Source of the DNA: an uncultured Bacillota bacterium
Lineage (GTDB): Bacteria; Bacillota; Clostridia; Christensenellales; UBA1242
Assembly (NCBI GenBank): GCA_949283975.1
Contig: CASDUK010000003.1
Span: 175,655-239,654 of the forward strand
Direction of reading: 5' to 3'
Length of the DNA stretch: 64,000 bases
In this document: piece by piece, positions 1-64,000 of the stretch
Layout of the letters: each line of letters begins with the position of its first letter
Position numbering within the stretch: the first letter of the stretch is position 1
Program-made: the position numbers and the translations under genes
The notes under the pieces: generated by a model
The model's input: only the letters and a program-made list of their open reading frames with translations
Databases searched by the model: none
Told to the model about the DNA's origin: nothing

Positions 1-590
1 TTGCTGTTTTAGTTCCCGGAACATATATTTCGCTTAGGCTATATCACTATAACATTGTTCCGATAAATTTTTTGATTACAATTTCAAATGCAACAGTTGC
101 AATTCCGCTAACCCCGTTTTTGGAAATTGTCTTTATTTTGGTTCTGTTTGAAATTCTCTATGAGGTTAGTTTGCGGCTTCCAAGCTATTTGGGACTTGCA
201 ACAAGCGTTGTTGGAGCGCTAATTTTGGGAGACACTGGCGTTAAGGCCGGCCTAATTTCCCCGCCAGGGGTTATGATTATTGCAATAAGCATAATTGCGG
301 TTTACACAATTCCAGATCAAGTTGACCAAATTAATTTGCTTCGTGCAGTTTTTATTGTTCTTGGCGGCGCGCTTGGAATTTTTGGGGTTATTGCTGGAGT
401 AATTTTCGTAATTGCCTATCTCAACAGCATAGATAACTTTGGCGTTGCCTATCTTGCGCCATATTCTCCAAGAATTAGTCAGGATTTAAAAGACGCCCTA
501 ATTAAATCCAATATTACAAAGATGAAATTAAGGCCAAAAAGCCTTCACACTAAAAATAAAGTGAGGTTAAAAAATGACGAAAACAATTAG
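1..590 (+). CDS. spore germination receptor A subunit (GerAA/GerKA family), C-terminal part; the 5' end lies outside the window
   Basis: The frame containing 72..590 stays open back to nt 3, so the TTG at 72 is not the true start. The translation ...FLEIVF..ATSVVGALILGDTGVKAGLISPPGVMIIAISIIAVYTIP matches the conserved membrane core of GerA-family A subunits. B and C subunit genes follow. Confidence 0.8.
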   Translation, partial: AVLVPGTYISLRLYHYNIVPINFLITISNATVAIPLTPFLEIVFILVLFEILYEVSLRLPSYLGLATSVVGALILGDTGVKAGLISPPGVMIIAISIIAVYTIPDQVDQINLLRAVFIVLGGALGIFGVIAGVIFVIAYLNSIDNFGVAYLAPYSPRISQDLKDALIKSNITKMKLRPKSLHTKNKVRLKNDENN

Positions 591-1713
591 CGCGCGCCAA
601 CTTTCATTAGTTGCCTTTATCTCTGTTTTTTCGCTAAAACTAACAGTTTTGCCCTCGCTTTTTTATTCCAAAGCCGGGATTGACGCAATCTTTTCGCTCT
701 TTATAATAATGGCATTTGATTTTTTAGAATTGCTGTTAATTTTTTACGTTTTAAAGAGAAATCAGGATATAAGTTTTTATCAATTTCTTTCTAACAAGGT
801 TGGCAAGTTTTTTGCCAAATTAATACTCTTGGCAATTTTCTCCTATTATTTTTTCAAAATGCTTTTGCTTTGCAGCGGGGGATATAACTATGCAAGTTTA
901 GCAATTTTTAAAGAAGCCCCGCGCCATCTTTTCTTGTTCATTTTGCTTGTTTCATCTTGTTCGCTCTATCTTTTTAAAAGCCGCTCCTATGCAAGAACAA
1001 TCGAGTTCTTCTATCCGATTGTTGCAACAATGTTCGTTCTGTTTGTTGGAATTGCTCTCTTTACCGCCCCTCTTCAGGACATCCGCCCGCTTTTAACAAC
1101 GCCCGCACAAAACATTTTTGAAAGCTCTTTTATGTTCTCAGTTTTGGGCGGAAACTATCTTTTCATGCTTCTGTTTATGGGAAAAATTAAGTTTGGAAAA
1201 AATCCGAATAAAACGCTTTTTGGCCATGTTTTTTTCGCATGGGCGCTGCTAATGATTTTTTACATAATTGATTATTCAATTTTTAAATATACAGCCGTTG
1301 CCCACCCTCATGCAATTTCTGAAATAATTCAATATTTGCCCCTTCCAAGCATTTTGGGGAATTTCGATTGGATTGCCGTTTCATTTATGTTGGTTTTATA
1401 TATTTTGCAAGGAGGATTGTTTTTCTATTGCATGTGCTATTCGCTTAATAAAGTTTTTGAAGTTAAGAAAATTGAGAAAATGGGCGCTGTTTCAAAAGTT
1501 GTTTTGGGCTTTGTCAACTTGCTTTTATTGCTATTTATCTATTTTGTTTTTCCAACATTTTCGGATTTGAGAGAGTTTGCTTTTAATGGGCTTTTTGTTC
1601 CAATTTTAAGCACAATTGTTATGCTTGTTCCAATTATTTGTTTTATCTTAGAGGTTTTAAGCAAGGGGAAAAGTTTAAGAAAACTCCAACACTTAAAAGC
1701 CAAAAAGGGCTGA
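574..1713 (+). CDS. spore germination receptor B subunit (GerAB-type APC-superfamily permease)
   Basis: The 379-aa product is a polytopic membrane protein with about 10 hydrophobic helices. It overlaps the A-subunit stop by 17 nt and sits second in an A-B-C operon. Confidence 0.75.
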   Translation: MTKTISARQLSLVAFISVFSLKLTVLPSLFYSKAGIDAIFSLFIIMAFDFLELLLIFYVLKRNQDISFYQFLSNKVGKFFAKLILLAIFSYYFFKMLLLCSGGYNYASLAIFKEAPRHLFLFILLVSSCSLYLFKSRSYARTIEFFYPIVATMFVLFVGIALFTAPLQDIRPLLTTPAQNIFESSFMFSVLGGNYLFMLLFMGKIKFGKNPNKTLFGHVFFAWALLMIFYIIDYSIFKYTAVAHPHAISEIIQYLPLPSILGNFDWIAVSFMLVLYILQGGLFFYCMCYSLNKVFEVKKIEKMGAVSKVVLGFVNLLLLLFIYFVFPTFSDLREFAFNGLFVPILSTIVMLVPIICFILEVLSKGKSLRKLQHLKAKKG

Positions 1714-1748
1714 AAACCAAAAAATTTTGTCTTTAAAGGTGAGAAGAA

Positions 1749-2990
1749 ATGAAGAAATTAATTAATTTTTTAAAAAATCATCCAATTTATTGTTTAATTA
1801 TTATAATTTGCGTTGTTTTTCTTCCTGGGGCAATAATTGCTAAACCCCAAGCGGAATCAAAGCTTATAATAAGGGCTCTTGGAATAGACAAATCTGGCGA
1901 TGAATACCAGGTTTCGGCAATTGCCTTTTTACCAAAAGCAAGCCAATCTTTCCAGGAAAACTACAAGATTGTTGAGGGAAAGGGGAAGACGCTTTATGAC
2001 GCAGTTTCGGCCACGGCAAAGGAAACAGGAAAGGACATTGGCCTTGCCCACACGGGAATTGTTTTTGTTAACGATGAAATTTGCCGGGAAGGGCTTGTTG
2101 AGGTTATTGACTTTTTGGTTAGAGATTACAGCCTTGGGAATGACACATATGTTGTCTATGTTCCATCGTCCACAAAGGAGCTTGTTGAAGCCGCCCACAA
2201 TTTGGCAATGTCCAGCGGAATTCATCTTGGAGATGTTGCTGGATATGATGAAAAAAAGGTTATTCACGGAGAGTCTAACATTGAATCAATTTATGATTCT
2301 GCCTATTCGCCAAGCAAGTGTTCGCTTATGACAATCATGGAAATGAGCGAAGAGGAGGGAATTGAGCCGGGCGGAGGGCAGAGCGCAGGAGGAACGGGAG
2401 AAGAGCAGTCTGGCGGCGGCGGCGAGCAAGCACAAAAGCCGCAAAAGAAAATTTTAAACGAAGAAAAAATTTTAATTTTAAAAGAGGGCAAAAAGGCGCT
2501 TATTCTAGAGCCGGAGCAAACAAAAAAATATAAATGGACAAAAAGCTCAAACTTTGCAGACGCCTTGACCCTTGAAAATTACAGCGATAAAAACTTTAAA
2601 AATGCAACGCTTTCCCTTAGCGTTAACTCAAACGATGTTTCTCAAAGGCTTTCGTTTAAAGGCGGAAAACCAATCTATACGTTTCTAATTAAACCAAGGC
2701 TTTCAATTGTTGAAGTAAACCAAGAAGATTTAGATGACGACATTTTTATTGATGTTTCAAAGTTTGAAACAGAAAAACTTAAAACAACAATCAACAACAA
2801 AATTAAAAACGAGGTTTATGATTTCATTAAAACATTTGTTGATGCAAACACAGACATTAACATGATTTATGAAAAATTTAATGCAGAAAAAACAAGCCAA
2901 TTTCAAAGTTTTTTAGAGGGCCTTGAAAATAAAGATAATTTTCTTTCAGAAATAAAATTCTATGTTGAAGTTGACTGCAAAATTGAATAA
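1749..2990 (+). CDS. Ger(x)C-family germination receptor C subunit
   Basis: It has an N-terminal hydrophobic anchor followed by the LIIRALGIDKSGDEY motif typical of GerC N-domains, and it is the third gene of the operon. It carries a G/E/Q-rich low-complexity insert (EEGIEPGGGQSAGGTGEEQSGGGGEQAQ). Confidence 0.7.
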   Translation: MKKLINFLKNHPIYCLIIIICVVFLPGAIIAKPQAESKLIIRALGIDKSGDEYQVSAIAFLPKASQSFQENYKIVEGKGKTLYDAVSATAKETGKDIGLAHTGIVFVNDEICREGLVEVIDFLVRDYSLGNDTYVVYVPSSTKELVEAAHNLAMSSGIHLGDVAGYDEKKVIHGESNIESIYDSAYSPSKCSLMTIMEMSEEEGIEPGGGQSAGGTGEEQSGGGGEQAQKPQKKILNEEKILILKEGKKALILEPEQTKKYKWTKSSNFADALTLENYSDKNFKNATLSLSVNSNDVSQRLSFKGGKPIYTFLIKPRLSIVEVNQEDLDDDIFIDVSKFETEKLKTTINNKIKNEVYDFIKTFVDANTDINMIYEKFNAEKTSQFQSFLEGLENKDNFLSEIKFYVEVDCKIE

Positions 2991-3077
2991 AAATTAAATT
3001 AAAATTTGAATTTTTTAAAATAAATTAATATTTTTTATAAAAAAATTCAAAAAAACCATAAAATTCTACAAAAAAAC

Positions 3078-4037
3078 AATATCGACAGCAACGGACAAGA
3101 AATTGCCAAATATGTCTATGATGCTTGGGGAAATCACAAAACATATGTATTGAATAACTCACAATACGTTGACATTTCAGAGAATTTGAGTTATACTAAT
3201 GATGGTTCAAACAATAAATTTATTGCTGAATTAAATCCATTCCGTTATCGTGGTTACTACTATGACATTGAAACAGGTCTGTACTACTTAAATAGTAGAT
3301 ACTATGATCCAGAAATTGGTAGATTTATCAATGCTGATGACATTGCCACACTTAATATTACAAATACAGCAATTAATGGTTTGAATTTATATGCATATTG
3401 TTTAAATAACCCTGTTAACGAACGTGATGATAGTGGATATTTCTTGCTTTGGTTATTTATTACAGCAATTGTAGTTGGCGCTATTATATCCGCTGGAGTA
3501 GAAATTGTTTCACAAGGCATTTCAAATGGTTGGGATAATATCAATTGGGGACAAGTTGGTTGGTCTGCATTAATGGGTGGCATTGGCGGAGCTCTTACAG
3601 TTTCAGGATTAGGAGTTCTCGGAATGACTATTGCGGGAGCTGGTTTAGGTCTAGTAAGTTCAGTAGGATCAAATGTTATTGGTGGTAGCGATTTTACCAA
3701 CTGGCGTACCTGGGTCAACATTGGCATATCCACAGGATTAGGTACTTTGTTTGGGTTTATTGGTGGAAAAGGAGCTACTAACTACAGTGTTTTAGATAAA
3801 GGGGTTAAATCCTCAAGTGAATTCGCAAAAGCTGCTTTAAGTTATAATAAAGTTTTAAAGAAAATTGCAAGTGGTTCATACAAAAACTTGGCTGGTGCTG
3901 CTGGTGCAAGATCAATTACATCTAGAGCATTACAGAACGCATGGCAAACAGCTGTAATAAAAACAGCTTGGAAAACATTTGCCGGAGGCTTAAAATATAA
4001 TATTATTCAAAGTATTTTAAATATAATTAAATTTTAG
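3078..4037 (+). CDS. orphan, 5'-truncated RHS/YD-repeat toxin tip (end of the RHS core plus a variable glycine-zipper C-terminal domain)
   Basis: The frame is open from 3024 with no ATG or GTG; the first possible start is the TTG at 3150. YD-repeat text begins abruptly (DSNGQEIAKYVYDAWGNHKTYV). It is followed by the RHS core end NPFRYRGYYYDIETGLYYLNSRYYDPEIGRFINAD and NPVNERDDSG. A roughly 200-aa Gly-rich hydrophobic C-terminus follows (GGIGGALTVSGLGVLGMTIAGAGLGLV). Confidence 0.7.
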   Translation, partial: NIDSNGQEIAKYVYDAWGNHKTYVLNNSQYVDISENLSYTNDGSNNKFIAELNPFRYRGYYYDIETGLYYLNSRYYDPEIGRFINADDIATLNITNTAINGLNLYAYCLNNPVNERDDSGYFLLWLFITAIVVGAIISAGVEIVSQGISNGWDNINWGQVGWSALMGGIGGALTVSGLGVLGMTIAGAGLGLVSSVGSNVIGGSDFTNWRTWVNIGISTGLGTLFGFIGGKGATNYSVLDKGVKSSSEFAKAALSYNKVLKKIASGSYKNLAGAAGARSITSRALQNAWQTAVIKTAWKTFAGGLKYNIIQSILNIIKF

Positions 4038-4050
4038 AGGAGAAATAACG

Positions 4051-4431
4051 ATGTATGTAATTTATTTATTGTTGGAGAGTATAATTATTACTATAATATC
4101 ATTTTGGATTGCTCGCTCACCAAAATTCTGTGAATATTTTAATGATTTTCCAGAAAAGTTTTTAGTTAATAATAAATTTTGTAAAACTATACTTATAAAT
4201 CCAAAATATCCAACAACAAAATGGTTTTTCGTGTTGATAATTACCCAAATAGTACTTACTTTTATAACACTTTTACTTAGTATTTTGTATTGGATAGGTA
4301 TAAATCATCTGACTTTTTTAAATACATATATATCTCTAATTATTTATTTGATTGTATTTGGATTATGCTTTGTTCCTATAGGTATAATAAATTCATTTAT
4401 GATTAAAAAATATATTTTTAACAAAAATTGA
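4051..4431 (+). CDS. small polytopic membrane protein, putative cognate immunity protein of the RHS tip
   Basis: The 126-aa product has about 4 hydrophobic helices. Its ATG lies 13 nt after the toxin stop and is preceded by GAGGAG. It is very AT-rich like the toxin tip. The toxin-then-immunity position is the only functional evidence. Confidence 0.45.
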   Translation: MYVIYLLLESIIITIISFWIARSPKFCEYFNDFPEKFLVNNKFCKTILINPKYPTTKWFFVLIITQIVLTFITLLLSILYWIGINHLTFLNTYISLIIYLIVFGLCFVPIGIINSFMIKKYIFNKN

Positions 4432-4443
4432 TCTATAATATTT

Positions 4444-4481
4444 AAGCATGTGTAACCTGATTTAGTTACTCATGCTTTTTT
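4444..4481 (+). terminator. rho-independent terminator after the RHS tip/immunity pair
   Basis: AAGCATG-t-GTAAC (8-nt loop) GTTAC-t-CATGCTT followed by TTTTAT. Confidence 0.6.
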
Positions 4482-4503
4482 ATGTTTAAAGATTCACAAA
4501 TGA

Positions 4504-4620
4504 CGTCATCTTCTTATAGAGAACAACAAAAAACTCAATAAAACCTCCCTATTCTCTTATGACAAAGGTGGGAATATTACTGAACGCATTGAATATGCTT
4601 ATAGCACTCTCCCAGCTTAA
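4504..4620 (+). pseudogene. YD-repeat (RHS core) remnant with no start codon
   Basis: The translation ...TSLFSYDKGGNITERIEYAYSTLPA* is a canonical YD repeat. It is bounded by an in-frame TGA at 4501 and a stop at 4618-4620. Confidence 0.5.
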
Positions 4621-4622
4621 AA

Positions 4623-4660
4623 ATAAAAAAAATCCTAAAATTTAATTAGGATTTTTATTT
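4623..4660. terminator. bidirectional terminator (ends ypeB on the minus strand)
   Basis: The hairpin ATCCTAA-aatttaa-TTAGGAT is flanked by an A-run upstream and a T-run downstream. Confidence 0.6.
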
Positions 4661-4677
4661 TTAAAATTCAATTTGTA

Positions 4678-6084
4678 TTACATCAAAAGATTTCCATTAT
4701 CTGTTTTAATAACTTTAAGAATGTTTTCAAGGTTTCCATTTTCTGCATTGAAATAAAAATAATATGTTGCGCCTGCTTTTTCACATTCGAATTCATACGT
4801 TAAAACTTCGCGGTTATATTCAAGCGGGCTTAAAGCCAAGCGAGAGGAAACAATTTTAAAGTCGTTTGAAATTTTTGCTTTTGCCTCGGCTTTTGAATAG
4901 CTTGGAGATGGAAGATTTCTTTCAATATGATTTGTATAGTACGAGGTTGCCTCCCAGCCAAGAATGTTTCCAGTTGCCAAATCAATTTTAACTTTTATTA
5001 AATCCGGATAGAGAATTATGTCGTTCTCAACTGGCGCAAGGTTCAGATATGTGTCGTTTCCAACAACATCGCTCCATACGCATTCCATGTTGGAAAGGCC
5101 TTGGGCCTTTGCAAAATTGGTTGCAATTTCAATTGCGTCTTCGTTTGAAAGCGTTTTGCTTGCGCGGCCTGCGTGAGAGCTTAGCGTTAAAAGCTTTCCG
5201 CCGGCTTTTGTTATTTGAGCGTAATATTCCTGGCCGCCTTCAAGAACAATTTTGAAATCATATGTTTTAAACCTTCCGTTTGTTTCTCCAACAAACTCTG
5301 TTGTTTGGCTTTTGGCTGGCGTTGCGCCATCAACATCTTTTGTTGCCTCTTCTTGTTTTTTAAAGAGGTTTTTTGCAATTTCGGTTGCCTCCTCTTTGCT
5401 TATTTCTTTAAAGTTTAGCCCTTTAATTTCCTTGTTGACAACAGAATCTGAAAATGGGCCGTCATAAATCATTGAAGGGTAATCTTCGTCAACCGTTTTA
5501 ACGCCTTGAATTTTGCTTGTAAAATCTGTGAAAGAGGCGTTTTCTTTTAAATTGCTGTGTTTCGAAATGTTATAGCCGTTCATAATTTCCGTTGACATTT
5601 CGTTAAGTTTATATTTGATTGTTGAAACGCTGTTATAAAGCTGCTTTAAGGTTTTTAGGTTTTCGCTTGAAAGGGTGTCTGATTGATCTGAAGCAAGAAC
5701 GCTTGTAAATCCGCTAAGTTGGTTTATGAATTTTGTCGTCTCTGGAATTCCGTTCATTGAAATTGGAAGATAGGAAAGGTTGTTTTGGGCGTCATTAGCG
5801 TTTTCGTGAATTTCGGTTAAAAGCTTTTTGGAATATTCTCCTCCCGTTGAATTGACAAGTTTTCCAAGTTTAACTTCTGCGTTGTTAACGTTGTCAACCA
5901 AATCGAAAAACGAGCGCTGATAGATGTTTTCCAAGCTTATTGCCGACTCTTCATAAGAAGTTTTGTTTATTGCATAAAGAACGCAAAAAACTGTCATCAT
6001 AACCGCCAAAACAACAACAAAAACAATTAAAGTAATTAATCCCGCTTTGCTAATGTTGGCCTTTTCTTTTTTTAAATCTTTCAT
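4678..6084 (-). CDS. ypeB: germination protein YpeB (PepSY-domain partner of SleB)
   Basis: The 468-aa product has an N-terminal TM anchor. Its N-region (ENIYQRSFFDLVDNVNNAEVKLGKL ... LSYLPISMNG) resembles YpeB, and it has C-terminal PepSY-like repeats. It lies 15 nt downstream of sleB on the same strand, with RBS AAGGAGAA. Confidence 0.85.
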   Translation of the reverse strand: MKDLKKEKANISKAGLITLIVFVVVLAVMMTVFCVLYAINKTSYEESAISLENIYQRSFFDLVDNVNNAEVKLGKLVNSTGGEYSKKLLTEIHENANDAQNNLSYLPISMNGIPETTKFINQLSGFTSVLASDQSDTLSSENLKTLKQLYNSVSTIKYKLNEMSTEIMNGYNISKHSNLKENASFTDFTSKIQGVKTVDEDYPSMIYDGPFSDSVVNKEIKGLNFKEISKEEATEIAKNLFKKQEEATKDVDGATPAKSQTTEFVGETNGRFKTYDFKIVLEGGQEYYAQITKAGGKLLTLSSHAGRASKTLSNEDAIEIATNFAKAQGLSNMECVWSDVVGNDTYLNLAPVENDIILYPDLIKVKIDLATGNILGWEATSYYTNHIERNLPSPSYSKAEAKAKISNDFKIVSSRLALSPLEYNREVLTYEFECEKAGATYYFYFNAENGNLENILKVIKTDNGNLLM

Positions 6085-6099
6085 AAAATTCTCCTTTTA

Positions 6100-6762
6100 T
6101 TAAATTGCAAAGTTGTGCTTCCCAATTGTAACAACAACTTCGCGGCTAAAAATCCATTCGCTTGTTGCCGTTTCTGGGTTATAGTAATAAATGCAGCCAT
6201 AGGTTGGATCCCAGCCGTTAAGTGCATCTTGCGCCGCCTGATAGGCCGTTTCGTTTGGCTCAAGGTTAATTTGCCCGTCAAAAACTGCGGTAAAGGCCCA
6301 TGGCTGATAAACAACGCCATAAACGGTGTTTGGGAAATCTGGGTGCTCAACGCGGTTTAAAATAACCGCCGCAACGGCAACTTGGCCAACATATGGTTCG
6401 CCTCTTGCTTCGGCATAGACGCATTTTGCAATTAGATATAAATCGTTGCTTGCCTGATCGTTTAAATTAATTCCCAAAAGGCGCGCCGTTTCTGGGCCAA
6501 CAATTCCGTCTGCCGTAACACCATAGTCAAATTGAAAGTTTTTAATTGCCTCAGTCGTTTCCCAGTTTAGTGTTCCATCAACTGCGCCGCTGTAATAGCC
6601 AAGGTCTTTAAGCCTTTGCTGTATTGCAACGTTTTGAGAATAGGTTGTTTCTGCCTCAACTTGGCTGACACCAATGTTTGGAATAAAGCCAAGGCTAAAT
6701 GTTGAAAGAGTGCAGATCAACATTAAAACTGCAATAAAATAGAATTTTTTGCTCTTTGCCAT
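6100..6762 (-). CDS. sleB: spore cortex-lytic enzyme SleB (PG_binding_1 plus Hydrolase_2)
   Basis: It has a signal peptide and a peptidoglycan-binding repeat (IQQRLKDLGYYSGAVDGTLNWETTEAIKNFQ...DGIVGPET). The cell-wall hydrolase core is also present (CVYAEARGEPYVGQVAVAAVILNRVEHPDFPNTVYGVVYQPWAFT). RBS is GAGGAG. Confidence 0.9.
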   Translation of the reverse strand: MAKSKKFYFIAVLMLICTLSTFSLGFIPNIGVSQVEAETTYSQNVAIQQRLKDLGYYSGAVDGTLNWETTEAIKNFQFDYGVTADGIVGPETARLLGINLNDQASNDLYLIAKCVYAEARGEPYVGQVAVAAVILNRVEHPDFPNTVYGVVYQPWAFTAVFDGQINLEPNETAYQAAQDALNGWDPTYGCIYYYNPETATSEWIFSREVVVTIGKHNFAI

Positions 6763-6828
6763 AGAAATCTCCTCGGTTTAGATTTCTAGTAGTTTGCGCA
6801 AAATTCAAGTTTTATTCAAAAAATCCCT

Positions 6829-7362
6829 CTAATTGAAGAAGGATTTAATTATTTCAACCAATTTGGATTTGTAAACAACATCTTGGCCGGTTGGGTTGGA
6901 TTTTAAAAAGCAGAGCGGAGGATAGACAACACACCACCAGTTGTTTCCCTCTCCCGTTCCAAGATCTAAAATTAGCGCATCATAAAACCCCTGTTCCAAA
7001 ACAAGGCCATCATAACTGCGCGTTGGAAATTCCTCGGAGGCAAGCCGAGCCTTCGCCTTATATGAAAATCCATTTTTTAATAGAACATTGTTTGCAACAC
7101 TTTCAATTAGAGAAAAGTTTTTTTCAAGCGTTTGTTCCGCCTCCTGTTTTGTTTGGCAGGAGGAAAGAATTGGAATCAAGGCCTCAACAACGGCGTCTTT
7201 AACCTGATATTTAACCGCTTGATCAATTTCAGAGTTGCTGTTGGCGCGGATATGTATTCTTAAATATTCGCTATTTTGCCCGGAAGAATTGTTTAAAAGG
7301 CCAAAGGCAATTAACCCCCCAAGAATTAAAATTAAACAAAGCGTTATTACGGTTTTTTTCAT
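6829..7362 (-). CDS. spoIIR: stage II sporulation protein R
   Basis: It has a signal/TM segment followed by LRIHIRANSNSEIDQAVKYQVKDAVV and NWWCVVYPPLCF, both hallmark SpoIIR motifs. Confidence 0.85.
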   Translation of the reverse strand: MKKTVITLCLILILGGLIAFGLLNNSSGQNSEYLRIHIRANSNSEIDQAVKYQVKDAVVEALIPILSSCQTKQEAEQTLEKNFSLIESVANNVLLKNGFSYKAKARLASEEFPTRSYDGLVLEQGFYDALILDLGTGEGNNWWCVVYPPLCFLKSNPTGQDVVYKSKLVEIIKSFFN

Positions 7363-7441
7363 GGCTAAATTATTGCCACAAAATTATTTTTCAAACATTG
7401 GATAAAATAACAACAAAAGCCAACTTTTTAGCGGCAGAGGG

Positions 7442-7470
7442 TTGACATTTTCATGTTTTTATTATATATT
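7442..7470 (+). promoter_or_regulatory. SigA-type promoter of the coiled-coil protein gene
   Basis: TTGACA (7442-7447), a 17-nt spacer, then TATATT (7465-7470). The ORF track's TTG start is in fact the -35 box. Confidence 0.55.
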
Positions 7471-7495
7471 TAAATTAAACAAAGGAGGGGAAAAG

Positions 7496-10400
7496 GTGGC
7501 AAAAAGTTCCAAAGAGGTGGAAAAAAGTTTCAAAGTTGCTTTAAAGGGCGAGCGAGCGGGCTTTGAGGGAGGCGAAATTGAGGTTTTGTTTGCAGAGAGC
7601 AGTAACTATATCGTTGGCCCTGGCCAAGGAAAAGACGGGGGAGCAGTTGTTGAAATTTCCTTTGATAAAAGCGGCCGTAAGAAGGTTAAACTTTTAAATA
7701 TAGCTGGCGAATTAGATAAATTTGGTTTTGAGGGAAAAGACTATGCAGAATTTGATGCAAAAACAATTACAACCTTTCCAGATTCCCACATTTCAATCCA
7801 GATAGAAAATCCAAATGGAAAAATTTCAACTGTTACTGTTGGAGGGGCGGATATCATAATTAGCGGCAAAGAGAAAAACAAATCACAAATTAGTTTCGAC
7901 AAGCCGCTAAATGTTGAACTTTCTAATAACTATTTTAAAGACATTTCGGCTGGAAATATTAATGTAAAAGCATTTCCTCCTCAAATTTTTGATGCAATTA
8001 AAGGCCTTAATGGCGTTACTGCCAAAGAATTTACAATTAAAGGGAAGGCCGTTAGGTTGTTTGCGGTTGGCAAGGAAGGAGAGGCTCAAATTTATTGCGG
8101 TGTTTCAAATAAGTTTATAAAACTTGAAGAAATCTTTGATCTAGGCGCCGGTGAAGGTTATCACACCCTTGGTTTCCGTTTCCGCGCAGGAGAAAAGGGA
8201 AAGATTGGAAAATATAACGCAAGAATTGAAGGCGTTACAGGCCAAGAAGTTGCCGCGCTAATGGACTTTGTTAAAACTCAAGCTGGTGAAACATTTGTTA
8301 AAACAGGTTCTCCGGGAATGCAAATTGGAGAGGCAAATTTAAATTTTAACCAAAAGCAAACCTCTCAAAAAATTGTTGATTTAACAAAGAAAGATTTAGA
8401 AGACGAGGAAAAGCTAAGGCTTAGAGAAGAGTCCGAGCGAAATAGGCTGGCCGCAGAAAAAGCCCAAGAACAAGCCGATAACGAAAGAGCAGAGAGGGAA
8501 AGGGCTCAGCAAGAAGCAGAACAAGCAAGACAAAAACAACAAGAGGCAGAAAACGAACGAGAACGTGCCCAAAGAGGGTTAGAAGAAGCTCAACAAAGCG
8601 CAGCGGCAAATAAGAATAAAATAATTGAACAAGATGCTACAATAGCGGAATTAAGCGCCAAGATAGCAGAGCTTGAAAGCTTGGGGCTTTCTGCCAAAGA
8701 GGTTCAGCGCTTACAAAACGAGCTTAACGCTAGAATTGAAGAACAACAAAAGAAAGAAGAAGAACTTAAACAAAGGGAAAAAGCCGTTGAGGAAGGGCAG
8801 GCTGCTTTAGATAAAGCAAGAAAAGAAGATGAGGAAAAGCGCAAGGCAGAAGAAAATGAAAAACGCGCGAAAGAAGCAGAAGAACTAAAGCAAAAAATTG
8901 AAACGCTTACAACATCTACTGGGAAATTAAAAGAGGCAAAAAGCAAGTATAGCGACAAATATAAAGCCTTACAAGCTAAGATAGAACGTGTTAAAGACTT
9001 GGCAAACCCAGAAAAGGCTGAGGAAGCAAAAGATGAAATTAAAAGGCTTAGGGCAGAAATAGATAGCAGTTATAACGAACTAGATAAACAATTTAATGAG
9101 GCTGAAGGTTTGGCGGAAGAAGTTAAAGAGGGACAAAAAGAAATTGAGAATCCGCCAACAGAAACGCCAGACGAAGTAAAAAACAACATTGAACAAGTTA
9201 AAAGCGAGGCAGAGGCCGCAGCAACGGAATGGGAAAAAGCAAAGGAGGATCAGTCAATGGATGAACTTAAAGAAGAAGTAGAGAATCTTCAAAATTTAGA
9301 GCAGCCTGAAAACGAAGAACAGCTTGAAAACGAAGAGCAACCCAAAAACGAAGAGGAGCTTGAAAGAGGAGAGCGCGTTATTCTTGGCCCGAGAGAAGAG
9401 CAAAACGAAGAAGAAAACCCTCAGCCGGAAGAAGATAAAAAACCAGAATCTCAAGAGGCTCAAGACAAAGAATCGCTAATTAAAAGATATGAAGAGCTTC
9501 TTCAAGAAACCCGAAAAAGCTTAGATCAACAAGAAAAAAATGTTTCGTTGCTAGCGCGCATGGAGAGCTTAATTGATGAACAGTTAAGCGACATAGGGCT
9601 TGAGAAAGGCGATGAAAGCCAAGAGGCTAAGCGCCAGGAATATGTTAAAGAGGCTTTAAGCTACTATCTAGAAAAAGGGCCAAACATCGACTCTGTCACC
9701 ACACCTGGTCTTGACAGCGACAAATATGACATCGGGAGGACAGAAGATGTAAGGCAGAGAATTAACGCTGGATTGGAAAACGGCAAAGAAAAGTTAATAG
9801 AGCAAGGCAAAGAACTTAAAGAACTTCGCGAAAAAATATTAGAAGCAGATCCGGAACAGCTTACATTTGATGATCGCGTGGCATATCGTGGAGTTATCAA
9901 AGGAATTGAAAATGCAACCGGAATAAACTTTACCCAAACCGAGCCGGGAAATTTTCAGCGTCAGCAAACAGAAATTAGGCAAGTTGACAATTTAACAGAA
10001 ACACAAAACTTTGCCCAAACCGAGCAAGAAAACCCTCAGCCGGAGCAAACGGAAATACAAAACCTTGCTCAAACCGAGCAAGAAAATCCTCAGCCGGAGC
10101 AAACGGAAACACAAAATCTTGCTCAAACAGGGCAAGAAAAGCCTCAGCCAGAGCAACAAGCGCAACAGCCGCCAGAAAACAACCCAGAAGAAGACAAGAA
10201 AGATGAAAAGAAGAAAAAACAGGCTTCGCCTGAACAAAGCGAATTCAAACGCGGCCAAGTTTGGCGCGGCGTTAAATATTCTCTCCTCGGAGCGCTTTGC
10301 GGGCTTTTGTTTGTTGCAACGCTTCTGCTTGGCCTTGCCGGAATGCTTCCAGTTTTCTTCATCTGTTTGGCAAGCACAATTGGCGCATGCGTAATTACAT

Positions 10401-10894
10401 CTGGAGAAGCAACCGAGGACATTATTAAGGCAAAAAACCAATCGTTAAAAGCTAAAACAGAGAAGAACAAGCAAAGAGAAGAAGAACTTAGCAGAGAGAT
10501 TGAAAGAGAAAATCAGGCAGAACAAGAGGCAGAACAAGAGGCCGAAGAAGAACAAACCGTTCAGGAGCAACACGAGGAAGAGCAAGTTCAAGAAGAACAG
10601 CCTGTTGAAGAACAAGTTCAAGAGGAAAATGGGGAAGAACAAACCGCTCAGGAGCAACAAGAAAACCCAGCCATGGCGGAAGAACCCGTTGAAACCCAAG
10701 AGCAAGAAGAACAAACAGAACCAACAGCTCCAACTGAAACAGAGCAGGTTGAATTCACCCCATCAGAGGCAAGTCCAGACCCTCAAAGGATTGAACAGGG
10801 GCTTGCAGGTTCGGCTCTTGCAACAGAAACTGCGTTTGAAAGACAAGCTAATGCAATTAATGCCCAACATCAAGATGATGGAAGAGGAATTTAA
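7496..10894 (+). CDS. large acidic coiled-coil membrane protein of unknown function (1132 aa from the GTG start)
   Basis: The GTG at 7496 lies 6 nt after AAAGGAGGGG. A globular N-domain of about 300 aa is followed by about 600 aa of E/K/Q-rich heptad-like sequence. Then come a hydrophobic hairpin (YSLLGALCGLLFVATLLLGLAGMLPVFFICLASTIGACVI) and an E/Q-rich tail. Confidence 0.6.
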   Translation: MAKSSKEVEKSFKVALKGERAGFEGGEIEVLFAESSNYIVGPGQGKDGGAVVEISFDKSGRKKVKLLNIAGELDKFGFEGKDYAEFDAKTITTFPDSHISIQIENPNGKISTVTVGGADIIISGKEKNKSQISFDKPLNVELSNNYFKDISAGNINVKAFPPQIFDAIKGLNGVTAKEFTIKGKAVRLFAVGKEGEAQIYCGVSNKFIKLEEIFDLGAGEGYHTLGFRFRAGEKGKIGKYNARIEGVTGQEVAALMDFVKTQAGETFVKTGSPGMQIGEANLNFNQKQTSQKIVDLTKKDLEDEEKLRLREESERNRLAAEKAQEQADNERAERERAQQEAEQARQKQQEAENERERAQRGLEEAQQSAAANKNKIIEQDATIAELSAKIAELESLGLSAKEVQRLQNELNARIEEQQKKEEELKQREKAVEEGQAALDKARKEDEEKRKAEENEKRAKEAEELKQKIETLTTSTGKLKEAKSKYSDKYKALQAKIERVKDLANPEKAEEAKDEIKRLRAEIDSSYNELDKQFNEAEGLAEEVKEGQKEIENPPTETPDEVKNNIEQVKSEAEAAATEWEKAKEDQSMDELKEEVENLQNLEQPENEEQLENEEQPKNEEELERGERVILGPREEQNEEENPQPEEDKKPESQEAQDKESLIKRYEELLQETRKSLDQQEKNVSLLARMESLIDEQLSDIGLEKGDESQEAKRQEYVKEALSYYLEKGPNIDSVTTPGLDSDKYDIGRTEDVRQRINAGLENGKEKLIEQGKELKELREKILEADPEQLTFDDRVAYRGVIKGIENATGINFTQTEPGNFQRQQTEIRQVDNLTETQNFAQTEQENPQPEQTEIQNLAQTEQENPQPEQTETQNLAQTGQEKPQPEQQAQQPPENNPEEDKKDEKKKKQASPEQSEFKRGQVWRGVKYSLLGALCGLLFVATLLLGLAGMLPVFFICLASTIGACVITSGEATEDIIKAKNQSLKAKTEKNKQREEELSREIERENQAEQEAEQEAEEEQTVQEQHEEEQVQEEQPVEEQVQEENGEEQTAQEQQENPAMAEEPVETQEQEEQTEPTAPTETEQVEFTPSEASPDPQRIEQGLAGSALATETAFERQANAINAQHQDDGRGI
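10001..10162 (+). repeat. 3 x 54-bp in-frame tandem repeat (18-aa unit TQNxAQTEQENPQPEQTE)
   Basis: Three consecutive near-identical 54-nt units can be read directly: TQNFAQTEQENPQPEQTE, IQNLAQTEQENPQPEQTE and TQNLAQTGQEKPQPEQQA. Confidence 0.85.
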
Positions 10895-10898
10895 AAAG

Positions 10899-10919
10899 GC
10901 GGCAAGTTGCCGCTTTTTT
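10899..10919 (+). terminator. rho-independent terminator
   Basis: GCGGCA-agt-TGCCGC followed by TTTTTT, just after the stop at 10894. Confidence 0.65.
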
Positions 10920-10957
10920 ATTGACCCAAATTTGAAAAAATTGTAAAATTCATAACA

Positions 10958-12166
10958 ATGGAAAGAGTTGTTCTGCATTGCGATTTAAATAATTTCTATG
11001 CAAGTTGTGAGTGCTTAATCGAGCCCAGCCTCAGCGGAAAACCTGTTGCTGTTGGCGGAAGAGAGGAGGAGCGCCACGGCGTTGTTGTTGCCGCAAATTA
11101 TGAGGCAAAAAAGTTTGGGGTTAAATGCGGCGTTACAACCTTTCAGGCAAAAAAACTCTGCCCAGAAATCGTTATTTGCCAGCCGAAATTTGAAATATAC
11201 AACAAATTTTCGCGCCGTGTTAGAAAAATCTATGAAGAATATTCCGACCGTGTAGAGCCATTTTCAATTGACGAGTGTTTTATTGACATTACAGAAAGCA
11301 AAAATTTTGGAAATCCAAAACAAATTGCAGACGCAATTAGAGAAAGGGTTAAAAATGAGATTGGTCTAACAATTTCCGTTGGGGTTAGTTTTAACAAAAC
11401 CTTTGCAAAAATTGGAAGTGATTTAAAAAAGCCAAATGCAACAACAGTTATAACCAAGGAAAACTTTAAACAAGTTGTTTGGCCTCTTCAAATTGGGGAG
11501 ATGTTTGGAGTTGGGAAAAAAACCAAGGAAAAACTTTTAAAAATTGGAATTAACACAATTGGCGATCTTGCAAATTTTGACAAAAAATATTTAGTTAAAG
11601 AATTTGGAAAAGTTGGCGAAGAGCTTTCAAACAAGGCAAACGGGCTGGACGACGAAGAAGTTAAACCAACTTCTTTTAAGCAAGCCCCAAAGAGCATTGG
11701 CAACAGCACAACTTTTTACAAAGATCTTTCAGAGAGGAAGGAAATTGAACTTGGATTTTGCGTAATTGCCGAAAGTGTTGTCCGCCGCATGATAAAAAAT
11801 AACATAAAAACCTGCAAGACGGTTTCAATTGTTGTTCGAGACAGCAAGCTTAGATTCTATCAAAAACAGTGTCAAATTTTGCCTTCCAGAAGCAGCCAAG
11901 AAATTTCAAAAACCGCAATAAAACTTTTCTTTGACAACTTTTCTCAAATTAAAGATGTTAGGCTTCTTGGAATTTCAGTCAGCGGGTTTGATGAAGACGG
12001 TCAGCTTTCTCTGTTTTCAAAACCGGAAAGGGACATTGACGAAGTTGTCTATCAAATAAGAAATAAATTTGGAGCGGGGAGCATTGTTAGGGCAAACGCA
12101 CTTATGAACAAAAAAATTGCCGCCGCGCTAGATAGAGAACAACTAGATAAAAATAGTGACTTATAA
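10958..12166 (+). CDS. dinB: DNA polymerase IV (Y-family translesion polymerase)
   Basis: VVLHCDLNNFYASCE, FSIDECFIDIT and SVGVSFNKTFAKIGSDLKKP are typical Y-family catalytic motifs in a 402-aa product. Confidence 0.9.
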   Translation: MERVVLHCDLNNFYASCECLIEPSLSGKPVAVGGREEERHGVVVAANYEAKKFGVKCGVTTFQAKKLCPEIVICQPKFEIYNKFSRRVRKIYEEYSDRVEPFSIDECFIDITESKNFGNPKQIADAIRERVKNEIGLTISVGVSFNKTFAKIGSDLKKPNATTVITKENFKQVVWPLQIGEMFGVGKKTKEKLLKIGINTIGDLANFDKKYLVKEFGKVGEELSNKANGLDDEEVKPTSFKQAPKSIGNSTTFYKDLSERKEIELGFCVIAESVVRRMIKNNIKTCKTVSIVVRDSKLRFYQKQCQILPSRSSQEISKTAIKLFFDNFSQIKDVRLLGISVSGFDEDGQLSLFSKPERDIDEVVYQIRNKFGAGSIVRANALMNKKIAAALDREQLDKNSDL

Positions 12167-12292
12167 ATTCAATTGGTGCGCCCGCCAATTTGCTTGTTTA
12201 AAATGAAAACAATTAATATAGTCCTTGGGGCAAAAGTTTAAGCCAGGACTTCTCTCTGGTAAAATCACATTTTAAAATTTTTAAAAATACAA

Positions 12293-12321
12293 TTTACTTT
12301 TTTTATTTTTTTTGATATAAT
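12293..12321 (+). promoter_or_regulatory. candidate promoter for tRNA-Arg
   Basis: TTTACT, a 17-nt spacer, then TGaTATAAT (extended -10, 12313-12321), about 28 nt upstream of the tRNA 5' end. Confidence 0.45.
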
Positions 12322-12349
12322 CGCTAAGCAGGCTTGAAAAGTCTTTCTT

Positions 12350-12426
12350 GCGCCGCTAGCTCAGCTGGATAGAGCGTTGGTCTACGGAACCAAAGGTCAG
12401 GGGTTCGAATCCCTTGCGGCGCACCA
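12350..12426 (+). tRNA. tRNA-Arg (anticodon ACG), CCA encoded
   Basis: I folded the cloverleaf by hand. Acceptor GCGCCGC/GCGGCGC, D stem GCTC/GAGC, and anticodon stem TTGGT/ACCAA with loop CTACGGA (ACG at 12384-12386). The T arm is AGGGG-TTCGAAT-CCCTT, followed by A-CCA. Confidence 0.92.
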
Positions 12427-12565
12427 TCAAATTCCCTTTATTTTAAGGCAATCTAGCGATTTTGAGAGTCGCTAGATTTTTGTTTTAACCACAAAATTAT
12501 AAAATAATTTTTATAACAAATTCATTTTTAATTACCACAATCGGCAAAATATAAATAATACAATT
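12382..12565 (+). repeat. left copy of the 184-bp direct repeat (tRNA 3' 45 nt plus 139 bp), attL-like
   Basis: It matches 19550-19733 with 4 mismatches that I can see. Identity starts exactly at the first nucleotide of the anticodon loop. Confidence 0.85.
12453..12486 (+). terminator. terminator downstream of tRNA-Arg (duplicated at 19621-19654)
   Basis: CTAGCGA, a 9-nt loop, TCGCTAG, then ATTTTTGTTTT. Confidence 0.55.
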
Positions 12566-12626
12566 TAATTTTTATAACAAATTCATTTTTAATTACCACA
12601 ATCGGCAAAATATAAATAATACAATT
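12505..12626 (+). repeat. 61-bp unit duplicated in tandem (present once in the right-hand copy)
   Basis: TAATTTTTATAACAAATTCATTTTTAATTACCACAATCGGCAAAATATAAATAATACAATT occurs at 12505-12565 and again at 12566-12626. Confidence 0.85.
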
Positions 12627-12655
12627 TTCATCAAAAAAATGGTAAAATTTGGCGA

Positions 12656-12677
12656 TGTCTACGAATTGTCTACGAAT
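12656..12677 (+). repeat. 2 x 11-bp tandem TGTCTACGAAT (a third copy at 19339-19349)
   Basis: This is a perfect tandem dimer near the left island arm. A single identical copy in the same orientation lies 5 nt after the last cargo stop codon. Confidence 0.8.
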
Positions 12678-12687
12678 TTTTCCAAAA

Positions 12688-12776
12688 TTTATGCAAATTA
12701 TGTTTTGTGTTGTATCGTTTCACAATGTGTTTTATTGTATCGTTTTAAAAAAAATAAGGGCAGGAATTTTCTTCCT
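12688..12776 (+). repeat. scaffold repeat A, copy 1
   Basis: TTTATGCAAATTA-TGTTTTGTGTTG...AAAATAAGGGCAGGAATTTTCTTCCT recurs at 19738-19962, where a 134-bp insertion interrupts it. It contains a hairpin that reads as a terminator on the minus strand. Confidence 0.75.
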
Positions 12777-13056
12777 ACCCTAAATTTTTACATTTCTGCA
12801 TCTTGTTTTTTCTTTAATCTTCGCTTTTTCCCAGCTTTCTTTCAAGTTCTTCAATCTCATCATCAAGACTTTTATACTCGCTATTTTCTTCTTTATCTTC
12901 TTTTAAAGCACTGGCTTATAACACTTGCCGATTGCAATTTTGAAGAAAAGTCAAGATGACTATAAACAAGAATTTAAACTTATTTACAAAATTGTAAAAA
13001 AATATAGAAGAGTTTATTATTTTATATTTTAAATGTAGTATTTTATTAAAAAAATA

Positions 13057-13065
13057 TGTTATAAT
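13057..13065 (+). promoter_or_regulatory. extended -10 promoter element of the island operon
   Basis: TGtTATAAT lies 19 nt upstream of the ATG at 13084. The same ATGTTATAAT string precedes the ABC-F gene at 19997-20006. Confidence 0.45.
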
Positions 13066-13083
13066 CAAATTAATGAGGTCAAT

Positions 13084-13599
13084 ATGAAAGATTTTTATAC
13101 TGATATAAGTAAATTGAAATCCGTATTGCGACGAGGTTGGTTGTTTCGAGATTTTAAAATTGATAGGATAGAAAGTGATGCTGAGCATACATATTCCATG
13201 TTGATGTTGGCGTTTTATTTTTTTTGTAAAAACAAACTAAAAAATTTAGATTTTATCAAAATTATGAAAATGATTTTGTGCCACGATTTGGGAGAAATAG
13301 AGATTGGTGATATTACTCCTTTTGATAATTATGACATTAAGTTAAAACATAGTCAAGAACAGAATGCCATAAGAACAATATTTGAAAAATATAAGTTGTC
13401 CGAACTTTTAAGTATTTGGCAGGAGTATAACGAACGTAAAACTCCTGAATCCAAATTTGTCAAGTTTATTGATAATTTGGATTATTTGTGCCAGGCAAAT
13501 TGTTATAAGAAAGATAATGCTAAACAATTTAAAACTTTATATGAAGAATGTTCAAAAAAGCATCCAGAAATAATAGAGGTTTTCAATGAAGATTTATAA
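13084..13599 (+). CDS. HD-domain phosphohydrolase, YfbR/HDDC2-like 5'-deoxynucleotidase family
   Basis: LKSVLRRGW...ESDAEHTYSM...LCHDLGEIEIGDITP...KFIDNLDYLCQA follows the HD_3 pattern (R-GW, ES-AEH, HD-xE-GD, D-l-qa). Confidence 0.7.
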   Translation: MKDFYTDISKLKSVLRRGWLFRDFKIDRIESDAEHTYSMLMLAFYFFCKNKLKNLDFIKIMKMILCHDLGEIEIGDITPFDNYDIKLKHSQEQNAIRTIFEKYKLSELLSIWQEYNERKTPESKFVKFIDNLDYLCQANCYKKDNAKQFKTLYEECSKKHPEIIEVFNEDL

Positions 13600-14080
13600 T
13601 TCTTTATTTAGCGAGGTGATAAATTTATTAAAATCTAAAACTAAATATGATGTTTATGTGGATATGGATGGGGTAATATGTGAGTATAGATACGGAGAAG
13701 GAGTTAAAATATTAAATGGAGAAACATCGGTTTATAGCGAGAAAAGACCTATTCAATCAGTCATAAAATTAATAAAGAAATATTACAAAAGAAATAATTT
13801 TTTTATATTAACTTCATGTATTCACAAACAGCAGATAAATGCAAAAAAAGAATGGATAAAAAAATATATGTCTTTCTTTAACATAGACAATGTTTATTGT
13901 ATCCTTAGCGAAGATTTTAATAAAAGAATTGAATATAAAGTGGATTTTATAAATCAATCATTGAAAGATAGAAAGACATATTCAATTTTGATTGAAGACA
14001 CGCATGAAATATTAAAAAAATCTTGGGAGAATAACAGAAATCAATTACTACCTGTTTTGGTTATAAATTTAATAAAGTAG
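13586..14080 (+). CDS. HAD-superfamily 5'(3')-deoxyribonucleotidase-like protein (NT5C family)
   Basis: VYVDMDGVICEY is a DxDG nucleophile motif and LIEDT lies near the C-terminus. At 164 aa it has the size and layout of NT5C/YorS-like proteins. It overlaps the upstream gene by 14 nt. Confidence 0.5.
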   Translation: MKIYNSLFSEVINLLKSKTKYDVYVDMDGVICEYRYGEGVKILNGETSVYSEKRPIQSVIKLIKKYYKRNNFFILTSCIHKQQINAKKEWIKKYMSFFNIDNVYCILSEDFNKRIEYKVDFINQSLKDRKTYSILIEDTHEILKKSWENNRNQLLPVLVINLIK

Positions 14081-14089
14081 AGGTTGAGA

Positions 14090-15589
14090 ATGAAAAATTT
14101 AATTATTGATTGTTATACAGATGAACCTTCCGGTTTAGGAGCCCCTCCATATTTAAGTGTGCATTCAAGATATTTGGCTGGTGCACTTAAATTTACGAAT
14201 CAAGAATATGAATACATAAACATAGATGATTTAAGATTTGCAAGTGGTGAAGAGCTTTGGAATGATAACACATTAAATAAAAGAGTAATAAATCACACAA
14301 AGGAAATTACAGAGACTGAGAATATTTTGTTGTCTGCTGAAAGAATATTTGTAATTATGGGTTGTTTTGTTGATTATAGTTATTTATCTTGTGAACCGCC
14401 AACTTTTACTGAGATTGAAAAATTATTATCTAGCTATAGAAATAAAGAAATCATTTTAATGTATGCGCTTGGTTCTAAAATAATTTCAAAAGAAGAATTA
14501 GATAAGACATTGCCGAAAAATTTATTTGATAAAGTGATTTTTGGCAATTTCTATAATTATATTTTGTTTGGCAATGAAAATGATTATCTGCCACATTATG
14601 AAGCTTTAAGCAAGATTTCTGTCTGTTCTGCTGATATTGTTAAAAGATTGCCTCGTCCACTTATCTATGAAATTGAGACTGCTACTGGTTGTAATCGAAA
14701 ACCAGGATGTAAGTTTTGTATAGAAAGCATTAGAGGAATAAACCATACATCAAGACCTGTCGATGATATTGTTGCTGAAATGAAGTCTCTTTACAGCGAA
14801 GGTGTGCGATATTTTAGATTGGGCAGACAACCCAATTTTTTCGCTTATTTTAATGCATTACCTAATAAAGTTGAAGAATTATTTCAAAAAATTTGGACAA
14901 ATTGTCCTGAAATCAAAGTATTACACATCGACAATGTAAGTCCTCACAATGTAAATACATCTTCTGGGAAAAAGATAGCAGAAATTGTTGCAAAATATTG
15001 CACCAGCGGTAATATCGCACCTTTTGGTGTAGAATCTTTTGATCCAAAAGTGCGAAGTATTAATAATTTAAACGGTTCTGTAGAAGACATAATGAAGTCC
15101 ATTGAAATTATAAATGAAATTGGAAGTAAAATTACCGATGAGGGGACAAGACAATTTTTGCCTGGAATTAATATAATTTATGGTTTGGAAGGTCAAAGTG
15201 AAAACACTTTACAATATAATTTAGAGGCCTTTTCTTATATCCTTGAGCATTATTATGTTCGAAGAATTTTTGTAAGGAACTTAACTTCTCCACATGGAGA
15301 GCTGTTTGGAGAAAAACAAAAAAGTGGCTTTGAAACTTTTAAAACGAAAATTGTGGACAAATTTTCATTACCAATGTTGAAAAAAGTTTATCCTATGAAC
15401 ACAATTTTAAAACATGAAAGAGTTGAGATGGTAATAAATGGTGATAGCATATTAAGACAAATGGAGACTTGTCCTGAAAGAGTTGTTATAAAAAATAAAA
15501 TATTAAACTTAGACGATTTTTACACTATTAAAATTGTAGGATACATATCTGATAGAGTCCTTATGGGAGAAATAATATGCAAAGAATAG
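14090..15589 (+). CDS. large radical SAM enzyme with an N-terminal Rossmann/B12-binding-like domain and non-canonical CX5CX2C spacing
   Basis: The ATG at 14090 follows AGAGG. ETATGCNRKPGCKFCIES sits at about aa 200, followed by RYFRLGRQPNF, APFGVESFDPKVR and PGINIIYGLEGQSE, which follow the radical SAM core order. The product is 499 aa. Confidence 0.65.
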   Translation: MKNLIIDCYTDEPSGLGAPPYLSVHSRYLAGALKFTNQEYEYINIDDLRFASGEELWNDNTLNKRVINHTKEITETENILLSAERIFVIMGCFVDYSYLSCEPPTFTEIEKLLSSYRNKEIILMYALGSKIISKEELDKTLPKNLFDKVIFGNFYNYILFGNENDYLPHYEALSKISVCSADIVKRLPRPLIYEIETATGCNRKPGCKFCIESIRGINHTSRPVDDIVAEMKSLYSEGVRYFRLGRQPNFFAYFNALPNKVEELFQKIWTNCPEIKVLHIDNVSPHNVNTSSGKKIAEIVAKYCTSGNIAPFGVESFDPKVRSINNLNGSVEDIMKSIEIINEIGSKITDEGTRQFLPGINIIYGLEGQSENTLQYNLEAFSYILEHYYVRRIFVRNLTSPHGELFGEKQKSGFETFKTKIVDKFSLPMLKKVYPMNTILKHERVEMVINGDSILRQMETCPERVVIKNKILNLDDFYTIKIVGYISDRVLMGEIICKE

Positions 15590-16179
15590 CTATCATCATT
15601 CCATTTTTCAACATGGCGGCTGAATATGAACTACAAAGGAAGATTAAAAACAAAAATTTATTCTATCAAATTTTTAAAATAGATTATAAAACCCATCAAA
15701 AAGAAGATGAAGAAAACTTTTATAATGAATTAAAAGCAAATCTTGAAACACTTATAAACAAGGTTGAAGCCTTACAATTTGATAAGATTATCTTGCTATG
15801 CTCATCTTTAAATTCAAAATTTAATTTTGAAATACTGGTGTCAATTAATGATATTGTGGCAACATTTATAAAAGAAAATAACCTTAATTATAAATTAGTG
15901 CTTTTATCTCCTTATTCTGAGAAAACAACCAAAGAAACAATAAAAGCATTTCATAATTTAGGTGTCTGTTTTAAAAGTGCTATAAATAACGAATTGCTAG
16001 GTTCAATCAATTACTTTAATTTTGGGAATAACATTGTACAATTTATAAAAGAACATAACCTTGAAAACGAAAAGATTTTCGTTAGTTGTACTAATATTCC
16101 CGTAATAGATGCACAAACAGAATTAAAAGATATAGTTTCATCAAACACAATTCTTATAGATTATTTAAATTCAATTTAA
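15577..16179 (+). CDS. Asp/Glu/hydantoin-racemase-fold protein (maleate isomerase / arylmalonate decarboxylase-like)
   Basis: IAIIIPFFNMAAEYE, IILLCSSLNS, LLSPYSEKTTKETIKAFHNLG and IFVSCTNIP...VSSN parallel the two-Cys maleate-isomerase pattern (IVPSSN, CTsGS, TPY, SCTN, SSN). Confidence 0.5.
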   Translation: MQRIAIIIPFFNMAAEYELQRKIKNKNLFYQIFKIDYKTHQKEDEENFYNELKANLETLINKVEALQFDKIILLCSSLNSKFNFEILVSINDIVATFIKENNLNYKLVLLSPYSEKTTKETIKAFHNLGVCFKSAINNELLGSINYFNFGNNIVQFIKEHNLENEKIFVSCTNIPVIDAQTELKDIVSSNTILIDYLNSI

Positions 16180-16190
16180 GAGAGGTTTAA

Positions 16191-16940
16191 ATGGAGAAAA
16201 GCAAGCTTGAAAAAATATTAAGCATTTTGGCGAATGATATAATGCTGCAGCAAGAAGTGAAAAATAATTTTACAAACAATTTATGGTGGCCAAGTACAGT
16301 TAAAGATAAACGACTTAGATTAATAATAGCGGGTTTATCTACAAGAATTTCTTATTCAATGATAGAAACATATAAAAAGGTTATAAATAACATCATTAGC
16401 AAAGGTTATGATAATTTAGTTTTATTGAACGACGAAGAAAAACTTGATATGATTAAACCACTTGGTCTTTCAACGACAAGATTAAATTATATAAATTCAA
16501 TGATTAAATTTATTTCTTCACATAGTGATTTAAATAACTTAAAAGATGATGTCTTTATTAAATTAATAAATAATGAAGTGACCGGGGCATCCTATAAAGT
16601 AGCTCAATGTTGTCTTCTTTATTATAAAGGATATCCTTGCTCAATTATGCCTGTTGATTCTGGAATGAAAGACGTGCTACTTCCTTGTTTAGGATACCCA
16701 AAACAAAAATCTGGAATTGGACATGAATTTGCGCGCTTATTATTGGAAGATGATGTATCTAAAATTGATAAAAAACAATTTATAAAAGAAAACAATTTAA
16801 ATATAACTGAAGAGTCATTTAATTGGTGGGCGCATCTATCTTTAATTTATTATAAAAGACAGCACTGTAACAAAAAAGACGCAAATTGTTCCTTACATAA
16901 AAATGGTATAGATTTAAAGGAGATATGTTTAGAAAAATGA
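16191..16940 (+). CDS. HhH-GPD-superfamily (DNA glycosylase-like) protein
   Basis: LIIAGLSTRISYSM...IKPLGLSTTRLNYINSMIKFI...VTGASYKVAQCCLLYYKGYPCSIMPVDSGMKDVL has the AlkA/Nth-like layout. That layout is a helical N-domain, a hairpin-helix element, then an Asp about 20 residues later. The tail is Cys-rich. Confidence 0.4.
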   Translation: MEKSKLEKILSILANDIMLQQEVKNNFTNNLWWPSTVKDKRLRLIIAGLSTRISYSMIETYKKVINNIISKGYDNLVLLNDEEKLDMIKPLGLSTTRLNYINSMIKFISSHSDLNNLKDDVFIKLINNEVTGASYKVAQCCLLYYKGYPCSIMPVDSGMKDVLLPCLGYPKQKSGIGHEFARLLLEDDVSKIDKKQFIKENNLNITEESFNWWAHLSLIYYKRQHCNKKDANCSLHKNGIDLKEICLEK

Positions 16941-17464
16941 TTATAATAGAAGGTTTGGATGGTGTAGGTAAATCTACAGTTGTTGAAAGGTTGAAAACAT
17001 TTGGTTTTATAAATCTGCATTATGATTACGATAGTTCCAATTCTGATTTGATACAAAAATATTTATTCATTTTAAATTATAACAATTTAGATAAATATAT
17101 TGCAGACAGATCTTTTTTTAGTGAAATGGTTTATGGTCCAATTTTAAGAAATGGAAGCAGAATCTCAGATGAGCAATTTATAAAATTATTAAAAGAGTAT
17201 TCTAAAATAGGAGCAAAAGTAATTTATTTAACCAGTGATAAAGATGTTTTATTAAAAAGGCGTCAAGAAGATGAAAAGGATTTTAAAACGCTTACTGATT
17301 ATTATTCAGAGTTAAATATTCAATATGAGAAAGTTATGAATATAACGGCGAAATTTATTCCCGTATTACATATTGATACAAGTGGAAAAAGTGTAGAACA
17401 AACCTTTAAGCAGTGTGAAGATTTTGTTTTTGGTGGCAAAAAAGATGATGAAAGAATTTTATGA
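16925..17464 (+). CDS. thymidylate-kinase-like dNMP kinase
   Basis: IIIEGLDGVGKST is the Tmk P-loop pattern and DRSFFSEMVYG parallels the Tmk DRY-xS-xAYQ motif. The product is 179 aa. Confidence 0.65.
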   Translation: MFRKMIIIEGLDGVGKSTVVERLKTFGFINLHYDYDSSNSDLIQKYLFILNYNNLDKYIADRSFFSEMVYGPILRNGSRISDEQFIKLLKEYSKIGAKVIYLTSDKDVLLKRRQEDEKDFKTLTDYYSELNIQYEKVMNITAKFIPVLHIDTSGKSVEQTFKQCEDFVFGGKKDDERIL

Positions 17465-18833
17465 TATTATTTTTGTCGGAAACACTTCAATAGACAAAAA
17501 ACAATGTGTTAATGGCAAATATGTCGAAACTTTGGGAGGTTCAGCATTTAATTCTTACTGTGCAACATTGGCGGTTGACAAACACCAAAACAACAAAATT
17601 TATAGTAACTTTTTAAATAATTTAAAATATATTAACTTGAATAATAGAATTTATAGTCCAAATTATTTTTATATAGATGAAAAACAGAATACTTGTTTAA
17701 GCGATATAAAATCCATAGTTAAATTGGAGAAGAACTTTAATTGTAGACATTTACATATTTCAATTCGAAAAGGAGTTGATTTTCGTTCTTTCTTAGATAG
17801 CAAAATAGAATATGAGACCTTATCTATTGATGTTATGATCCATAGCGTAAAAGATTATGTAGATGACATAAAAGAATTTGCAAGCAAAATAGACTTCTTG
17901 TTTTGCAATATGCAAGAATATGAGTTTTTAAAAAATATTGAAATTAAAGGCGTATTTATAATAACAAATGAGCAAAATCCAGTTGAAATTTATTATAACA
18001 AAGATAAAAATGATTATTATAATGTTCCAAAAATTAAAACTATAAAATCAACCACAGGCGCTGGCGATTCTTTTATTGGAGGCTTTTTATCTGAATATAT
18101 AAAATCTAAGAATATAGATATGTCTGTTGAGAGTGGTATTAAATGTTCACAAATATGCTTGAAGTTATACTCAAACGAACAGTTTAAAAACAAAAAAATC
18201 ACAAAAAAAACAGTAACATTTAAACTTCCTCAAAAAATTATTATCATAGGTCCATCATGTGCAGGGAAAAGTTTTGTAAGTAAAAAACTGCAAGAGAAAT
18301 GGCCTTTATACAAAATTTACGACGACCTTGAAGTATTGAAAGAAAGAGTTGATCTTGACAGTGGCTTAAGCCTTGGTGCAAATTTTCATTATTATAAGAA
18401 CCTTAAATTTGCTACACCAAAAACACAGAAAATGGAGAATGGCACTTTTAAAATTATTGACGAATCATTGTGGAAGGAAGTTATTGAAATAATTTGCAAA
18501 GTTTGCTCAAAATATTCTATAATTGAATTCTCAAGAGGTACAACTTCAAATTCAAAAGAAGAGCAACGGAAAGTTTATATTGAGTATATAAATTATATAG
18601 AAAATATCTTTAAAAATGATAAAATAATAGTTCTTTTTGTTGATAAAAATTATAAAAAAAGGCTTAAAAGAAATATAAAAAGGAAACAAACAGGTGGGCA
18701 TGAAGTAGATATTGAAACTTTTAAAACTTATTACAAATTTTCTTGCAAGCCTTCAAGTTATAAAAATATATTAAAAATAAATTCAAATTTGAATATAGAT
18801 AAGATAATAAAAAAGATAGGAGGAAAAATATGA
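17445..18833 (+). CDS. fusion protein: PfkB/ribokinase-like sugar or nucleoside kinase plus a C-terminal P-loop kinase-like domain
   Basis: The N-half has FVGNTSIDK, GGSAFNS and TTGAGDSFIGGFL (PfkB signatures). The C-half has IIIIGPSCAGKSFVSKKL (Walker A) with a lid-like basic segment. The start could be 17415, 17445 or 17448; I chose 17445 because GGTGG lies upstream. Confidence 0.6.
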   Translation: MMKEFYDIIFVGNTSIDKKQCVNGKYVETLGGSAFNSYCATLAVDKHQNNKIYSNFLNNLKYINLNNRIYSPNYFYIDEKQNTCLSDIKSIVKLEKNFNCRHLHISIRKGVDFRSFLDSKIEYETLSIDVMIHSVKDYVDDIKEFASKIDFLFCNMQEYEFLKNIEIKGVFIITNEQNPVEIYYNKDKNDYYNVPKIKTIKSTTGAGDSFIGGFLSEYIKSKNIDMSVESGIKCSQICLKLYSNEQFKNKKITKKTVTFKLPQKIIIIGPSCAGKSFVSKKLQEKWPLYKIYDDLEVLKERVDLDSGLSLGANFHYYKNLKFATPKTQKMENGTFKIIDESLWKEVIEIICKVCSKYSIIEFSRGTTSNSKEEQRKVYIEYINYIENIFKNDKIIVLFVDKNYKKRLKRNIKRKQTGGHEVDIETFKTYYKFSCKPSSYKNILKINSNLNIDKIIKKIGGKI

Positions 18834-19150
18834 ATTTAAATGAAATCCAAAAACAAATATGGAACAATAAAGTGAAAAAAGGGTTTAACACAACAGATGT
18901 ATGCAAGGAATTTTGCTTTTTGAATGGAGAAGTTGCCGAAGCTTTTGAGGCTTACCATAAAAAGAAAAGTAAAGAGGAATTGGGTTCTGAGCTTGCTGAT
19001 ATTGCTATATATTTGTTAGGCTTATCAGAAATGCTAGGATTTTCATTGGAAGATGAAATTAATACAAAGCTGAAAATAAATGAAAACAGAGTATATCAAA
19101 ATATTAATGGTGTGATGTTAAAAAAGGAAAATAAAGATGATAATGGCTAA
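18830..19150 (+). CDS. MazG-like all-alpha nucleoside triphosphate pyrophosphohydrolase
   Basis: GEVAEAFEAY...ELGSELADIAIYLLGLSEMLGFSLEDEI follows the MazG EExxE/D pattern. The product is 106 aa, with an ATGA overlap to the upstream gene. Confidence 0.6.
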   Translation: MNLNEIQKQIWNNKVKKGFNTTDVCKEFCFLNGEVAEAFEAYHKKKSKEELGSELADIAIYLLGLSEMLGFSLEDEINTKLKINENRVYQNINGVMLKKENKDDNG

Positions 19151-19334
19151 GTTAATAGAGAAACAAAACGATAGACTTATTTTTATAACATTAGACAATA
19201 AAAAAATTATAACTTCTTATATAAACTCTTTAAAAATAGGAGAAGATTATATTTTTCAAACATCTACATCTGGATATTCTAAAATAAGCGATTCTAAAGG
19301 TAACATTTTTAATGTGTTAATTTTACCTAATTAA
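19137..19334 (+). CDS. small hypothetical protein (65 aa), last gene of the island operon
   Basis: It overlaps the MazG-like gene by 14 nt, follows AAGGAAA, and shares the operon's strand and composition. I recognise no motif. Confidence 0.4.
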   Translation: MIMAKLIEKQNDRLIFITLDNKKIITSYINSLKIGEDYIFQTSTSGYSKISDSKGNIFNVLILPN

Positions 19335-19400
19335 CAAATGTCTACGAATTTGTGTTTGATTTTTGCAAAGTTTATGAAAATTGTGCCGTTTTGTGATGTG

Positions 19401-19515
19401 TTTTTATGTTTTGTTTTTGTTTAATGTTGTATATTAAAAGACAAAGCCTATCCGCCTTATTTTATAAGGGCTATAGGCTTTTTATTAAATGATAAAACAT
19501 GATAAAAAATGGTGT
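19401..19515 (+). repeat. scaffold repeat B, copy 1 (contains the operon terminator at 19443-19484)
   Basis: TTTTTATGTTTTGTTTTTGTTTAATGTTGTATATTAAAAGACAAAGCCTAT...ATAGGCTTTTT...AATGGTGT recurs at 21756-21864 with scattered substitutions and short indels. The hairpin AAAGCCTAT/ATAGGCTTT is followed by a T-run. Confidence 0.75.
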
Positions 19516-19549
19516 AAAAATAGCAAATTATGGCATTTTAAAGTGTTTG

Positions 19550-19733
19550 CTACGGAACCAAAGGTCAGGGGTTCGAATCCCTTGCGGCGCACCACTAAAT
19601 TCCCTTTATTTTAGGGCAATCTAGCGATTTTGACAGTCGCTAGATTTTTGTTTTAACCACAAAATTATAAAATAATTTTTATAACAAATTCATTTTTAAT
19701 TACCACAATCGGCAAAATATAAATAATACAATT
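19550..19733 (+). repeat. right copy of the 184-bp direct repeat; 19550-19594 is a displaced 3' half of tRNA-Arg (attR-like)
   Basis: CTACGGAACCAAAGGTCAGGGGTTCGAATCCCTTGCGGCGCACCA is identical to tRNA positions 12382-12426. No 5' half is present. Confidence 0.85.
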
Positions 19734-19737
19734 AGGC

Positions 19738-19962
19738 TTTATGCAAATTATATTATCGGAAGTCGAACTTGCTTGCAAGAGTGAGACTGATGGTTATACA
19801 TACTATGTGATGAGTGTGCGTAACACACAAATTCATTAGAATTGATAAAATTTTATGATAATAAAATTTTATCATCACATAGTCTATGTTTTGTGTTGCA
19901 TTATTTTGCGATGTGTTTTATTGTGTTGTTTTATAAAAAATAAGGGCAGGAATTTTATTCCT
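19738..19962 (+). repeat. scaffold repeat A, copy 2, interrupted by a 134-bp hairpin-rich insertion (about 19751-19884)
   Basis: The flanks align to 12688-12776. The insertion holds nested inverted repeats: ACTATGTGATGA/TCATCACATAGT, GTGTG/CACAC and GATAAAATTTTA/TAAAATTTTATC. Confidence 0.7.
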
Positions 19963-19997
19963 AATTATTCCTAGATATTGATGCTTTACAAAAATAA

Positions 19998-20006
19998 TGT
20001 TATAAT
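19998..20006 (+). promoter_or_regulatory. extended -10 element upstream of the ABC-F gene
   Basis: TGtTATAAT lies 24 nt upstream of the ATG at 20031, and RBS AGGAG lies between them. Confidence 0.4.
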
Positions 20007-20030
20007 GAAAAAGAGTTAGGAGTTATATTA

Positions 20031-21716
20031 ATGATTATTTTAGATGTAAATAAAGTATCAAAAAATTTTGGTTATGGTCAACTTTTTGAGAATCTTTCGT
20101 TTTCACTAAATGAAGGAGAGTCTATTTCTATAGTAGGACCTAATGGTAGTGGCAAGTCAACATTACTAAAAATGATAGCAGGACTTGAAAAAACAGATAG
20201 CGGTAGCATCAACATAAAGAAAGGTTATAAAGTTGCTTATTTAGATCAAACAGGTTCCAGCATAATAGATGATAGATGTGTGTATGATATTTTAAAAGAT
20301 GCTTTTTCAGAATTGAATAAGATGGAAGCACGATTAAACCAATTGCAAGATTTATTAAATGATACAAGTTTATCTGAAGAGCAGTATAACAATGTTATGG
20401 TAAAATATTGTGACTTAATGGAAAAATTTTCGATGGCTGGTGGCTATGATATTGAAACAAATATAAATACAATTGTTGAAGGATTAAAAATAGATAAAGA
20501 TATATTAAATCGTAGTTATAACGATTTGAGCGGTGGTGAAAAAACACTTATTCAACTTGCTAAAGCATTATTAATTAAGCCTGATTTATTTTTGCTTGAT
20601 GAGCCTACAAATCATTTGGACATTAATAGAATTGAATGGTTGGAAAGTTATATCAAATCTTTTAAAGGTGCCACAGTTATAGTTTCACATGATAGATATT
20701 TCCTTGATAAAATGAGTAATAAAATTTTAGAAATAGATACCCCCAATGTAAATTTATATTATACAAATTATACGGGTTATTTAGAAGAAAAGGAAAGAAA
20801 TTTTCAAAAAGCAATGGCAGACTTCAATTCACAACAATTATATTTTAAACGCCTACAGGAGCAAATTAACTATTTTGCAGATGTGGGAATGAACAGAAAC
20901 AGTTCTACAATGACAAAAAGAGCAGCTGTATTACAGGCAAGATTAGACAGAGAAAAAGCAAAGGCTTTAAAAAAACCAAAAGAACATAGAAGATTAAATA
21001 TAGGTTTTGATGAAGAACGAAAATCAAGTAAAAGAGTTATAGCAGTTGATGAGTTAGCCGTAACATTACCTAATGGGAAAAAAATACTTGACGGCATAAA
21101 TTTAAATATCTGTTCTGGCGAAAGAGTTGCTTTGATTGGAGCTAATGGTAGTGGCAAGTCAACATTTATTAAAACGATAATGGGGGAGCAAGACCTATCT
21201 ATAAAAGGCAATATTTTTGTGGGACCAAGAGTTAAAATAGGTTATCTGCCACAAATTATTAGTTTTCCTAACGATAATCAGACCCTTCTAGAATATTTCC
21301 AAGCTGAAAATGGAATTGCAGAACAAAGAGCAAGGCAAATATTAGCGGGATTTCAATTTTATAAAGAAGATGTCAATAAAAAAGTGAAAAATCTTTCAGG
21401 CGGTGAGAAAATAAGAGTAAAACTTGCTGAACTTTTACAACAAAAAATTAATACACTAATTTTTGATGAACCAACAAACCATATAGATATTCCTACAAAA
21501 GAGGTCCTTGAAGAAGCAATTGAAGATTTCGATGGAACTCTAATATTTGTTAGTCATGATAGATATTTTATCAATAAATTTGCCGATAAGACAGTAGAGT
21601 TTAAAGATGGAAGTATTGAAACTTATTTGGGCGGTTATGATGATTACAAAGTTGAAAAGGCTAATCGAGAAAAATTATTAAATAATAATGTTACAGAACA
21701 AAAAAAGAAAATATAA
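20031..21716 (+). CDS. ABC-F family ATPase (two ABC domains, no TM domain); possible ARE-type ribosomal protection protein
   Basis: Walker A is GPNGSGKST and GANGSGKST. The signatures are LSGGEKTLIQLAKALL and LSGGEKIRVKLAELL. Walker B is LLDEPTNHLD and IFDEPTNHID. A linker of about 100 aa joins the domains (YYTNYTGYLEEKE...RLDREKAKALKKPKE). Confidence 0.85.
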   Translation: MIILDVNKVSKNFGYGQLFENLSFSLNEGESISIVGPNGSGKSTLLKMIAGLEKTDSGSINIKKGYKVAYLDQTGSSIIDDRCVYDILKDAFSELNKMEARLNQLQDLLNDTSLSEEQYNNVMVKYCDLMEKFSMAGGYDIETNINTIVEGLKIDKDILNRSYNDLSGGEKTLIQLAKALLIKPDLFLLDEPTNHLDINRIEWLESYIKSFKGATVIVSHDRYFLDKMSNKILEIDTPNVNLYYTNYTGYLEEKERNFQKAMADFNSQQLYFKRLQEQINYFADVGMNRNSSTMTKRAAVLQARLDREKAKALKKPKEHRRLNIGFDEERKSSKRVIAVDELAVTLPNGKKILDGINLNICSGERVALIGANGSGKSTFIKTIMGEQDLSIKGNIFVGPRVKIGYLPQIISFPNDNQTLLEYFQAENGIAEQRARQILAGFQFYKEDVNKKVKNLSGGEKIRVKLAELLQQKINTLIFDEPTNHIDIPTKEVLEEAIEDFDGTLIFVSHDRYFINKFADKTVEFKDGSIETYLGGYDDYKVEKANREKLLNNNVTEQKKKI

Positions 21717-21755
21717 CATAGATGATGAACGTTCATTATAAATAAGCATTCTACA

Positions 21756-21864
21756 TTTTTTATGTTTTGCTTTTGTTTGATGTTGCATATTAAAAGACAA
21801 ACCTATTTGCCTTAAAGGGTTATAGGCTTTTAATTAAATAATAAAATAAGATAGAAAATGGTGT
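21756..21864 (+). repeat. scaffold repeat B, copy 2 (hairpin partly degraded)
   Basis: It aligns to 19401-19515, and similarity ends at AATGGTGT in both copies. Confidence 0.7.
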
Positions 21865-21968
21865 CTTTCTTCAACATATACATAAAATGTTTCCAAACAA
21901 TTTGAAAATTGTTTAAATTTTGTTGGAGCAGAATAAAAATTGTGGTAAACTAATGTCAGGAGGATTAT

Positions 21969-22565
21969 ATGAAAAAAATTTTATCAATGTTTCCAGTTAT
22001 GATTGCTTTGTTGGTTTTAGCGCTTGGCGGCCTTGGGCTTTACATTGGCCTTTTGGCAAGGCCAGTTAGTTATGGAATGAACTATACTTATTCCACAACA
22101 ATTGAAGGAACGGGCTATGAAGAGGTTGACGGGCAAACGCAAAACGTTACCATCAATTTTGAAAGTGATGAGAAGGCAGTTTTGAAAATGGAAATGAATG
22201 GCGAGGTTAGCGAAATTACATATTGGACCGTTAGAAACGGCAACAAAGTTTGGTTTGTTGTAGACACAAATTCTTTTACATACGAGCAGTTTAAAGAGGC
22301 AATTAAAGAAATTAAAGCAGACGCTAACGAGTGGGACGCAATTTGGAGCGAAGATAGCAGCGATATCCAAATCTTTCACGTTAATGCTTTTGAGATTTCA
22401 AGCAATTTATACCCCGACACATTTAAATGCACGGGCGCAATTGTCTTTGCCGCAGTTTGGGGAGTTGTTGAAGTTGCGTTAATTGCTGTTGCCGCTCTTT
22501 CGCTAACATTCTACCTTAAAGGTAAAAAACAAGAAAGCAAGCCCGCTGAAACAGAGCAGCAATAA
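21969..22565 (+). CDS. hypothetical membrane-anchored protein (N- and C-terminal TM helices)
   Basis: RBS is AGGAGG. There are hydrophobic segments at both ends of a 198-aa product, and I recognise no catalytic motif. Confidence 0.6.
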   Translation: MKKILSMFPVMIALLVLALGGLGLYIGLLARPVSYGMNYTYSTTIEGTGYEEVDGQTQNVTINFESDEKAVLKMEMNGEVSEITYWTVRNGNKVWFVVDTNSFTYEQFKEAIKEIKADANEWDAIWSEDSSDIQIFHVNAFEISSNLYPDTFKCTGAIVFAAVWGVVEVALIAVAALSLTFYLKGKKQESKPAETEQQ

Positions 22566-22587
22566 AAAGATTGTAAACAATTAAAAA

Positions 22588-22611
22588 GCCCATGTAATCA
22601 TGGGCTTTTTT
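22588..22611 (+). terminator. rho-independent terminator
   Basis: GCCCATG-taat-CATGGGC followed by TTTTTT. Confidence 0.75.
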
Positions 22612-22662
22612 GTTTTATGAATTACAACTAATAGTTTAAAACAAATTGAACATATTAATAGC

Positions 22663-23490
22663 ATGAAAAAAAGTTTTCTGTTGGCCCTTGTTTTAATAGT
22701 TTTGGTTGGTTTGTGTTTTGGAGGATGCTCTAAAAACACAGTTGAAATTAATTTAATAGAAAAGTGTAACATGCTTTCAACAAACTTGGTTAGCGCGTTT
22801 TTTAATCAATATAGTCTTCCAGATGCAACAGATGAGAATTTTTATGTTTTAGTTTCGCAAGAGGAGGAGCAAGACTTAACAGCGGTAACAATTAACAATG
22901 TTATATACAAAAAAGACATGCTGGTTAAGTTTAGCGTTGGGAACAACAATTTTTTGGAAGAGCCAGTTTGGCGGCTTGAGGAAGGAAAATTTTATGTTGC
23001 GCTGCCAACGCTTTTTGTTGAGGCAAAGGGCGGAATTACAAAAATTGAGGCGGGAAACAAGGTTTATATGCTAAGAGTTTATGAGGACTTTGGGGGAATT
23101 AGCCTTGGAAAAGTTGGCGCATATGGGGAAATTGAGGGCGCAGGGGCAAGCAAAACAACAGATTCGTCTGGAAAAACTGTTGTAACCCACACTCGCCAAA
23201 GCGCAAAAACCTTTGTTGGTTGGGAACTTTTAAAGAGCGGAAAGCCAATTGAAGAGGGAAAAATTATCTACACCAAAAAACTCTATGAAAAAGAAAAGAC
23301 AATTTCCTATGGAGTTGATGTTTCCGTTAACTCAAAAATTAAAGGCTATTCCAGCGGGCTTTATAATTATTATGAAAACGGAGATGTAAAAACCCCGCTA
23401 AACCGAGTTATTGACTACACAATTGCAATTCCAAACATTGGAAACATAAATTTTGAAATAAAAATGTTTGAAAAAACCCCGGAAAGATAA
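22663..23490 (+). CDS. hypothetical lipoprotein
   Basis: The signal peptide has the lipobox LCFGGC (MKKSFLLALVLIVLVGLCFGGCSKN). The product is 275 aa with no recognisable domain. Confidence 0.6.
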   Translation: MKKSFLLALVLIVLVGLCFGGCSKNTVEINLIEKCNMLSTNLVSAFFNQYSLPDATDENFYVLVSQEEEQDLTAVTINNVIYKKDMLVKFSVGNNNFLEEPVWRLEEGKFYVALPTLFVEAKGGITKIEAGNKVYMLRVYEDFGGISLGKVGAYGEIEGAGASKTTDSSGKTVVTHTRQSAKTFVGWELLKSGKPIEEGKIIYTKKLYEKEKTISYGVDVSVNSKIKGYSSGLYNYYENGDVKTPLNRVIDYTIAIPNIGNINFEIKMFEKTPER

Positions 23491-23592
23491 AAAAAGGGGT
23501 TTTATTTTAACCCCCCAACCCCGAAAAAGCGGGGGTGAAACGAAAAATTTGAAAGAAAAGTAAAAAAAATTTTAAAAACTGCCCCAAAAAAC

Positions 23593-23619
23593 TTGACAGG
23601 GGGGGGGGGGCAGTACAAT
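23593..23619 (+). promoter_or_regulatory. candidate promoter with a (G)12 homopolymer filling the -35/-10 spacer
   Basis: TTGACA (23593-98), G12 (23599-23610), CAG, then TACAAT (23614-19). The present spacer is 15 nt. Confidence 0.4.
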
Positions 23620-23823
23620 AGTATGTAAGACCACGGAAAGTTTTTTTGGTTGAAATGCCCTTTGGCGGTCTTGAAAAAAGAAAATTTTAAATCCAATTAG
23701 ATTTGCTTAAGGGCAATTATACCTCGGGAAAACAAAAAAATTTCGTGGAAAAAGGCGTGTTTACGGACAGCCGTTAACATGTTTTTAAAAAATTGATTTA
23801 AACTAAAAAAAGGGGGAAAGAAG

Positions 23824-25521
23824 ATGAAAACAAAAGTTAAAGTTGTTTCGGTTCTGTTGGCGCTTTTTTTAATTGCTGCGCTTTGCACTGGCCTTGCCTT
23901 TGCGCTTCCAAATTTAAATTTCAACCTAAAAGGCTCGCTTTCTTACACGCCTCAAACAAAAACTTATTATCCGCTTGTGCCGTTGTCAGATGGCCCCAGC
24001 GAGCTTCTTTTAAACTCCGATGAATTTAAAATTAGTTTCGAGGAAGTTGGAAATGGAGTTCTCATGACCTGTGACCTTTATGGCCAAATTTCAGATGGCA
24101 AATTAGACCTTGAGCATATGACCGCTGACATTCAAAGCCAATATTCGCCAAGCTTCTCATTTACTGCTGGAGACTATATGCTTGTAAATTCATTTGACTA
24201 TCGAAACCCCGATCCTTTTCAGTTTAGTCTTGTGGTTGGGGACTATTTAATAATGGTGCCAGATTTTATGGGAGCTACTGATGGAACGCCAATAATTTAC
24301 ATTCGAGAGGATGCGCCCGAAGGCCAGCTTTTATATTTTGGCAATTATTTTAGAGCCGATGTTGGTTGGGATTTGAGAATTGCGGTTCAAGAGCAAAACC
24401 TCTCAGGGCAAGCGCTTGTTGGCGCCTTTAACTCAAGTTCTGAAGGAGCAATGTTGGTTACTGTGGAAAAAGGCGGATATGCAGCAATTGATCTATCTTC
24501 TGTAACATTTTCAGAATTTGATCAAACAACAACTGGCGAAAAACAAGTTCAAGTAACATTCACAAATCCATTCACGAATTTGCAAACGACAAGGACCATA
24601 ACTGTTTCTGTTTATGATCCGAACCTTGAAGAAACAAGTTTTGAAATCAGTGTACAAATGGTATTTATAGAAAAAGATAACATAACCGCTTCAAACATTG
24701 CTCAAAAGCTAACAGCCTCTTTAGAAAGCGGAGACAGCATGATTATTATTCACCACAATGGGACATACGAGTATCTTGTTCAAATTACTCAGGACATGAT
24801 TTCGGACATAAAAATTAATGAAGACCTAAATATGATTTCGTGCATCTTAAATTACTCTGGAGTTGAGTTTCACTTGCAATTTTCAATAATCGAAGGAGAA
24901 GGAAACAATTTTTTTGCACCTTTAATGGCAGAGGCCTTTAGAAGCCCTGTTTTTGCTATTGAGGCTGGAACGACAAGCTATAACCGATTCGCTTATTTTG
25001 GTGCACTCTTTGACAACGGAGAGTTTGTTGGCCCGCTTGACCAGGCAACTTTTAAATTTACCTGTGATGGGCAGGAGATGACGCTTGACCAAATCTATCA
25101 AACTCCCGGACTTAAAGAGATTAAAGTTGAAGTTACGCTTTCAGACGGAAGGGAATTTGTTATGTTTGAAAATTTTCCAGTTTTTGTTTATGATGACGAA
25201 AACAAAATTCCAACAGGCGCAGATATTACGGCAGAATGTTGGGGAGATAAGAACCCAAGCGACATGGAACTTTTACCAGACGGAAGCCTTGATCTTTCGG
25301 GTTGTTATTTAAATGTTTATTACAATTGCAGCCGCCCCTCGGATCAATCTCTTGTTTTGGGGCAGGACTATGAGCAAATTCCGCTTTCTAGCGACTCTGT
25401 TGAGGTTTTATCTTTTAAACTTTTTGATCCTGGAAGCTCAGAGCCAAGAACGGTTATAACAAGCATAATTTACAGGGTTGAAGTTAACGGACAAGAGGTT
25501 GCTTTTGTAACTGGGCCATAA
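23824..25521 (+). CDS. secreted/surface hypothetical protein (565 aa)
   Basis: RBS is AGGGGGAAAG. The signal peptide is MKTKVKVVSVLLALFLIAALCTGLAFA, and the body is beta-rich and Ig-like in appearance. Confidence 0.65.
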   Translation: MKTKVKVVSVLLALFLIAALCTGLAFALPNLNFNLKGSLSYTPQTKTYYPLVPLSDGPSELLLNSDEFKISFEEVGNGVLMTCDLYGQISDGKLDLEHMTADIQSQYSPSFSFTAGDYMLVNSFDYRNPDPFQFSLVVGDYLIMVPDFMGATDGTPIIYIREDAPEGQLLYFGNYFRADVGWDLRIAVQEQNLSGQALVGAFNSSSEGAMLVTVEKGGYAAIDLSSVTFSEFDQTTTGEKQVQVTFTNPFTNLQTTRTITVSVYDPNLEETSFEISVQMVFIEKDNITASNIAQKLTASLESGDSMIIIHHNGTYEYLVQITQDMISDIKINEDLNMISCILNYSGVEFHLQFSIIEGEGNNFFAPLMAEAFRSPVFAIEAGTTSYNRFAYFGALFDNGEFVGPLDQATFKFTCDGQEMTLDQIYQTPGLKEIKVEVTLSDGREFVMFENFPVFVYDDENKIPTGADITAECWGDKNPSDMELLPDGSLDLSGCYLNVYYNCSRPSDQSLVLGQDYEQIPLSSDSVEVLSFKLFDPGSSEPRTVITSIIYRVEVNGQEVAFVTGP

Positions 25522-25554
25522 AACAAAAAAGCCAAGCATTTGCTTGGCTTTTTT
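25521..25554. terminator. bidirectional terminator between convergent genes
   Basis: The hairpin GCCAAGC-attt-GCTTGGC has an A-run upstream and a T-run downstream. Confidence 0.75.
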
Positions 25555-26374
25555 ATGAGGCTTCAAACTGTTTTTTCTTTTCTTCAAATTTGTCCAAAAT
25601 GTCGTTATAGGCGCTCATCTTAGTTTTAACAAGGTCTGTTTCCCACGGCTTTATTCGATAGAAGAAATTGTTGTTTTTTCTAACGTTGCAAAAGTGGTGG
25701 ACAACAATTTCTGGATAATACTTATCCTTGGAATTGAATTTTTCTGGGAGAACTTTTTTATATCTAACTGTTTTATTTAACGCGTCTTGATCCATGTATA
25801 ACATTTTTTTATCATGGCAAAGTTTTCTTGCGCGCTCAAACATTCCCGTTTCTCTAATTTTTTTCATGTTTAAAAGAAGAACGCCGGCGTTAAAGTAGTT
25901 TCTAATTCCCCAGCGAGAAGGGCTTGCCCAGTTGTATAAATCTTTAACACAAGCAAGTTCAAAGTTTTCAACGTCAACATTGTATAGCTCTGAAAGATCG
26001 TTGTTGATGATTGTGTCTGTGTCAAGGTAAATTATCTTGTCTGGAATTTGTGGGATCTTGTCTGCGAAGAGGCGAAGCATTGAATATGGCGTAAAATGGC
26101 TTCCAATGTTAACGCTGTCTAACATTTCCGCCTTAAACATATCCGTTAAATCAATTAATTCAAGGGTGTTTTCTTGGTTTCCTTCCTTTAAAATTTGTTC
26201 TAAAAACATTGCCTGGGCGTTTGAAATTGGAACAAACTTTGGGTTAATTTCCCTTAAATCCATTGTTAGGCAGTATGCGCAAATTTTTTCCTTTGTGTGT
26301 TTGGTTATTGAAAGAAGCGAAATTAACATTCCGTCAAAAACCTTGTTGTTTCCCGCAAAAAGCAAATTAATCAT
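25553..26374 (-). CDS. glycosyltransferase family 8
   Basis: IYLDTDTIINNDLSELY (DxD motif), NAGVLLLNMKKIRE and LYMDQDALN are typical of GT8. Confidence 0.8.
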   Translation of the reverse strand: MINLLFAGNNKVFDGMLISLLSITKHTKEKICAYCLTMDLREINPKFVPISNAQAMFLEQILKEGNQENTLELIDLTDMFKAEMLDSVNIGSHFTPYSMLRLFADKIPQIPDKIIYLDTDTIINNDLSELYNVDVENFELACVKDLYNWASPSRWGIRNYFNAGVLLLNMKKIRETGMFERARKLCHDKKMLYMDQDALNKTVRYKKVLPEKFNSKDKYYPEIVVHHFCNVRKNNNFFYRIKPWETDLVKTKMSAYNDILDKFEEKKKQFEAS

Positions 26375-27524
26375 TTTTCTTCTCCTTTAAATATATGTCT
26401 AAAAGTTTTTCAACAACGCCGTCCCAAGACAAGTATAAATCATTTTTTGCCCGTTTGCAAACGGCTGAATAATTTGTATCATTAAAAATTTCGATTATTT
26501 TTTTTGCAAATGAATTTGGCTTTGCTTCACAAATATATCCATTAACATTATCTTTGCAACTTGAAGAAGCAACGCTTCCTTTTGCAAACAGGGTTGGAGT
26601 TTCAAAGGCGGCGGCTTCAATTTTAACAATTCCGTCTGTGTCGTAAAAAGAGGGGAAAACATTTAAGTTTGCCAAAGAGAAAAACGCAGATTTCATTGTT
26701 GCATCATAAACCTTTCCAACAAATTTAACCTCGCCAGATAACTTGTTTTCTTTAACTTTTCTCTTGAAATATTTTTCATCTTGGCCGCCGCCAATTATCA
26801 ACAATTTAAAATTAAAGCCTTGCTCTTTTAAAATTTTGCAGGAATCTATAACCAAATCTATGTTTTTTAATTTAACAAGCCTTCCAATTGTTATTAAAAC
26901 AACTTGACCATCAGAAATTTCATATTTTTCCTTAATTTCCTTAATTTGTTTGGACAGGTCTGTTTCTGAATTTAAATCTGTTCCGTTTGGCAACAGTTCA
27001 ATTTTTCCTTTGTATCCATAGCCCTTTATTATTTCGGCGCATTTTGGGTTCATTGTTAAAAGAAGGTTTGAACGGTTAAAAACTTTTATAATAACTTTAA
27101 GCAAAATTTTTGTTATTGCCTTTGATTTCGTTGCCCTCATAAAATCTTGCTTAAATTGGCTGTGGAAGGTTGAAATAACTGGAATTTTGTTTTTGTTTCC
27201 AAACTTTGCCGCCATTTTTCCAATTGAAAACGGGCTGTGAATGTGGATTACATCTAAATTTGCCGCTTTGATTTGTTTTTTAAAAACCTTGTCAAGCTTT
27301 GGAAGCGGAAGGCGATAGTCCAAATTAAAAAACTTTGCGCTTTTGCAAAAAACAATTTTGTATGGAAGGTTTGATCCTGTGTAATTTTTGTTAACCTTTG
27401 GCGCAAAAACCGTTACATTTGCAAATTTGCAAAGCCTTTTTGCATAGTTGTCAACAACGTTAATAACGCCGTCAACCATTGGAAACCACGTATCGATAAA
27501 AAGCCCTATGTTAAGTTTTTCCAT
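26367..27524 (-). CDS. glycosyltransferase family 4 (GT-B, Glycos_transf_1)
   Basis: I moved the start to the ATG at 27524 (MEKLNIGLFIDTWFPMVDGV), which follows AAGGAA. The C-terminal region FPSFYDTDGIVKIEAAAFETPTLF is typical of GT4. It overlaps the GT8 start by 8 nt. Confidence 0.8.
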   Translation of the reverse strand: MEKLNIGLFIDTWFPMVDGVINVVDNYAKRLCKFANVTVFAPKVNKNYTGSNLPYKIVFCKSAKFFNLDYRLPLPKLDKVFKKQIKAANLDVIHIHSPFSIGKMAAKFGNKNKIPVISTFHSQFKQDFMRATKSKAITKILLKVIIKVFNRSNLLLTMNPKCAEIIKGYGYKGKIELLPNGTDLNSETDLSKQIKEIKEKYEISDGQVVLITIGRLVKLKNIDLVIDSCKILKEQGFNFKLLIIGGGQDEKYFKRKVKENKLSGEVKFVGKVYDATMKSAFFSLANLNVFPSFYDTDGIVKIEAAAFETPTLFAKGSVASSSCKDNVNGYICEAKPNSFAKKIIEIFNDTNYSAVCKRAKNDLYLSWDGVVEKLLDIYLKEKKND

Positions 27525-27590
27525 AAAATTCCTTAGCCAGGTTATTATACCATAACAAGGCTTTTGAGGCAAGTTAAAATAAAAAATTGT

Positions 27591-27619
27591 TTGACAGAAG
27601 GGGAGGATAAAGATATAAT
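27591..27619 (+). promoter_or_regulatory. consensus SigA promoter of valS
   Basis: TTGACA, a 17-nt spacer, then TATAAT (27614-27619), 44 nt upstream of the ATG at 27664. Confidence 0.65.
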
Positions 27620-27663
27620 AATATCGCACACTCTCGTGGGCGATTTTATTACGAGGAAAAGAC

Positions 27664-30057
27664 ATGTTAGAAAGCAAATATAACTTTTTACAAAGCGAGC
27701 CAAAATGGCAAAAATTTTGGCAAGAAGAGGGAATTTATAAGTTTGACAATAGTTCGAACAAAAAGATTTTTTCAATTGACACTCCGCCTCCAACCGTTAG
27801 CGGAAAAATTCACATTGGCCACATTTTTTCATATAGCCAAGCGGAGTTTATTGCAAGATATAAAAGAATGAAAGGGTTTAACGTTTTCTATCCCTTTGGT
27901 TTTGACGACAACGGCCTTCCAACCGAGCGCCTTGTTGAAAAGGAATTTAAAATTAAGGCCCACGAAGTTTCAAGAGAAGAATTCAGAGACAAGTGTATTG
28001 AAGTTGCAACGCGCTATGAAGAGGAGTTTAAAAACCTTTTTATTTCGGCTGGAAGCAGCGCAGATTTTTCGCTTTGCTATTCAACGGTTAGCCCGCGCGT
28101 TCAAAAAATTTCTCAAAAATCCTTTTTAGACTTGGTTCGCTCTGGCGAGGCATATTACGGCGAAAAGCCGGCAATTTGGTGTCCGGAGTGTAGAATTTCA
28201 ATTGCTCAGGCAGAACTTGAAAGCAAGGATATTGAAAGTTCTTTTAACCACCTCAAATTCAACTTTTCAGACGGGAGCGGGTTTTTGGAAATTGCAACAA
28301 CAAGGCCAGAGATGCTTTGCGCTTGCGTTTGCGTTTTTGTTAACCCAGAAGACGAAAGGTTTAAAGCTTTTGTTGGAAAAAAAGTTGTTGTTCCGCTTTA
28401 TAACTTTGAAGTTGAAATTTTAACAGACGACAAGGCTGCAATTGACAAGGGAACGGGCGTTGTTATGTGCTGCACATATGGCGACGAAACCGATCTTTAT
28501 TGGCAAGAAAAACACAACCTTCCAAGAAAAATTGCAATTGACGACGGCGGAAGAATGACAGAGCTTGCAGGCAAATACCAAGGGCTCAAGATTAAAGCGG
28601 CAAGGGAGCAGATTGTTGAGGATTTAAAGGCGGCGGGGCTTTTGATTAAACAAGAGCCAATTGTTCATGCCGTTTCAACTCACGAGCGCTGTGGAACGCC
28701 AATGGAAATAAATGTTAAAAAGCAGTGGTTCATAAAACTTGTTGACCACAAAGAGGAGTTTTTGGAGCGCGGAAAACAAATTTCTTGGCACCCAGACTTC
28801 ATGAAGAGCCGCTACTTCAACTGGGTTGAAAATGTTGACAGAGATTGGTGTATAAGCAGACAAAGATATTTTGGAGTTCCAATTCCCGTTTGGTATTGCA
28901 AGGATTGCGGGGAAATTATTCTTCCAAACGACGAAGATCTTCCAGTAAATCCGCTGACGGACAGCCCTAAAGGGCCATGCCCAAAGTGTGGAAGCTTAAA
29001 CTTTGTTGGAGAGAGCGACATTTTCGACACCTGGCAAACATCTTCAATCACGCCGCAAATAAACTGCCATTGGAGCGAAGACGAGCAGTTTTATAAAAAA
29101 CTTATGCCAATGAGCCTAAGGCCTAACGCCCACGACATAATTAGAACTTGGGATTTTTACACAATTGCAAAATCCCACTTCCATTCAAATTCCTTGCCAT
29201 GGGAAAATGTTATGATTTCTGGCTTCGTCATGGCAAATAAAGATGAAAAGATTAGCAAGAGCAAATCCAACTCAAAGCTTTCGCCAGAGGCTCTTTTAAA
29301 GGAAAAGGGCGCAGATGTAACTAGATATTGGGCGTCAACGGGAAGCCTTGGAAGAGACATAATTTTCTCGGAAGAAGAGTTTAAAAACGGCGCAAAATTA
29401 GTTAATAAAATTTGGAACGCTTCGCGCTTTGTTCTTTCGCTTTTAGAAGGATATTCTCCAAAGAAAACAAAGCTCTATCCAACGGATAGTTACATAATGC
29501 AAAAGTATAACGAAATGCTTTCCAAATTTGAGGATTATTTTGATAAATATGAAATTGGCCTTGCAATTGGCGAACTCGAAAAGTTTTTCTGGAGCTTTTG
29601 TGACAATTACATTGAAATTGCAAAGAAAAGGCTTTATAATCCAGATATATATGGCCAAGATGCAACAAATAGCGCGCGCTTTGCATGTTACAATGTTTTG
29701 CTTGGAATGTTAAAACTTTTTGCAATTTATCTTCCACACATAACAGAAGAAATCTATCAAGCATATTTCAGAGAATTTGAGAAAGAGAAATCAATTCACA
29801 TAACCCAAATTGAAAAGCTAGATGTTTTGGAAGACAAAAAGGTTTTAAACGCCGGCGAAGAGGCAATTGAAGTTGTTTCAAAAATCCGCGCATTTAAATC
29901 TGAAAACAACTTATCTCTCAAAGAGCCGCTAAATTTAGTTGAGGTTGTTGGTTACAGCGGCGAACTTGAGCTCTTTAAAGAAGATTTAATGGCCGTTGGT
30001 TCAATTGAAAATCTTAAATTTGAAAACGGCGAAAGGGAAGTTAAAATTCAAAGGTAA
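27664..30057 (+). CDS. valS: valine--tRNA ligase (short form, 797 aa)
   Basis: TPPPTVSGKIHIGH (HIGH motif), ATTRPEMLCACV, DWCISRQRYFGVPIPVWYC and KISKSKSN (KMSKS motif). Confidence 0.8.
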   Translation: MLESKYNFLQSEPKWQKFWQEEGIYKFDNSSNKKIFSIDTPPPTVSGKIHIGHIFSYSQAEFIARYKRMKGFNVFYPFGFDDNGLPTERLVEKEFKIKAHEVSREEFRDKCIEVATRYEEEFKNLFISAGSSADFSLCYSTVSPRVQKISQKSFLDLVRSGEAYYGEKPAIWCPECRISIAQAELESKDIESSFNHLKFNFSDGSGFLEIATTRPEMLCACVCVFVNPEDERFKAFVGKKVVVPLYNFEVEILTDDKAAIDKGTGVVMCCTYGDETDLYWQEKHNLPRKIAIDDGGRMTELAGKYQGLKIKAAREQIVEDLKAAGLLIKQEPIVHAVSTHERCGTPMEINVKKQWFIKLVDHKEEFLERGKQISWHPDFMKSRYFNWVENVDRDWCISRQRYFGVPIPVWYCKDCGEIILPNDEDLPVNPLTDSPKGPCPKCGSLNFVGESDIFDTWQTSSITPQINCHWSEDEQFYKKLMPMSLRPNAHDIIRTWDFYTIAKSHFHSNSLPWENVMISGFVMANKDEKISKSKSNSKLSPEALLKEKGADVTRYWASTGSLGRDIIFSEEEFKNGAKLVNKIWNASRFVLSLLEGYSPKKTKLYPTDSYIMQKYNEMLSKFEDYFDKYEIGLAIGELEKFFWSFCDNYIEIAKKRLYNPDIYGQDATNSARFACYNVLLGMLKLFAIYLPHITEEIYQAYFREFEKEKSIHITQIEKLDVLEDKKVLNAGEEAIEVVSKIRAFKSENNLSLKEPLNLVEVVGYSGELELFKEDLMAVGSIENLKFENGEREVKIQR

Positions 30058-30066
30058 GAGGAAAGA

Positions 30067-31314
30067 ATGAAAGATCACATAACGCCAAACCTGTTAAAGC
30101 TTGCACGTCTTTTTAAAAAGAAAGGCGAGCTTTATATTGTTGGCGGATATGTTAGAAATGCGCTTTTGGGCGTTTTTGAAACGGATATTGACCTTGCAAG
30201 TAGGCTCACCAATGATGAGATTAAAGAAGTTTTATTTGGAACAAAATATGAAGTTAAAGAAACTTCAAGGAAGCTTGGAACGCTTGTGATTTCGCTTGGC
30301 GAGGAAAAGTGGCAGCACACAACTTTTAGAAGGGAAGAATATCCAAACGGCGGCGACCACACTCCAACCAAGGTTGAATTTATTGACGACATAAGAGAAG
30401 ATGCAAAACGAAGGGATTTCACAGTAAACGCAATTTATTACAACATTTTAAAGGATAAGATTGAGGATTTCTATGACGGGGTTGGAGACGTAAAGAAGAA
30501 GATCATTAGAACGATTGAAACTCCGGACCATGTCTTTGCGTCGGACGGGCTTAGAATTTTAAGAATGGTTAGGCAGGCTTCGGAGCTTGGTTTTAGAGTT
30601 AACGGCGAAACGATGCTTGGAGCATATGACAGAAGAGAGAATCTTTCGGACATTTCCGGGCCAAGAAAACTTGCCGAACTTGAGCTAATTTTAAACTCAC
30701 CAAAAAGATATAAAATTAGCCGGCCAAATTCGTTTATGTTTGGCCTTCAAGTTTTTAATATGCTAAGGCTTTGGAAATATTACAACAGCCCGGTTTTAAA
30801 AGTTAAGTTTAACCTTGTAAAAAAAGTTTTGCCAGAAAACAGGTTTGTTGCGCTTTTAATTGACATAATTTCTTCTTCAAAATACAAGAGCGACCACGCC
30901 GAACTTGTCAACCAAATTTTGGGAAAATTTGGGCTTGGAATGGCGGAAAATAAAATTGAAAAATATCGAAAAATTGTCTGCGCCTATTTCGATGCGATTG
31001 CAAAAATTGAAAATAAAGAATTTTTTATTAATTATTTTGACGATTTTAAAATAATTTCTAATTTATTAGAAAAAAAATCAAAAAAAATATACCGAAAATA
31101 CAATTTTTTCTATAATTATTTAATAAATAACAAAGTTCCAATAAGGCTAAAAGACCTTAAAATAAGCGGCCAGGACATTAAAGAAAAATATCCAAAAATT
31201 AAAGAAAAATATTATAAAGTTATTTTAACAGAGCTTTTAAGCAGGGTTTTTGACGGCGCGCTTAAAAATGAAAAAGATGTTCTTTTGGAGGAGGTTTCGA
31301 AGGTTAAGGTTTAA
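30067..31314 (+). CDS. cca: CCA-adding tRNA nucleotidyltransferase / poly(A) polymerase family protein
   Basis: LYIVGGYVRNALLG..ETDIDLA, RRDFTVNAIYYN and DGLRILRMVRQASELGF are present. Confidence 0.8.
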   Translation: MKDHITPNLLKLARLFKKKGELYIVGGYVRNALLGVFETDIDLASRLTNDEIKEVLFGTKYEVKETSRKLGTLVISLGEEKWQHTTFRREEYPNGGDHTPTKVEFIDDIREDAKRRDFTVNAIYYNILKDKIEDFYDGVGDVKKKIIRTIETPDHVFASDGLRILRMVRQASELGFRVNGETMLGAYDRRENLSDISGPRKLAELELILNSPKRYKISRPNSFMFGLQVFNMLRLWKYYNSPVLKVKFNLVKKVLPENRFVALLIDIISSSKYKSDHAELVNQILGKFGLGMAENKIEKYRKIVCAYFDAIAKIENKEFFINYFDDFKIISNLLEKKSKKIYRKYNFFYNYLINNKVPIRLKDLKISGQDIKEKYPKIKEKYYKVILTELLSRVFDGALKNEKDVLLEEVSKVKV

Positions 31315-31317
31315 AAA

Positions 31318-31340
31318 AGAGCAATTTTTTGCTCTTTTTT
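31318..31340 (+). terminator. rho-independent terminator after cca
   Basis: AGAGCA-attttt-TGCTCT followed by TTTTTT. Confidence 0.7.
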
Positions 31341-31370
31341 AATATTTTTTATAAATAAATTCAAAAAATA

Positions 31371-31399
31371 AAAAAACCTATCAAAAGGATAGGTTTTTT
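31371..31399 (-). terminator. terminator after gyrA (hairpin flanked by A- and T-runs)
   Basis: AAAAAA-CCTATC-aaaa-GATAGG-TTTTTT. Confidence 0.7.
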
Positions 31400-31406
31400 A
31401 GCTATT

Positions 31407-33956
31407 TTATTCTTCTGGTTTTAATTCCTCAGTTGCATATTCCATTTCTTCGTTTGAAAGGGAAACATCTTGAACATCTGTTGTTGCAAGAGATGTTTCT
31501 TCGTTTTCCTCGTGAATTGTTGTTGCAACGCTAACAATTTTGCTTCCCGGGCGAAGGCGCATAACTTTAACTCCAAGCGAACTTCTTCCAACCATTCTGA
31601 TATCTGACGCCGCCATTCTAATTATTACGCCGTTGTCGGAAATAAGCATCAAATCTTCATCTTCATTGATCATTTTTAATGCAACAAGTTTTCCAGTTTT
31701 TTCGTTGAAATTTCCGGCCTTAATTCCCTTTCCGCCACGAGTTTGAAGGCGATAGTCCTCGCTAACTGTTCTCTTTCCAAACCCGTTTTCTGTTATTGTT
31801 ATAAACTGGGAGTTTTCATTTATTATTGCCATGTCAACAACAAAGTCGTCTTCGTCTAGTTTCATACTTCTAACGCCTTGGCTTGTTCTTCCCATTGGCC
31901 TTACGTTTTTCTCGCTGAAGCGAATACACTTTCCCTTGCTTGATGCAATTAAAATTTCGTTTTCTCCGCTTGTTAGGCCAACTCCAATTAACTTATCGCC
32001 GTCAACAAGTTTAATTGCAATTTTTCCGCTTTTCATGATGTTTGCAAACTCTTTTAGGTTTGTCTTTTTAATAAGCCCGTTTCGAGTTGCAATAATCAAG
32101 TTTCCTTCTTGTCCCTTTTCAAAGGAAATCATTGCCTCAACTTTTTCCTCCGGCATAAGTTGAAGAAGGTTTATAATTGCGCGCCCCTTTGCTTGGCGCT
32201 GGGCTTCTGGAACTTCATAAGCCCTAATTGAATAAACTTTTCCAAAGTTTGTGAAGAAAAGAAGGTCGCTGTGGGTGCTTGTTATAACAATTCTTTCAAC
32301 AAAGTCTTCGTCCTTTGTTTTATGGGCGGAAATTCCAACGCCGCCCCTTCTTTGAGCGTGATATTCGCTAACACTCATTCTCTTAATATAGCCGCCATGG
32401 GTTAGAGAAATTACAACATCTTCTTTTTCAATTAAATCTTCGTTGTCAATTGTTCCAATTTCCATGCTAATTTCTGTTTTTCGTGGCGTTCCGAATTGGT
32501 TTTTAACATTTTCAAGTTCATCATAGATTATTTGAAGAACGCGCTCTGGGCGGGCCAAAATATCGTTTAAATCTGCAATTAAGGCTTCAAGCTCTGCAAG
32601 CTCTTCTTTAAGTTTTTGAACTTCAAGGCTTGTTAGGCGGGAGAGTTTCATCTCCAAAATTGCGTTTGCCTGCTTTTCAGATAGTTCGAATGAGGCCATA
32701 AGCTTTGAAACTGCGTCTTGCTTGTCGTCTGATGTTTTAATGATGTTGACAACTTCGTCTATATTTGCAAGGGCAATTACAAGGCCTTTAACAATGTGTT
32801 CTCTTTCAAGCGCCTTTCCAAGGTCAAACTGGGTTTTTCTAAGCAAAACTTCCTTTTGGTGTTCCAAATAATAATACAAAATTTCTTTTAGGTTTAAAAT
32901 TTTTGGAGCGCCGTCAACTAGGGCAAGGAAAATTATTCCGCCGCTGGCTTGAAGTTGAGTGTGTTTGTAGAGCATGTTTAAAACAACTTGTGCATTTGCG
33001 TCTCGTTTAACATCAACAACAATTCTCATTCCGTCTCTGTCCGACTCTTCTTTGATGTCTGCAATTCCTTCAATTCTCTTGTTTTTAACAAGGTCTGCCA
33101 TTTGAACAATTAATCTTGCTTTATTAACTTGATAGGGCAGTTCGGTTATAACAATTCTGTGGCGGCCGTTTTCTGTTTCCTCAATTTCTGCGCGCCCGCG
33201 AACAACAATTCCTCCGCGCCCTGTTTTATATGCATGTTTAACCGCAGCGCGCCCCATAATTATTCCGCCCGTTGGATAGTCTGGCGCGGGAATTAATTTA
33301 ATTAAGTCGTCAATTTCAATATCTGGGTTTTTAATTAGAGCCTGAACGCCGGAAATAACCTCAACAAGGTTGTGTGGAGGAATGTTTGTTGCCATTCCAA
33401 CCGCAATTCCGTCCGCGCCGTTAACCAAAAGGTTTGGAAACTTTGCTGGAAGAACGGAAGGTTGCATCAAGGTGTCATCAAAATTTGGATAGAAGTCAAC
33501 GGTGTTTTTGTCAATATCTTCAAGCATGAGTCCGGCAATTTTTGAAAGGCGGGCTTCTGTGTATCTCATAGCTGCTGGACTGTCGCCGTCAACAGAGCCA
33601 AAGTTTCCGTGGCCGTCTACAAGAGGGCAACCAATTGAAAAATCTTGTGCCAAACGAACAAGGGCATCGTAAACAGAGCTGTCGCCATGTGGGTGATATT
33701 TACCCATAACTTCACCAACAATTCTTGCTGATTTACGATATGGCTTGTCGTTGAACAGGTTTAGTTCGCCCATTGAATATAAAATTCTCCTGTGAACGGG
33801 CTTTAAGCCGTCTCTAACATCTGGGATTGCGCGCGAAACATTAACCGCCATTGCATAGGAGATGAAGGACTTTTTTAGTTCGTCGTTAACTTCAACTTTA
33901 ACAACTTTTGTGTCCTTAAAAATTTCTTCTAATGACTTTTTCTTATCATCTTTCAT
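31407..33956 (-). CDS. gyrA: DNA gyrase subunit A
   Basis: [50 protein letters not shown] and [10 protein letters not shown] are present, and the beta-pinwheel C-terminal domain is intact. The product is 849 aa. Confidence 0.97.
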
Positions 33957-33957
33957 T

Positions 33958-34272
33958 TTATTCCACCTCTTTAAGAAGTTTTAAAGTTCTTCTAATCTTT
34001 TCACTTCGAATTTTCTCAATTTCTTCTGTTCCATAGAAAATTTCAAGTTGTTCGGCCATATTTAAAACATCTGCAATTTCTTCCTTTATGTGGCCAATGT
34101 TATCTTCAATTTTTTCCTTTGGAACATTTTCAAATTTGTCTCTGTTAAATCTAATTTTTTTGCAAAGTTCCTTTGTTAGCTCGCTCATTTCTTCAATTGC
34201 CATTCTTTCTTGGGCTTCTTGCCCCCACTCTTTTAAAAAAATTTCATAAGCAGCTTTAAATTCCTCTTTCAT
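33958..34272 (-). CDS. small MazG-like / all-alpha NTP-pyrophosphohydrolase-fold protein inserted between gyrB and gyrA
   Basis: The 104-aa product has RBS AAGGGGGG and stops 1 nt before the gyrA ATG. MAIEEMSELTKEL...IKEEIADVLNMAEQL resembles the MazG-like EExxE...E-x-aDv pattern. The fold assignment is tentative. Confidence 0.45.
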   Translation of the reverse strand: MKEEFKAAYEIFLKEWGQEAQERMAIEEMSELTKELCKKIRFNRDKFENVPKEKIEDNIGHIKEEIADVLNMAEQLEIFYGTEEIEKIRSEKIRRTLKLLKEVE

Positions 34273-34341
34273 AATCCCCCCTTGTGTGTGGCACAGAAAT
34301 GCTTAAATACTTGTGCTTTGTTGCCTAGTTGAGCAGCCTTT

Positions 34342-36297
<1,956 letters not shown>

Positions 36298-36442
36298 CTA
36301 TAAATAATAAAGCAACTAAAAATCAACAAATTTTATAACATGCCAAAATTTGCCCGCAAATGGCGCTGTTTTTGTTTAGAGATAAAAGGGCGGGTTATTT
36401 GCCGAAAGCGGAGAAGTTTGCTTTTAGAGGGCAAAATAACAA

Positions 36443-36464
36443 CAAAAAAAGCCGCTTTGCGGCT
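36443..36464 (-). terminator. rho-independent terminator (minus strand)
   Basis: On the minus strand AGCCGC-aaa-GCGGCT is followed by TTTTTTT, abutting the stop of the 172-aa gene. Confidence 0.6.
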
Positions 36465-36982
36465 TAAAGCTCTTGGGTTTGGGTTGCCTGCTGGCTTGCT
36501 TCGGATTGAATTGGAATGTTGTCTTCATCCAAAGAAACTTCTCCAGTCTTTTTGTTTGGCGCTTTTCTTGCTTGAATAGTTTTAAGTTCATCTTCAAGAG
36601 CCATAACTCTTTCCAACGAATCGCTGTAGTCTTTTAAAAGCTTTTCAAATTTTGGATCGTTTTGAAGAAGGTCTGCCTCATCTTTAAGGTCATCTCTGAA
36701 AGAAAATGCAGAAATTTTTGCCGCACAAAAACAAAAGAGCGTTAGCCCAAGGAAAACTGCGCCAACAGAGCCAAGCGGCCAAAACGCAAAGGCAAGAAGG
36801 AAAAAGGGAACCATCATATATCTCATTAGCGTTTCGCAACCTTCCAAATATTTCCCGGCCGCTCCCATAACCGCCTGGGGCGAATTTAACTTTTCGTGTT
36901 CAATTTTTCGCTCTATTTCTGCTTTTCTAATTCTCTCAGCTCTTAGTAGTTCTTGGGTTTTTTCGCTGTCTTGCTGTGGCAT
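36464..36982 (-). CDS. hypothetical membrane protein (172 aa, two TM helices flanked by charged helices)
   Basis: I moved the start to the ATG at 36982 (MPQQDSEK), which follows AAGGAGAG. The track's longer form would overlap the ttcA-like gene and code low-complexity F-rich sequence. Confidence 0.6.
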   Translation of the reverse strand: MPQQDSEKTQELLRAERIRKAEIERKIEHEKLNSPQAVMGAAGKYLEGCETLMRYMMVPFFLLAFAFWPLGSVGAVFLGLTLFCFCAAKISAFSFRDDLKDEADLLQNDPKFEKLLKDYSDSLERVMALEDELKTIQARKAPNKKTGEVSLDEDNIPIQSEASQQATQTQEL

Positions 36983-37121
36983 AAATTCTCTCCTTTTGTT
37001 ACTATGATAATACAACATTTTAGTTGAAAAGTCAAGGTTAAATTTTACATCTATAAAATCAAGAAAAAATACCAAAAAAATTGAAAAAAAATAGTCAAAA
37101 AAACCAAAAAAATTTATTTTT

Positions 37122-37832
37122 TTAATTTTTGTCGAATAAATTATATCTTTCGGGCGAAATAATTGCACTTAGCGTTTTTTTCTTTAATTCTGGGAATTTT
37201 TCCTCCGCTTTTTGCAAAAAAAGCTTAATTTCTTCCCTTTTTGTTTTGTGGTTTACAGGGCAAATATTTTTAATTATTGGAAGATTTTTTGAGCAATTTA
37301 TTATTGATTTTTCGCTTGTAAAAATTAGCGGCCTAATTGCCGTTATATCAACATTTGAAAGGTATGTTTTTGGCTTAAAAGTGTTTAAGCGGCCTTCGTA
37401 TATTAGAGATAGGAAAAATGTTTCAATTAGGTCATCACAGTGGTGGGCCAAAGCAACTTTGTTACACCCGTGTTTTTTGGCCTCACTGTTCAAAGCGCCG
37501 CGGCGCATTTTAGCGCATAAACTACAAGGATTTTTCTCTTTTCTAACATTGAAAATAACGTCGAAAATTTGGGAGGGAACAATTGTTAAATCAACCTCAA
37601 TTTTCTTGCAAAATTCAACCAGCGGATTAAAGTTTGTTTGGCCGTTTGTTTGATCAATTGTTATTGCAATCAACTGGAATTTTTCCTTTGAATGTTTTTG
37701 ATATTCTTTTAGCGCATAAAGCAAAACAAGGCTGTCTTTTCCTCCGCTTAAACCAACTGCAATTTTGTCGCCGTCTTCAATTAATGAATATTTTCTGCAG
37801 GCGCGAGAAATTTCTCCAATTATTTTTTTCAT
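37122..37832 (-). CDS. ttcA: TtcA-family PP-loop ATPase (tRNA 2-thiocytidine synthetase-like)
   Basis: VGLSGGKDS (PP-loop), CSLCAKMRRGAL, ALAHHCDDLIETFFLSL and IRPL...CPV are present. Confidence 0.75.
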   Translation of the reverse strand: MKKIIGEISRACRKYSLIEDGDKIAVGLSGGKDSLVLLYALKEYQKHSKEKFQLIAITIDQTNGQTNFNPLVEFCKKIEVDLTIVPSQIFDVIFNVRKEKNPCSLCAKMRRGALNSEAKKHGCNKVALAHHCDDLIETFFLSLIYEGRLNTFKPKTYLSNVDITAIRPLIFTSEKSIINCSKNLPIIKNICPVNHKTKREEIKLFLQKAEEKFPELKKKTLSAIISPERYNLFDKN

Positions 37833-38046
37833 TTTAATTTCCTTTTATTTTCAAATTTTAACAAAAAAGATTGTTTTATGCAAATTTAAAATCTAAAAAA
37901 GCAAATAATTCGCAATTTATTTTAAAAAAATTGTTTTTTAAGGCGAAAATGTTTTGATTTCGACACGAAAAGTATTATATTATATATAATTCTTAACCAG
38001 TGTTAAATAAATTCGAACTTTTTTGGAATATTAATTGGGAGGAAAC

Positions 38047-41000
38047 ATGAAAAAATTTTTGGGGATTGTAAGTTGCTTGGTTTTAATCTTAGTTGCAGGG
38101 GTAACTTTTGCCGCCTGCGGCCCATCTTCTTCGGGGATAACAATTTCTTCAAGCGAAACAGAACTTGAAATTGTTTTGGGTTCTGGCGAGGAAACCAAAA
38201 CTGTTGAATTCATCGTTGAGGGTTTTGGAAACGGAAGTGGCCAGTTAACTTTCAGCGTTGAGGAACAGGAAAAAAACACAATTTCTTGCACCCCAGAGTA
38301 CCAGGGAAACGGACGAACAACGCTAACCATAACTGGAAAGAATAGAGGAACGGCAACGATAACTGCAACTTCAATGCGGGGAAGCGTTAGCCATGTTATA
38401 ACAGTTAAAGTTGTTCAGCCAATAACGGGGTTGGCTCAGGCGGACGAATTTAAGGACAAACTTTATGCAATTAGCGGAAGTTCGCTAAACTTGTCGCAAG
38501 AAAAAATTTGGAAATATTCTCCCTCAAACACAAATCAGCGCGATTTGGTTTTTTCATTTGTTGGAGAAAGTCAGGGCTGCCGAATTGAAGATGGTAAATT
38601 AATTGTAGACCAAGATTGTGGCCTCTCAAGCGTTACAATCAGGGCAGAATCCGCCTTCAATTCTTCTGTTTACTGTGAAATTCCTGTTACAATTTTAAAT
38701 CCAATTGAAGTTGTTGCTCAAACGAACGGAAAAACAATCGTTGAAAATGTGACGGATCCTAACTCCCAGGTTTCAAACTTTTTTGAAATATTCCCAAGGG
38801 AAACTGAATATCAAAACAGTTTGACGATTACATTAATTATTAAGGCGGGAAGCGAGAGCCAAGCGCTGAATGTTGAAGATGTCTTTAGCTCTGGGGAAGA
38901 AAAGTTTGCTGCTCCTCAAACAGGTTACTATTTCGACAAAGCCTCCCAAACCCACAGATACACCTTTTTAATTCAAGCAAATTCTCAGGATGCAGGGAAA
39001 ATTGATTCTCTAACTTTCCGCGTTTCATACAGCGGATATGCAGCGGGGGAAAGCGAATATAACAGCAATTCAATCAACATAAATTTAAGTTCATATAACA
39101 AAGCCCTTCAAGTTGATGTAAACGGCCAAGCTGGGCAAGTTGAGGTTGATGTCTTTGAAAACTCAATCAACTTGGTAGACGGAGAAATTCTTGAAATTTC
39201 TCTTCTTCCAGGGAATTTAAAGTTAGATCAAAATTACATAATTCTTTGGGCGGAAGATTTTGAAAACCTTCCAATTTCGCTTTATAAACTTGATTCAACA
39301 AGAAGAAACTATATTTGCGTGTTTGGATATGACCAAAACGGAAATCCCGTTGGTTCAACAGGAAACGGAATTAGATATGCAAAAATCCAATCTGGAACGA
39401 AACTTTATGCATTTATTAACAACAACTATCAAGGGTTAACAGGAACTAACAAGCAATCAACAATCTATGCCCAAGCAGTTGAGTTTTGGAATTCGGAAAT
39501 CACTTCGAATGAAAGAGCTTTTACCACGATAGATTTTGTTATAAATCCAAATGCAAAGGATATCTTCCTTGCGCAGCCAAATGACCAAGGCGTTTTAGAG
39601 GCAGATAAGGACAATAAAACAATCTTTATTGAACTTGGGGAAACGGAAATTGCTTATATTGCAGTTGATCCAAGCACCTTTACAATTGGGGCAAACTCTG
39701 TTGTTACAATTGCAAATGAAAGCTTGGCAGAAATTGGCGAACTTGTTGAACATGCGGTTAGCGAAGACTTTGTTTTTGCAAAATTTGAAATTGTTGCAAA
39801 TAAAGTTGGTTCAACAACGTTAACCGTAACTTTGTCAGACGGAAAACAGGTTGACTTTAACCTTGTTGTTATAAGCCCGCTTGAAGAACTTGAAATGGGG
39901 CTTGAAAGCGTTGTTATTGGCGAAACAGAAATTGGAAGTGATATAGTTCCATACAGACACCTTCCAGACACAACGGTTATAGTTGGTGAAACAACGCCAT
40001 TTATTGCGCTTAACAAGCTTTCAATTTCCAACAACGGCGGGGCGGGAATTAGATTAACAAAAAATGCAACCCCTCAAACTGCGCAATACTATTTGAGTTA
40101 TAATTACTATGATTACACCTTTGAAAACGGAAAAGACATAAAAAATATAACGCTGGAAGACATAGACCTTGAAAACATAACCTTCAACACAACAAGTTCA
40201 ATAATTAACACCTCGCTTTTAGCAAACCAAACAATTGTAGAGGCGGTTAATTCTTCAACAGAAGGCGCTGTTTTGGTTAGAATTTCTGTCTATGCAATGG
40301 GCGCAGACGGCGAATATAGCGACCAGCCCGTTGGCTATTTCTATTATCTAATTGATTTCTTCATTCCAACAAGCGGGCTAACTCTTTCAAGCGGAACTCT
40401 TGAACTTTATACTTATGATACAATTGGTGACAAATTCCTTGTAAATAATGTTAGTCGTTCAATTGGAGAATTTTCTGTTACCGTTAACCCAGTTAACCAA
40501 GGTTTAACACCAACTTATATTAATAACTTAAAAATTTATGTAAACGGAAATTCCGTAAACATCATGGAGCGTTTTACAAATGATGTTTTATATCTATATT
40601 TTGACGGCTCAATTGCGTCAAGTCGAAACAACGCAGCGCTTGAAATTATTAGATCTTTTGAAAACAACACCTTTACTTTTAAGTTCCAAGCGCTTAGAAG
40701 AGAGGCAAACTACATTTTTGCAATGGTTCTTTCCGAAGTTGATGAATCTAAAACATTCACAGCTCTTGGAAGGATAATTGCAAAAGAAGCTGTTGAAATT
40801 AGCGACATTGAAATAATTAATGCAAACCAAGAAAGCCCAATTTATATAGAAAACGTTTTCCTGGCGCAAGAAGATTTTGAAAGCGAAGAGGCTTACTTAG
40901 AATATATTAATGATATTATAAATAATCCATATCAGTTGGAATTGGTTTATAACCTATATTCAAAAAATGGAAATGAAATAACAAATCCTTCGCTTGAATT

Positions 41001-44000
41001 TGAGGTTGAATATAATTTAATTTCTGGCGAACGAGAGTATTACACAGACATCAACGGAAACAAAATTAACTTTGTTCAAATAATTCAAGAAAACGGAAAA
41101 ACTTCTGTTAAAATTATTCGCGCGGCTTGGGACTATTCAAGTTATTATGAACTTTCTGAAGAAGAGCGCGCCGAAACAACTTTAGATAAACATAAAGTTT
41201 TGGTTGAATTTGGTGCAAATGCAACAATTTCAGTTTATCCAACTTCAAATTACTATAATGCATACAATGGCTGGAACGGCGAAGAGCCAATTGTTTCCAT
41301 TCCAATAACAGTTGCAGATGGAAAAACAAGCGAAACATCTCTTCAACTTTGGGATTTAGAAGACTTGGAGCTATTAAGACTTCATCCAGCGGCAAACTTT
41401 ACAATTATGGCCAACATCTCAATGGTTTCAGAGTCGAATAATAAAGTTCCAGAGGAGTTTTATGAAAATTATGCTCCAGTTGAGGAATTCTATGGAACGC
41501 TTAGGGGAGATCCTGGTTTTGCCGGCGGAGGCACAATGCCGCTAATAATTTCTGTTGCACCGCTATTTAAGAAAATTGCAAGCGGCGCAGTTGTTGAAAA
41601 CTTTAGTTATGTTGCGTTGGAGGTGTATGATGACGACTCTGTTTTTGACAGCACAAAGTTTGCATCAACAGTAAACGGCGAAACCTATCTTGGCGGGCTT
41701 GCAAACATCAACGATGGAACAATTAGAAACGTTGCAGCAATTGGCGAATATGCCGAAGATAACGATATTTATGCTGCCTCAATGTTCTCTGGCGCAAGGG
41801 TCTTTGCGGATGGAGAAAAAGCGCCAGCTGCTCAAGCAATAATTTTGTTTGTGGGAGTTAACACGGATTATGAGAACACCGGGGCTGCGCTTATTGAACT
41901 GCTTGAATTTACAGAAGTTCAAGCGGGCGAACTTGTTAGATACACCGGGTTTTTAGTTGGTTTAAACCGAGGAACAATTGAAATTACAGACACGTCAACC
42001 GTTAGCGGAATTGGGGCTGCGATACTTTTTGGCGCTAATGTTGGCGGAATTGTTGGAGTTAATGACACAACAGGCAAAATTGTTGGTTACAACTTCTATG
42101 GAAACGTAATTGGAACTGAAACTGCGGGCGGAATTGCCGCTTTAAACAAGGGCGAAATTAAAAACTGCAACATTTTAAATGGCGGAACTCATCTTTATGG
42201 AATTAATGTGTTTATTCTTGGAGAAGATGTTTACAGCTATGCCGAAGAGAAGGGAATTGACATTCAATTTGCCGCAGGCGGAATTGCCGCAATTAGTAAA
42301 GGCGGAAAAATTCAAGGCTGTAGCACAGAAATTGGAACTGGAACAAATCCGCCAGATTCTTCAATGGGAGAAGGGGGAGCTTTTGAAAAATTATTTGAAC
42401 CCGAACTTGGCTCAACAGTTTGGGGCAAAAGAGTTGCAAAAGCGGGAACTTACTACCTTAACCAAAAGGCGGAATATGATTTTAACGTTTTAGACAACGG
42501 AACTGTTTTAACCGGAACAATTAAGTTTTTACGCGGAGGCTCAAACGAAAACATTGAGGACATTTTAGTTGAGCTTCCAAAGCTTACAGAAGAAAATCCA
42601 TCTCACTATTTTGTAGCAAACGGAAGAGAATATAGAATTTATGTCGAATTTGGAACAAGCAGCTACATCAATGTTACAATTTATGATGTTACAGGAGGAG
42701 AAGAAACCTCGCTTAAATCACTTAGTATTTATAAGTATAATTCAACACATAGCGGCGAATTTGAAACTTTAGATGTCAACAAAATTGTTGTTTCAAGCGA
42801 CCCAATTTATTGCGGCGGGCTCGTTGGAATTCTTTCTGAAACAAAGCTTAGCCAAAGCTTCTTTGACGGAACTTTAGGCGTTAGAGATTCAAACAGCGGC
42901 GGGCTTGTTGGCTACTTGTATGAAAGCGCAGCGGAAGAGCCTTTGGTTGACAACTGCTACGCTGTTTTGGGATATGCAAATTCCTATGTTGAAAGAGCAA
43001 AAAACGCCGGCTACATATTGAGGCAGGGGCTTTTCATTTCCGGCGGTTCGCTTAATGAAATTAAATATTGCTATGTTTCCTCAAACAACACAACCTTTGG
43101 CCCAAGTTATAACGGAGAAGGCCGCGCAACGGGAAGCTTCCATTCGGCAATTGGATTAACATCTATTATTGATATTATAAACTACAACGGCGACTTTTTG
43201 GGCTTTGATATTACAGAGTGGGCGGACAAAACGTTCACAGACTTGGAAGGGCAATATACCTACATTGATGGAACGATGAGCGTAACACCTGAGAACACCA
43301 TTTTAACGGCAAGCTCTCAAATTGTTGGAGACACATATTACGGCAGCTTTGAAATGAGCTATTCGTTAACGAATCCAAATTATGGCGCTGGAAGCCTTAG
43401 TTTTACCATTCATAAAAACGGAACGGAACTTGAAAAGAAAACTGTTGAAATTAAAGATTTTGCTTTAGCAAACGGCTCTTCGGTTGACTACACCTTTGCA
43501 GATCTTGGAATTAAAGTTTCTTTAACCCCAGTGGATTTGAATGCGGCAACCTCCAGAGGGATAATGTTTGTTGCAACAGATGTTTCCAGCGGAGACACGC
43601 TTTATGAACAAAAAGTTACTGGTTGGGTGTCTTCGGGAACAAATAATGGCGTTGAATACGAGAGATATGAGGTTTCAAGCAGTTTTGGATTTAAAACTGT
43701 TGAAACAACAGTCAGCCACAATGGGCAAAACCAAGTTATTTCACGAAACCTTTATTCCTATCCAAACAGCTCTTCAAGCTATGAATTATATAGGTTTACC
43801 CACAACGGAAAAACACATGTTGTTGAACTGTCATCAAATGGCGCTCAAAGTTTTGAAATTAAAATTAAATATCAGCAATATGAATCATCAAGTTATTGGC
43901 CAGAACTTATAAGAGAATGGGTTGATGGCTCAAGTGAAACTAAAGCGGAAATTGAATTTGCAGAATCATATTCTATTGTTGCAAATTTAAATCTTTTCCC

Positions 44001-47000
44001 AGGCGCAAGCAATGAACAGCTAAATCAAAAATATGAATTTAATTTAACTTTTGACGGCCAAAACTATGTTTCCAAAGAGCAATATGACTTCCCTAAAGTT
44101 TTTGGCCGAGGTGAAACATATCTTGTTGTAGAGGGCTCCTATTCTGGAATAAGTCTCATGATTAGAGATTACTATGGTTCTGGGTATTCTAGCTCTTATC
44201 TTTGCACTTCAAATTTTGGAGGCGGAGAAACCGCAATTAGCTATGATGAAAGCTCAAAAATTTATCTTGAACTTTCAAAGAAGGGTGAAATTCTTTACAG
44301 CAAGATTTCACAAGATGGACTAACAGCAACCTTTGGCTCAATTTCGCTTTTATACATGAAAGCTTTCTATCAGTTCTTGTATGACAATTATGAAGTGTTA
44401 ATTGCCGATGAAACATGGGATGGAATTTCCTATGCGGGAGCAAGCGGAATTACTGGCGCAGAAGTTAAAGAAGTTATTTGCCAGCTGTTTGGAATTTCCT
44501 CAGCACAAACAGATTCTGAAATTAAGGCGCAAATTAAAGAAATAATCGATGAAAAAGTTATTAAACCGTTCAACAATTCCTTGGCTGAATTAAAAACAGA
44601 CATTGGTGCACTTCAAGGCGAGCTTAAAAAAATTGTTTCAGAAATAGAAACCCTTTTAAAGGCTTCGGGCTATGATCCTTCAGAATATAGCGATTTGTTG
44701 GAAAAGTTAAACTCTTATTCAACTTTAATTGCTCAAGCGCAGACAACAATTTCTGGAATTGAGTCAATTGCAAACGGATCGGATATTAAAAACCTAATTT
44801 TAAACGCAATTGAACCAGTTAGAAAGGTTATTGGCGGAGTTTATTATCAGTTCATTATGTTCGTTGAGCTTAATGGCGAAAAACTTAATGATTACATGGA
44901 CGAAAACTTTAAAGATGAAGAAGAACTGTTAGAGGCAATGGGCTCTCTTTACTCTTTGATAATTTCGGTTTCGTCTGGCGAAGATAGGTATGAAATAATT
45001 GATGCCGATGGATTGACAAGCGAGTTATTTATTGGGCTTGTTGAGCTTTATGCCTTTGACCCTGAAAACGGCTATGGAACAATTCCGGAAGAAATAGACG
45101 GATTTATTGAAGCCGGTTGGGACATTGCAAATAAAGGTGAAGAAAGCGATTCTATTTGGATTTTCGATGAAGGGTGGCTTCCACATTTCAGGCAAAACGA
45201 AGAAAGCCAAAGAATTTATGAATTCGATGTTGAAATAAACCCAAACAAAAATCAAGATTCTATGATAAACAAGGACAATTCTTCTGTTGTTCTCTTCTAC
45301 TATGACATTGCAGACAAATCGCTGTTAACAACCACTCAGCTTAGCCAACTTGCCATGAAAAACATGATTACAATAGACGAATTTGTTAGAATTTTCAACA
45401 TCAACGGAAGTTTAAACACCACCGGAAGTTTTGAGCAATTCATCTTCCAAAGTTCAGACAGAAGCGTTGTTAGAGTTATAAATGGCCAACTTCAGATTAT
45501 TGGAACAGGTTCTGCAACAATTACAATAATGCCTTTGCGTGGTCCAGCGCTTGGATCTGTTCCAACATATTCAATAACCGTTTATGTAATCTATCCGTTT
45601 GGCGAAACAAACATCTATAACGGAATTAGCGCAGAAACCGGAACAAACTCTTCAAACAATCCAATAAATGTTGAGGAGGGGGACGAGCGCGAACCAATTA
45701 CAATTATTAAAGGCGATGTAAACTATATAACTATTAAAACAGATAGAAATATTGCACTTGAAAATACAATTTTCAACTTCTTAACAAATTTAATTTCAAT
45801 TGATGTTTCAATTACACATCAAACTGAAAATGGAACTGAAGTTGACTATGATTCCAATGGAACAGACAACAAGTTTAATATAAGCGGGCTTACCGGGCAA
45901 GATGGAAAATTTATTGAGGGAACGCTTGGAATAACAATTGCCGAAGATGTTAGCGAAGAGCAAATTTTCACGTTCCTTGCAAACATCTTGCTTCAATCTG
46001 GCTCTCAACCATTCCCAAATGCTTCTTCATATTTTATAGACCAGGTAAACAACATTCTTTCTGGCTTGTTCAATGAATATTTCAACTTCAAAGTTTCTGT
46101 TAGAGCAGAAAAACTTTTGCTTTCAATTAAAGAAGCAGAAATAGATCCATCAACAATAATTTCTGTTGACACAGAGCTTCACACAAACAGAGATGAAGAC
46201 AGAATTAAAATTATGATAAAAGATGAAGCCGGAAATGTTGTTTGGGCGTCTGAAAGCGTTGTTGAAGATCTTGATGGCAACATAAGATTTGTTACAGAGG
46301 AAGATTATGAAAACGACAAACTAAATGTAGGCCTTACATATGTCTTTGAGAAAGGCGAAACAAGTTCAATTTTCGAGGTAAATGGCGCCGATCTTTGGGA
46401 GAATAAAGGTTCAAATTTAAACGGTAACAAAACAATTGTTAATGGTGTTTTAAACGGCAACATTTTAATTGGCGTAAAGGAAGATGCAAGAAAATTAATT
46501 GATACAACAAAGAATTACACTGTTATTTTAACGGATTCTAAGGAAAACATTTCAAATTCGTTTAACTTTACCTTAAAACCACAAAAAATTATTAATGTTA
46601 CATATACCCACCACAACCGAACAGACGATTCAACGGCGAGTGGAATTAAAATTCAAGATGAGCCAAGTTCTGTTCTAGTTCCTGGCGATAACGGCCTTTT
46701 AACAATTGGCCTTTACCCAACCTATGGAAGCTACAGCCGAATTGTCTTAGAAAGCCAAATTATCGACAACAATTATTATGTTCTGATGGAACAAATGTAT
46801 AAATCGGGCGAGTATTATCTTTCAACATCAACAACTGTTGGTTATAGCAGCGTTAGAGATGTAAACAAACTGACAATTTATAAACCAACAGACACAAACC
46901 TCAACACCGGTTACATCTATGTTAGAACAAGAATTTTGGAAAACGTTAACCAAGGGCTTTACTTCCCAATTACAATAACAATCTATGACAAAGACGAAAA

Positions 47001-50000
47001 CGGCGAAGAATATGTTGTTAAAACCGAAACAATAACGCTTGTTTCACAGGTTATTGACGGGGCGCAAATTACAATTGACGGCGAAAAGGGCGCAACAGTT
47101 GTAAGAGGTTACACCTATCCAATTCAAATTAGTGTTGAAGAAAACCAAACTCTTGCAGACTACAATTTGGTTGACTTTGATTCAACAGGAGACCCAGATG
47201 ACTCCATAGCGGTTTACTTTAACAGGGCAGAATATGAAATTGTTGACGGAAGAAAAGTTTACAACGGAACAATTTCAATTGGTTTAGACGCAGAATTGGC
47301 GGGAGACGGCGTTTTTAAAGTTGAAACCATTGTTCAAAAAATTATAAACGGAAGAATTGAAAGCACAACGGACAACATTGAGCTTAGAATTGTTGACTTC
47401 TTGATTGATGACGTTCAAATCAAAGGAAACGCGGAAGGAGACAATGTTTTCAACACGCCAGCGGCAATTGAAAAAGACATGTCGTTTGAGTTTATTTTAA
47501 CCGAAACGCCTGAGATTTTCAGTTCGTCTCAGCAAGATTCAATTAACAGAATCAACAACGCAAAAGAAGAGTTCTTAAACTCGCTTGCCTATAAACAATA
47601 TGTTACAACCAATGATAAAATATATCAGTATATTGTAAACACTGATAGAATTTTTGGCGTCAACAGCAAATATAATACCGACAAAAACCAGCCAAGCCAT
47701 ATTTCAACCTCTCAAATGAGCATTATCTACGACCTTTATTATGCTGGCGATTTAACAGCGCTTGTTAATGGGGCAACCGTTCAACAAAACGAATATTTCT
47801 CTTTTGCCTATGACGGAGATTCAAACGGAACAACCGGCCTTGGCGCAAAAACAATTAGAGTTGTTGGGAAGAGAATGGGGGCAATTAATTTAACGCTAAG
47901 AATTGGCTATCAGCTTCCAGGGCTTGCAGAAGTTGAATATTTCAACTATAACTTTACAATCAATGTTCAAATGTATTCAGATGAGGACAAGCCAACACCA
48001 ATTGAATCGGAAGAACAATTTATTGAATATTTAACCTCAACAACCGAACAATATGGCGAAACAAACTTCATTTTAATGAAAGACCTTGTTTTGGAAAACT
48101 TTGTTCCATTCCCATCAACAAACTTTGCAAGTTTAGACGGAAACAACAAGGTTATAACAATTAAAAACTTTGACCTTTCAAGCCAAACAACAGGCGGGCT
48201 TAATATTGGGCTTTTTCAAACTGTTTCAAAAGGTTCAACGCTTAAAAACCTTGTTGTAAATTACAACGAAACAGAGGGAATTTTTGTTGACGAAAGCCTG
48301 TATTCCTCAGTTAACTTTGGCGGAATTGCGGTTACAAACGACGGAATCATCTATAACTGCGAGGTTGTTTCGGTTGACATGTCGCTAAACAACATGGTAA
48401 CAGATGACGGCGGAATTGAAATTTACTTCAATCAAACAAATAAAGATGCACAAAAGCTTGACAGAACAACCGTTCAAATTGCCGGCCTTGTTGTTACAAA
48501 TTCGGCAACGGGAAGCATAACAAACAGCCGCGTTGGCGGAAAGGGAAGCTTTAAAAAAGTTGTCTACATCGACGGGGTTGGCGCAAGCGAAACAAACTAT
48601 AATTATAGCAAAATTAACATAATTGGCCAGGGGAATATGTCCGGATTTGTAATATCCAACAGCGGAACAATTTCGGCTTCATATTTTGCAAACGGATTTA
48701 TAACAAACAAAACAATTTCTGGGGCGCTGTGTGCAACGGCAGGTTTTGTAATTACAAATAACTTAAATTCAACAATAACTGGCTGCTATGTTGAAGGCTT
48801 TAGAACAACGGAAGATGGCTTAGAACAGTTTATGACTGGCGGCGGAATAACATCTCAGGGCGTTTCAGCTGGGTTCGTTTATGAAAATGCCGGAACAATT
48901 TCCGATTGCTACTCAAACATAAAACTTGCAGGAGATAGCACAGGAAGGCTTGTTTCTGGCTTTGTTTACAGCAATGCAACAACTGGAAGCATTGCAAGAT
49001 GTTATGCTGCATCAACAATTGTTGGCGAGCTTACAACCCAAATGCCGTTTACCGGAAAAGACGCAAGAGAAAATTCTCTTCAAAATAACCCAGAAGGAAT
49101 TATCAACAGCTACTACCTAGTTAAGAGGTATGACAGTGAAACCGTTTTGGAAGAGAAGTATAAAACGGGTGCAACTGCGCTTACTGCCGCAACGCTAACT
49201 TCCTCAACTCTCTATGGCTTTGCAATGGCTTGGGAAGATGATGAGAACAGCGGAATTTGGCGCTGGAACGAAACATATAAATATCCAGAGCTTGTTTCGG
49301 CAAATCAAATTGCAATTTCTGTTAGAAGAATAATTGAAAACTATTCTTCGCTAATAACTGGCGGAACTTCAACAGAAAGTTTGGATATTTTCCCATACAT
49401 TCAAGGCTATGAATATGGAAGCGCTTTAAACCCAATTATTATTAGAACAGCAGACGAATTTAACAGAGTTTTTGGCCAGGAAACAAACCTTGTTGAAAAC
49501 GCTTATTATGCAATTAGCCAAATGTATGATAAGGATCTTGGAATTGTCTTTGGAAGCTATCGCCTTGTTTCCTCTGTTAATTTTGATGAGCTTACAACAG
49601 TTGAAAACATAAAAATTTCATCTTCAATTATGAATTTGGCGCAAAATAACGCATATTTCGGAACTTTTGAGGGAAATGGCCTTGTAATTAGAAACGTTGA
49701 AATTGCGCTAGACAGCCAAAGTTCTGTTGGCCTTTTCTCAATGATAACAAGCGGAGGAGTTTTCAAAAATGCAACGATAACCGTTATAACAGTTGCCGGC
49801 GGCCAGCGAAGCGTTTATGCCGGTGCGGTTGCGGGGCTTGTTCAAAACTCTGCAATTTCAAACGTAACAGTTCAACCTGTTACAACTTCTGGAGATAACC
49901 GTTCAAGAATTTCCGGGCAAAACATAGTTGGCGGCGTTGTTGGCGCGGTTATTGGAAATTCAAAAGTTTCAAACCTTGTTTCAAACATGTCTGTTGTTTC

Positions 50001-53000
50001 CGGAAATGCAAACGGATCACAGAATCTTGAAGAATACTATGAAAGCCATTTAAGAGGTGGTTCTACAATTGAAAATGGCGTTGTTGTTGACCAAAACAGC
50101 AAATACAGCTTTGCTGGCGGCGTTATCGGCGTTTTGGATATCTATCAAAACATTTATGATGAAATAGTTTCGTTTAGCGATCCAAACGCAATTCGCCTTC
50201 AATATTCAGGTCAAAACATCTCAATTCAAGGAAGTTTTGTTGGCGGCGTTGTTGGCTTTGTTGGCCCAAGCACATATCTTGCAGATGCAAGCTTTGTTCT
50301 AACGGGGCAACAAGATCAACTTAACCAAAGGTTAATTTCCTATGAAAACACAATTGGCGGCGTTGTTGGCGTTAACTATGGCGAGCTTTATGAGCTTAAA
50401 ATTGAACACGCAACAAAACTTCAACTTGAAATTGAAGACAACATGGAGGACTATTATAACAACACCTCAACCACAATTTTCCGTGGAAACACAAAGCTCT
50501 TTAACTCAACAACATCCGAGCTTAAGACAATTGGCGGGCTTGTTGGCCAAATGATGGGCGGAGAGCTTACCGTTTCCTATTCAAAAGTTGATGTTTCCGC
50601 TTCTGCCTCAGAACACTCTGGCGGCGCAATTGGAATTAACAATGTGTCAACAGATTTCTATGAAATCTATTCCTTCGGAGATGTAACTGGAAAGAAGGCC
50701 GGGGGGCTAATTGGCCTTAATAACGCAGAAATAAGACTAGATAAGTGTGTTGCCTTCACATATTACTCAAAGGAAAATGCCACTCTAAATGAAATTATTG
50801 GCGTTGCCCAGGACTTTAACAGCGGAAATTTAACCTTTAATGGGGCGTATATAACAAAGAATAAGGAAGGAGAAAAGGAAGGAAGGCTTCAATTTGTAAC
50901 CGGTTCGGGGAAAACAATTTTAATTGGATTTTCTCATTCAACTCAAGCCCAAAATTCAAACGCAACCTACATAACAATCAATGTTGATACTGAAAATATT
51001 ATAAAACAGTGGGATATAAACGGCTATAATTTCTACACATATGACAAGGGAAGCAAAGAATATGGCCTAATTAAAGAGCGCATATATAACAGCGACTTTA
51101 TGTATGGTTATTATTGCACAATAAATAATAAGAAGACAACGGTTCTTTGGGAAACAGAAGACGGCCTGTTCTACTTTGACGCGGAAGAAGTTCCAACAAT
51201 TGAAGAGGATACACCTTCAATTGAATTTGCGGGTTCGGTTGGCTACGTTTCATTTGGAAGTTTAAACTATATTGATATTGATCCAGACAAAAAAGATGAT
51301 GGTTATTACCTTGTTGACGATCTAACCAGCACGGACACTAACAAAAAACAAGTTGTAAGTTATGCCTCATTTGGAATGACCCAGGCTCAAATAACTAAAA
51401 TTCAGCTTAACAAACTTACAATTGGCGCAATTTTTGGCGAAAATGGCGATGAGGGGAATGTTATAATCACAAACGCAAACCAAGAAAGCGTTTACGGGAA
51501 TTTAATGTTCAATTACAACGGCTTTGAAATTAACCTTTGGAATAACGGCCTTATTGTGGAAGGCGAATTAGACAACCTTTTGGGGCTTACGGTTAACATT
51601 TCAAACTATCAAGGCTATGAAATTGACGGCCAAACAATCAACAAAATGTTCTTCGGAAGCGGCTGGAGGCCAAACCTTTGGGAACTTAGAGACGGCTTTA
51701 TCTTCCCAACTTTCAACTATGAAATTTCAACCAATGTTCTTTACATTGAAAAACCGCTAGACCTTTTGAAGTTGAAAGAATATAACAAATCGGACAACGT
51801 TGTAATCTTTGGTGATGACCCGGGAACGGTGTTCAATCCATATGAATATGAAAGTGGAAACATTTCAACCTATGGCGAATTCACGGCGGCAGAACTTGTT
51901 GGCTTAACAGCTACTGAGGACGCCTATGGCAAAACGCAACTTGTTTACGACGTTAGCGTTATTCAAAGCAGCCTTCCGGTTAACTATTCAGATTACTATT
52001 TCAGCACGTTCAAAGGAACAATGTATGGAGAGGAAAAAGACGGCGTTTCAACTCCAGTTCTAAAAAATGTTGACAAAGCGCTTTTCAACATGGTTTATGG
52101 CGGCGAAATTAGCAATTTGATCTTTGACAATGGGGACGGAAATGGGAATAAATCAAAATCGTCTGGCGCGCTCCTTGCAAACATAATGGAAGGGCAAACA
52201 AAGCTTGAAAACTTAATTTTTAGAAATATTGAAATTGAATCGCAAAGAGAGCAAATTGGCGTAATTTCAAACTATATGACAGATGTTTTTGAAATTTCGG
52301 GTATTACAATATCAAATGTAGATATAATAAAAGCCCAAAGCGCAGCAGGGTCTAACATTTTAATTGGCGGAATTGCGGGGGCAAATGTTTCGTCAACTAA
52401 ATTGGAGCAGGGAGGAACAAGACGAATATACCTTGAAGAGGTTTCGATTGATGGTTTAACAATAACTGTTGAAGGTTCAGTTAACGCAAATTCAGTTCGC
52501 GCTGGCGGCCTCTTTGGGCGAGTTGGCTATGGAACAGAATATTATGAAACTGTTTCGGTTGACGGAATTACAATTAATGTTGGTTTAGGTAAGGAAGGCG
52601 AAGAAAGCTTTGACGCCGAAAACATAATTTATGCCGGCGGCTTTATTGGCGACTCTAGTGGCCTCCAAGCAACTTTTACGGAGGGTTCAACACAAACGGC
52701 AACCGGAATTAAAATAACCTTGGGAGATGCGGCCGTTTCATATGCCGGCGGAATTTTTGGAACTATTTTGACAATCGAAGATAAAACAGACGAACAATTT
52801 ATAATTTCAGATGTTAACATTACAAGTGCTGAAACTGAGACTGAAACTGAGACTGAGTCGGTTTATTCAGCGGTTATTGTTGGCGGTTTTGCTGGCCAAG
52901 TTTCAGAGGGGAATTTAACTACTGTGTCAATTGATTTTGGCGGTGGCGAAACAGCAAATGTAGATCTCAACACCAATGTTTTTGAAACAACAAGTTCAAC

Positions 53001-56000
53001 AATATCCTCTGTTGGCGGAGTCTTTGGAAAGGCAACAAACGGAACGCTCTCAGGTGTTAAGGTTTCCAATGTTAACATGAACTTAACAAATCAAATTCCT
53101 GCGGAAAGTACCTCCACCCAAACCACTTCTGAGGAGGGAGAAGAGCCAATAACAATCTTCGGCGGCCTTGTTGGCCAGGCGCAAACTTTGGAAATTTCCG
53201 GAACTTCAGAGTTTACTGGAGAGATAACAATTGACGGAAACGCTGGAACTTTCTATGGCGGCGGAATTGTTGGAAGGGCGCCAGAAAAACTCACGATTTT
53301 ATACTCTACTTCAAGAGCAGAAATGACTTTCGAAAACACCGCAAACGGCTCAACATATTATGTTGGCGGAATTCTTGGAACGGGAACAACCGATGGTGAT
53401 GATGTTTCCGAAACTATTTACACAATTTCAAATTCAAAGTTTAACGGAAGCCTAACCTTTAAAGGAACGCCTACTCTTGACGAAAATCAGGGAAAGATCT
53501 ATTCCTTGAACGGCGCAGAAATTACAACTGGCGGAATTGCAGGAGCAAACATCAAAGGAGGAAGTCTAACAGACAACACTTTCAGCGAAACCGGAACCAT
53601 TAGGTTTGATTCTAATAGCGCTACAGAGGCAAACATTACTGTTGGCGGAATTGCCGGGGGAACAGTCGGAACAGATGTCGGCACAACTGACGACGGAACT
53701 GCCTCTGGCAACAAGTCCTATGGGAACATAACTTTTAGTGTTGCGGATTCAGCAACAATTGTTGCTGGGGGAATTGTTGGAAGCATGGATGGCGGAAGCG
53801 CCTCTAACAACTATGTTGGAGGGAACATAACCGTTGAAAAAACTGGAACCGACTCTAACGGCAACCCAATTCAATTACCATTAAATCTTAATAGTTTAAA
53901 CCTAACCGCGGGCGGGGTTGTTGGCTCAATAGATAATGGCGGAACAATTTCCAACAACTACACTTGGGGCAACATCGAACTAACCAAAAATGCAAGCTTG
54001 TTTAATGGTAATGATTACGCAATTACGGAGCTTAACGTTGGCGGGGTTGTTGGCTCTGTTTCTGGTACGCTCACGTTTACAGGAAACAACAGCCTAACTT
54101 CAATTTACATTGTTCAAAGAGCGCAGACTCACAACATTAACGCAATGATTGGGAATAGAGGATACGCTTCCGGCTCAAGTTTTTCTGGAAACTATTACAG
54201 CCACCAAATAGCCCTTGCAACAGAGCTGGCTACTATTGCAACAAACTGCTATTATAAAACAGGCAGTATAACTACAAGCAATGGAGAAGACGGCTCCCCG
54301 ATGTTGAACAAATTCAAAACAGCAGGTCTTATTTCAAAACAAAATGAAAGTGGAACTAAACTAGATCCAAAGCCTTGGACAGGTGATGAAGATATAAATA
54401 AAAACGCATACTATTACATGAACAAAAACGCTTATCCGTCATCATCATTAGACGTAGACGGCCACCTTGTTGGCGATATCTACTATATTTCCCCAGATTC
54501 AACAATAACTCCTTTCGGCGATGTAAACGGCTATGTTTCTGGAATTTTGTTTATTGTTGTTACAAAATGTGTAGGCGGCGCAGACGGGGGAAGAGTTAGC
54601 GGAACGGAAACAGATGTTATCAACGGCGTTGCCAATGTTAACAATGGAATAATCTTTAACGTAACGGTTACCGTAGGAGGAAGCGGTGGCCTCGCCTTAG
54701 TTAAGGGAAATGTTAGATATTCAATTCTTTCAGGAATTGCAAACGAAAACACCGGCCTAATTTCAGACAGCGGCGTTATTCTAAACGTTAAAGATGCATA
54801 TGCGGGAATTTCTGCTTCAAACAGCGGCGTAATTGCAAACTCATATGTAACCGGCGCTGTCCATGAAGGGGCAAAATATGCGTTTGCCGGCGGAACAGAT
54901 GACGAAGCAGATGACGAAGCAAATGGCGAAGCAGATGACAAAGCAACTGGCGCAGTTATCAACAGCTATGCTGCAATTAAAGTTCAAAGCGACGGAAGTG
55001 TTGTTGAAGGCAAAAAAGTTGAAACCTTTTTCTACGACAAATATGCAACTGAAAAAACAGAAACAGGAATTACAGAAAAAGACACAAACTATATGTCAAT
55101 AGTTACAGGAGATCCGACAGGCATTATAAATGCTAATTCAACAGACCGCCTTTCTGACGATAACTGGGTTCAAAACGTGGACTACAACTTTGGCTATCCA
55201 TACCTCGGCGGCGGGGCGTATGATGGGTTTTCTAAGCTAGGAAATAGTTTGATTGCGCCTTTTGGCATTCCAAACAGTTCTTCTTACATCCCAAACCCCG
55301 GGAAGTTAGCGCAGGCAATGGCGAATAATTTATCTTTTGAGCTCCTTGCGGATATGGATATTAATTCGTCTCTTGATGGGTGGGATTCGCCTGAGTCGTT
55401 CGAAGGAAACTTGAACGGCAAGAACTATCAAATCCATAACATTCCAAATGTTTCCGGCGGTTTTGTTAAAACGCTTAAAGGAACAATTCAAAATGTTGCA
55501 ATTAGATATTGGGGCCTTGTTGAGGGAGCGGATGTGGGCGGCTTTAACCGCGCAGGAGGAGTTGCTGCGGTAAACGAGGGGACAATTTCAAATGTAAGTT
55601 CTACTGGAATAGAAGTCTCTGCAACAGCAGACGCCGGCGGCTTGGTTGGGTATAACACTGGAACTATTACATATTCAACAAACCATAACATAAGCGTTCG
55701 AGGCAACAACGCCGGCGGAATTGCTGGCTTTGTTGGCAGTAATATTGATTACAACATGTACATTTGGGAGAATTCGAATTATGGGGATGTTGAAGGCGTA
55801 CGGGCTGGCGGAATTGTTGGAGAAATTGGAAACCAGGCATATCTACAAGGAACTTTTTCCGATAATTATAACTATGGTAGGGTTGATGGAGTTTCGGGAG
55901 AAGGAGATATGGTTGCCGGCGGAATTGTTGGCCTTATTAGCAGTGAAAAGGTTGTCCAACTTTCTAATGGCTATAATTATGGGCCTGTTTTTGGCGCCAA

Positions 56001-57462
56001 CATCGCTGGCGGAATTGTTGGATTGATGAAAAATAAAGGCAAAATTATTCTCTGTTATAACGATGGAGTAATTTCATCTGAAGTTGTTGCTGGAGGTATT
56101 GTCGGGCAATTGGAAGTTGATTCAATTAAACGCGATCAATTTAATTCCGGCAGTAATGAGTATATTTTTCAAGACGGAACGCGTTTAACGTTTGAGGTTG
56201 AACGCTATAGAGGCCCGGGAGGGCAACAGAGTGGAGGTACAAATGAGGCATGGTGGAGGTCATATGACTGGGAACTGTTTGATAAAAATGGAAACCTTTT
56301 AGACTCAGGGCTTGAAAAGTGCAAGGAAGGCAGTGTTGTTACAGAAGTAATAAGATATGGATGGTATCAATACATAACAGCAAATTATAATTGCTTAACA
56401 GTGATTGATCTCCCTACAACCTCAGATATAGAATTTGTGTTTAACAGACAGACTGTGAGCGTAAAAGGAGATGGTGATTACATATATGCGGGCGGAATTG
56501 TAGGCCGGTTGTTAAACGGCTATGTAGAAAGCGTAGTAAATAGAGGAGGAGTGGAAAGCAGAAACACAACCAATAAAGTAGCATTTGCGGGTGGAATTGT
56601 TGGAGGAACAGTGCCAGGAGCAGAGGACAACAGAGGGGTAATAAACGTTGTCATGAATTATGGCGCGGTAGGAGCAGAAAACACACAAACGGGAACAAAA
56701 AATGGCGTTTATGCTGACCAACTTTGCAATAATGTGATGAATATAGGTTTCTATTACGTAGGAGGTTCTTGTTGGGAAAATAATGCTGGAGGAGATCATG
56801 CAGATGGCGGTAATAACGGAGGCAACGGCCTCCTGGGAGACGATGTTCATGCCGCTGAGGAAATGGAAGAGAGGGATATTTTAATTGCTGAGGAAGAAAA
56901 TATGAATCGCTACGGCGAGGATAACAACTGGTCGTCTCATGTCGGTGATGCAAAAGGAGAAACAGATTACATTTATGTCGAAGATTCAAAGACCTATTAT
57001 GTTTACAACGCCTTGGGGTTTGCTTATGCCGTAAGTCAGGCAACGGAAACAACAGTTATTGAATTTATGGACGACATTGATTTGAGCGAGTATAATTGGG
57101 ATTTTAATACAGCTATTGCCCCAGGCGGTTCGGCAGAAATGTATGTTTCCCGAAACGGCAGTAACTATACTGGTGAAACGGAAATTGGTGGACTAACTTA
57201 TAACCTTTATGATATGGGAGGGCGCGGAGGCTATGTTGATGGACCATTCGGTGCTTCTATTCAAGGCGGTTCGTTTAGCGTGGCAGCGGGGGTGACAATC
57301 GATGCAGATTTAGTCTTTCCATACAATATAACAGGCAGCATTAGAGGATCAATTGGAAGTGATGGAACAGGAACGCTCACGCTCAAAATTAATGGTGGAA
57401 GGTATTACGTGTCGAGAAAATATACCAGTAATCAGAATGGATATTTAAGGTATGGCGATTAA
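38047..57462 (+). CDS. giant surface lipoprotein (6471 aa) with Ig-like (Big_2-type) modules and dozens of GLUG-type motifs
   Basis: The ATG at 38047 follows GGGAGG. The lipobox is in MKKFLGIVSCLVLILVAGVTFAAC. Ig-like segments end in TLTITGKNRGTATITAT, TTLTVTLSDGK and GTGSATITIMP. GG[ILV][AV]G-x-N-x-G-x-I repeats occur throughout (GGIVGVNDTTGKIVGY, GGLVGYNTGTITYS, GGIAALNKGEIKNC). I saw no C-terminal LPXTG. Confidence 0.85.
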   Translation: MKKFLGIVSCLVLILVAGVTFAACGPSSSGITISSSETELEIVLGSGEETKTVEFIVEGFGNGSGQLTFSVEEQEKNTISCTPEYQGNGRTTLTITGKNRGTATITATSMRGSVSHVITVKVVQPITGLAQADEFKDKLYAISGSSLNLSQEKIWKYSPSNTNQRDLVFSFVGESQGCRIEDGKLIVDQDCGLSSVTIRAESAFNSSVYCEIPVTILNPIEVVAQTNGKTIVENVTDPNSQVSNFFEIFPRETEYQNSLTITLIIKAGSESQALNVEDVFSSGEEKFAAPQTGYYFDKASQTHRYTFLIQANSQDAGKIDSLTFRVSYSGYAAGESEYNSNSININLSSYNKALQVDVNGQAGQVEVDVFENSINLVDGEILEISLLPGNLKLDQNYIILWAEDFENLPISLYKLDSTRRNYICVFGYDQNGNPVGSTGNGIRYAKIQSGTKLYAFINNNYQGLTGTNKQSTIYAQAVEFWNSEITSNERAFTTIDFVINPNAKDIFLAQPNDQGVLEADKDNKTIFIELGETEIAYIAVDPSTFTIGANSVVTIANESLAEIGELVEHAVSEDFVFAKFEIVANKVGSTTLTVTLSDGKQVDFNLVVISPLEELEMGLESVVIGETEIGSDIVPYRHLPDTTVIVGETTPFIALNKLSISNNGGAGIRLTKNATPQTAQYYLSYNYYDYTFENGKDIKNITLEDIDLENITFNTTSSIINTSLLANQTIVEAVNSSTEGAVLVRISVYAMGADGEYSDQPVGYFYYLIDFFIPTSGLTLSSGTLELYTYDTIGDKFLVNNVSRSIGEFSVTVNPVNQGLTPTYINNLKIYVNGNSVNIMERFTNDVLYLYFDGSIASSRNNAALEIIRSFENNTFTFKFQALRREANYIFAMVLSEVDESKTFTALGRIIAKEAVEISDIEIINANQESPIYIENVFLAQEDFESEEAYLEYINDIINNPYQLELVYNLYSKNGNEITNPSLEFEVEYNLISGEREYYTDINGNKINFVQIIQENGKTSVKIIRAAWDYSSYYELSEEERAETTLDKHKVLVEFGANATISVYPTSNYYNAYNGWNGEEPIVSIPITVADGKTSETSLQLWDLEDLELLRLHPAANFTIMANISMVSESNNKVPEEFYENYAPVEEFYGTLRGDPGFAGGGTMPLIISVAPLFKKIASGAVVENFSYVALEVYDDDSVFDSTKFASTVNGETYLGGLANINDGTIRNVAAIGEYAEDNDIYAASMFSGARVFADGEKAPAAQAIILFVGVNTDYENTGAALIELLEFTEVQAGELVRYTGFLVGLNRGTIEITDTSTVSGIGAAILFGANVGGIVGVNDTTGKIVGYNFYGNVIGTETAGGIAALNKGEIKNCNILNGGTHLYGINVFILGEDVYSYAEEKGIDIQFAAGGIAAISKGGKIQGCSTEIGTGTNPPDSSMGEGGAFEKLFEPELGSTVWGKRVAKAGTYYLNQKAEYDFNVLDNGTVLTGTIKFLRGGSNENIEDILVELPKLTEENPSHYFVANGREYRIYVEFGTSSYINVTIYDVTGGEETSLKSLSIYKYNSTHSGEFETLDVNKIVVSSDPIYCGGLVGILSETKLSQSFFDGTLGVRDSNSGGLVGYLYESAAEEPLVDNCYAVLGYANSYVERAKNAGYILRQGLFISGGSLNEIKYCYVSSNNTTFGPSYNGEGRATGSFHSAIGLTSIIDIINYNGDFLGFDITEWADKTFTDLEGQYTYIDGTMSVTPENTILTASSQIVGDTYYGSFEMSYSLTNPNYGAGSLSFTIHKNGTELEKKTVEIKDFALANGSSVDYTFADLGIKVSLTPVDLNAATSRGIMFVATDVSSGDTLYEQKVTGWVSSGTNNGVEYERYEVSSSFGFKTVETTVSHNGQNQVISRNLYSYPNSSSSYELYRFTHNGKTHVVELSSNGAQSFEIKIKYQQYESSSYWPELIREWVDGSSETKAEIEFAESYSIVANLNLFPGASNEQLNQKYEFNLTFDGQNYVSKEQYDFPKVFGRGETYLVVEGSYSGISLMIRDYYGSGYSSSYLCTSNFGGGETAISYDESSKIYLELSKKGEILYSKISQDGLTATFGSISLLYMKAFYQFLYDNYEVLIADETWDGISYAGASGITGAEVKEVICQLFGISSAQTDSEIKAQIKEIIDEKVIKPFNNSLAELKTDIGALQGELKKIVSEIETLLKASGYDPSEYSDLLEKLNSYSTLIAQAQTTISGIESIANGSDIKNLILNAIEPVRKVIGGVYYQFIMFVELNGEKLNDYMDENFKDEEELLEAMGSLYSLIISVSSGEDRYEIIDADGLTSELFIGLVELYAFDPENGYGTIPEEIDGFIEAGWDIANKGEESDSIWIFDEGWLPHFRQNEESQRIYEFDVEINPNKNQDSMINKDNSSVVLFYYDIADKSLLTTTQLSQLAMKNMITIDEFVRIFNINGSLNTTGSFEQFIFQSSDRSVVRVINGQLQIIGTGSATITIMPLRGPALGSVPTYSITVYVIYPFGETNIYNGISAETGTNSSNNPINVEEGDEREPITIIKGDVNYITIKTDRNIALENTIFNFLTNLISIDVSITHQTENGTEVDYDSNGTDNKFNISGLTGQDGKFIEGTLGITIAEDVSEEQIFTFLANILLQSGSQPFPNASSYFIDQVNNILSGLFNEYFNFKVSVRAEKLLLSIKEAEIDPSTIISVDTELHTNRDEDRIKIMIKDEAGNVVWASESVVEDLDGNIRFVTEEDYENDKLNVGLTYVFEKGETSSIFEVNGADLWENKGSNLNGNKTIVNGVLNGNILIGVKEDARKLIDTTKNYTVILTDSKENISNSFNFTLKPQKIINVTYTHHNRTDDSTASGIKIQDEPSSVLVPGDNGLLTIGLYPTYGSYSRIVLESQIIDNNYYVLMEQMYKSGEYYLSTSTTVGYSSVRDVNKLTIYKPTDTNLNTGYIYVRTRILENVNQGLYFPITITIYDKDENGEEYVVKTETITLVSQVIDGAQITIDGEKGATVVRGYTYPIQISVEENQTLADYNLVDFDSTGDPDDSIAVYFNRAEYEIVDGRKVYNGTISIGLDAELAGDGVFKVETIVQKIINGRIESTTDNIELRIVDFLIDDVQIKGNAEGDNVFNTPAAIEKDMSFEFILTETPEIFSSSQQDSINRINNAKEEFLNSLAYKQYVTTNDKIYQYIVNTDRIFGVNSKYNTDKNQPSHISTSQMSIIYDLYYAGDLTALVNGATVQQNEYFSFAYDGDSNGTTGLGAKTIRVVGKRMGAINLTLRIGYQLPGLAEVEYFNYNFTINVQMYSDEDKPTPIESEEQFIEYLTSTTEQYGETNFILMKDLVLENFVPFPSTNFASLDGNNKVITIKNFDLSSQTTGGLNIGLFQTVSKGSTLKNLVVNYNETEGIFVDESLYSSVNFGGIAVTNDGIIYNCEVVSVDMSLNNMVTDDGGIEIYFNQTNKDAQKLDRTTVQIAGLVVTNSATGSITNSRVGGKGSFKKVVYIDGVGASETNYNYSKINIIGQGNMSGFVISNSGTISASYFANGFITNKTISGALCATAGFVITNNLNSTITGCYVEGFRTTEDGLEQFMTGGGITSQGVSAGFVYENAGTISDCYSNIKLAGDSTGRLVSGFVYSNATTGSIARCYAASTIVGELTTQMPFTGKDARENSLQNNPEGIINSYYLVKRYDSETVLEEKYKTGATALTAATLTSSTLYGFAMAWEDDENSGIWRWNETYKYPELVSANQIAISVRRIIENYSSLITGGTSTESLDIFPYIQGYEYGSALNPIIIRTADEFNRVFGQETNLVENAYYAISQMYDKDLGIVFGSYRLVSSVNFDELTTVENIKISSSIMNLAQNNAYFGTFEGNGLVIRNVEIALDSQSSVGLFSMITSGGVFKNATITVITVAGGQRSVYAGAVAGLVQNSAISNVTVQPVTTSGDNRSRISGQNIVGGVVGAVIGNSKVSNLVSNMSVVSGNANGSQNLEEYYESHLRGGSTIENGVVVDQNSKYSFAGGVIGVLDIYQNIYDEIVSFSDPNAIRLQYSGQNISIQGSFVGGVVGFVGPSTYLADASFVLTGQQDQLNQRLISYENTIGGVVGVNYGELYELKIEHATKLQLEIEDNMEDYYNNTSTTIFRGNTKLFNSTTSELKTIGGLVGQMMGGELTVSYSKVDVSASASEHSGGAIGINNVSTDFYEIYSFGDVTGKKAGGLIGLNNAEIRLDKCVAFTYYSKENATLNEIIGVAQDFNSGNLTFNGAYITKNKEGEKEGRLQFVTGSGKTILIGFSHSTQAQNSNATYITINVDTENIIKQWDINGYNFYTYDKGSKEYGLIKERIYNSDFMYGYYCTINNKKTTVLWETEDGLFYFDAEEVPTIEEDTPSIEFAGSVGYVSFGSLNYIDIDPDKKDDGYYLVDDLTSTDTNKKQVVSYASFGMTQAQITKIQLNKLTIGAIFGENGDEGNVIITNANQESVYGNLMFNYNGFEINLWNNGLIVEGELDNLLGLTVNISNYQGYEIDGQTINKMFFGSGWRPNLWELRDGFIFPTFNYEISTNVLYIEKPLDLLKLKEYNKSDNVVIFGDDPGTVFNPYEYESGNISTYGEFTAAELVGLTATEDAYGKTQLVYDVSVIQSSLPVNYSDYYFSTFKGTMYGEEKDGVSTPVLKNVDKALFNMVYGGEISNLIFDNGDGNGNKSKSSGALLANIMEGQTKLENLIFRNIEIESQREQIGVISNYMTDVFEISGITISNVDIIKAQSAAGSNILIGGIAGANVSSTKLEQGGTRRIYLEEVSIDGLTITVEGSVNANSVRAGGLFGRVGYGTEYYETVSVDGITINVGLGKEGEESFDAENIIYAGGFIGDSSGLQATFTEGSTQTATGIKITLGDAAVSYAGGIFGTILTIEDKTDEQFIISDVNITSAETETETETESVYSAVIVGGFAGQVSEGNLTTVSIDFGGGETANVDLNTNVFETTSSTISSVGGVFGKATNGTLSGVKVSNVNMNLTNQIPAESTSTQTTSEEGEEPITIFGGLVGQAQTLEISGTSEFTGEITIDGNAGTFYGGGIVGRAPEKLTILYSTSRAEMTFENTANGSTYYVGGILGTGTTDGDDVSETIYTISNSKFNGSLTFKGTPTLDENQGKIYSLNGAEITTGGIAGANIKGGSLTDNTFSETGTIRFDSNSATEANITVGGIAGGTVGTDVGTTDDGTASGNKSYGNITFSVADSATIVAGGIVGSMDGGSASNNYVGGNITVEKTGTDSNGNPIQLPLNLNSLNLTAGGVVGSIDNGGTISNNYTWGNIELTKNASLFNGNDYAITELNVGGVVGSVSGTLTFTGNNSLTSIYIVQRAQTHNINAMIGNRGYASGSSFSGNYYSHQIALATELATIATNCYYKTGSITTSNGEDGSPMLNKFKTAGLISKQNESGTKLDPKPWTGDEDINKNAYYYMNKNAYPSSSLDVDGHLVGDIYYISPDSTITPFGDVNGYVSGILFIVVTKCVGGADGGRVSGTETDVINGVANVNNGIIFNVTVTVGGSGGLALVKGNVRYSILSGIANENTGLISDSGVILNVKDAYAGISASNSGVIANSYVTGAVHEGAKYAFAGGTDDEADDEANGEADDKATGAVINSYAAIKVQSDGSVVEGKKVETFFYDKYATEKTETGITEKDTNYMSIVTGDPTGIINANSTDRLSDDNWVQNVDYNFGYPYLGGGAYDGFSKLGNSLIAPFGIPNSSSYIPNPGKLAQAMANNLSFELLADMDINSSLDGWDSPESFEGNLNGKNYQIHNIPNVSGGFVKTLKGTIQNVAIRYWGLVEGADVGGFNRAGGVAAVNEGTISNVSSTGIEVSATADAGGLVGYNTGTITYSTNHNISVRGNNAGGIAGFVGSNIDYNMYIWENSNYGDVEGVRAGGIVGEIGNQAYLQGTFSDNYNYGRVDGVSGEGDMVAGGIVGLISSEKVVQLSNGYNYGPVFGANIAGGIVGLMKNKGKIILCYNDGVISSEVVAGGIVGQLEVDSIKRDQFNSGSNEYIFQDGTRLTFEVERYRGPGGQQSGGTNEAWWRSYDWELFDKNGNLLDSGLEKCKEGSVVTEVIRYGWYQYITANYNCLTVIDLPTTSDIEFVFNRQTVSVKGDGDYIYAGGIVGRLLNGYVESVVNRGGVESRNTTNKVAFAGGIVGGTVPGAEDNRGVINVVMNYGAVGAENTQTGTKNGVYADQLCNNVMNIGFYYVGGSCWENNAGGDHADGGNNGGNGLLGDDVHAAEEMEERDILIAEEENMNRYGEDNNWSSHVGDAKGETDYIYVEDSKTYYVYNALGFAYAVSQATETTVIEFMDDIDLSEYNWDFNTAIAPGGSAEMYVSRNGSNYTGETEIGGLTYNLYDMGGRGGYVDGPFGASIQGGSFSVAAGVTIDADLVFPYNITGSIRGSIGSDGTGTLTLKINGGRYYVSRKYTSNQNGYLRYGD

Positions 57463-57476
57463 TAGAGGAAAAAGAT

Positions 57477-60400
57477 ATGAAGAAGAAGATTTTTAGTTTG
57501 GTTTTGTTAATTTTTGTTGCGGTTTGCGGCGGGGTTTTTGTTGCCTGCGGCGTAAGCGGGGACAACGCTTCAATTAGCCTTGTTTCCGGGCTTGACAGGC
57601 TTTCTTCCGCCGAAACCCTTTCTTCAATTTCAAACGAACTTGTTCTTTCGGAAACGGAAAGCAAAAACCTTCCTTTGGGAACGGGGTTAGACGGAAGCGT
57701 TTCTTCTTCAAACGCGCTAACGCTTGTTGTTGGAAGCGAAACAAACGCTTCAAGGCAGGTTAGCGTTGAGCTTTCCGGCTTTCCAGACGGAACAACGGCA
57801 ACTTTTTCTTCCGACTCGAAAAACATTTTAATTTCAGAAGTTTCCTACAGCGGGTCGCTTGCAACCGTTACCATAACGGCAACAAGTTCCGGAACGGCGG
57901 AGGTTTATGTTCAATCTGGACAATTTGGGAAGAAAACAAGCTTTGTTGTTAAGGCTGTTGAAAAATTGGAAAGTTTTTCTGTTAAAAAGGGCGCAACAAT
58001 CTTTTTAGAGCGCGGAAAGACGCTTTCAATTAACCCGGAGGATTATTTAAACTTCTATCCTTCTTCTGGGCTTAAAGACGTTGAATTCTATGACGGCGAT
58101 GTTCTTTTAACAGCTGGGGGAAGAACTGTTTTGTCAACCGAAGCGGGGGAGGGAGTTACGGGCGTAATTTCCGAAAGCAAGGAAATTGTTGTTAGGTCAA
58201 CGCGTCTTTCTGGCGGCGCAGCCGTTCAAACAATTTCTGTTGTTGTTGTTGAAAATCTTTCTTCGCTTTCGCTAAACAAAATGGTTTATGTTGTTGACGG
58301 GGCGGGCTACCAAAAGACATATCAACCTCTTGAAAACGGCGGAACATTAACGGTTATTAGAAACGTTTCGAACGGAGACATAAACTACGGCGTTAGAGAA
58401 ATCTTCGTTGTTGTTGATTGTTTTGAAGAAGATCTTTCAATTTCTGCCTCAACAAACCTTGAGGACGCAAACGTTTTAATTGTTCCAACGGCAATTAAAA
58501 AAATTACCCAAGAAAAATACAAAGAGTGCAAGTTTTCAAACCTTGTTGACACTTCGCGCGAAGAGTTTTCAACCTGGGTTTTCAAATTTGAAATTAAATA
58601 TGAGGGATATTCAAGCTATCAAATAACCTTCAATTTCCAAGCGGAAGGCTATCAATATTCCGAAAGTCTTTCTGTTAACGCGGAGTTTAAAAGCGCGTCG
58701 AATGTTGTTGAACTTGTTAAAGCGGGAAGCGAGGAGCAAGAAGACGTTTACACGATTTATGACAGCTATGTTGGCCAAAACGGAACAAGATTTGTTATTT
58801 CAACCAACCAAAGCGACGAATTTTCGCGCGCAAATTTAAGCCTTGTTTTTGGAAGCGATTCTGTTTCTAACTTTGTTCTCTATGACGCAGTTGGAAACAT
58901 TAAGCAAAACAACAACGGGGAATATTCCTTCTCAAGCGGCGAAAATTTCTTTATTAAATCTGTTACCGGAAGCGCAAGAACAGAACCATATGTTATTACG
59001 GCAAAAATTTCCTACACGTTTGAAAACGTTGACTTTGTTGTTGAAAGAGAAATTTCTCTTCTTTCTGTTAATGCACCAAACGACATAATGCTTTCGGACG
59101 GAAAGGGCAGCATTGAAAGCTATAATTTCGATTTAAACACCTCCGGCCAAATTGTTTCCGGAATTAACCAAACGGAAAGTTATTCTCAAAGGAACACGTT
59201 GACGCTTTATGTTAGCGGACTTGTTGGCGCTGCGCTAATTGGCGACATTACAGATTTTGTAATTACCAACACATCCGGAATTTTACAGGCAACAAAGGAG
59301 GGGAACACAATTGTTCTAACCGCTCTTTCAACCGGCTCTGGCGAAATTACGGTTACAATTGGAAACGGAGTTTCAAAAGTTTTCAGATTTAATATTGTCA
59401 ACAGCGTTGGCGAAGCTTCTGCCTTCATTCCATCTTCCGACCAAAACCAAAACATTATTGCGCTTTTAACGAACTATCAAAACGGAGAAAATGTTTATGA
59501 CCAATATGCAATTGTTAAAAATTCTTCTTCAATTCCGCTAATTTTAGATTATTTTGGCGAAATTAACAGCGTTTCTGTTGAAAGTTTGGACGGAAACACA
59601 ACCTATTCAAACGGACTTTTAACATTTGTTAACACCTTCGACAAACAAGAGATTTCAGTTAGCATAACCTTTGATTACATAAATTCAAACGGGGAAATTG
59701 AAGAAAGAACTGTTTTAGTTCAAAGAATTTTGTTCACTTCAATTATTGAGGTTGAAGCTTTTAATCTTTCAACCGACAAGGGCTCTAACACCTTCAATCT
59801 CTATGACTATTCAACCGTTGGCTACTATTCAAGCAACCTAGCAACCGCCTATGTAACTCTTAACATTCTTCCTTCCGAAATTCAAGCAGACATCTTGAAA
59901 AGTGTTGTTTGGGAAACCAACATTGAGGGCGCAATAATTGAAAAAGAAGGCGATTTAACCAAGATTGTTACAAGTGCGTTTGAGTTTACGTTCTATCACG
60001 GCGGGGCAAACGCTGGAACGGGTGTTTTTATTTGTAATGTTAAAGATGAAAGCCTTTATGACCAAAACGGAAATTTTGTTCCGGGAAGAATTATCCTTTC
60101 TGCAAGCTACTCGCGCGCGGGGGAGGGAAACGAAGAGGTTGGAGTTTTCTTCCAAACTCTTCAAATTGGCGTTAGACGCGCAAAGCGAATTGAGGTTATT
60201 GACGCCTCTCAGTCCTCAATTAATTTAGACCCATACACAAGTCCGGTTAAGATTAATGTTGAATCTTTTCCGCTTGATGCAACAAATTCTAGATTAAACT
60301 ATCTTTTTATTCCAAACAGTGACACAATTTCGGCAGACACCGTTGAAATTACATACACAAACAACGAGGCAACAATTTCGCTAAAGAAATTTGACGTTGC

Positions 60401-63400
60401 GGGCAACGCAACGCTTAGAATTATTGCCTATGACAGCTATTCAACAGCTGGGGTTTTTACGACATATTTAGACATTCCAATTAACATTGCAAACGGAAGC
60501 AAAGAAAACCCATATGTTATTTCAACGCCTAGCGATGTTAATAAAATGATTGACACAAATTTTGCATATTACTACAAAGTTGTTGGAACAATTGACATAA
60601 CCAGTTTAAATTGGGAATATGGCAAATATGTTTTAACAGGTGGGATTACAAGCGATGAAGGCGCAACGATTTCTGGATTTAATATTAACAGTTTCGCGAC
60701 GGAAGGGAATTCATATTATTCGGGAATCTTTAAGGAAATTTCTGAAGACAGCACAATTGAAAATGTTTCTTTTGAAACGAGCTTTAACCTTGATTTCACA
60801 AACAGCCAGGAGGTTACAGACCAATCTTCTGGATATATTGGCGCGCTTGCGGCAATTAACAAGGGAACAATTAAAAATTGCTATGTGAAAATTGATGGCG
60901 GAGAAATTAAAGGCAAAGGTTCTTTATATTTCTATTTTGGCGGCGTGGTTGGCCAAAACAACGGAAAAATCTTAACTGAAATAACCTCAAACTCTGCGTT
61001 CACAAATCTTGTTGCTTATAAGAAAAGCTTGCGCTTTAACTTGGGCGCGGGTTTAACAACACTTTATATTGGCGGAGCAATTGGAGAAAATGCAAACGAC
61101 GGAGCACTTGAAAGAACCGTTGAAGAAGGAAGTGTTGAGTTTAACAATGGTTTTGTAACAGCAGATATAAACATAGGCATAGAGGTAAGCGTTTCAACAA
61201 ATTTAGAGAATGCTGTTGGCGGGGTTGTTGGCTTTAACAACGGAAAAATTTCGAATGTTTCTGCAATTGGCTTGCTTTCTTGCCCAAACCTAAATAATGT
61301 TGGAGGGCTTGTTGGCAAAAACGCTAAAACGTTAAGCGGCGGAAAAACCCAGGTTTATGTAGACGGGGGTAATAACGTTGGCGGCGCTGTTGGATATAAC
61401 AGCGGAAAAATTAGTTCTGTTAAAGTTGAAAACATTTATTTGGCTGGGCAAGGGATAACAATAATTTCTGGAACAAAAAATGTTGGCGGAATTGTTGGGA
61501 ACATGGCCGGCGGAAGTTTAACTTCTTCATCGTTTATTTCCTATTACACATCTTCACAATCAACAGGCTATGACCTTGTTGGCGAAACCAATGTTGGAAG
61601 AATTGTTGGAACATACGAAAGCGAAACAAGCGAAACAATTATTATTGATTATGTTGTTGCAATTGCAAAAATTGGCGCAACAGATTCAACGTTTACTTCT
61701 GACAACTATGCAATTTATGACAGAGGAGAGGAAACTGGAACTGTTTATGTTGGCGGAACAGAAGCCTCTCTCAGCCCAACCGAGCTAAAAGAAACTGAGG
61801 GCTTTAATTTCATTTTCCTTCCAACGGGAGAAATTTCAATTGACATTTCAGATGAAGAAGGAAATTGGGAAGGAATTGGCGGAAAGCTTGAAAGTGCAAC
61901 AGAGGAAGGGTTCTACTTATATTACTATTCCTCTACAGACGAAGAGGTTATGAATATTGTTGGGTTAAATTCCGCTTCGCTTTCAAAAATTTTAACAAGC
62001 ACTTTGGGCGAAAGCTACATGGTTGAATCCTTGAACACATCAATTTTAACAATAGAAGGCGGAAATTTATTAATTAGAGGCGTTGGAAACGCTCAAATTA
62101 AAATTACATCTCCATATGTTGCTGGGGAAGAGTTAATTTTGTATGTAAAAATTGTTAACTATGCAAACAACATTCAAGGATATTTAGATCAAAACAAGAA
62201 CGTTGAAATTGAAAATAGTTTAACCCTAGATGCAACCGACCCAACTGCGCTTTACTTTGATTTCTTAGACAAATTTAACATAGATGGCTTTGCAACGCCA
62301 TATGACGTTGAACTTCTCTTTGTTGCCAAAGGGGAGCAGATTTGGTTAATAACAACCGAAGGCGTAATTAATTCAACTAGCGGCGAAGTGCCATTTAGCA
62401 TTGTTAAAAACAGCTATAATAATTATCAACTTGTTCCAAAAGGAAAGGAGTTTAAAGGGCTTTCAGTTTCAATTGTTCCATATTTCTCTTATATAGTTGA
62501 TGGAAACACATTATATTCATTTACTTATAACACAAAAATTCAGTCATTTGTTGATTTTTCAGATTTCATTGGCGAAACGCTTAAAAGAAACCCTCTTTTA
62601 ACCGTTAACAGCCAGCTTATATTTAACTTAAATCTTGAAAACCAAACAAAAAGCATAAATCTTTCTAAGAGTTCAATTGAAACAGAGCCATACTATGTTG
62701 TTGATGTTGACTATGTTTTAAACACAACAAAAGCAGACGAAACAGTTACAGTTAGCGTTTTTGATTTGAACGGAAACCTTGTTTCTGGCCAAGTTGGCCT
62801 TTCAACCAGTGCAACAAAAACATTTGACTACAACGGAAAAATTACAATTAAATACGCAAGCTCTGGAACAATCTATTTTAGAATGAATGATTCTGCTCGC
62901 CAGTTTGAAACGCCAAAACAATTTAAAATTGAGCTGAAAAGTTCAAACGGAAAAACCGCATATTTAATCTTAACCTATCAACCCCAAGAAGTTCTTTCTG
63001 TTTCAACAGAACTTTTCCCTCTTCAATCAATTGATGACGAGCCATACAACTTTAATGGAACATTCTCATACATTCCAAGCGGAATTTTAATTCCTGGGCA
63101 AAATTCGCTAATTGAATTTAAAATTACGCCAAGTTTCACATATTTTGAAACAATTGAAATCTTAAATGTTCAAACAAACCAATATAACCTTGTTTTTGAC
63201 CTCTACGACAGAACAAGCGGGGCAATTGTTGGAGGAACATCAATTGATGGGGGAATTTCAATTTCAAAAGATGAAATTGAAAATGGGTTCTTCAGTTTGA
63301 GAACCTTTGCAGATCAAAGGCTTGAAGATAACTCATATGTTGGGATAATTTTAATTTTCAAAGATTCCAGCGGAAATCAAATTGGCCAAAGCTATGTTAA

Positions 63401-64000
63401 AGAATTTTATGTTGAACATCTTCCGGGAGTTGTTTTAACGGTTGACGGCGTTTCAAGCGGCTCAATCGATAACAGTGAAAACAACCCTCTTAAATTGGCT
63501 AATGGCGTAAGCTATGAGCTTGGTGTTTCTGTTAAGGGTTATTCTTCTGGGACATTCAGCGGAAGTGACGGCCTTTACACAGACGGGCAAATTGTCTTTG
63601 AACTTTCTGGGAACACGGGTTTAATTTCAATAATAAAAAATTCAGACGGAAGTTATGTTCTTCAAGTTAACGACAGCGTTTTAACAAACACAACCGAAAG
63701 GAAAGTTGCAATTAAATCCTATGGAATAAACGAAAGAGGAGAGAGAAGCAGAGAGGTTACGCTCTATCTTGAAATTGTAAAGTTTGTTGTTAAAGCTCCA
63801 AGCGACCCGGGGGATATTATCAGCGGGGTTGTTGACGATGTTTATGCCTCGGCAACGGGAAATTCCTATACTCTTGAAATTTCGCTAAATTCGGATATAT
63901 TAATTTATAATCGAAACAACCCAGAAACAAGGCAGGCTGTTTTAACCTTTTTAGCTTCGCTTTCAACGGGCTATGTGGGTGAATCTGATGGAGAACCGCT
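57477..64000 (+). CDS. second giant GLUG-motif lipoprotein, 3' end outside the window (more than 2174 aa)
   Basis: It is absent from the ORF track because no stop is reached. The ATG at 57477 follows AGAGGAAAAAG. The lipobox is in MKKKIFSLVLLIFVAVCGGVFVAC. I checked the frame by hand at 58380, 60939 (GGVVGQNNGKI) and 63930-64000 and it stays open. GLUG motifs include GGVVGFNNGKISNV, GGLVGKNAKT and GGAVGYNSGKISSV. Confidence 0.8.
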   Translation, partial: MKKKIFSLVLLIFVAVCGGVFVACGVSGDNASISLVSGLDRLSSAETLSSISNELVLSETESKNLPLGTGLDGSVSSSNALTLVVGSETNASRQVSVELSGFPDGTTATFSSDSKNILISEVSYSGSLATVTITATSSGTAEVYVQSGQFGKKTSFVVKAVEKLESFSVKKGATIFLERGKTLSINPEDYLNFYPSSGLKDVEFYDGDVLLTAGGRTVLSTEAGEGVTGVISESKEIVVRSTRLSGGAAVQTISVVVVENLSSLSLNKMVYVVDGAGYQKTYQPLENGGTLTVIRNVSNGDINYGVREIFVVVDCFEEDLSISASTNLEDANVLIVPTAIKKITQEKYKECKFSNLVDTSREEFSTWVFKFEIKYEGYSSYQITFNFQAEGYQYSESLSVNAEFKSASNVVELVKAGSEEQEDVYTIYDSYVGQNGTRFVISTNQSDEFSRANLSLVFGSDSVSNFVLYDAVGNIKQNNNGEYSFSSGENFFIKSVTGSARTEPYVITAKISYTFENVDFVVEREISLLSVNAPNDIMLSDGKGSIESYNFDLNTSGQIVSGINQTESYSQRNTLTLYVSGLVGAALIGDITDFVITNTSGILQATKEGNTIVLTALSTGSGEITVTIGNGVSKVFRFNIVNSVGEASAFIPSSDQNQNIIALLTNYQNGENVYDQYAIVKNSSSIPLILDYFGEINSVSVESLDGNTTYSNGLLTFVNTFDKQEISVSITFDYINSNGEIEERTVLVQRILFTSIIEVEAFNLSTDKGSNTFNLYDYSTVGYYSSNLATAYVTLNILPSEIQADILKSVVWETNIEGAIIEKEGDLTKIVTSAFEFTFYHGGANAGTGVFICNVKDESLYDQNGNFVPGRIILSASYSRAGEGNEEVGVFFQTLQIGVRRAKRIEVIDASQSSINLDPYTSPVKINVESFPLDATNSRLNYLFIPNSDTISADTVEITYTNNEATISLKKFDVAGNATLRIIAYDSYSTAGVFTTYLDIPINIANGSKENPYVISTPSDVNKMIDTNFAYYYKVVGTIDITSLNWEYGKYVLTGGITSDEGATISGFNINSFATEGNSYYSGIFKEISEDSTIENVSFETSFNLDFTNSQEVTDQSSGYIGALAAINKGTIKNCYVKIDGGEIKGKGSLYFYFGGVVGQNNGKILTEITSNSAFTNLVAYKKSLRFNLGAGLTTLYIGGAIGENANDGALERTVEEGSVEFNNGFVTADINIGIEVSVSTNLENAVGGVVGFNNGKISNVSAIGLLSCPNLNNVGGLVGKNAKTLSGGKTQVYVDGGNNVGGAVGYNSGKISSVKVENIYLAGQGITIISGTKNVGGIVGNMAGGSLTSSSFISYYTSSQSTGYDLVGETNVGRIVGTYESETSETIIIDYVVAIAKIGATDSTFTSDNYAIYDRGEETGTVYVGGTEASLSPTELKETEGFNFIFLPTGEISIDISDEEGNWEGIGGKLESATEEGFYLYYYSSTDEEVMNIVGLNSASLSKILTSTLGESYMVESLNTSILTIEGGNLLIRGVGNAQIKITSPYVAGEELILYVKIVNYANNIQGYLDQNKNVEIENSLTLDATDPTALYFDFLDKFNIDGFATPYDVELLFVAKGEQIWLITTEGVINSTSGEVPFSIVKNSYNNYQLVPKGKEFKGLSVSIVPYFSYIVDGNTLYSFTYNTKIQSFVDFSDFIGETLKRNPLLTVNSQLIFNLNLENQTKSINLSKSSIETEPYYVVDVDYVLNTTKADETVTVSVFDLNGNLVSGQVGLSTSATKTFDYNGKITIKYASSGTIYFRMNDSARQFETPKQFKIELKSSNGKTAYLILTYQPQEVLSVSTELFPLQSIDDEPYNFNGTFSYIPSGILIPGQNSLIEFKITPSFTYFETIEILNVQTNQYNLVFDLYDRTSGAIVGGTSIDGGISISKDEIENGFFSLRTFADQRLEDNSYVGIILIFKDSSGNQIGQSYVKEFYVEHLPGVVLTVDGVSSGSIDNSENNPLKLANGVSYELGVSVKGYSSGTFSGSDGLYTDGQIVFELSGNTGLISIIKNSDGSYVLQVNDSVLTNTTERKVAIKSYGINERGERSREVTLYLEIVKFVVKAPSDPGDIISGVVDDVYASATGNSYTLEISLNSDILIYNRNNPETRQAVLTFLASLSTGYVGESDGEP

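Follow-up and report, generated by a model that had tools for sequence, protein, structure and literature searches.

A candidate non-autonomous island without a recombinase gene at the tRNA-Arg(ACG) gene of an uncultured Bacillota bacterium

How does a 7.1-kb segment come to lie between an intact tRNA gene and a second copy of that gene's 3' half in a region with no visible recombinase gene? The question arises in a stretch of 64 kb from an uncultured Bacillota bacterium (the window, hereafter, is this whole stretch), for which the original prediction was an integrated element with an attL (the regenerated tRNA) and an attR (the displaced 3' fragment) but no integrase. We put at roughly 60% the probability that the segment at about 12382-19549 is a 7.1-kb non-autonomous integrated genomic island, a tDNA island of CIME-like type. 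The features of the locus are given in Table 1.

Table 1. Features of the island and of the adjoining region, in window coordinates
Feature	Coordinates	Strand	Evidence or remark
tRNA-Arg(ACG), intact	12350-12426	+	ARAGORN; Rfam tRNA model 65.8 bits
Left repeat copy (attL side)	12382-12565	+	tRNA 3' 45 nt + 139-nt tail; non-chromosomal L-type allele at 4 positions
61-bp tandem duplication at end of left repeat	12505-12627	+	TRF 2.0 copies, 100% match; repeat search
Two tandem copies of 11-mer GTCTACGAATT	12657-12678	+	TRF period 11; motif search
GT-rich module + hairpin	12699-12781		87% identity of 12699-12777 to 19885-19963, upstream of ABC-F
Frameshifted copy of small 49-aa acidic ORF	12806-12930	-	Translations
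HD-domain phosphohydrolase (HD_3 / YfbR-like 5'-deoxynucleotidase), operon gene 1	13084-13599	+	Pfam HD_3, E 2e-38
HAD/NT5C-like nucleotidase, weak assignment	13586-14080	+	PHROG polynucleotide kinase/phosphatase, 5'-3' deoxyribonucleotidase
Radical SAM enzyme, three-domain MiaB/RimO fold	14090-15589	+	Pfam Radical_SAM; 635 homologues
Amdase-like protein (Asp/Glu racemase superfamily)	15577-16179	+	PF17645 Amdase in orthologues
Divergent HhH-GPD-superfamily (DNA-glycosylase-like) protein	16191-16940	+	PF00730 weak
dNK / dTMP-kinase-like P-loop kinase	16925-17464	+	Pfam dNK 7e-9; PHROG thymidylate kinase 1e-22; PADLOC VakA 6e-8
PfkB-family kinase fused to second P-loop kinase-like region	17415-18833	+	Pfam PfkB 1e-11, weak Guanylate_kin
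MazG-like nucleotide pyrophosphohydrolase	18830-19150	+	Pfam MazG-like 4e-8; PHROG pyrophosphatase 2e-13
65-aa ORF, function unknown	19137-19334	+	ORF list; conserved in closest operon relatives
Third copy of GTCTACGAATT	19340-19350	+	200 bp upstream of right repeat; motif search
Right-end module with operon terminator hairpin (about 19443-19481)	19401-19515	+	84-85% identity to 21757-21864, after ABC-F
Right repeat copy (attR side)	19550-19733	+	Displaced tRNA 3' 45-nt fragment 19550-19594 + 139-nt tail; chromosomal R-type allele
Resident ABC-F region, outside mobile unit	19734-21968	+	Leader with GT-rich module copy 19885-19963; terminator module 21757-21864
ABC-F gene, ribosomal-protection-like	20031-21716	+	NCBIfam NF000355, 457.7 bits vs cut-off 380

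The direct repeat and the empty site

Both ARAGORN and Rfam call a single tRNA-Arg(ACG) gene here, behind a promoter-like site (12293-12321). A repeat search of the window reproduced the predicted direct repeat, with its coordinates, its 184 nt (98% identity) and its 4 mismatches, which lie at 12427, 12428, 12446 and 12466 in the left copy and at 19595, 19596, 19614 and 19634, respectively, in the right one. The identity does begin at the anticodon loop of the tRNA, at C12382, the first base of the loop CTACGGA, and the bases immediately 5' of the copies are unlike (TTGGT on the left, GTTTG on the right). The 5' portion of the gene, to 12381, is chromosomal; its 3' portion, from the anticodon loop, lies inside the left copy. 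The right copy has the composition first described, a 45-nt 3' fragment of the tRNA and 139 nt that include the tRNA terminator hairpin (12450-12478 and 19618-19646; fold z-score -5), and the 45-nt segment has exactly two occurrences in the window (0 of 100 shuffles). Similarity at the junctions runs past the ends of the 184-nt repeat: 12699-12777 resembles 19885-19963 (87%), and 19401-19515 resembles 21757-21864 (84%).

The empty site that had been predicted, with the tRNA followed directly by the sequence from 19595 onward, was found in a sister strain (L055) whose flanks are 95.6-97.4% identical to those of the window. This strain carries, in order, DinB (98% identical), an intact tRNA-Arg, an R-type 139-nt tail and, at the same place as in the window, the ABC-F gene. 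Because the island is absent between the intact tRNA-Arg and ABC-F, the 7.1 kb is a real insertion/deletion polymorphism; the arrangement is not common to all relatives, and the reading as an integrated element with attL and attR is supported. At all four SNP positions the empty site has the allele of the right copy, with which it shares its allele state as far as 19695: the right copy is the chromosomal allele. As to polarity, L055 could have lost the island through recombination between the repeats. An ABC-F homologue (73% aa) also lies close to a tRNA-Arg(ACG) in a further genome (L057).

The island had been described as more AT-rich than its flanks, which holds on the left (26.9% GC vs 37.3% in the left flank; flanks 37-38.5%) and fails on the right, where the sequence after the right repeat has 28.9% GC and is equally AT-rich, through the ABC-F gene, to about 21.97 kb, so that 19733 is not where composition changes on this side.

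A Pfam recombinase scan covered the island and a subset of the window ORFs of 150 aa or more. As predicted, no scanned ORF at 12.4-22 kb has a recombinase domain, and the ORFs of the island lack domains of recombinases, relaxases, replication proteins and phage structural proteins. The other ORFs scanned in the window are core genes (e.g. gyrA, gyrB, the CCA-adding enzyme and an aminoacyl-tRNA synthetase) and likewise have no such domain.

The island ends and the mode of insertion

The preferred reading starts from a circular DNA whose attP would have consisted of the 3' 45 nt of tRNA-Arg(ACG) and that gene's terminator tail, and which would have undergone a crossover with the tRNA gene of the chromosome at or beside the anticodon loop. 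The element's copy would now complete the tRNA (attL), the original 3' half having been pushed 7.1 kb downstream (attR). Because the island encodes no recombinase, the enzyme would have come from another element or have since been lost. Excision today would need a helper integrase in trans, perhaps binding GTCTACGAATT at the island ends, or RecA-mediated recombination between the 184-bp repeats.

The anatomy matches the rule for tDNA islands, i.e. a regenerated tRNA and a displaced 3' fragment in direct orientation. In the Islander collection, 3760 of 3919 islands have the 3' fragment and 2083 an anticodon-centred attP, and the anticodon loop is the commonest crossover position of tRNA-targeting tyrosine integrases (PMC4383910). 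A left copy with a foreign allele and the 61-bp duplication, together with a chromosomal right copy, is what would be expected from a crossover to the left of 12427. Also in favour of an island, independent short-read assemblies end their contigs precisely at the repeats, and the 7.1 kb forms a contig by itself. It is the geometry alone that points to a site-specific step, and from it we infer insertion by an integrase. Rather than a long att core, the repeat more plausibly represents the element's copy of the tRNA tail and terminator, which closely resembles that of the chromosome.

Several further features mark the ends. TRF confirmed the extra 61-bp tandem duplication on the left copy; it is missing from the right copy, and only one unit is present in contigs L002, L004 and L005, which come from two assemblies of short reads of the same strain. 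The 11-mer GTCTACGAATT occurs just 3 times in the 64 kb, always at an island end and on one strand, which is modest evidence because 3 of 100 shuffles reach or exceed this count; it is not present in the empty site of L055. Its copies could be candidate arm-type recombinase-binding sites. The hairpin of the left GT-rich module is a minus-strand intrinsic terminator (12781-12757; fold z-score -4.4). The 49-aa ORF beside attL has a sole database match, P0241 (49 aa, 86% identity over the central part, E 3e-5), whose ends match the window in a different reading frame; 12806-12930 was considered as an integrase remnant and rejected, being a frameshifted copy of this acidic ORF. On the right, the module after ABC-F that resembles the island end occurs in L055 too.

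Both the near-identity over 139 nt past the tRNA end and the homology to the ABC-F flanks (87%/84%) exceed what an integrase requires, and such extended homology would result just as well from homologous recombination or from captured chromosomal sequence. An explanation by homologous recombination only, which we consider unlikely, is that a circle with a tRNA 3' half and tail captured from the same or a close chromosome entered by a RecA-mediated single (Campbell-type) crossover in at least 184 bp of homology, would leave likewise, and never had a site-specific recombinase. It would account for the long common segment (184 bp, 98%) followed by more homologous modules, and for the absence of a recombinase. 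It also suits the allele pattern, which is unstable between samples: in another assembly, otherwise 100% identical, the left copy has the R-type allele, as crossovers or gene conversion in the repeats would give. However, random capture gives no reason why the identity should start, to the base, with the anticodon loop, the canonical integrase sublocation (PMC4383910). Moreover, the four SNPs segregate as if the crossover fell in the first 45 nt, only a quarter of the homology, and the 11-mers, which are specific to the element, lie on both sides of the site much as arm-type sites would.

An assembly artefact, in which a free circle or DNA of another strain was threaded into the chromosome via the 184-bp sequence, is very improbable. 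The short-read assemblies do have the island as a contig of its own, 19734-19845 is covered by no other contig, and the Logan contig L004 is cyclic (7107 bp, with the same 30 nt at both ends), a form that collapse of two identical repeats in the assembly graph would give just as readily. Yet no more than 46 nt separate the first left-copy SNP from unique sequence of the flank, and 46 nt separate the first right-copy SNP from unique sequence of the island; these linkages are shorter than a read or k-mer, and mis-threading of a circle into an empty site cannot produce them; this speaks against the assembly error that the original prediction had allowed for. In addition, an ENA contig (L002, k = 87) runs from the left flank through the tRNA and the repeat into island-type bases, the island has no replication gene, and we found no DNA similar to it in plasmids and phages. 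Equally remote is the view that the tRNA-tail/ABC-F frame was duplicated long ago as an immobile segment, with the operon later replacing one ABC-F copy: the absence of a mobility gene and the likeness of the island ends to the ABC-F flanks (87% upstream, 84-85% for the downstream module) would fit, but a sister strain at about 96-97% identity precisely lacks the island, repeats at 98% and modules at 84-87% are unlike a single duplication event, the sequences after the two downstream modules (19516-19549 in the island) do not match, and a 96%-identical operon copy lies in another context (L006).

Known elements of similar anatomy

An integrated island of this sort would be of a familiar kind, a decayed or hitch-hiking genomic island, here with an uncharacterised nucleotide-modifying operon. 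Williams reportedly described, in 2002, tDNA islands with an anticodon-centred attP and tyrosine integrases (NAR 30:866). The regenerated tRNA and displaced 3' fragment that mark the ends of the present island, the anticodon-loop crossover, the foreign composition and the precise empty site in a relative are shared with the tDNA islands of Islander (PMC4383910), but the defining island-borne integrase gene is missing here. The CIMEs of Firmicutes derive from ICEs or IMEs by decay; they retain attL and attR but not the genes for integration and transfer (PMC5704250). Like them, the island is bordered by att-like direct repeats in the 3' portion of a tRNA gene, is small and carries cargo only, with no integrase, relaxase or conjugation gene; its site also shows signs of earlier related occupancy, because element-like modules stand upstream of the resident ABC-F as well. 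In contrast to CIMEs, no mobility-gene remnant was found in the island, no helper element with its att specificity is known, and the 184 bp of shared sequence exceed the tRNA part that needs restoration; it is CIME-like by anatomy, and descent from an ICE or IME, like cis-mobilisation by accretion, is putative. IMEs and 'minimal hitcher' islands (iOriT; bioRxiv 10.64898/2026.01.13.699239) are similarly small and take mobility functions from other elements, but keep an integrase and an oriT, whereas the island has no integrase.

The cargo operon

Nine genes make up the cargo operon (HD, NT5C-like, MiaB-fold radical SAM, Amdase-like, HhH-GPD-like, dNK-like, PfkB fusion, MazG-like and the 65-aa ORF), which is self-contained, with its own predicted promoter, including an extended -10 box TGTTATAAT at 13057-13065 ahead of the HD gene, and its own predicted terminator. 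Many gut Firmicutes carry its seven-gene core at unrelated, ordinary sites in the chromosome; no phage or plasmid was found to have it. The copy in L006 is 96% identical in DNA, with homology from window position 13015, and adjoins an IetA/IetS defence system; judging from this copy and from the sites of the core, the operon probably moves between contexts. The 65-aa ORF has 51% identical copies in two other genomes (L022 and L023).

Several of the assignments are faint. Orthologues of the NT5C-like gene match PF06941 (NT5C) faintly, and the Amdase-like protein has a weak PDB match to 2dgd, an arylmalonate decarboxylase. PF00730 is weakly matched by 13 of 15 members of the HhH-GPD-like family (best E 4.5e-6), the member in the window scoring below the Pfam cut-off (E 0.029). 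The PfkB fusion has NCBIfam matches of ribokinase/nucleoside-kinase-like type. Taken as a set, with two nucleotide/sugar kinases and three nucleotide phosphohydrolases beside the MiaB-fold radical SAM enzyme and the HhH-GPD-like protein, the enzymes most likely make, modify or detoxify a (deoxy)nucleotide.

The radical SAM enzyme (AF2 model, pLDDT 88) shares its three-domain architecture with the methylthiotransferases MiaB and RimO (PDB 7mjx, 4jc0), its best Foldseek matches (TM 0.60-0.69). Unlike them, it has an unusual CX5CX2C cluster motif (C201/C207/C210 invariant) instead of CX3CX2C, and its gene neighbours are nucleotide kinases and phosphatases, not genes for the modification of tRNA or ribosomes; sequence identity is 14-16%, and all its NCBIfam scores are far below the family cut-offs.

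Nucleotide-analogue pathways that join a radical SAM enzyme to nucleotide kinases or phosphohydrolases include those of prokaryotic viperins with kinases and of oxetanocin (OxsA/OxsB). None of the models for these systems in PADLOC, Pfam or NCBIfam is matched by the island enzyme, and OxsB is only a distant fold match (rank 20 in Foldseek); any parallel would be one of function only. Such a parallel may be seen in the joining of radical SAM, HD phosphohydrolase, nucleotide kinases and MazG-type pyrophosphatase and, for viperin pathways, in the weak VakA match of the island kinase and the defence system beside the L006 copy.

Ends of the island and the empty site

The island lies at the only tRNA gene of the window, and its ends are marked by two copies of a long direct repeat (see the table). 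The original prediction was accurate in its description of the tRNA gene, the repeat and a 61-bp duplication: the coordinates, the four mismatches, the start at the anticodon loop and the terminator were all reproduced. The mismatches are at positions 12427, 12428, 12446 and 12466 of the left copy. Identity between the copies begins at C12382, where the anticodon loop (CTACGGA) starts; the five bases ahead of it read TTGGT on the left side, as part of the anticodon stem, and GTTTG on the right side. The last 45 nt of the tRNA recur exactly, in direct orientation, at 19550-19594 (two copies in the window, none in shuffles), and the shared 139-nt tail that follows the tRNA within the repeat includes the terminator hairpin. 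A perfect 61-bp tandem duplication comes after the repeat in the left copy only. While the 184-bp repeat is confirmed, the similarity of the junction regions goes on past it. The 11-mer GTCTACGAATT occurs three times in the 64 kb, exclusively at the sites listed in the table and on one strand, a number of matches reached in 3 of 100 shuffles.

Features of the island and of its right flank
Feature	Position	Strand	Remarks
tRNA-Arg(ACG)	12350-12426	+	only tRNA gene in the window (tRNA and Rfam scans)
Direct repeat, left and right copies	12382-12565 / 19550-19733		184 nt, 98% identity (repeat search)
GTCTACGAATT 11-mer, two tandem copies	12657-12678		after the left repeat
GT-rich module	12699-12781		hairpin at its end is a minus-strand terminator
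Small ORF, frameshifted		-	between the GT-rich module and the operon promoter
Extended -10 promoter TGTTATAAT	13057-13065		sequence read
Operon	13084-19334		nine co-directional genes, mostly overlapping
HD_3 phosphohydrolase			operon gene; profile search
NT5C/HAD-like protein			operon gene; profile search
Radical SAM enzyme	14090-15589	+	operon gene; 499 aa
Amdase-like protein			operon gene
HhH-GPD-like protein	16191-16940	+	operon gene; 249 aa, weak family match
dNK/dTMP-kinase-like kinase			operon gene; profile search
PfkB-kinase fusion			operon gene; profile search
MazG-like pyrophosphohydrolase			operon gene; profile search
65-aa ORF			last of the nine operon genes
Third GTCTACGAATT copy	19340		3' of the last operon gene, same strand as the other two
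Terminator module	19401-19515		holds the operon terminator; then 34 nt, then the right repeat
ABC-F, ribosomal-protection-like	20031-21716	+	above the NCBIfam NF000355 cut-off

The DNA between the repeats had been described as more AT-rich than the flanks. This holds on the left side (26.9% GC in the island, 37-38.5% in the flanks) but not on the right, where a low GC content (28.9%) runs on through the ABC-F gene to about 21.97 kb. Two modules of the island are also found around this gene: the GT-rich module recurs upstream of it (19885-19963, 87%) and the terminator module after it (21757-21864, 84-85%), so that the two ends of the island resemble the two flanks of ABC-F. Rfam identified no regulatory RNA in the repeated modules and matched the tRNA alone.

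An empty site in a related genome had been proposed as a check, and we found one in a sister strain. This contig (L055; ENA ERZ16268159 scaffold_617, 50.7 kb) was obtained by searching for homologues of DinB, a protein encoded in the left flank, of which it carries a variant 98% identical, and it aligns with the flanks of the window at 95.6% (left) and 97.4% (right) identity. An intact tRNA-Arg(ACG), with the tail directly after it, stands between its DinB and ABC-F genes, the second of which lies 627 bp past the first; the 7.1 kb of the island are missing. Since its tail has the alleles of the window's right copy (R-type) at 4/4 SNP positions, the comparison shows that the right copy is the chromosomal allele and the left copy the incoming one. 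This is the pattern that would be expected from a crossover at or near the anticodon loop, to the left of 12427. L055 diverges from the window between the tail and the ABC-F promoter, where 267 nt of the window (19696-19962) face an unrelated segment of 196 nt (L055 11572-11767). The window's version contains element-like modules, including the GT-rich one, and a 32-nt palindrome at 19843-19874; it may be what is left of a related element that occupied the site earlier in the lineage of the window.

The best-supported reading is that the island is a non-autonomous tDNA island. Its recombinase would have been supplied in trans, or would have been lost since, and the 184-bp repeats are now open to deletion and conversion by RecA as well. 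A purely homologous (Campbell-type) integration is the main rival, which the length of the homology favors. However, the boundary coincides base-exactly with the anticodon loop, all four SNPs segregate, and arm-like GTCTACGAATT 11-mers are present, all of which argue against it.

Contigs of other assemblies of the same strain, taken from Logan and ENA (ERR10610591 and ERZ17292904), match the window at 100% identity in both flanks and in the island, but break at the repeats. One of them (L004, Logan ERR10610591_32626) has identical 30-nt ends and closes into a 7107-bp cycle made of the island and one repeat copy, with a single 61-bp unit. Another (L002, ENA k87_19357253, k = 87) runs from the left flank through the tRNA into an R-type repeat, followed by two island-type bases. 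Hence, both repeat copies appear to be R-type in this sample, which would also explain the collapse of the assembly graph. Relative to the window, the left copy differs there by the four SNPs and the 61-bp duplication in an otherwise identical background, a difference that points to probable gene conversion or recombination between the repeats. A left copy of the R type with one 61-bp unit, and an island contig that closes on itself at 7107 bp, are compatible either with conversion of one repeat by the other or with a circular or tandem state. We rejected the cycle as proof of an excised circle, since identical repeats collapse to the same graph. An assembly artefact is unlikely to have produced the arrangement of the window, because its copy-specific SNPs sit 46 nt from unique sequence on either side, and these positions rule out a mis-threaded free circle. 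Unlikely too is an ancient immobile duplication, the sister strain having the same site without the island.

Mobility genes and class of the element

The original prediction had seen no recombinase ORF, and the profile scans agree with it: among the ORFs of the island, Pfam, NCBIfam, PHROGs and PADLOC revealed no integrase, transposase, relaxase or replication protein, and the same scans gave no coupling protein or T4SS domains in 12.4-19.5 kb. Other ORFs of the 64-kb window were scanned as well (DNA gyrase A and B, a class I aminoacyl-tRNA synthetase, a CCA-adding enzyme, a PP-loop protein and a 6475-aa ORF), and none of them is an integrase, these being core genes or lacking a Pfam family. 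The gene tables of the left flank, from contigs L001 and L055, list spore germination and cortex-lysis genes. We considered the tail of a minus-strand ORF beside attL, with its terminator (12757-12930), as the 3' end of a lost integrase. This was rejected because its sole database match is a 49-aa ORF (P0241) that matches the window across two frameshifts. Neither the att tail nor the exact tRNA half was found in IMG/VR, and two matches in this database to the tandem GTCTACGAATT are unrelated repeats. A phage or plasmid origin was also rejected: when the whole island was compared with phages and plasmids by blastn, the tRNA alone matched, and the radical SAM protein is without an IMG/VR relative.

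Islets at tRNA genes that are flanked by att sites but lack an integrase are familiar, as decayed or cis-mobilisable elements. Apart from the integrase, the geometry of the island is that of the Islander definition of tDNA islands (PMC4383910). Its ends are marked by an intact tRNA and by a piece of that tRNA displaced in the same orientation, its presence or absence is polymorphic with a precise empty site (L055), and its putative crossover falls in the anticodon loop, which is one of the canonical sublocations in tDNA islands together with the T loop and the T/acceptor junction (PMC4383910). In contrast to Islander elements, it encodes no tyrosine integrase. It shares with CIMEs (cis-mobilizable elements) the retention of attL and attR, here as 184-nt direct repeats that include the 3' part of the tRNA. 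CIMEs are products of the decay of an ICE or IME, and move in cis once they have accreted with a helper that has the same att specificity. Integration and transfer genes are missing here too, a finding of absence and not of loss; no remnants of the mobility genes of an ICE or IME were found in the island, and no similar DNA in plasmids, phages or IMG/VR. The close relatives of the operon lie on short contigs without mobility genes.

The island belongs neither to the phage satellites nor to the transposons or plasmids. Phage satellites (PICI or P4-like) have their own integrase, replication or primase genes and helper-exploitation genes, whereas the PHROGs matches of the island concern nucleotide metabolism alone. 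Relative to transposons and IS, the island lacks a transposase domain and has no terminal inverted repeats among the inverted repeats found, and where these elements are expected to leave a short target-site duplication its flanking repeat is 184 bp long and derived from the tRNA. As a mobile element, it is ordinary and of modest interest. Its value is that of a small and clean case: the documented empty site and the two allele states of attL make it convenient for asking whether such islets move by helper integrases or by RecA only.

The cargo operon and its relatives

The more interesting part is the cargo, a conserved set of seven to nine genes with hundreds of homologues in gut bacteria, which is horizontally mobile in this lineage and, being uncharacterised yet widespread, most deserves follow-up. 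Three of its products are nucleotide phosphohydrolases, found here beside the kinases, the radical SAM enzyme and the DNA-glycosylase-like protein. The radical SAM protein has 635 detectable homologues, with an invariant CX5CX2C motif (C201, C207, C210; alignment A1), the canonical one being CX3CX2C. Its AF2 model (pLDDT 88) has MiaB and RimO as closest folds (TM 0.60-0.69, 14-16% identity), and its NCBIfam scores are 28.6 bits for TIGR00089 (cut-off 251) and 31.6 for RimO (cut-off 357). The three-domain fold is all that it has in common with the MiaB/RimO family, from which the scores and the CX3CX2C motif set it apart. In the family of the 249-aa protein (alignment A4), 13/15 members weakly match HhH-GPD (best E 4.5e-6). 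This DNA-glycosylase-like protein is placed inside an operon of nucleotide kinases and phosphatases; its single-sequence structure model was unusable (pLDDT 47). We infer that the operon acts on a (deoxy)nucleotide or a DNA base, by making, modifying or detoxifying it, while a role in defence or antibiotics would be guilt by association only. The profile libraries used and the literature search assigned no function to it, and we found no description of this combination of genes in the literature searched.

Dozens of gut-metagenome contigs share a syntenic seven-gene core, which extends from the NT5C-like gene to MazG; these copies are about 55% identical and lie in unrelated chromosomal neighbourhoods. 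The core was not found in IMG/VR, plasmids or phages, and the GTDB representatives gave distant radical SAM homologues alone. Closer relatives (74-77% identity) also carry the HD and 65-aa genes, plus a NUDIX gene. The copy in L006 (ERR6355293, 227-4519) is 96% identical in DNA. Its homology begins at window position 13015; in place of the tRNA/att region, an IetA/IetS defence pair and a DUF4062 protein lie ahead of it.

Among L007-L014, L026 and L028, several unrelated contexts have a tRNA gene (His-GTG, Arg-ACG, Thr-GGT) at 0.2-0.9 kb from the seven-gene core. A general link between the operon and split tRNAs was rejected, as a fuzzy search and Infernal revealed no displaced fragments in these contexts. 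Upstream of a 74%-related operon, L022 (ERZ27237431, 1-360) has a tRNA-Thr(GGT) on the minus strand (106-180), a 41-nt 5' half of a second tRNA-Thr(GGT) at about 250-290, which ends 2 nt beyond the anticodon loop, and a repeated flank motif, TTGCTCCATAAAATT. Beside a 77%-related operon, the minus strand of L021 (ERZ1667847, 1-19) resembles tRNA-Ile(GAT) from the anticodon loop onward, over 19 nt only.

A broader proposal, which we regard as improbable as a whole, places the island in a family of minimal "att-only" cassettes. These would have a tRNA-restoring attP and arm-type GTCTACGAATT sequences, and would rely on the anticodon-loop-specific integrase of a helper. The cargo would be an undescribed pathway of nucleotide or DNA modification, possibly antiviral or antibiotic-producing, with a MiaB-fold CX5CX2C radical SAM enzyme and an HhH-GPD-like protein, and widespread in gut Firmicutes.

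The resident ABC-F gene and other neighbours

ABC-F is a long-standing resident of the clade, outside the mobile unit, because a more distant species (L057) has a 73% identical homologue 5.4 kb from DinB (itself 75% identical) and 1.5 kb from a tRNA-Arg(ACG). We rejected 19734-21968 as a second, recently acquired sister element, given the same location of the gene in L055 and its homologue in L057; no third tRNA fragment was found after the ABC-F segment in the window. The GC3 of ABC-F is 18%, against 33-39% in the neighbouring genes, and in view of this value the gene could have been acquired long ago at this same hot spot. The operon and ABC-F have the same extended -10 box, ATGTTATAAT (13056-13065 and 19996-20005), at a similar distance from their start codons.

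Two other genes of the window are unusual. A single ORF of 6475 aa spans 38035-57462 (+). Its first and last 2000 aa were scanned, and the sole Pfam signal above the curated cut-off is a Peptidase_M26_N-like region within the last 2000 aa; the ORF probably encodes a giant surface protein. At 7442-10894 (+), a repetitive protein of 1150 aa, rich in Glu, Gln and Lys, has internal repeats of the ENPQPEQTE type and a single hydrophobic segment. The gene tables of L001 and L055 give no Pfam family for this protein, which adjoins DinB in L055 too.

Follow-up and report, generated by a model that had tools for sequence, protein, structure and literature searches.

This locus raises the question of how one non-coding scaffold came to enclose unrelated genes twice in succession. 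In the window (the whole stretch of DNA that was analysed, 64 kb), the order tRNA 3' half plus 139-bp arm, repeat A, cargo, repeat B is seen twice between 12.4 and 21.9 kb, with its features at or near the coordinates assigned to them in a preliminary description (Table 1). The region has a GC content of 25-30% against 37-44% in its flanks, rising to 37% from 22 kb on, past the second unit, and this low-GC composition marks the units as foreign. It is very likely that they are two integrase-less, decayed derivatives of one family of integrative and mobilizable elements (IMEs) specific to tRNA-Arg, standing in tandem, here called island 1 (12382-19549) and island 2 (19550-21864). The proposal that two related elements with conserved arms inserted successively at one tRNA is supported, and a 184-nt repeat, A and B all recur.

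Table 1. Features of the two islands, in window coordinates.
Feature	Position	Strand	Evidence or remark
tRNA-Arg(ACG)	12350..12426	+	ARAGORN; Rfam RF00005, 65.8 bits
att core copy 1 (tRNA 3' half from anticodon loop CTACGGA)	12382..12426	+	left edge of 184-nt repeat
P' arm of island 1 (139-bp arm + repeat A)	12427..12781	+	12553-12968 89% identical to L087
tRNA terminator hairpin, P' arm of island 1	12450-12478
61-bp tandem duplication, P' arm of island 1	12493-12626
TGTCTACGAATT pair, P' arm of island 1	12656-12678
TTTATGCAAA, P' arm of island 1	12688
GT-rich block, P' arm of island 1	12699-12746
Integrase terminator hairpin, P' arm of island 1	12757-12781	-
Tyrosine integrase remnant, last ~59 codons, frameshifted	12791..12967	-	tblastn with L087 Int
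Cargo 1: promoter (TGTTATAAT at 13057) + nine-gene operon	13015..19334	+	Pfam; L004 homology
P arm of island 1 (attR side)	19336..19549	+	85% identical to L014 1-188
TGTCTACGAATT, P arm of island 1	19339-19350
Repeat B1	19401-19515		hairpin at about 19443-19481
ATGATAAAAAATGG, P arm of island 1	19499
34 bp after B1	19516-19549		conserved in L014
Middle att: tRNA 3' half copy 2 (19550-19594) + proximal P' arm of island 2	19550..19733	+	repeat of 12382-12565
Decayed distal P' arm of island 2 (repeat A2)	19734..19965	+	alignment, motif scan, hairpin energy
Cargo 2: promoter + ABC-F gene	19978..21716	+	promoter scan; Pfam; NCBIfam
Truncated P arm of island 2 (repeat B2)	21757..21864	+	84% identical to B1

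The tRNA-Arg(ACG) gene is the integration target and makes attL of island 1. Both copies of the direct repeat (180 of 184 bases the same, 98%) begin precisely with the anticodon loop, at 12382 and 19550; the middle att contains a hairpin at 19618-19646. The crossover lies in this loop (CTACGGA), and the same junction position is found in three loci from other genomes (L010, L014 and L092), where the 3' half is in each case specific to the host. Genomic islands that integrate at the anticodon-loop sublocation of tRNA genes form a class that Williams reportedly described in 2002. The window islands resemble that class in that their direct repeat has its start within the 7-nt anticodon loop and the whole tRNA 3' half and beyond comes from the element; they differ in the reach of the element-borne copy, which continues past the tRNA terminator for about 90 nt, making up the 184-nt repeat. 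A relaxed search of the 64-kb window for a third att core found none, either with a 32-mer allowing up to three mismatches, which gives two sites only, or with word-7 blastn, and the distal element does lack an attR, as had been suggested.

Alignment with dust filtering off relates the remaining parts of the scaffold. A gapped blastn alignment pairs A1 with A2 (12370-12777 and 19539-19963, 77%, E=2.6e-84) around an ungapped core that is 87% identical (12699-12777 and 19885-19963), A2 having an extra insertion of ~133 nt and missing ~61 nt of A1. B1 matches B2 at E=2e-28, and A is itself partly homologous to B, 12655-12754 aligning with 19338-19438 (E=3e-11). The likeness of the B copies stops at AATGGTGT in both, with a tRNA fragment after B1 and none after B2, just as the preliminary description had it. 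Two of its details need amending. The 34 bp after B1 do precede the second tRNA half, but calling them unique was wrong, given their conservation in L014. The extended -10 box TGTTATAAT, listed as part of the scaffold, is present at 13057 and 19998, but it is generic, with a third occurrence on the + strand at 51459, and the island 1 copy is part of the cargo and not of the scaffold because homology to L004 begins at 13015.

Searching other assemblies recovered the arms, A and B at 85-89% identity, and it is these relatives that give the repeats a meaning. In L087, from a different host, a tRNA-Arg(ACG) gene is followed by the arm and A. After these come a tyrosine integrase, complete at 419 aa (PF00589, 4e-28), then an excisionase (HTH_17, TIGR01764), a relaxase of MobL/MobP type and HTH regulators. 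The match of L087 to the window (E=6.7e-145) takes in the arm, A and the 3' end of int and nothing else. At the other end, repeat B and the 34 bp directly adjoin a host-specific tRNA 3' half in L014, L010 and L092, which is an attR junction; in L014 the match (1-233 against 19362-19594) is 85% identical and the tRNA half is that of its own host. As A leads to the integrase and B with its 34 bp leads to the tRNA half in these relatives, A corresponds to the P' arm together with the integrase terminator, B to the P arm. In the 1.4-kb element of L010 the tRNA and the arm precede an APH gene, after which come a B-like module and an exact repeat of the tRNA half. L092 is a complete element of about 6.4 kb with Int and Xis, in which no relaxase was found; its attL and attR tRNA halves are 82% alike, and identity is therefore limited to the anticodon loop.

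Int, Xis (HTH_17) and MobL relaxase, with variable cargo beside this backbone, occur in L087, L089 and L094-L103. An element has its own integrase in L087, L092, L089 and L094, and MobL in L087, L089 and L094, and integrase-bearing relatives often stand in tandem with remnants. L089 and L094 are related elements at tRNA-Arg(TCG) with restriction-modification and helicase/methyltransferase cargo; in L089, where the tRNA-side arm alone was seen, four genes lie between int and A. The integrase has 7221 homologs at E<1e-20, and an identical integrase (P0137) adjoins tRNA-Arg in several different host contexts; the family is widespread and, judged from these sequences, active. No named or curated family covers this integrase clade, for which NCBIfam gives sub-threshold Xer-like matches only, and its nearest solved structures are distant (3NKH, and the Tn1549 Int 6EMY at E of about 1e-11 to 1e-12). 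In the closest relative, L006, the site is unoccupied: after the tRNA come its terminator and a gene of the host, and the arm and the A repeat are absent from the ~600 nt of contig past the tRNA. Within the same species no exact empty site was recovered, and relatives do not share the downstream synteny.

What these comparisons establish, at the level of sequence, is the homology of the arms and the integrase stump to intact elements, the existence of attR junctions elsewhere and a conserved motif geometry. Based on this, we propose that a tyrosine integrase of the family would insert an element into the anticodon loop of tRNA-Arg. Each element would bring its own tRNA 3' half and tRNA terminator, and integration would therefore rebuild the tRNA gene. 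Repeat A would form the tRNA-proximal P' arm, with a TCTACGAAT pair, TTTATGCAAA and the GT-rich block, and would end at the terminator of the leftward int gene. Repeat B with the 34 bp would form the distal P arm, with three motifs, TCTACGAAT (-209), TTTTTGCAAA (about -190) and ATGATAAAAAATGG (-51). Measured from the core, the motifs keep their positions from one element to the next, the P-arm offsets (-209, -190, -51) being common to island 1, L092, L010 and L014, and the short motifs are putative binding sites for integrase or excisionase. The proximal island would have been the later to arrive.

Island 1 would then have arisen by a deletion that ended inside int and removed int, xis and mob, and it carries the nine-gene nucleotide-metabolism operon. 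By tblastn with L087 Int, residues 361-419 alone match in the window, residues 378-405 at 89% identity, and the remnant starts just upstream of the catalytic Tyr motif VYSHLD. This remnant had been overlooked in the preliminary description. The operon ORFs span 13084-19334 and encode, in order, an HD_3 protein, a 164-aa protein, a 501-aa radical SAM protein, proteins of 200 and 249 aa, a dNK/dTMP-kinase-like protein, a PfkB plus P-loop kinase fusion, a MazG-like protein and a 65-aa protein. From 13015 onward the window is 96% identical to L004, in a different context, and L005 has the same nine genes. The P arm of island 1 also contains TTTTTGCAAA. The P' motif offsets of island 1 agree with those of the family after discounting the 61-bp duplication, which moves the TCTACGAAT pair from about +215 to +276 and could impair recombination.

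Island 2 appears to have gone further along the same path: it carries an ABC-F gene and has lost the TCTACGAAT pair, the whole of int, the last 34 bp of the P arm and the attR core. In its A2 arm the TCTACGAAT pair is deleted, the structured insertion lies at 19752-19884 and the GT-rich block at 19885-19932. B2 stops at AATGGTGT; deleted beyond it are the last 34 bp and the att core, and from 21865 the sequence is that of the host again. Decay is graded between the islands: the P-arm hairpin folds at -8.4 kcal/mol in island 2 against -16.6 in island 1, and the integrase terminator hairpin at -7.5 against -17.8. The cargo promoter (TTGATG, a 17-nt spacer and TATAAT, with TG) precedes a 561-aa ribosomal-protection-like ABC-F gene at 20031-21716, which matches NCBIfam NF000355 (457.7 bits, cutoff 380). 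With no attR, its arm sites deleted, its hairpins degraded and the whole int gene gone, island 2 is an immobile fossil.

The proposed history follows a three-step model of integration, decay to a cis-mobilizable element (CIME) and accretion, and decay with tandem accretion has been described for streptococcal and Faecalibacterium elements (PMC5704250, PMC12084326). It is an already known pattern, and the islands add another member to a known kind. Firmicutes IMEs have a tyrosine integrase, an excisionase and a relaxase (PMC5704250, PMC5357655, PMC12084326), and the intact relatives match them with Int, Xis and MobL. The window islands encode none of these: neither has its own integrase, tblastn finds no intact integrase of the tRNA-Arg family within the 64-kb window, the ORFs of 12.3-22 kb show no Xis or relaxase by Pfam, and of the oriT and/or relaxase by which an IME hijacks a conjugative pore, no relaxase domain is present in any window ORF by Pfam. 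Island 1 is CIME-like and keeps both att sites and both arms. It has attL and attR (cores at 12382 and 19550, with motif-bearing arms), it lacks functional integration/excision and transfer genes (Int residues ~361-419 remain, frameshifted), and it is a deletion derivative of an element with the same att, its arm, A and int 3' end being 89% identical to L087. Like the CIMEs and ICESt1/ICESt3-CIME tandem arrays of Streptococcus thermophilus (Pavlovic 2004 and Bellanger 2011, as cited in PMC5704250), it adjoins a related decayed element at the same target, was formed by internal deletion in an intact relative (shown by the int stump) and has adaptive cargo. The streptococcal CIMEs differ in their target, fda or tRNA-Lys, from these islands in the tRNA-Arg anticodon loop of uncultured gut Clostridia, whose parents are IMEs with MobL relaxase and not ICEs. 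Island 2 has no core after B2 and is therefore a remnant, not a CIME. As both att sites and both arms of island 1 are intact, it should be excisable only with cognate integrase and excisionase in trans, and it is in this sense that it is CIME-like; its mobilization in trans is predicted. A prophage or phage satellite was rejected: no phage structural, replication or packaging genes were found, PHROGs giving generic nucleotide-enzyme matches only, and the A-core and arm patterns have no match in IMG/VR.

Across the family, cargo (nucleotide operon, ABC-F, APH, restriction-modification) varies by deletion and replacement at irregular junctions and not through a dedicated exchange mechanism. The integrase-less units (1.4-kb APH, 2.3-kb ABC-F, 7.2-kb operon) could, instead of being debris, be a functional class, in which a promoter plus cargo within full attP arms is shuttled and stacked in trans by the abundant tRNA-Arg integrases; this is improbable, and if true it would amount to an integron-like, tRNA-anchored cassette system in gut Clostridia. 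It is also distinctly unlikely that A and B are themselves recombination sites that swap promoter-plus-gene cassettes in an integron-like, tRNA-anchored manner with an integrase in trans. The same arms do enclose unrelated cargo, including, beyond the two window islands, the APH gene of L010, GyrI-like and Bro-N genes in L092 and restriction-modification genes in L089, and integrase-less units of 1.4-2.3 kb exist, each with its own promoter. However, the cargo boundary is not fixed, lying inside int in island 1 (12968/13015) and just past the int terminator in island 2, and in L089 int and A are separated by four genes; the operon of L004 and L005 occurs without A or B; and junction evidence exists for the anticodon-loop core only. 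The intact members are ordinary IMEs, and the suggestion that this was a cargo-exchange platform unlike classical integrative elements fails where those relatives carry Int, Xis and usually MobL and island 1 keeps the 3' stump of int. Integron arrays are superficially alike in their tandem cargo units, repeated non-coding bounds and need for a trans integrase. Here, by contrast, IntI-type integrase, attI, attC and Pc promoter are all absent, as are an intact integrase in the window and a series of attC-bounded promoterless cassettes, each cargo bearing its own promoter; it is the tRNA core with long arms that recombines.

Returning to successive integration of two family members, the 184-nt copies are 98% alike, far above A (87%) and B (84%), and independent arrival alone is insufficient to account for this, so that gene conversion or a recombinational origin is needed. 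We infer gene conversion. The arm at 19550..19733 is 100% identical to the arm after the full tRNA in another sample, L002, whose first position thus has the copy-2 sequence, and this variant gives indirect support to gene conversion or a recombinational origin. The same high identity, and the recombining of arm variants between positions in L002, would also suit a segmental tandem duplication of the block from tRNA and arm through A to B, with the interior replaced and without a second site-specific integration. We regard this as very unlikely, as the repeat starts exactly at the anticodon loop, the junction used by relatives in other hosts, B1 together with its 34 bp has its counterpart at an attR end of another species (L014), and the A and B copies are 13-16% diverged, as expected of two different family members and not of a recent duplication. 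Chance likeness of A and B in low-complexity DNA has almost no probability left: the region is 70-75% AT with T/G runs in blocks, but the explanation is already refuted by the alignment statistics given above, by a shuffle control in which no shuffle reached two matches for the A-core 22-mer, and by the 85-89% conservation of the A and B sequences across genomes.

The island region of the window is a decayed accretion of integrative mobilizable and cis-mobilizable elements (IMEs and CIMEs) at a tRNA gene; the host belongs to an uncultured lineage of spore-forming gut Clostridia. From the anticodon loop (CTACGGA) at 12382, a 184-nt direct repeat extends 139 nt beyond the tRNA end and recurs at 19550-19733 with 180 of 184 positions identical, and gapped alignment widens this left-hand similarity to 12370-12777 against 19539-19963 (77%, E=2.6e-84). 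Repeat B, the distal non-coding repeat, aligns between 19401-19515 and 21757-21864 (84%, E=2e-28), and the 22-mer core of the tRNA-proximal repeat A has two copies in the window, with two matches in none of 100 shuffles. GC content is 25-30% at 13 to 22 kb against 37-44% on either side. The repeated scaffold of the preliminary description thus stands far beyond chance in alignments and shuffles. Its repeats A and B are real but need amending in detail: they share partial homology (12655-12754 against 19338-19438, E=3e-11), the second copy of A differs from the first by a ~133-nt insertion and a ~61-nt deletion, and TGTTATAAT is a generic extended -10 consensus with three plus-strand occurrences. 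A 61-bp unit at 12493-12626 is tandemly duplicated in the island 1 arm, displacing the TCTACGAAT pair 61 nt farther from the core. The duplication is missing from the second arm copy and apparently also from L002, a contig of another sample in which the full tRNA is followed by an arm of the copy-2 sequence.

The identity of repeat A emerged from a metagenome scan with the A-core 21-mer. Of the three loci returned, L087 is the sole true relative. It belongs to another host, with a tRNA-Arg at only 82% identity; L086 and L088 match by chance, their similarity ending with the ~22 nt. Reading from the tRNA, L087 carries the same arm and A module (TGTCTACGAATTGTCTACGAAT pair, TTTATGCAAATTATG, GT-rich block and hairpin), and this hairpin serves as terminator for a complete 419-aa tyrosine integrase (PF00589, 4e-28; SAM_5) whose gene is transcribed leftward. 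After the integrase come an HTH_17 excisionase, a short integrase-like ORF, a ParB-like ORF (weak match, below cutoff), a MobL/MobP-type relaxase and HTH regulators. Window 12553-12968 is 89% identical to the L087 stretch (E=6.7e-145), and by tblastn only integrase residues ~361-419 survive in the window, at 12967-12791, as a frameshifted remnant starting at the catalytic-Tyr motif VYSHLD. No further integrase of the L087 family was found in the 64-kb window. Based on this homology and the integrase stump, repeat A is identified as the attL-side (P') arm plus the integrase gene end.

At the other end, positions 1-233 of L014, a locus from a related Clostridia MAG, are 85% identical to 19362-19594, spanning the sequence before B1, B1 itself and the following 34 bp (19516-19549), so these 34 bp, at first described as unique, are not. 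This stretch of L014 enters the host's own tRNA-Arg 3' half, followed by a host sugar-nucleotidyltransferase gene. In the related locus L010, a 1.4-kb element without an integrase has an arm hairpin next to a full tRNA-Arg. A TGTGTTATAAT promoter then precedes one gene, for an APH-family phosphotransferase (PF01636, 4e-12), and a B-like module carrying ATGATAAAAAATGG leads to a second, exact copy of the tRNA 3' half. Both ends of a complete element of ~6.4 kb are present in a third relative, L092. Between its tRNA halves the similarity is only 82%, with identity confined to the anticodon loop, which therefore marks the crossover site. Motif offsets from the core are kept across elements and, together with these three attR junctions, they identify B plus the 34 bp as the attR-side (P) arm. 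We infer that the partial A-B similarity reflects common protein-binding motifs, which may be those of Int or Xis. This attP motif map (TCTACGAAT pair, TTTATGCAAA, ATGATAAAAAATGG) could find decayed members missed by integrase-based tools, and a gapped pattern such as ATGRTARAAAAYGG N{28,40} CTACGGA with the tRNA-side arm is a candidate query for family members.

Coordinates of features in the window and related loci; motif positions are offsets from the core
Feature	Locus	Position	Strand	Remark
tRNA-Arg(ACG)	window	12350-12426		single gene
Nine-gene operon	window	13084-19334	+
Giant ORF	window	38035-57462	+	one ORF, 6475 aa
P' arm, TCTACGAAT pair		+213 to +238		11 nt apart
P' arm, TCTACGAAT pair	window, island 1	+276/+287		+215/+226 after subtracting the 61-bp tandem duplication
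P' arm, TTTATGCAAA		about +245
P arm, TCTACGAAT		-209 / -208
P arm, TTTTTGCAAA		-190 to -174
P arm, ATGATAAAAAATGG		-51
Pseudo-tRNA piece	L006	11903-11970
Pseudo-tRNA piece	L087	~9320-9395
Pseudo-tRNA piece	L092	12341-12424
Pseudo-tRNA piece	L019	~18844-18880
Pseudo-tRNA piece	L010	~19960-19995
Pseudo-tRNA piece	L093	2918-3171

The two islands have decayed to different degrees. Island 1 (12382-19549) keeps both cores and both arms, with hairpins of -17.8 and -16.6 kcal/mol; int, xis and mob were replaced via a deletion ending inside int, and excision should require a cognate Int and Xis provided in trans. Missing from island 2 (19550-21864) are the TCTACGAAT pair, all of int, the final 34 bp of the P arm and the attR core. 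Its hairpins have decayed to -7.5 and -8.4 kcal/mol, indistinguishable from shuffles, and the island is probably fixed in place. No third att core was found in the 64 kb by a 32-mer search (<=3 mismatches) or word-7 blastn. Both the tandem integration of two related elements and the loss of attR by the distal one, as first proposed, are upheld. One family member would have entered the anticodon loop of tRNA-Arg and then decayed; another, related to it, would have integrated into the rebuilt tRNA and likewise lost its recombination and transfer module. Such a route of integration, decay and accretion is known for CIMEs and remnants in Firmicutes (PMC5704250; PMC12084326); the window adds one more example to this model and the mechanism itself is not new. 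The 184-nt copies are 98% identical against 84-87% for A and B, which suggests gene conversion between the direct repeats. Scans of viral contigs with the A-core 21-mer and an arm 24-mer gave zero matches.

A dedicated cassette-exchange platform, initially preferred to a classical element given the shared scaffold and apparently swappable cargo, is not favoured, as the cargo junctions are irregular, the operon travels without the arms and the relatives are ordinary IMEs. The island 1 cargo has its own promoter, and its start at 13015 coincides with the onset of homology to L004, where a 96%-identical operon adjoins AAA, S8-peptidase and DUF4062 genes with neither A nor B; L005 has the same nine genes and likewise no scaffold. 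Elsewhere, one and the same integrase (P0137) adjoins tRNA-Arg in several differing host neighbourhoods, in elements with a constant backbone (second recombinase, MobL, int-like ORF, Xis and Int) and variable cargo such as a methyltransferase and helicase. Family cargo also includes MmeI/Eco57I-type restriction-modification genes (L089) and GyrI-like and Bro-N genes (L092), and intact members are evidently mobile, ordinary IMEs. Pure segmental duplication leaves three things unexplained: the boundary at the anticodon loop, the attR match across species and the fact that A and B have diverged by 13-16%. Low-complexity coincidence, a possibility raised at the outset, is ruled out both by the alignment statistics and by the conservation seen across genomes. 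With decay and accretion as the preferred reading, the puzzling non-coding scaffold is now read as attP arms and the limits of two horizontally acquired islands are set precisely.

A search with the L087 integrase gives 7221 homologs at E<1e-20, 60-98% identical among the matches listed (120 clusters), one of them from Ca. Caccovivens. Integrases 66-73% identical to it (L089-L091, L093-L103) adjoin tRNA-Arg(TCG) rather than ACG, in what looks like an isoacceptor target switch inside one integrase clade. In L006, the closest host relative (DinB 92% identical), the tRNA gives way to its own terminator hairpin and then a host gene; the ~600 nt of contig past the tRNA contain neither an arm extension nor an A repeat, which fits an unoccupied site. 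None of the host proteins encoded downstream of the islands (198, 275 and 565 aa) has a homolog close to dinB or tRNA-Arg in relatives, and no exact empty site of this lineage emerged from the comparison. The anticodon-loop site of tRNA-Arg(ACG) is an integration hotspot in this lineage. An 8.6-kb island at the same position in L019 (10025-18608), bounded by a tRNA 3'-half repeat, was rejected as a family member, since its 465-aa integrase is unrelated (27% identity) and its arms differ. Relatives carry one or more pseudo-tRNA pieces immediately upstream of the genuine tRNA-Arg, in which the tRNA-Arg 5' half runs to the anticodon loop and then into unrelated sequence. The corresponding ~92 nt are absent from the window, as if deleted between two cores.

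The nine-gene operon encodes HD_3, HAD/PNK-phosphatase-like, 501-aa radical SAM, dTMP-kinase-like and MazG-like proteins, a PfkB and P-loop kinase fusion, a 65-aa protein and two unknowns. It matched single domains only, with no named family or defence system, and PADLOC called zero defence systems on the cargo. Homologs of the radical SAM protein number 1015, with some in CPR Dojkabacteria, Lachnospiraceae and Bacilli; an exact-sequence look-up of its ORF gave no match, probably owing to a differing called start. Many radical SAM contigs of ~7 kb hinted at a circular element, which was rejected since the L004 and L005 contexts differ and contain no att, A or B. The operon may be a modified-nucleotide pathway, and this uncharacterized radical-SAM/nucleotide-kinase set, known here from annotation, is arguably more intriguing than the islands themselves.

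Within island 2, the insertion in A2 (~133 nt, 19752-19884, plus strand) has a strong multi-hairpin fold (-31.2 kcal/mol, z=-5.45, tested on 19790-19890) and a 74%-identical homolog at L012 3861-3956, whose stem changes look compensatory. Rfam, at gathering and E-value thresholds, matched nothing but tRNA on A, B and the A2 insert, and the scaffold is accordingly no longer read as an RNA gene. The island 2 cargo scores 457.7 bits against an NCBIfam cutoff of 380 for ribosomal-protection-like ABC-F proteins. In uncultured gut Clostridia, a very widespread IME family at tRNA-Arg carries this probable antibiotic-resistance-type gene and, in the relative L010, an APH-family gene. An ABC-F gene recurs at the L010 tRNA-Arg locus outside the same arms, lying just beyond the mini-element attR on the opposite strand (16573-18210), with a protein 73% identical to that of the window.
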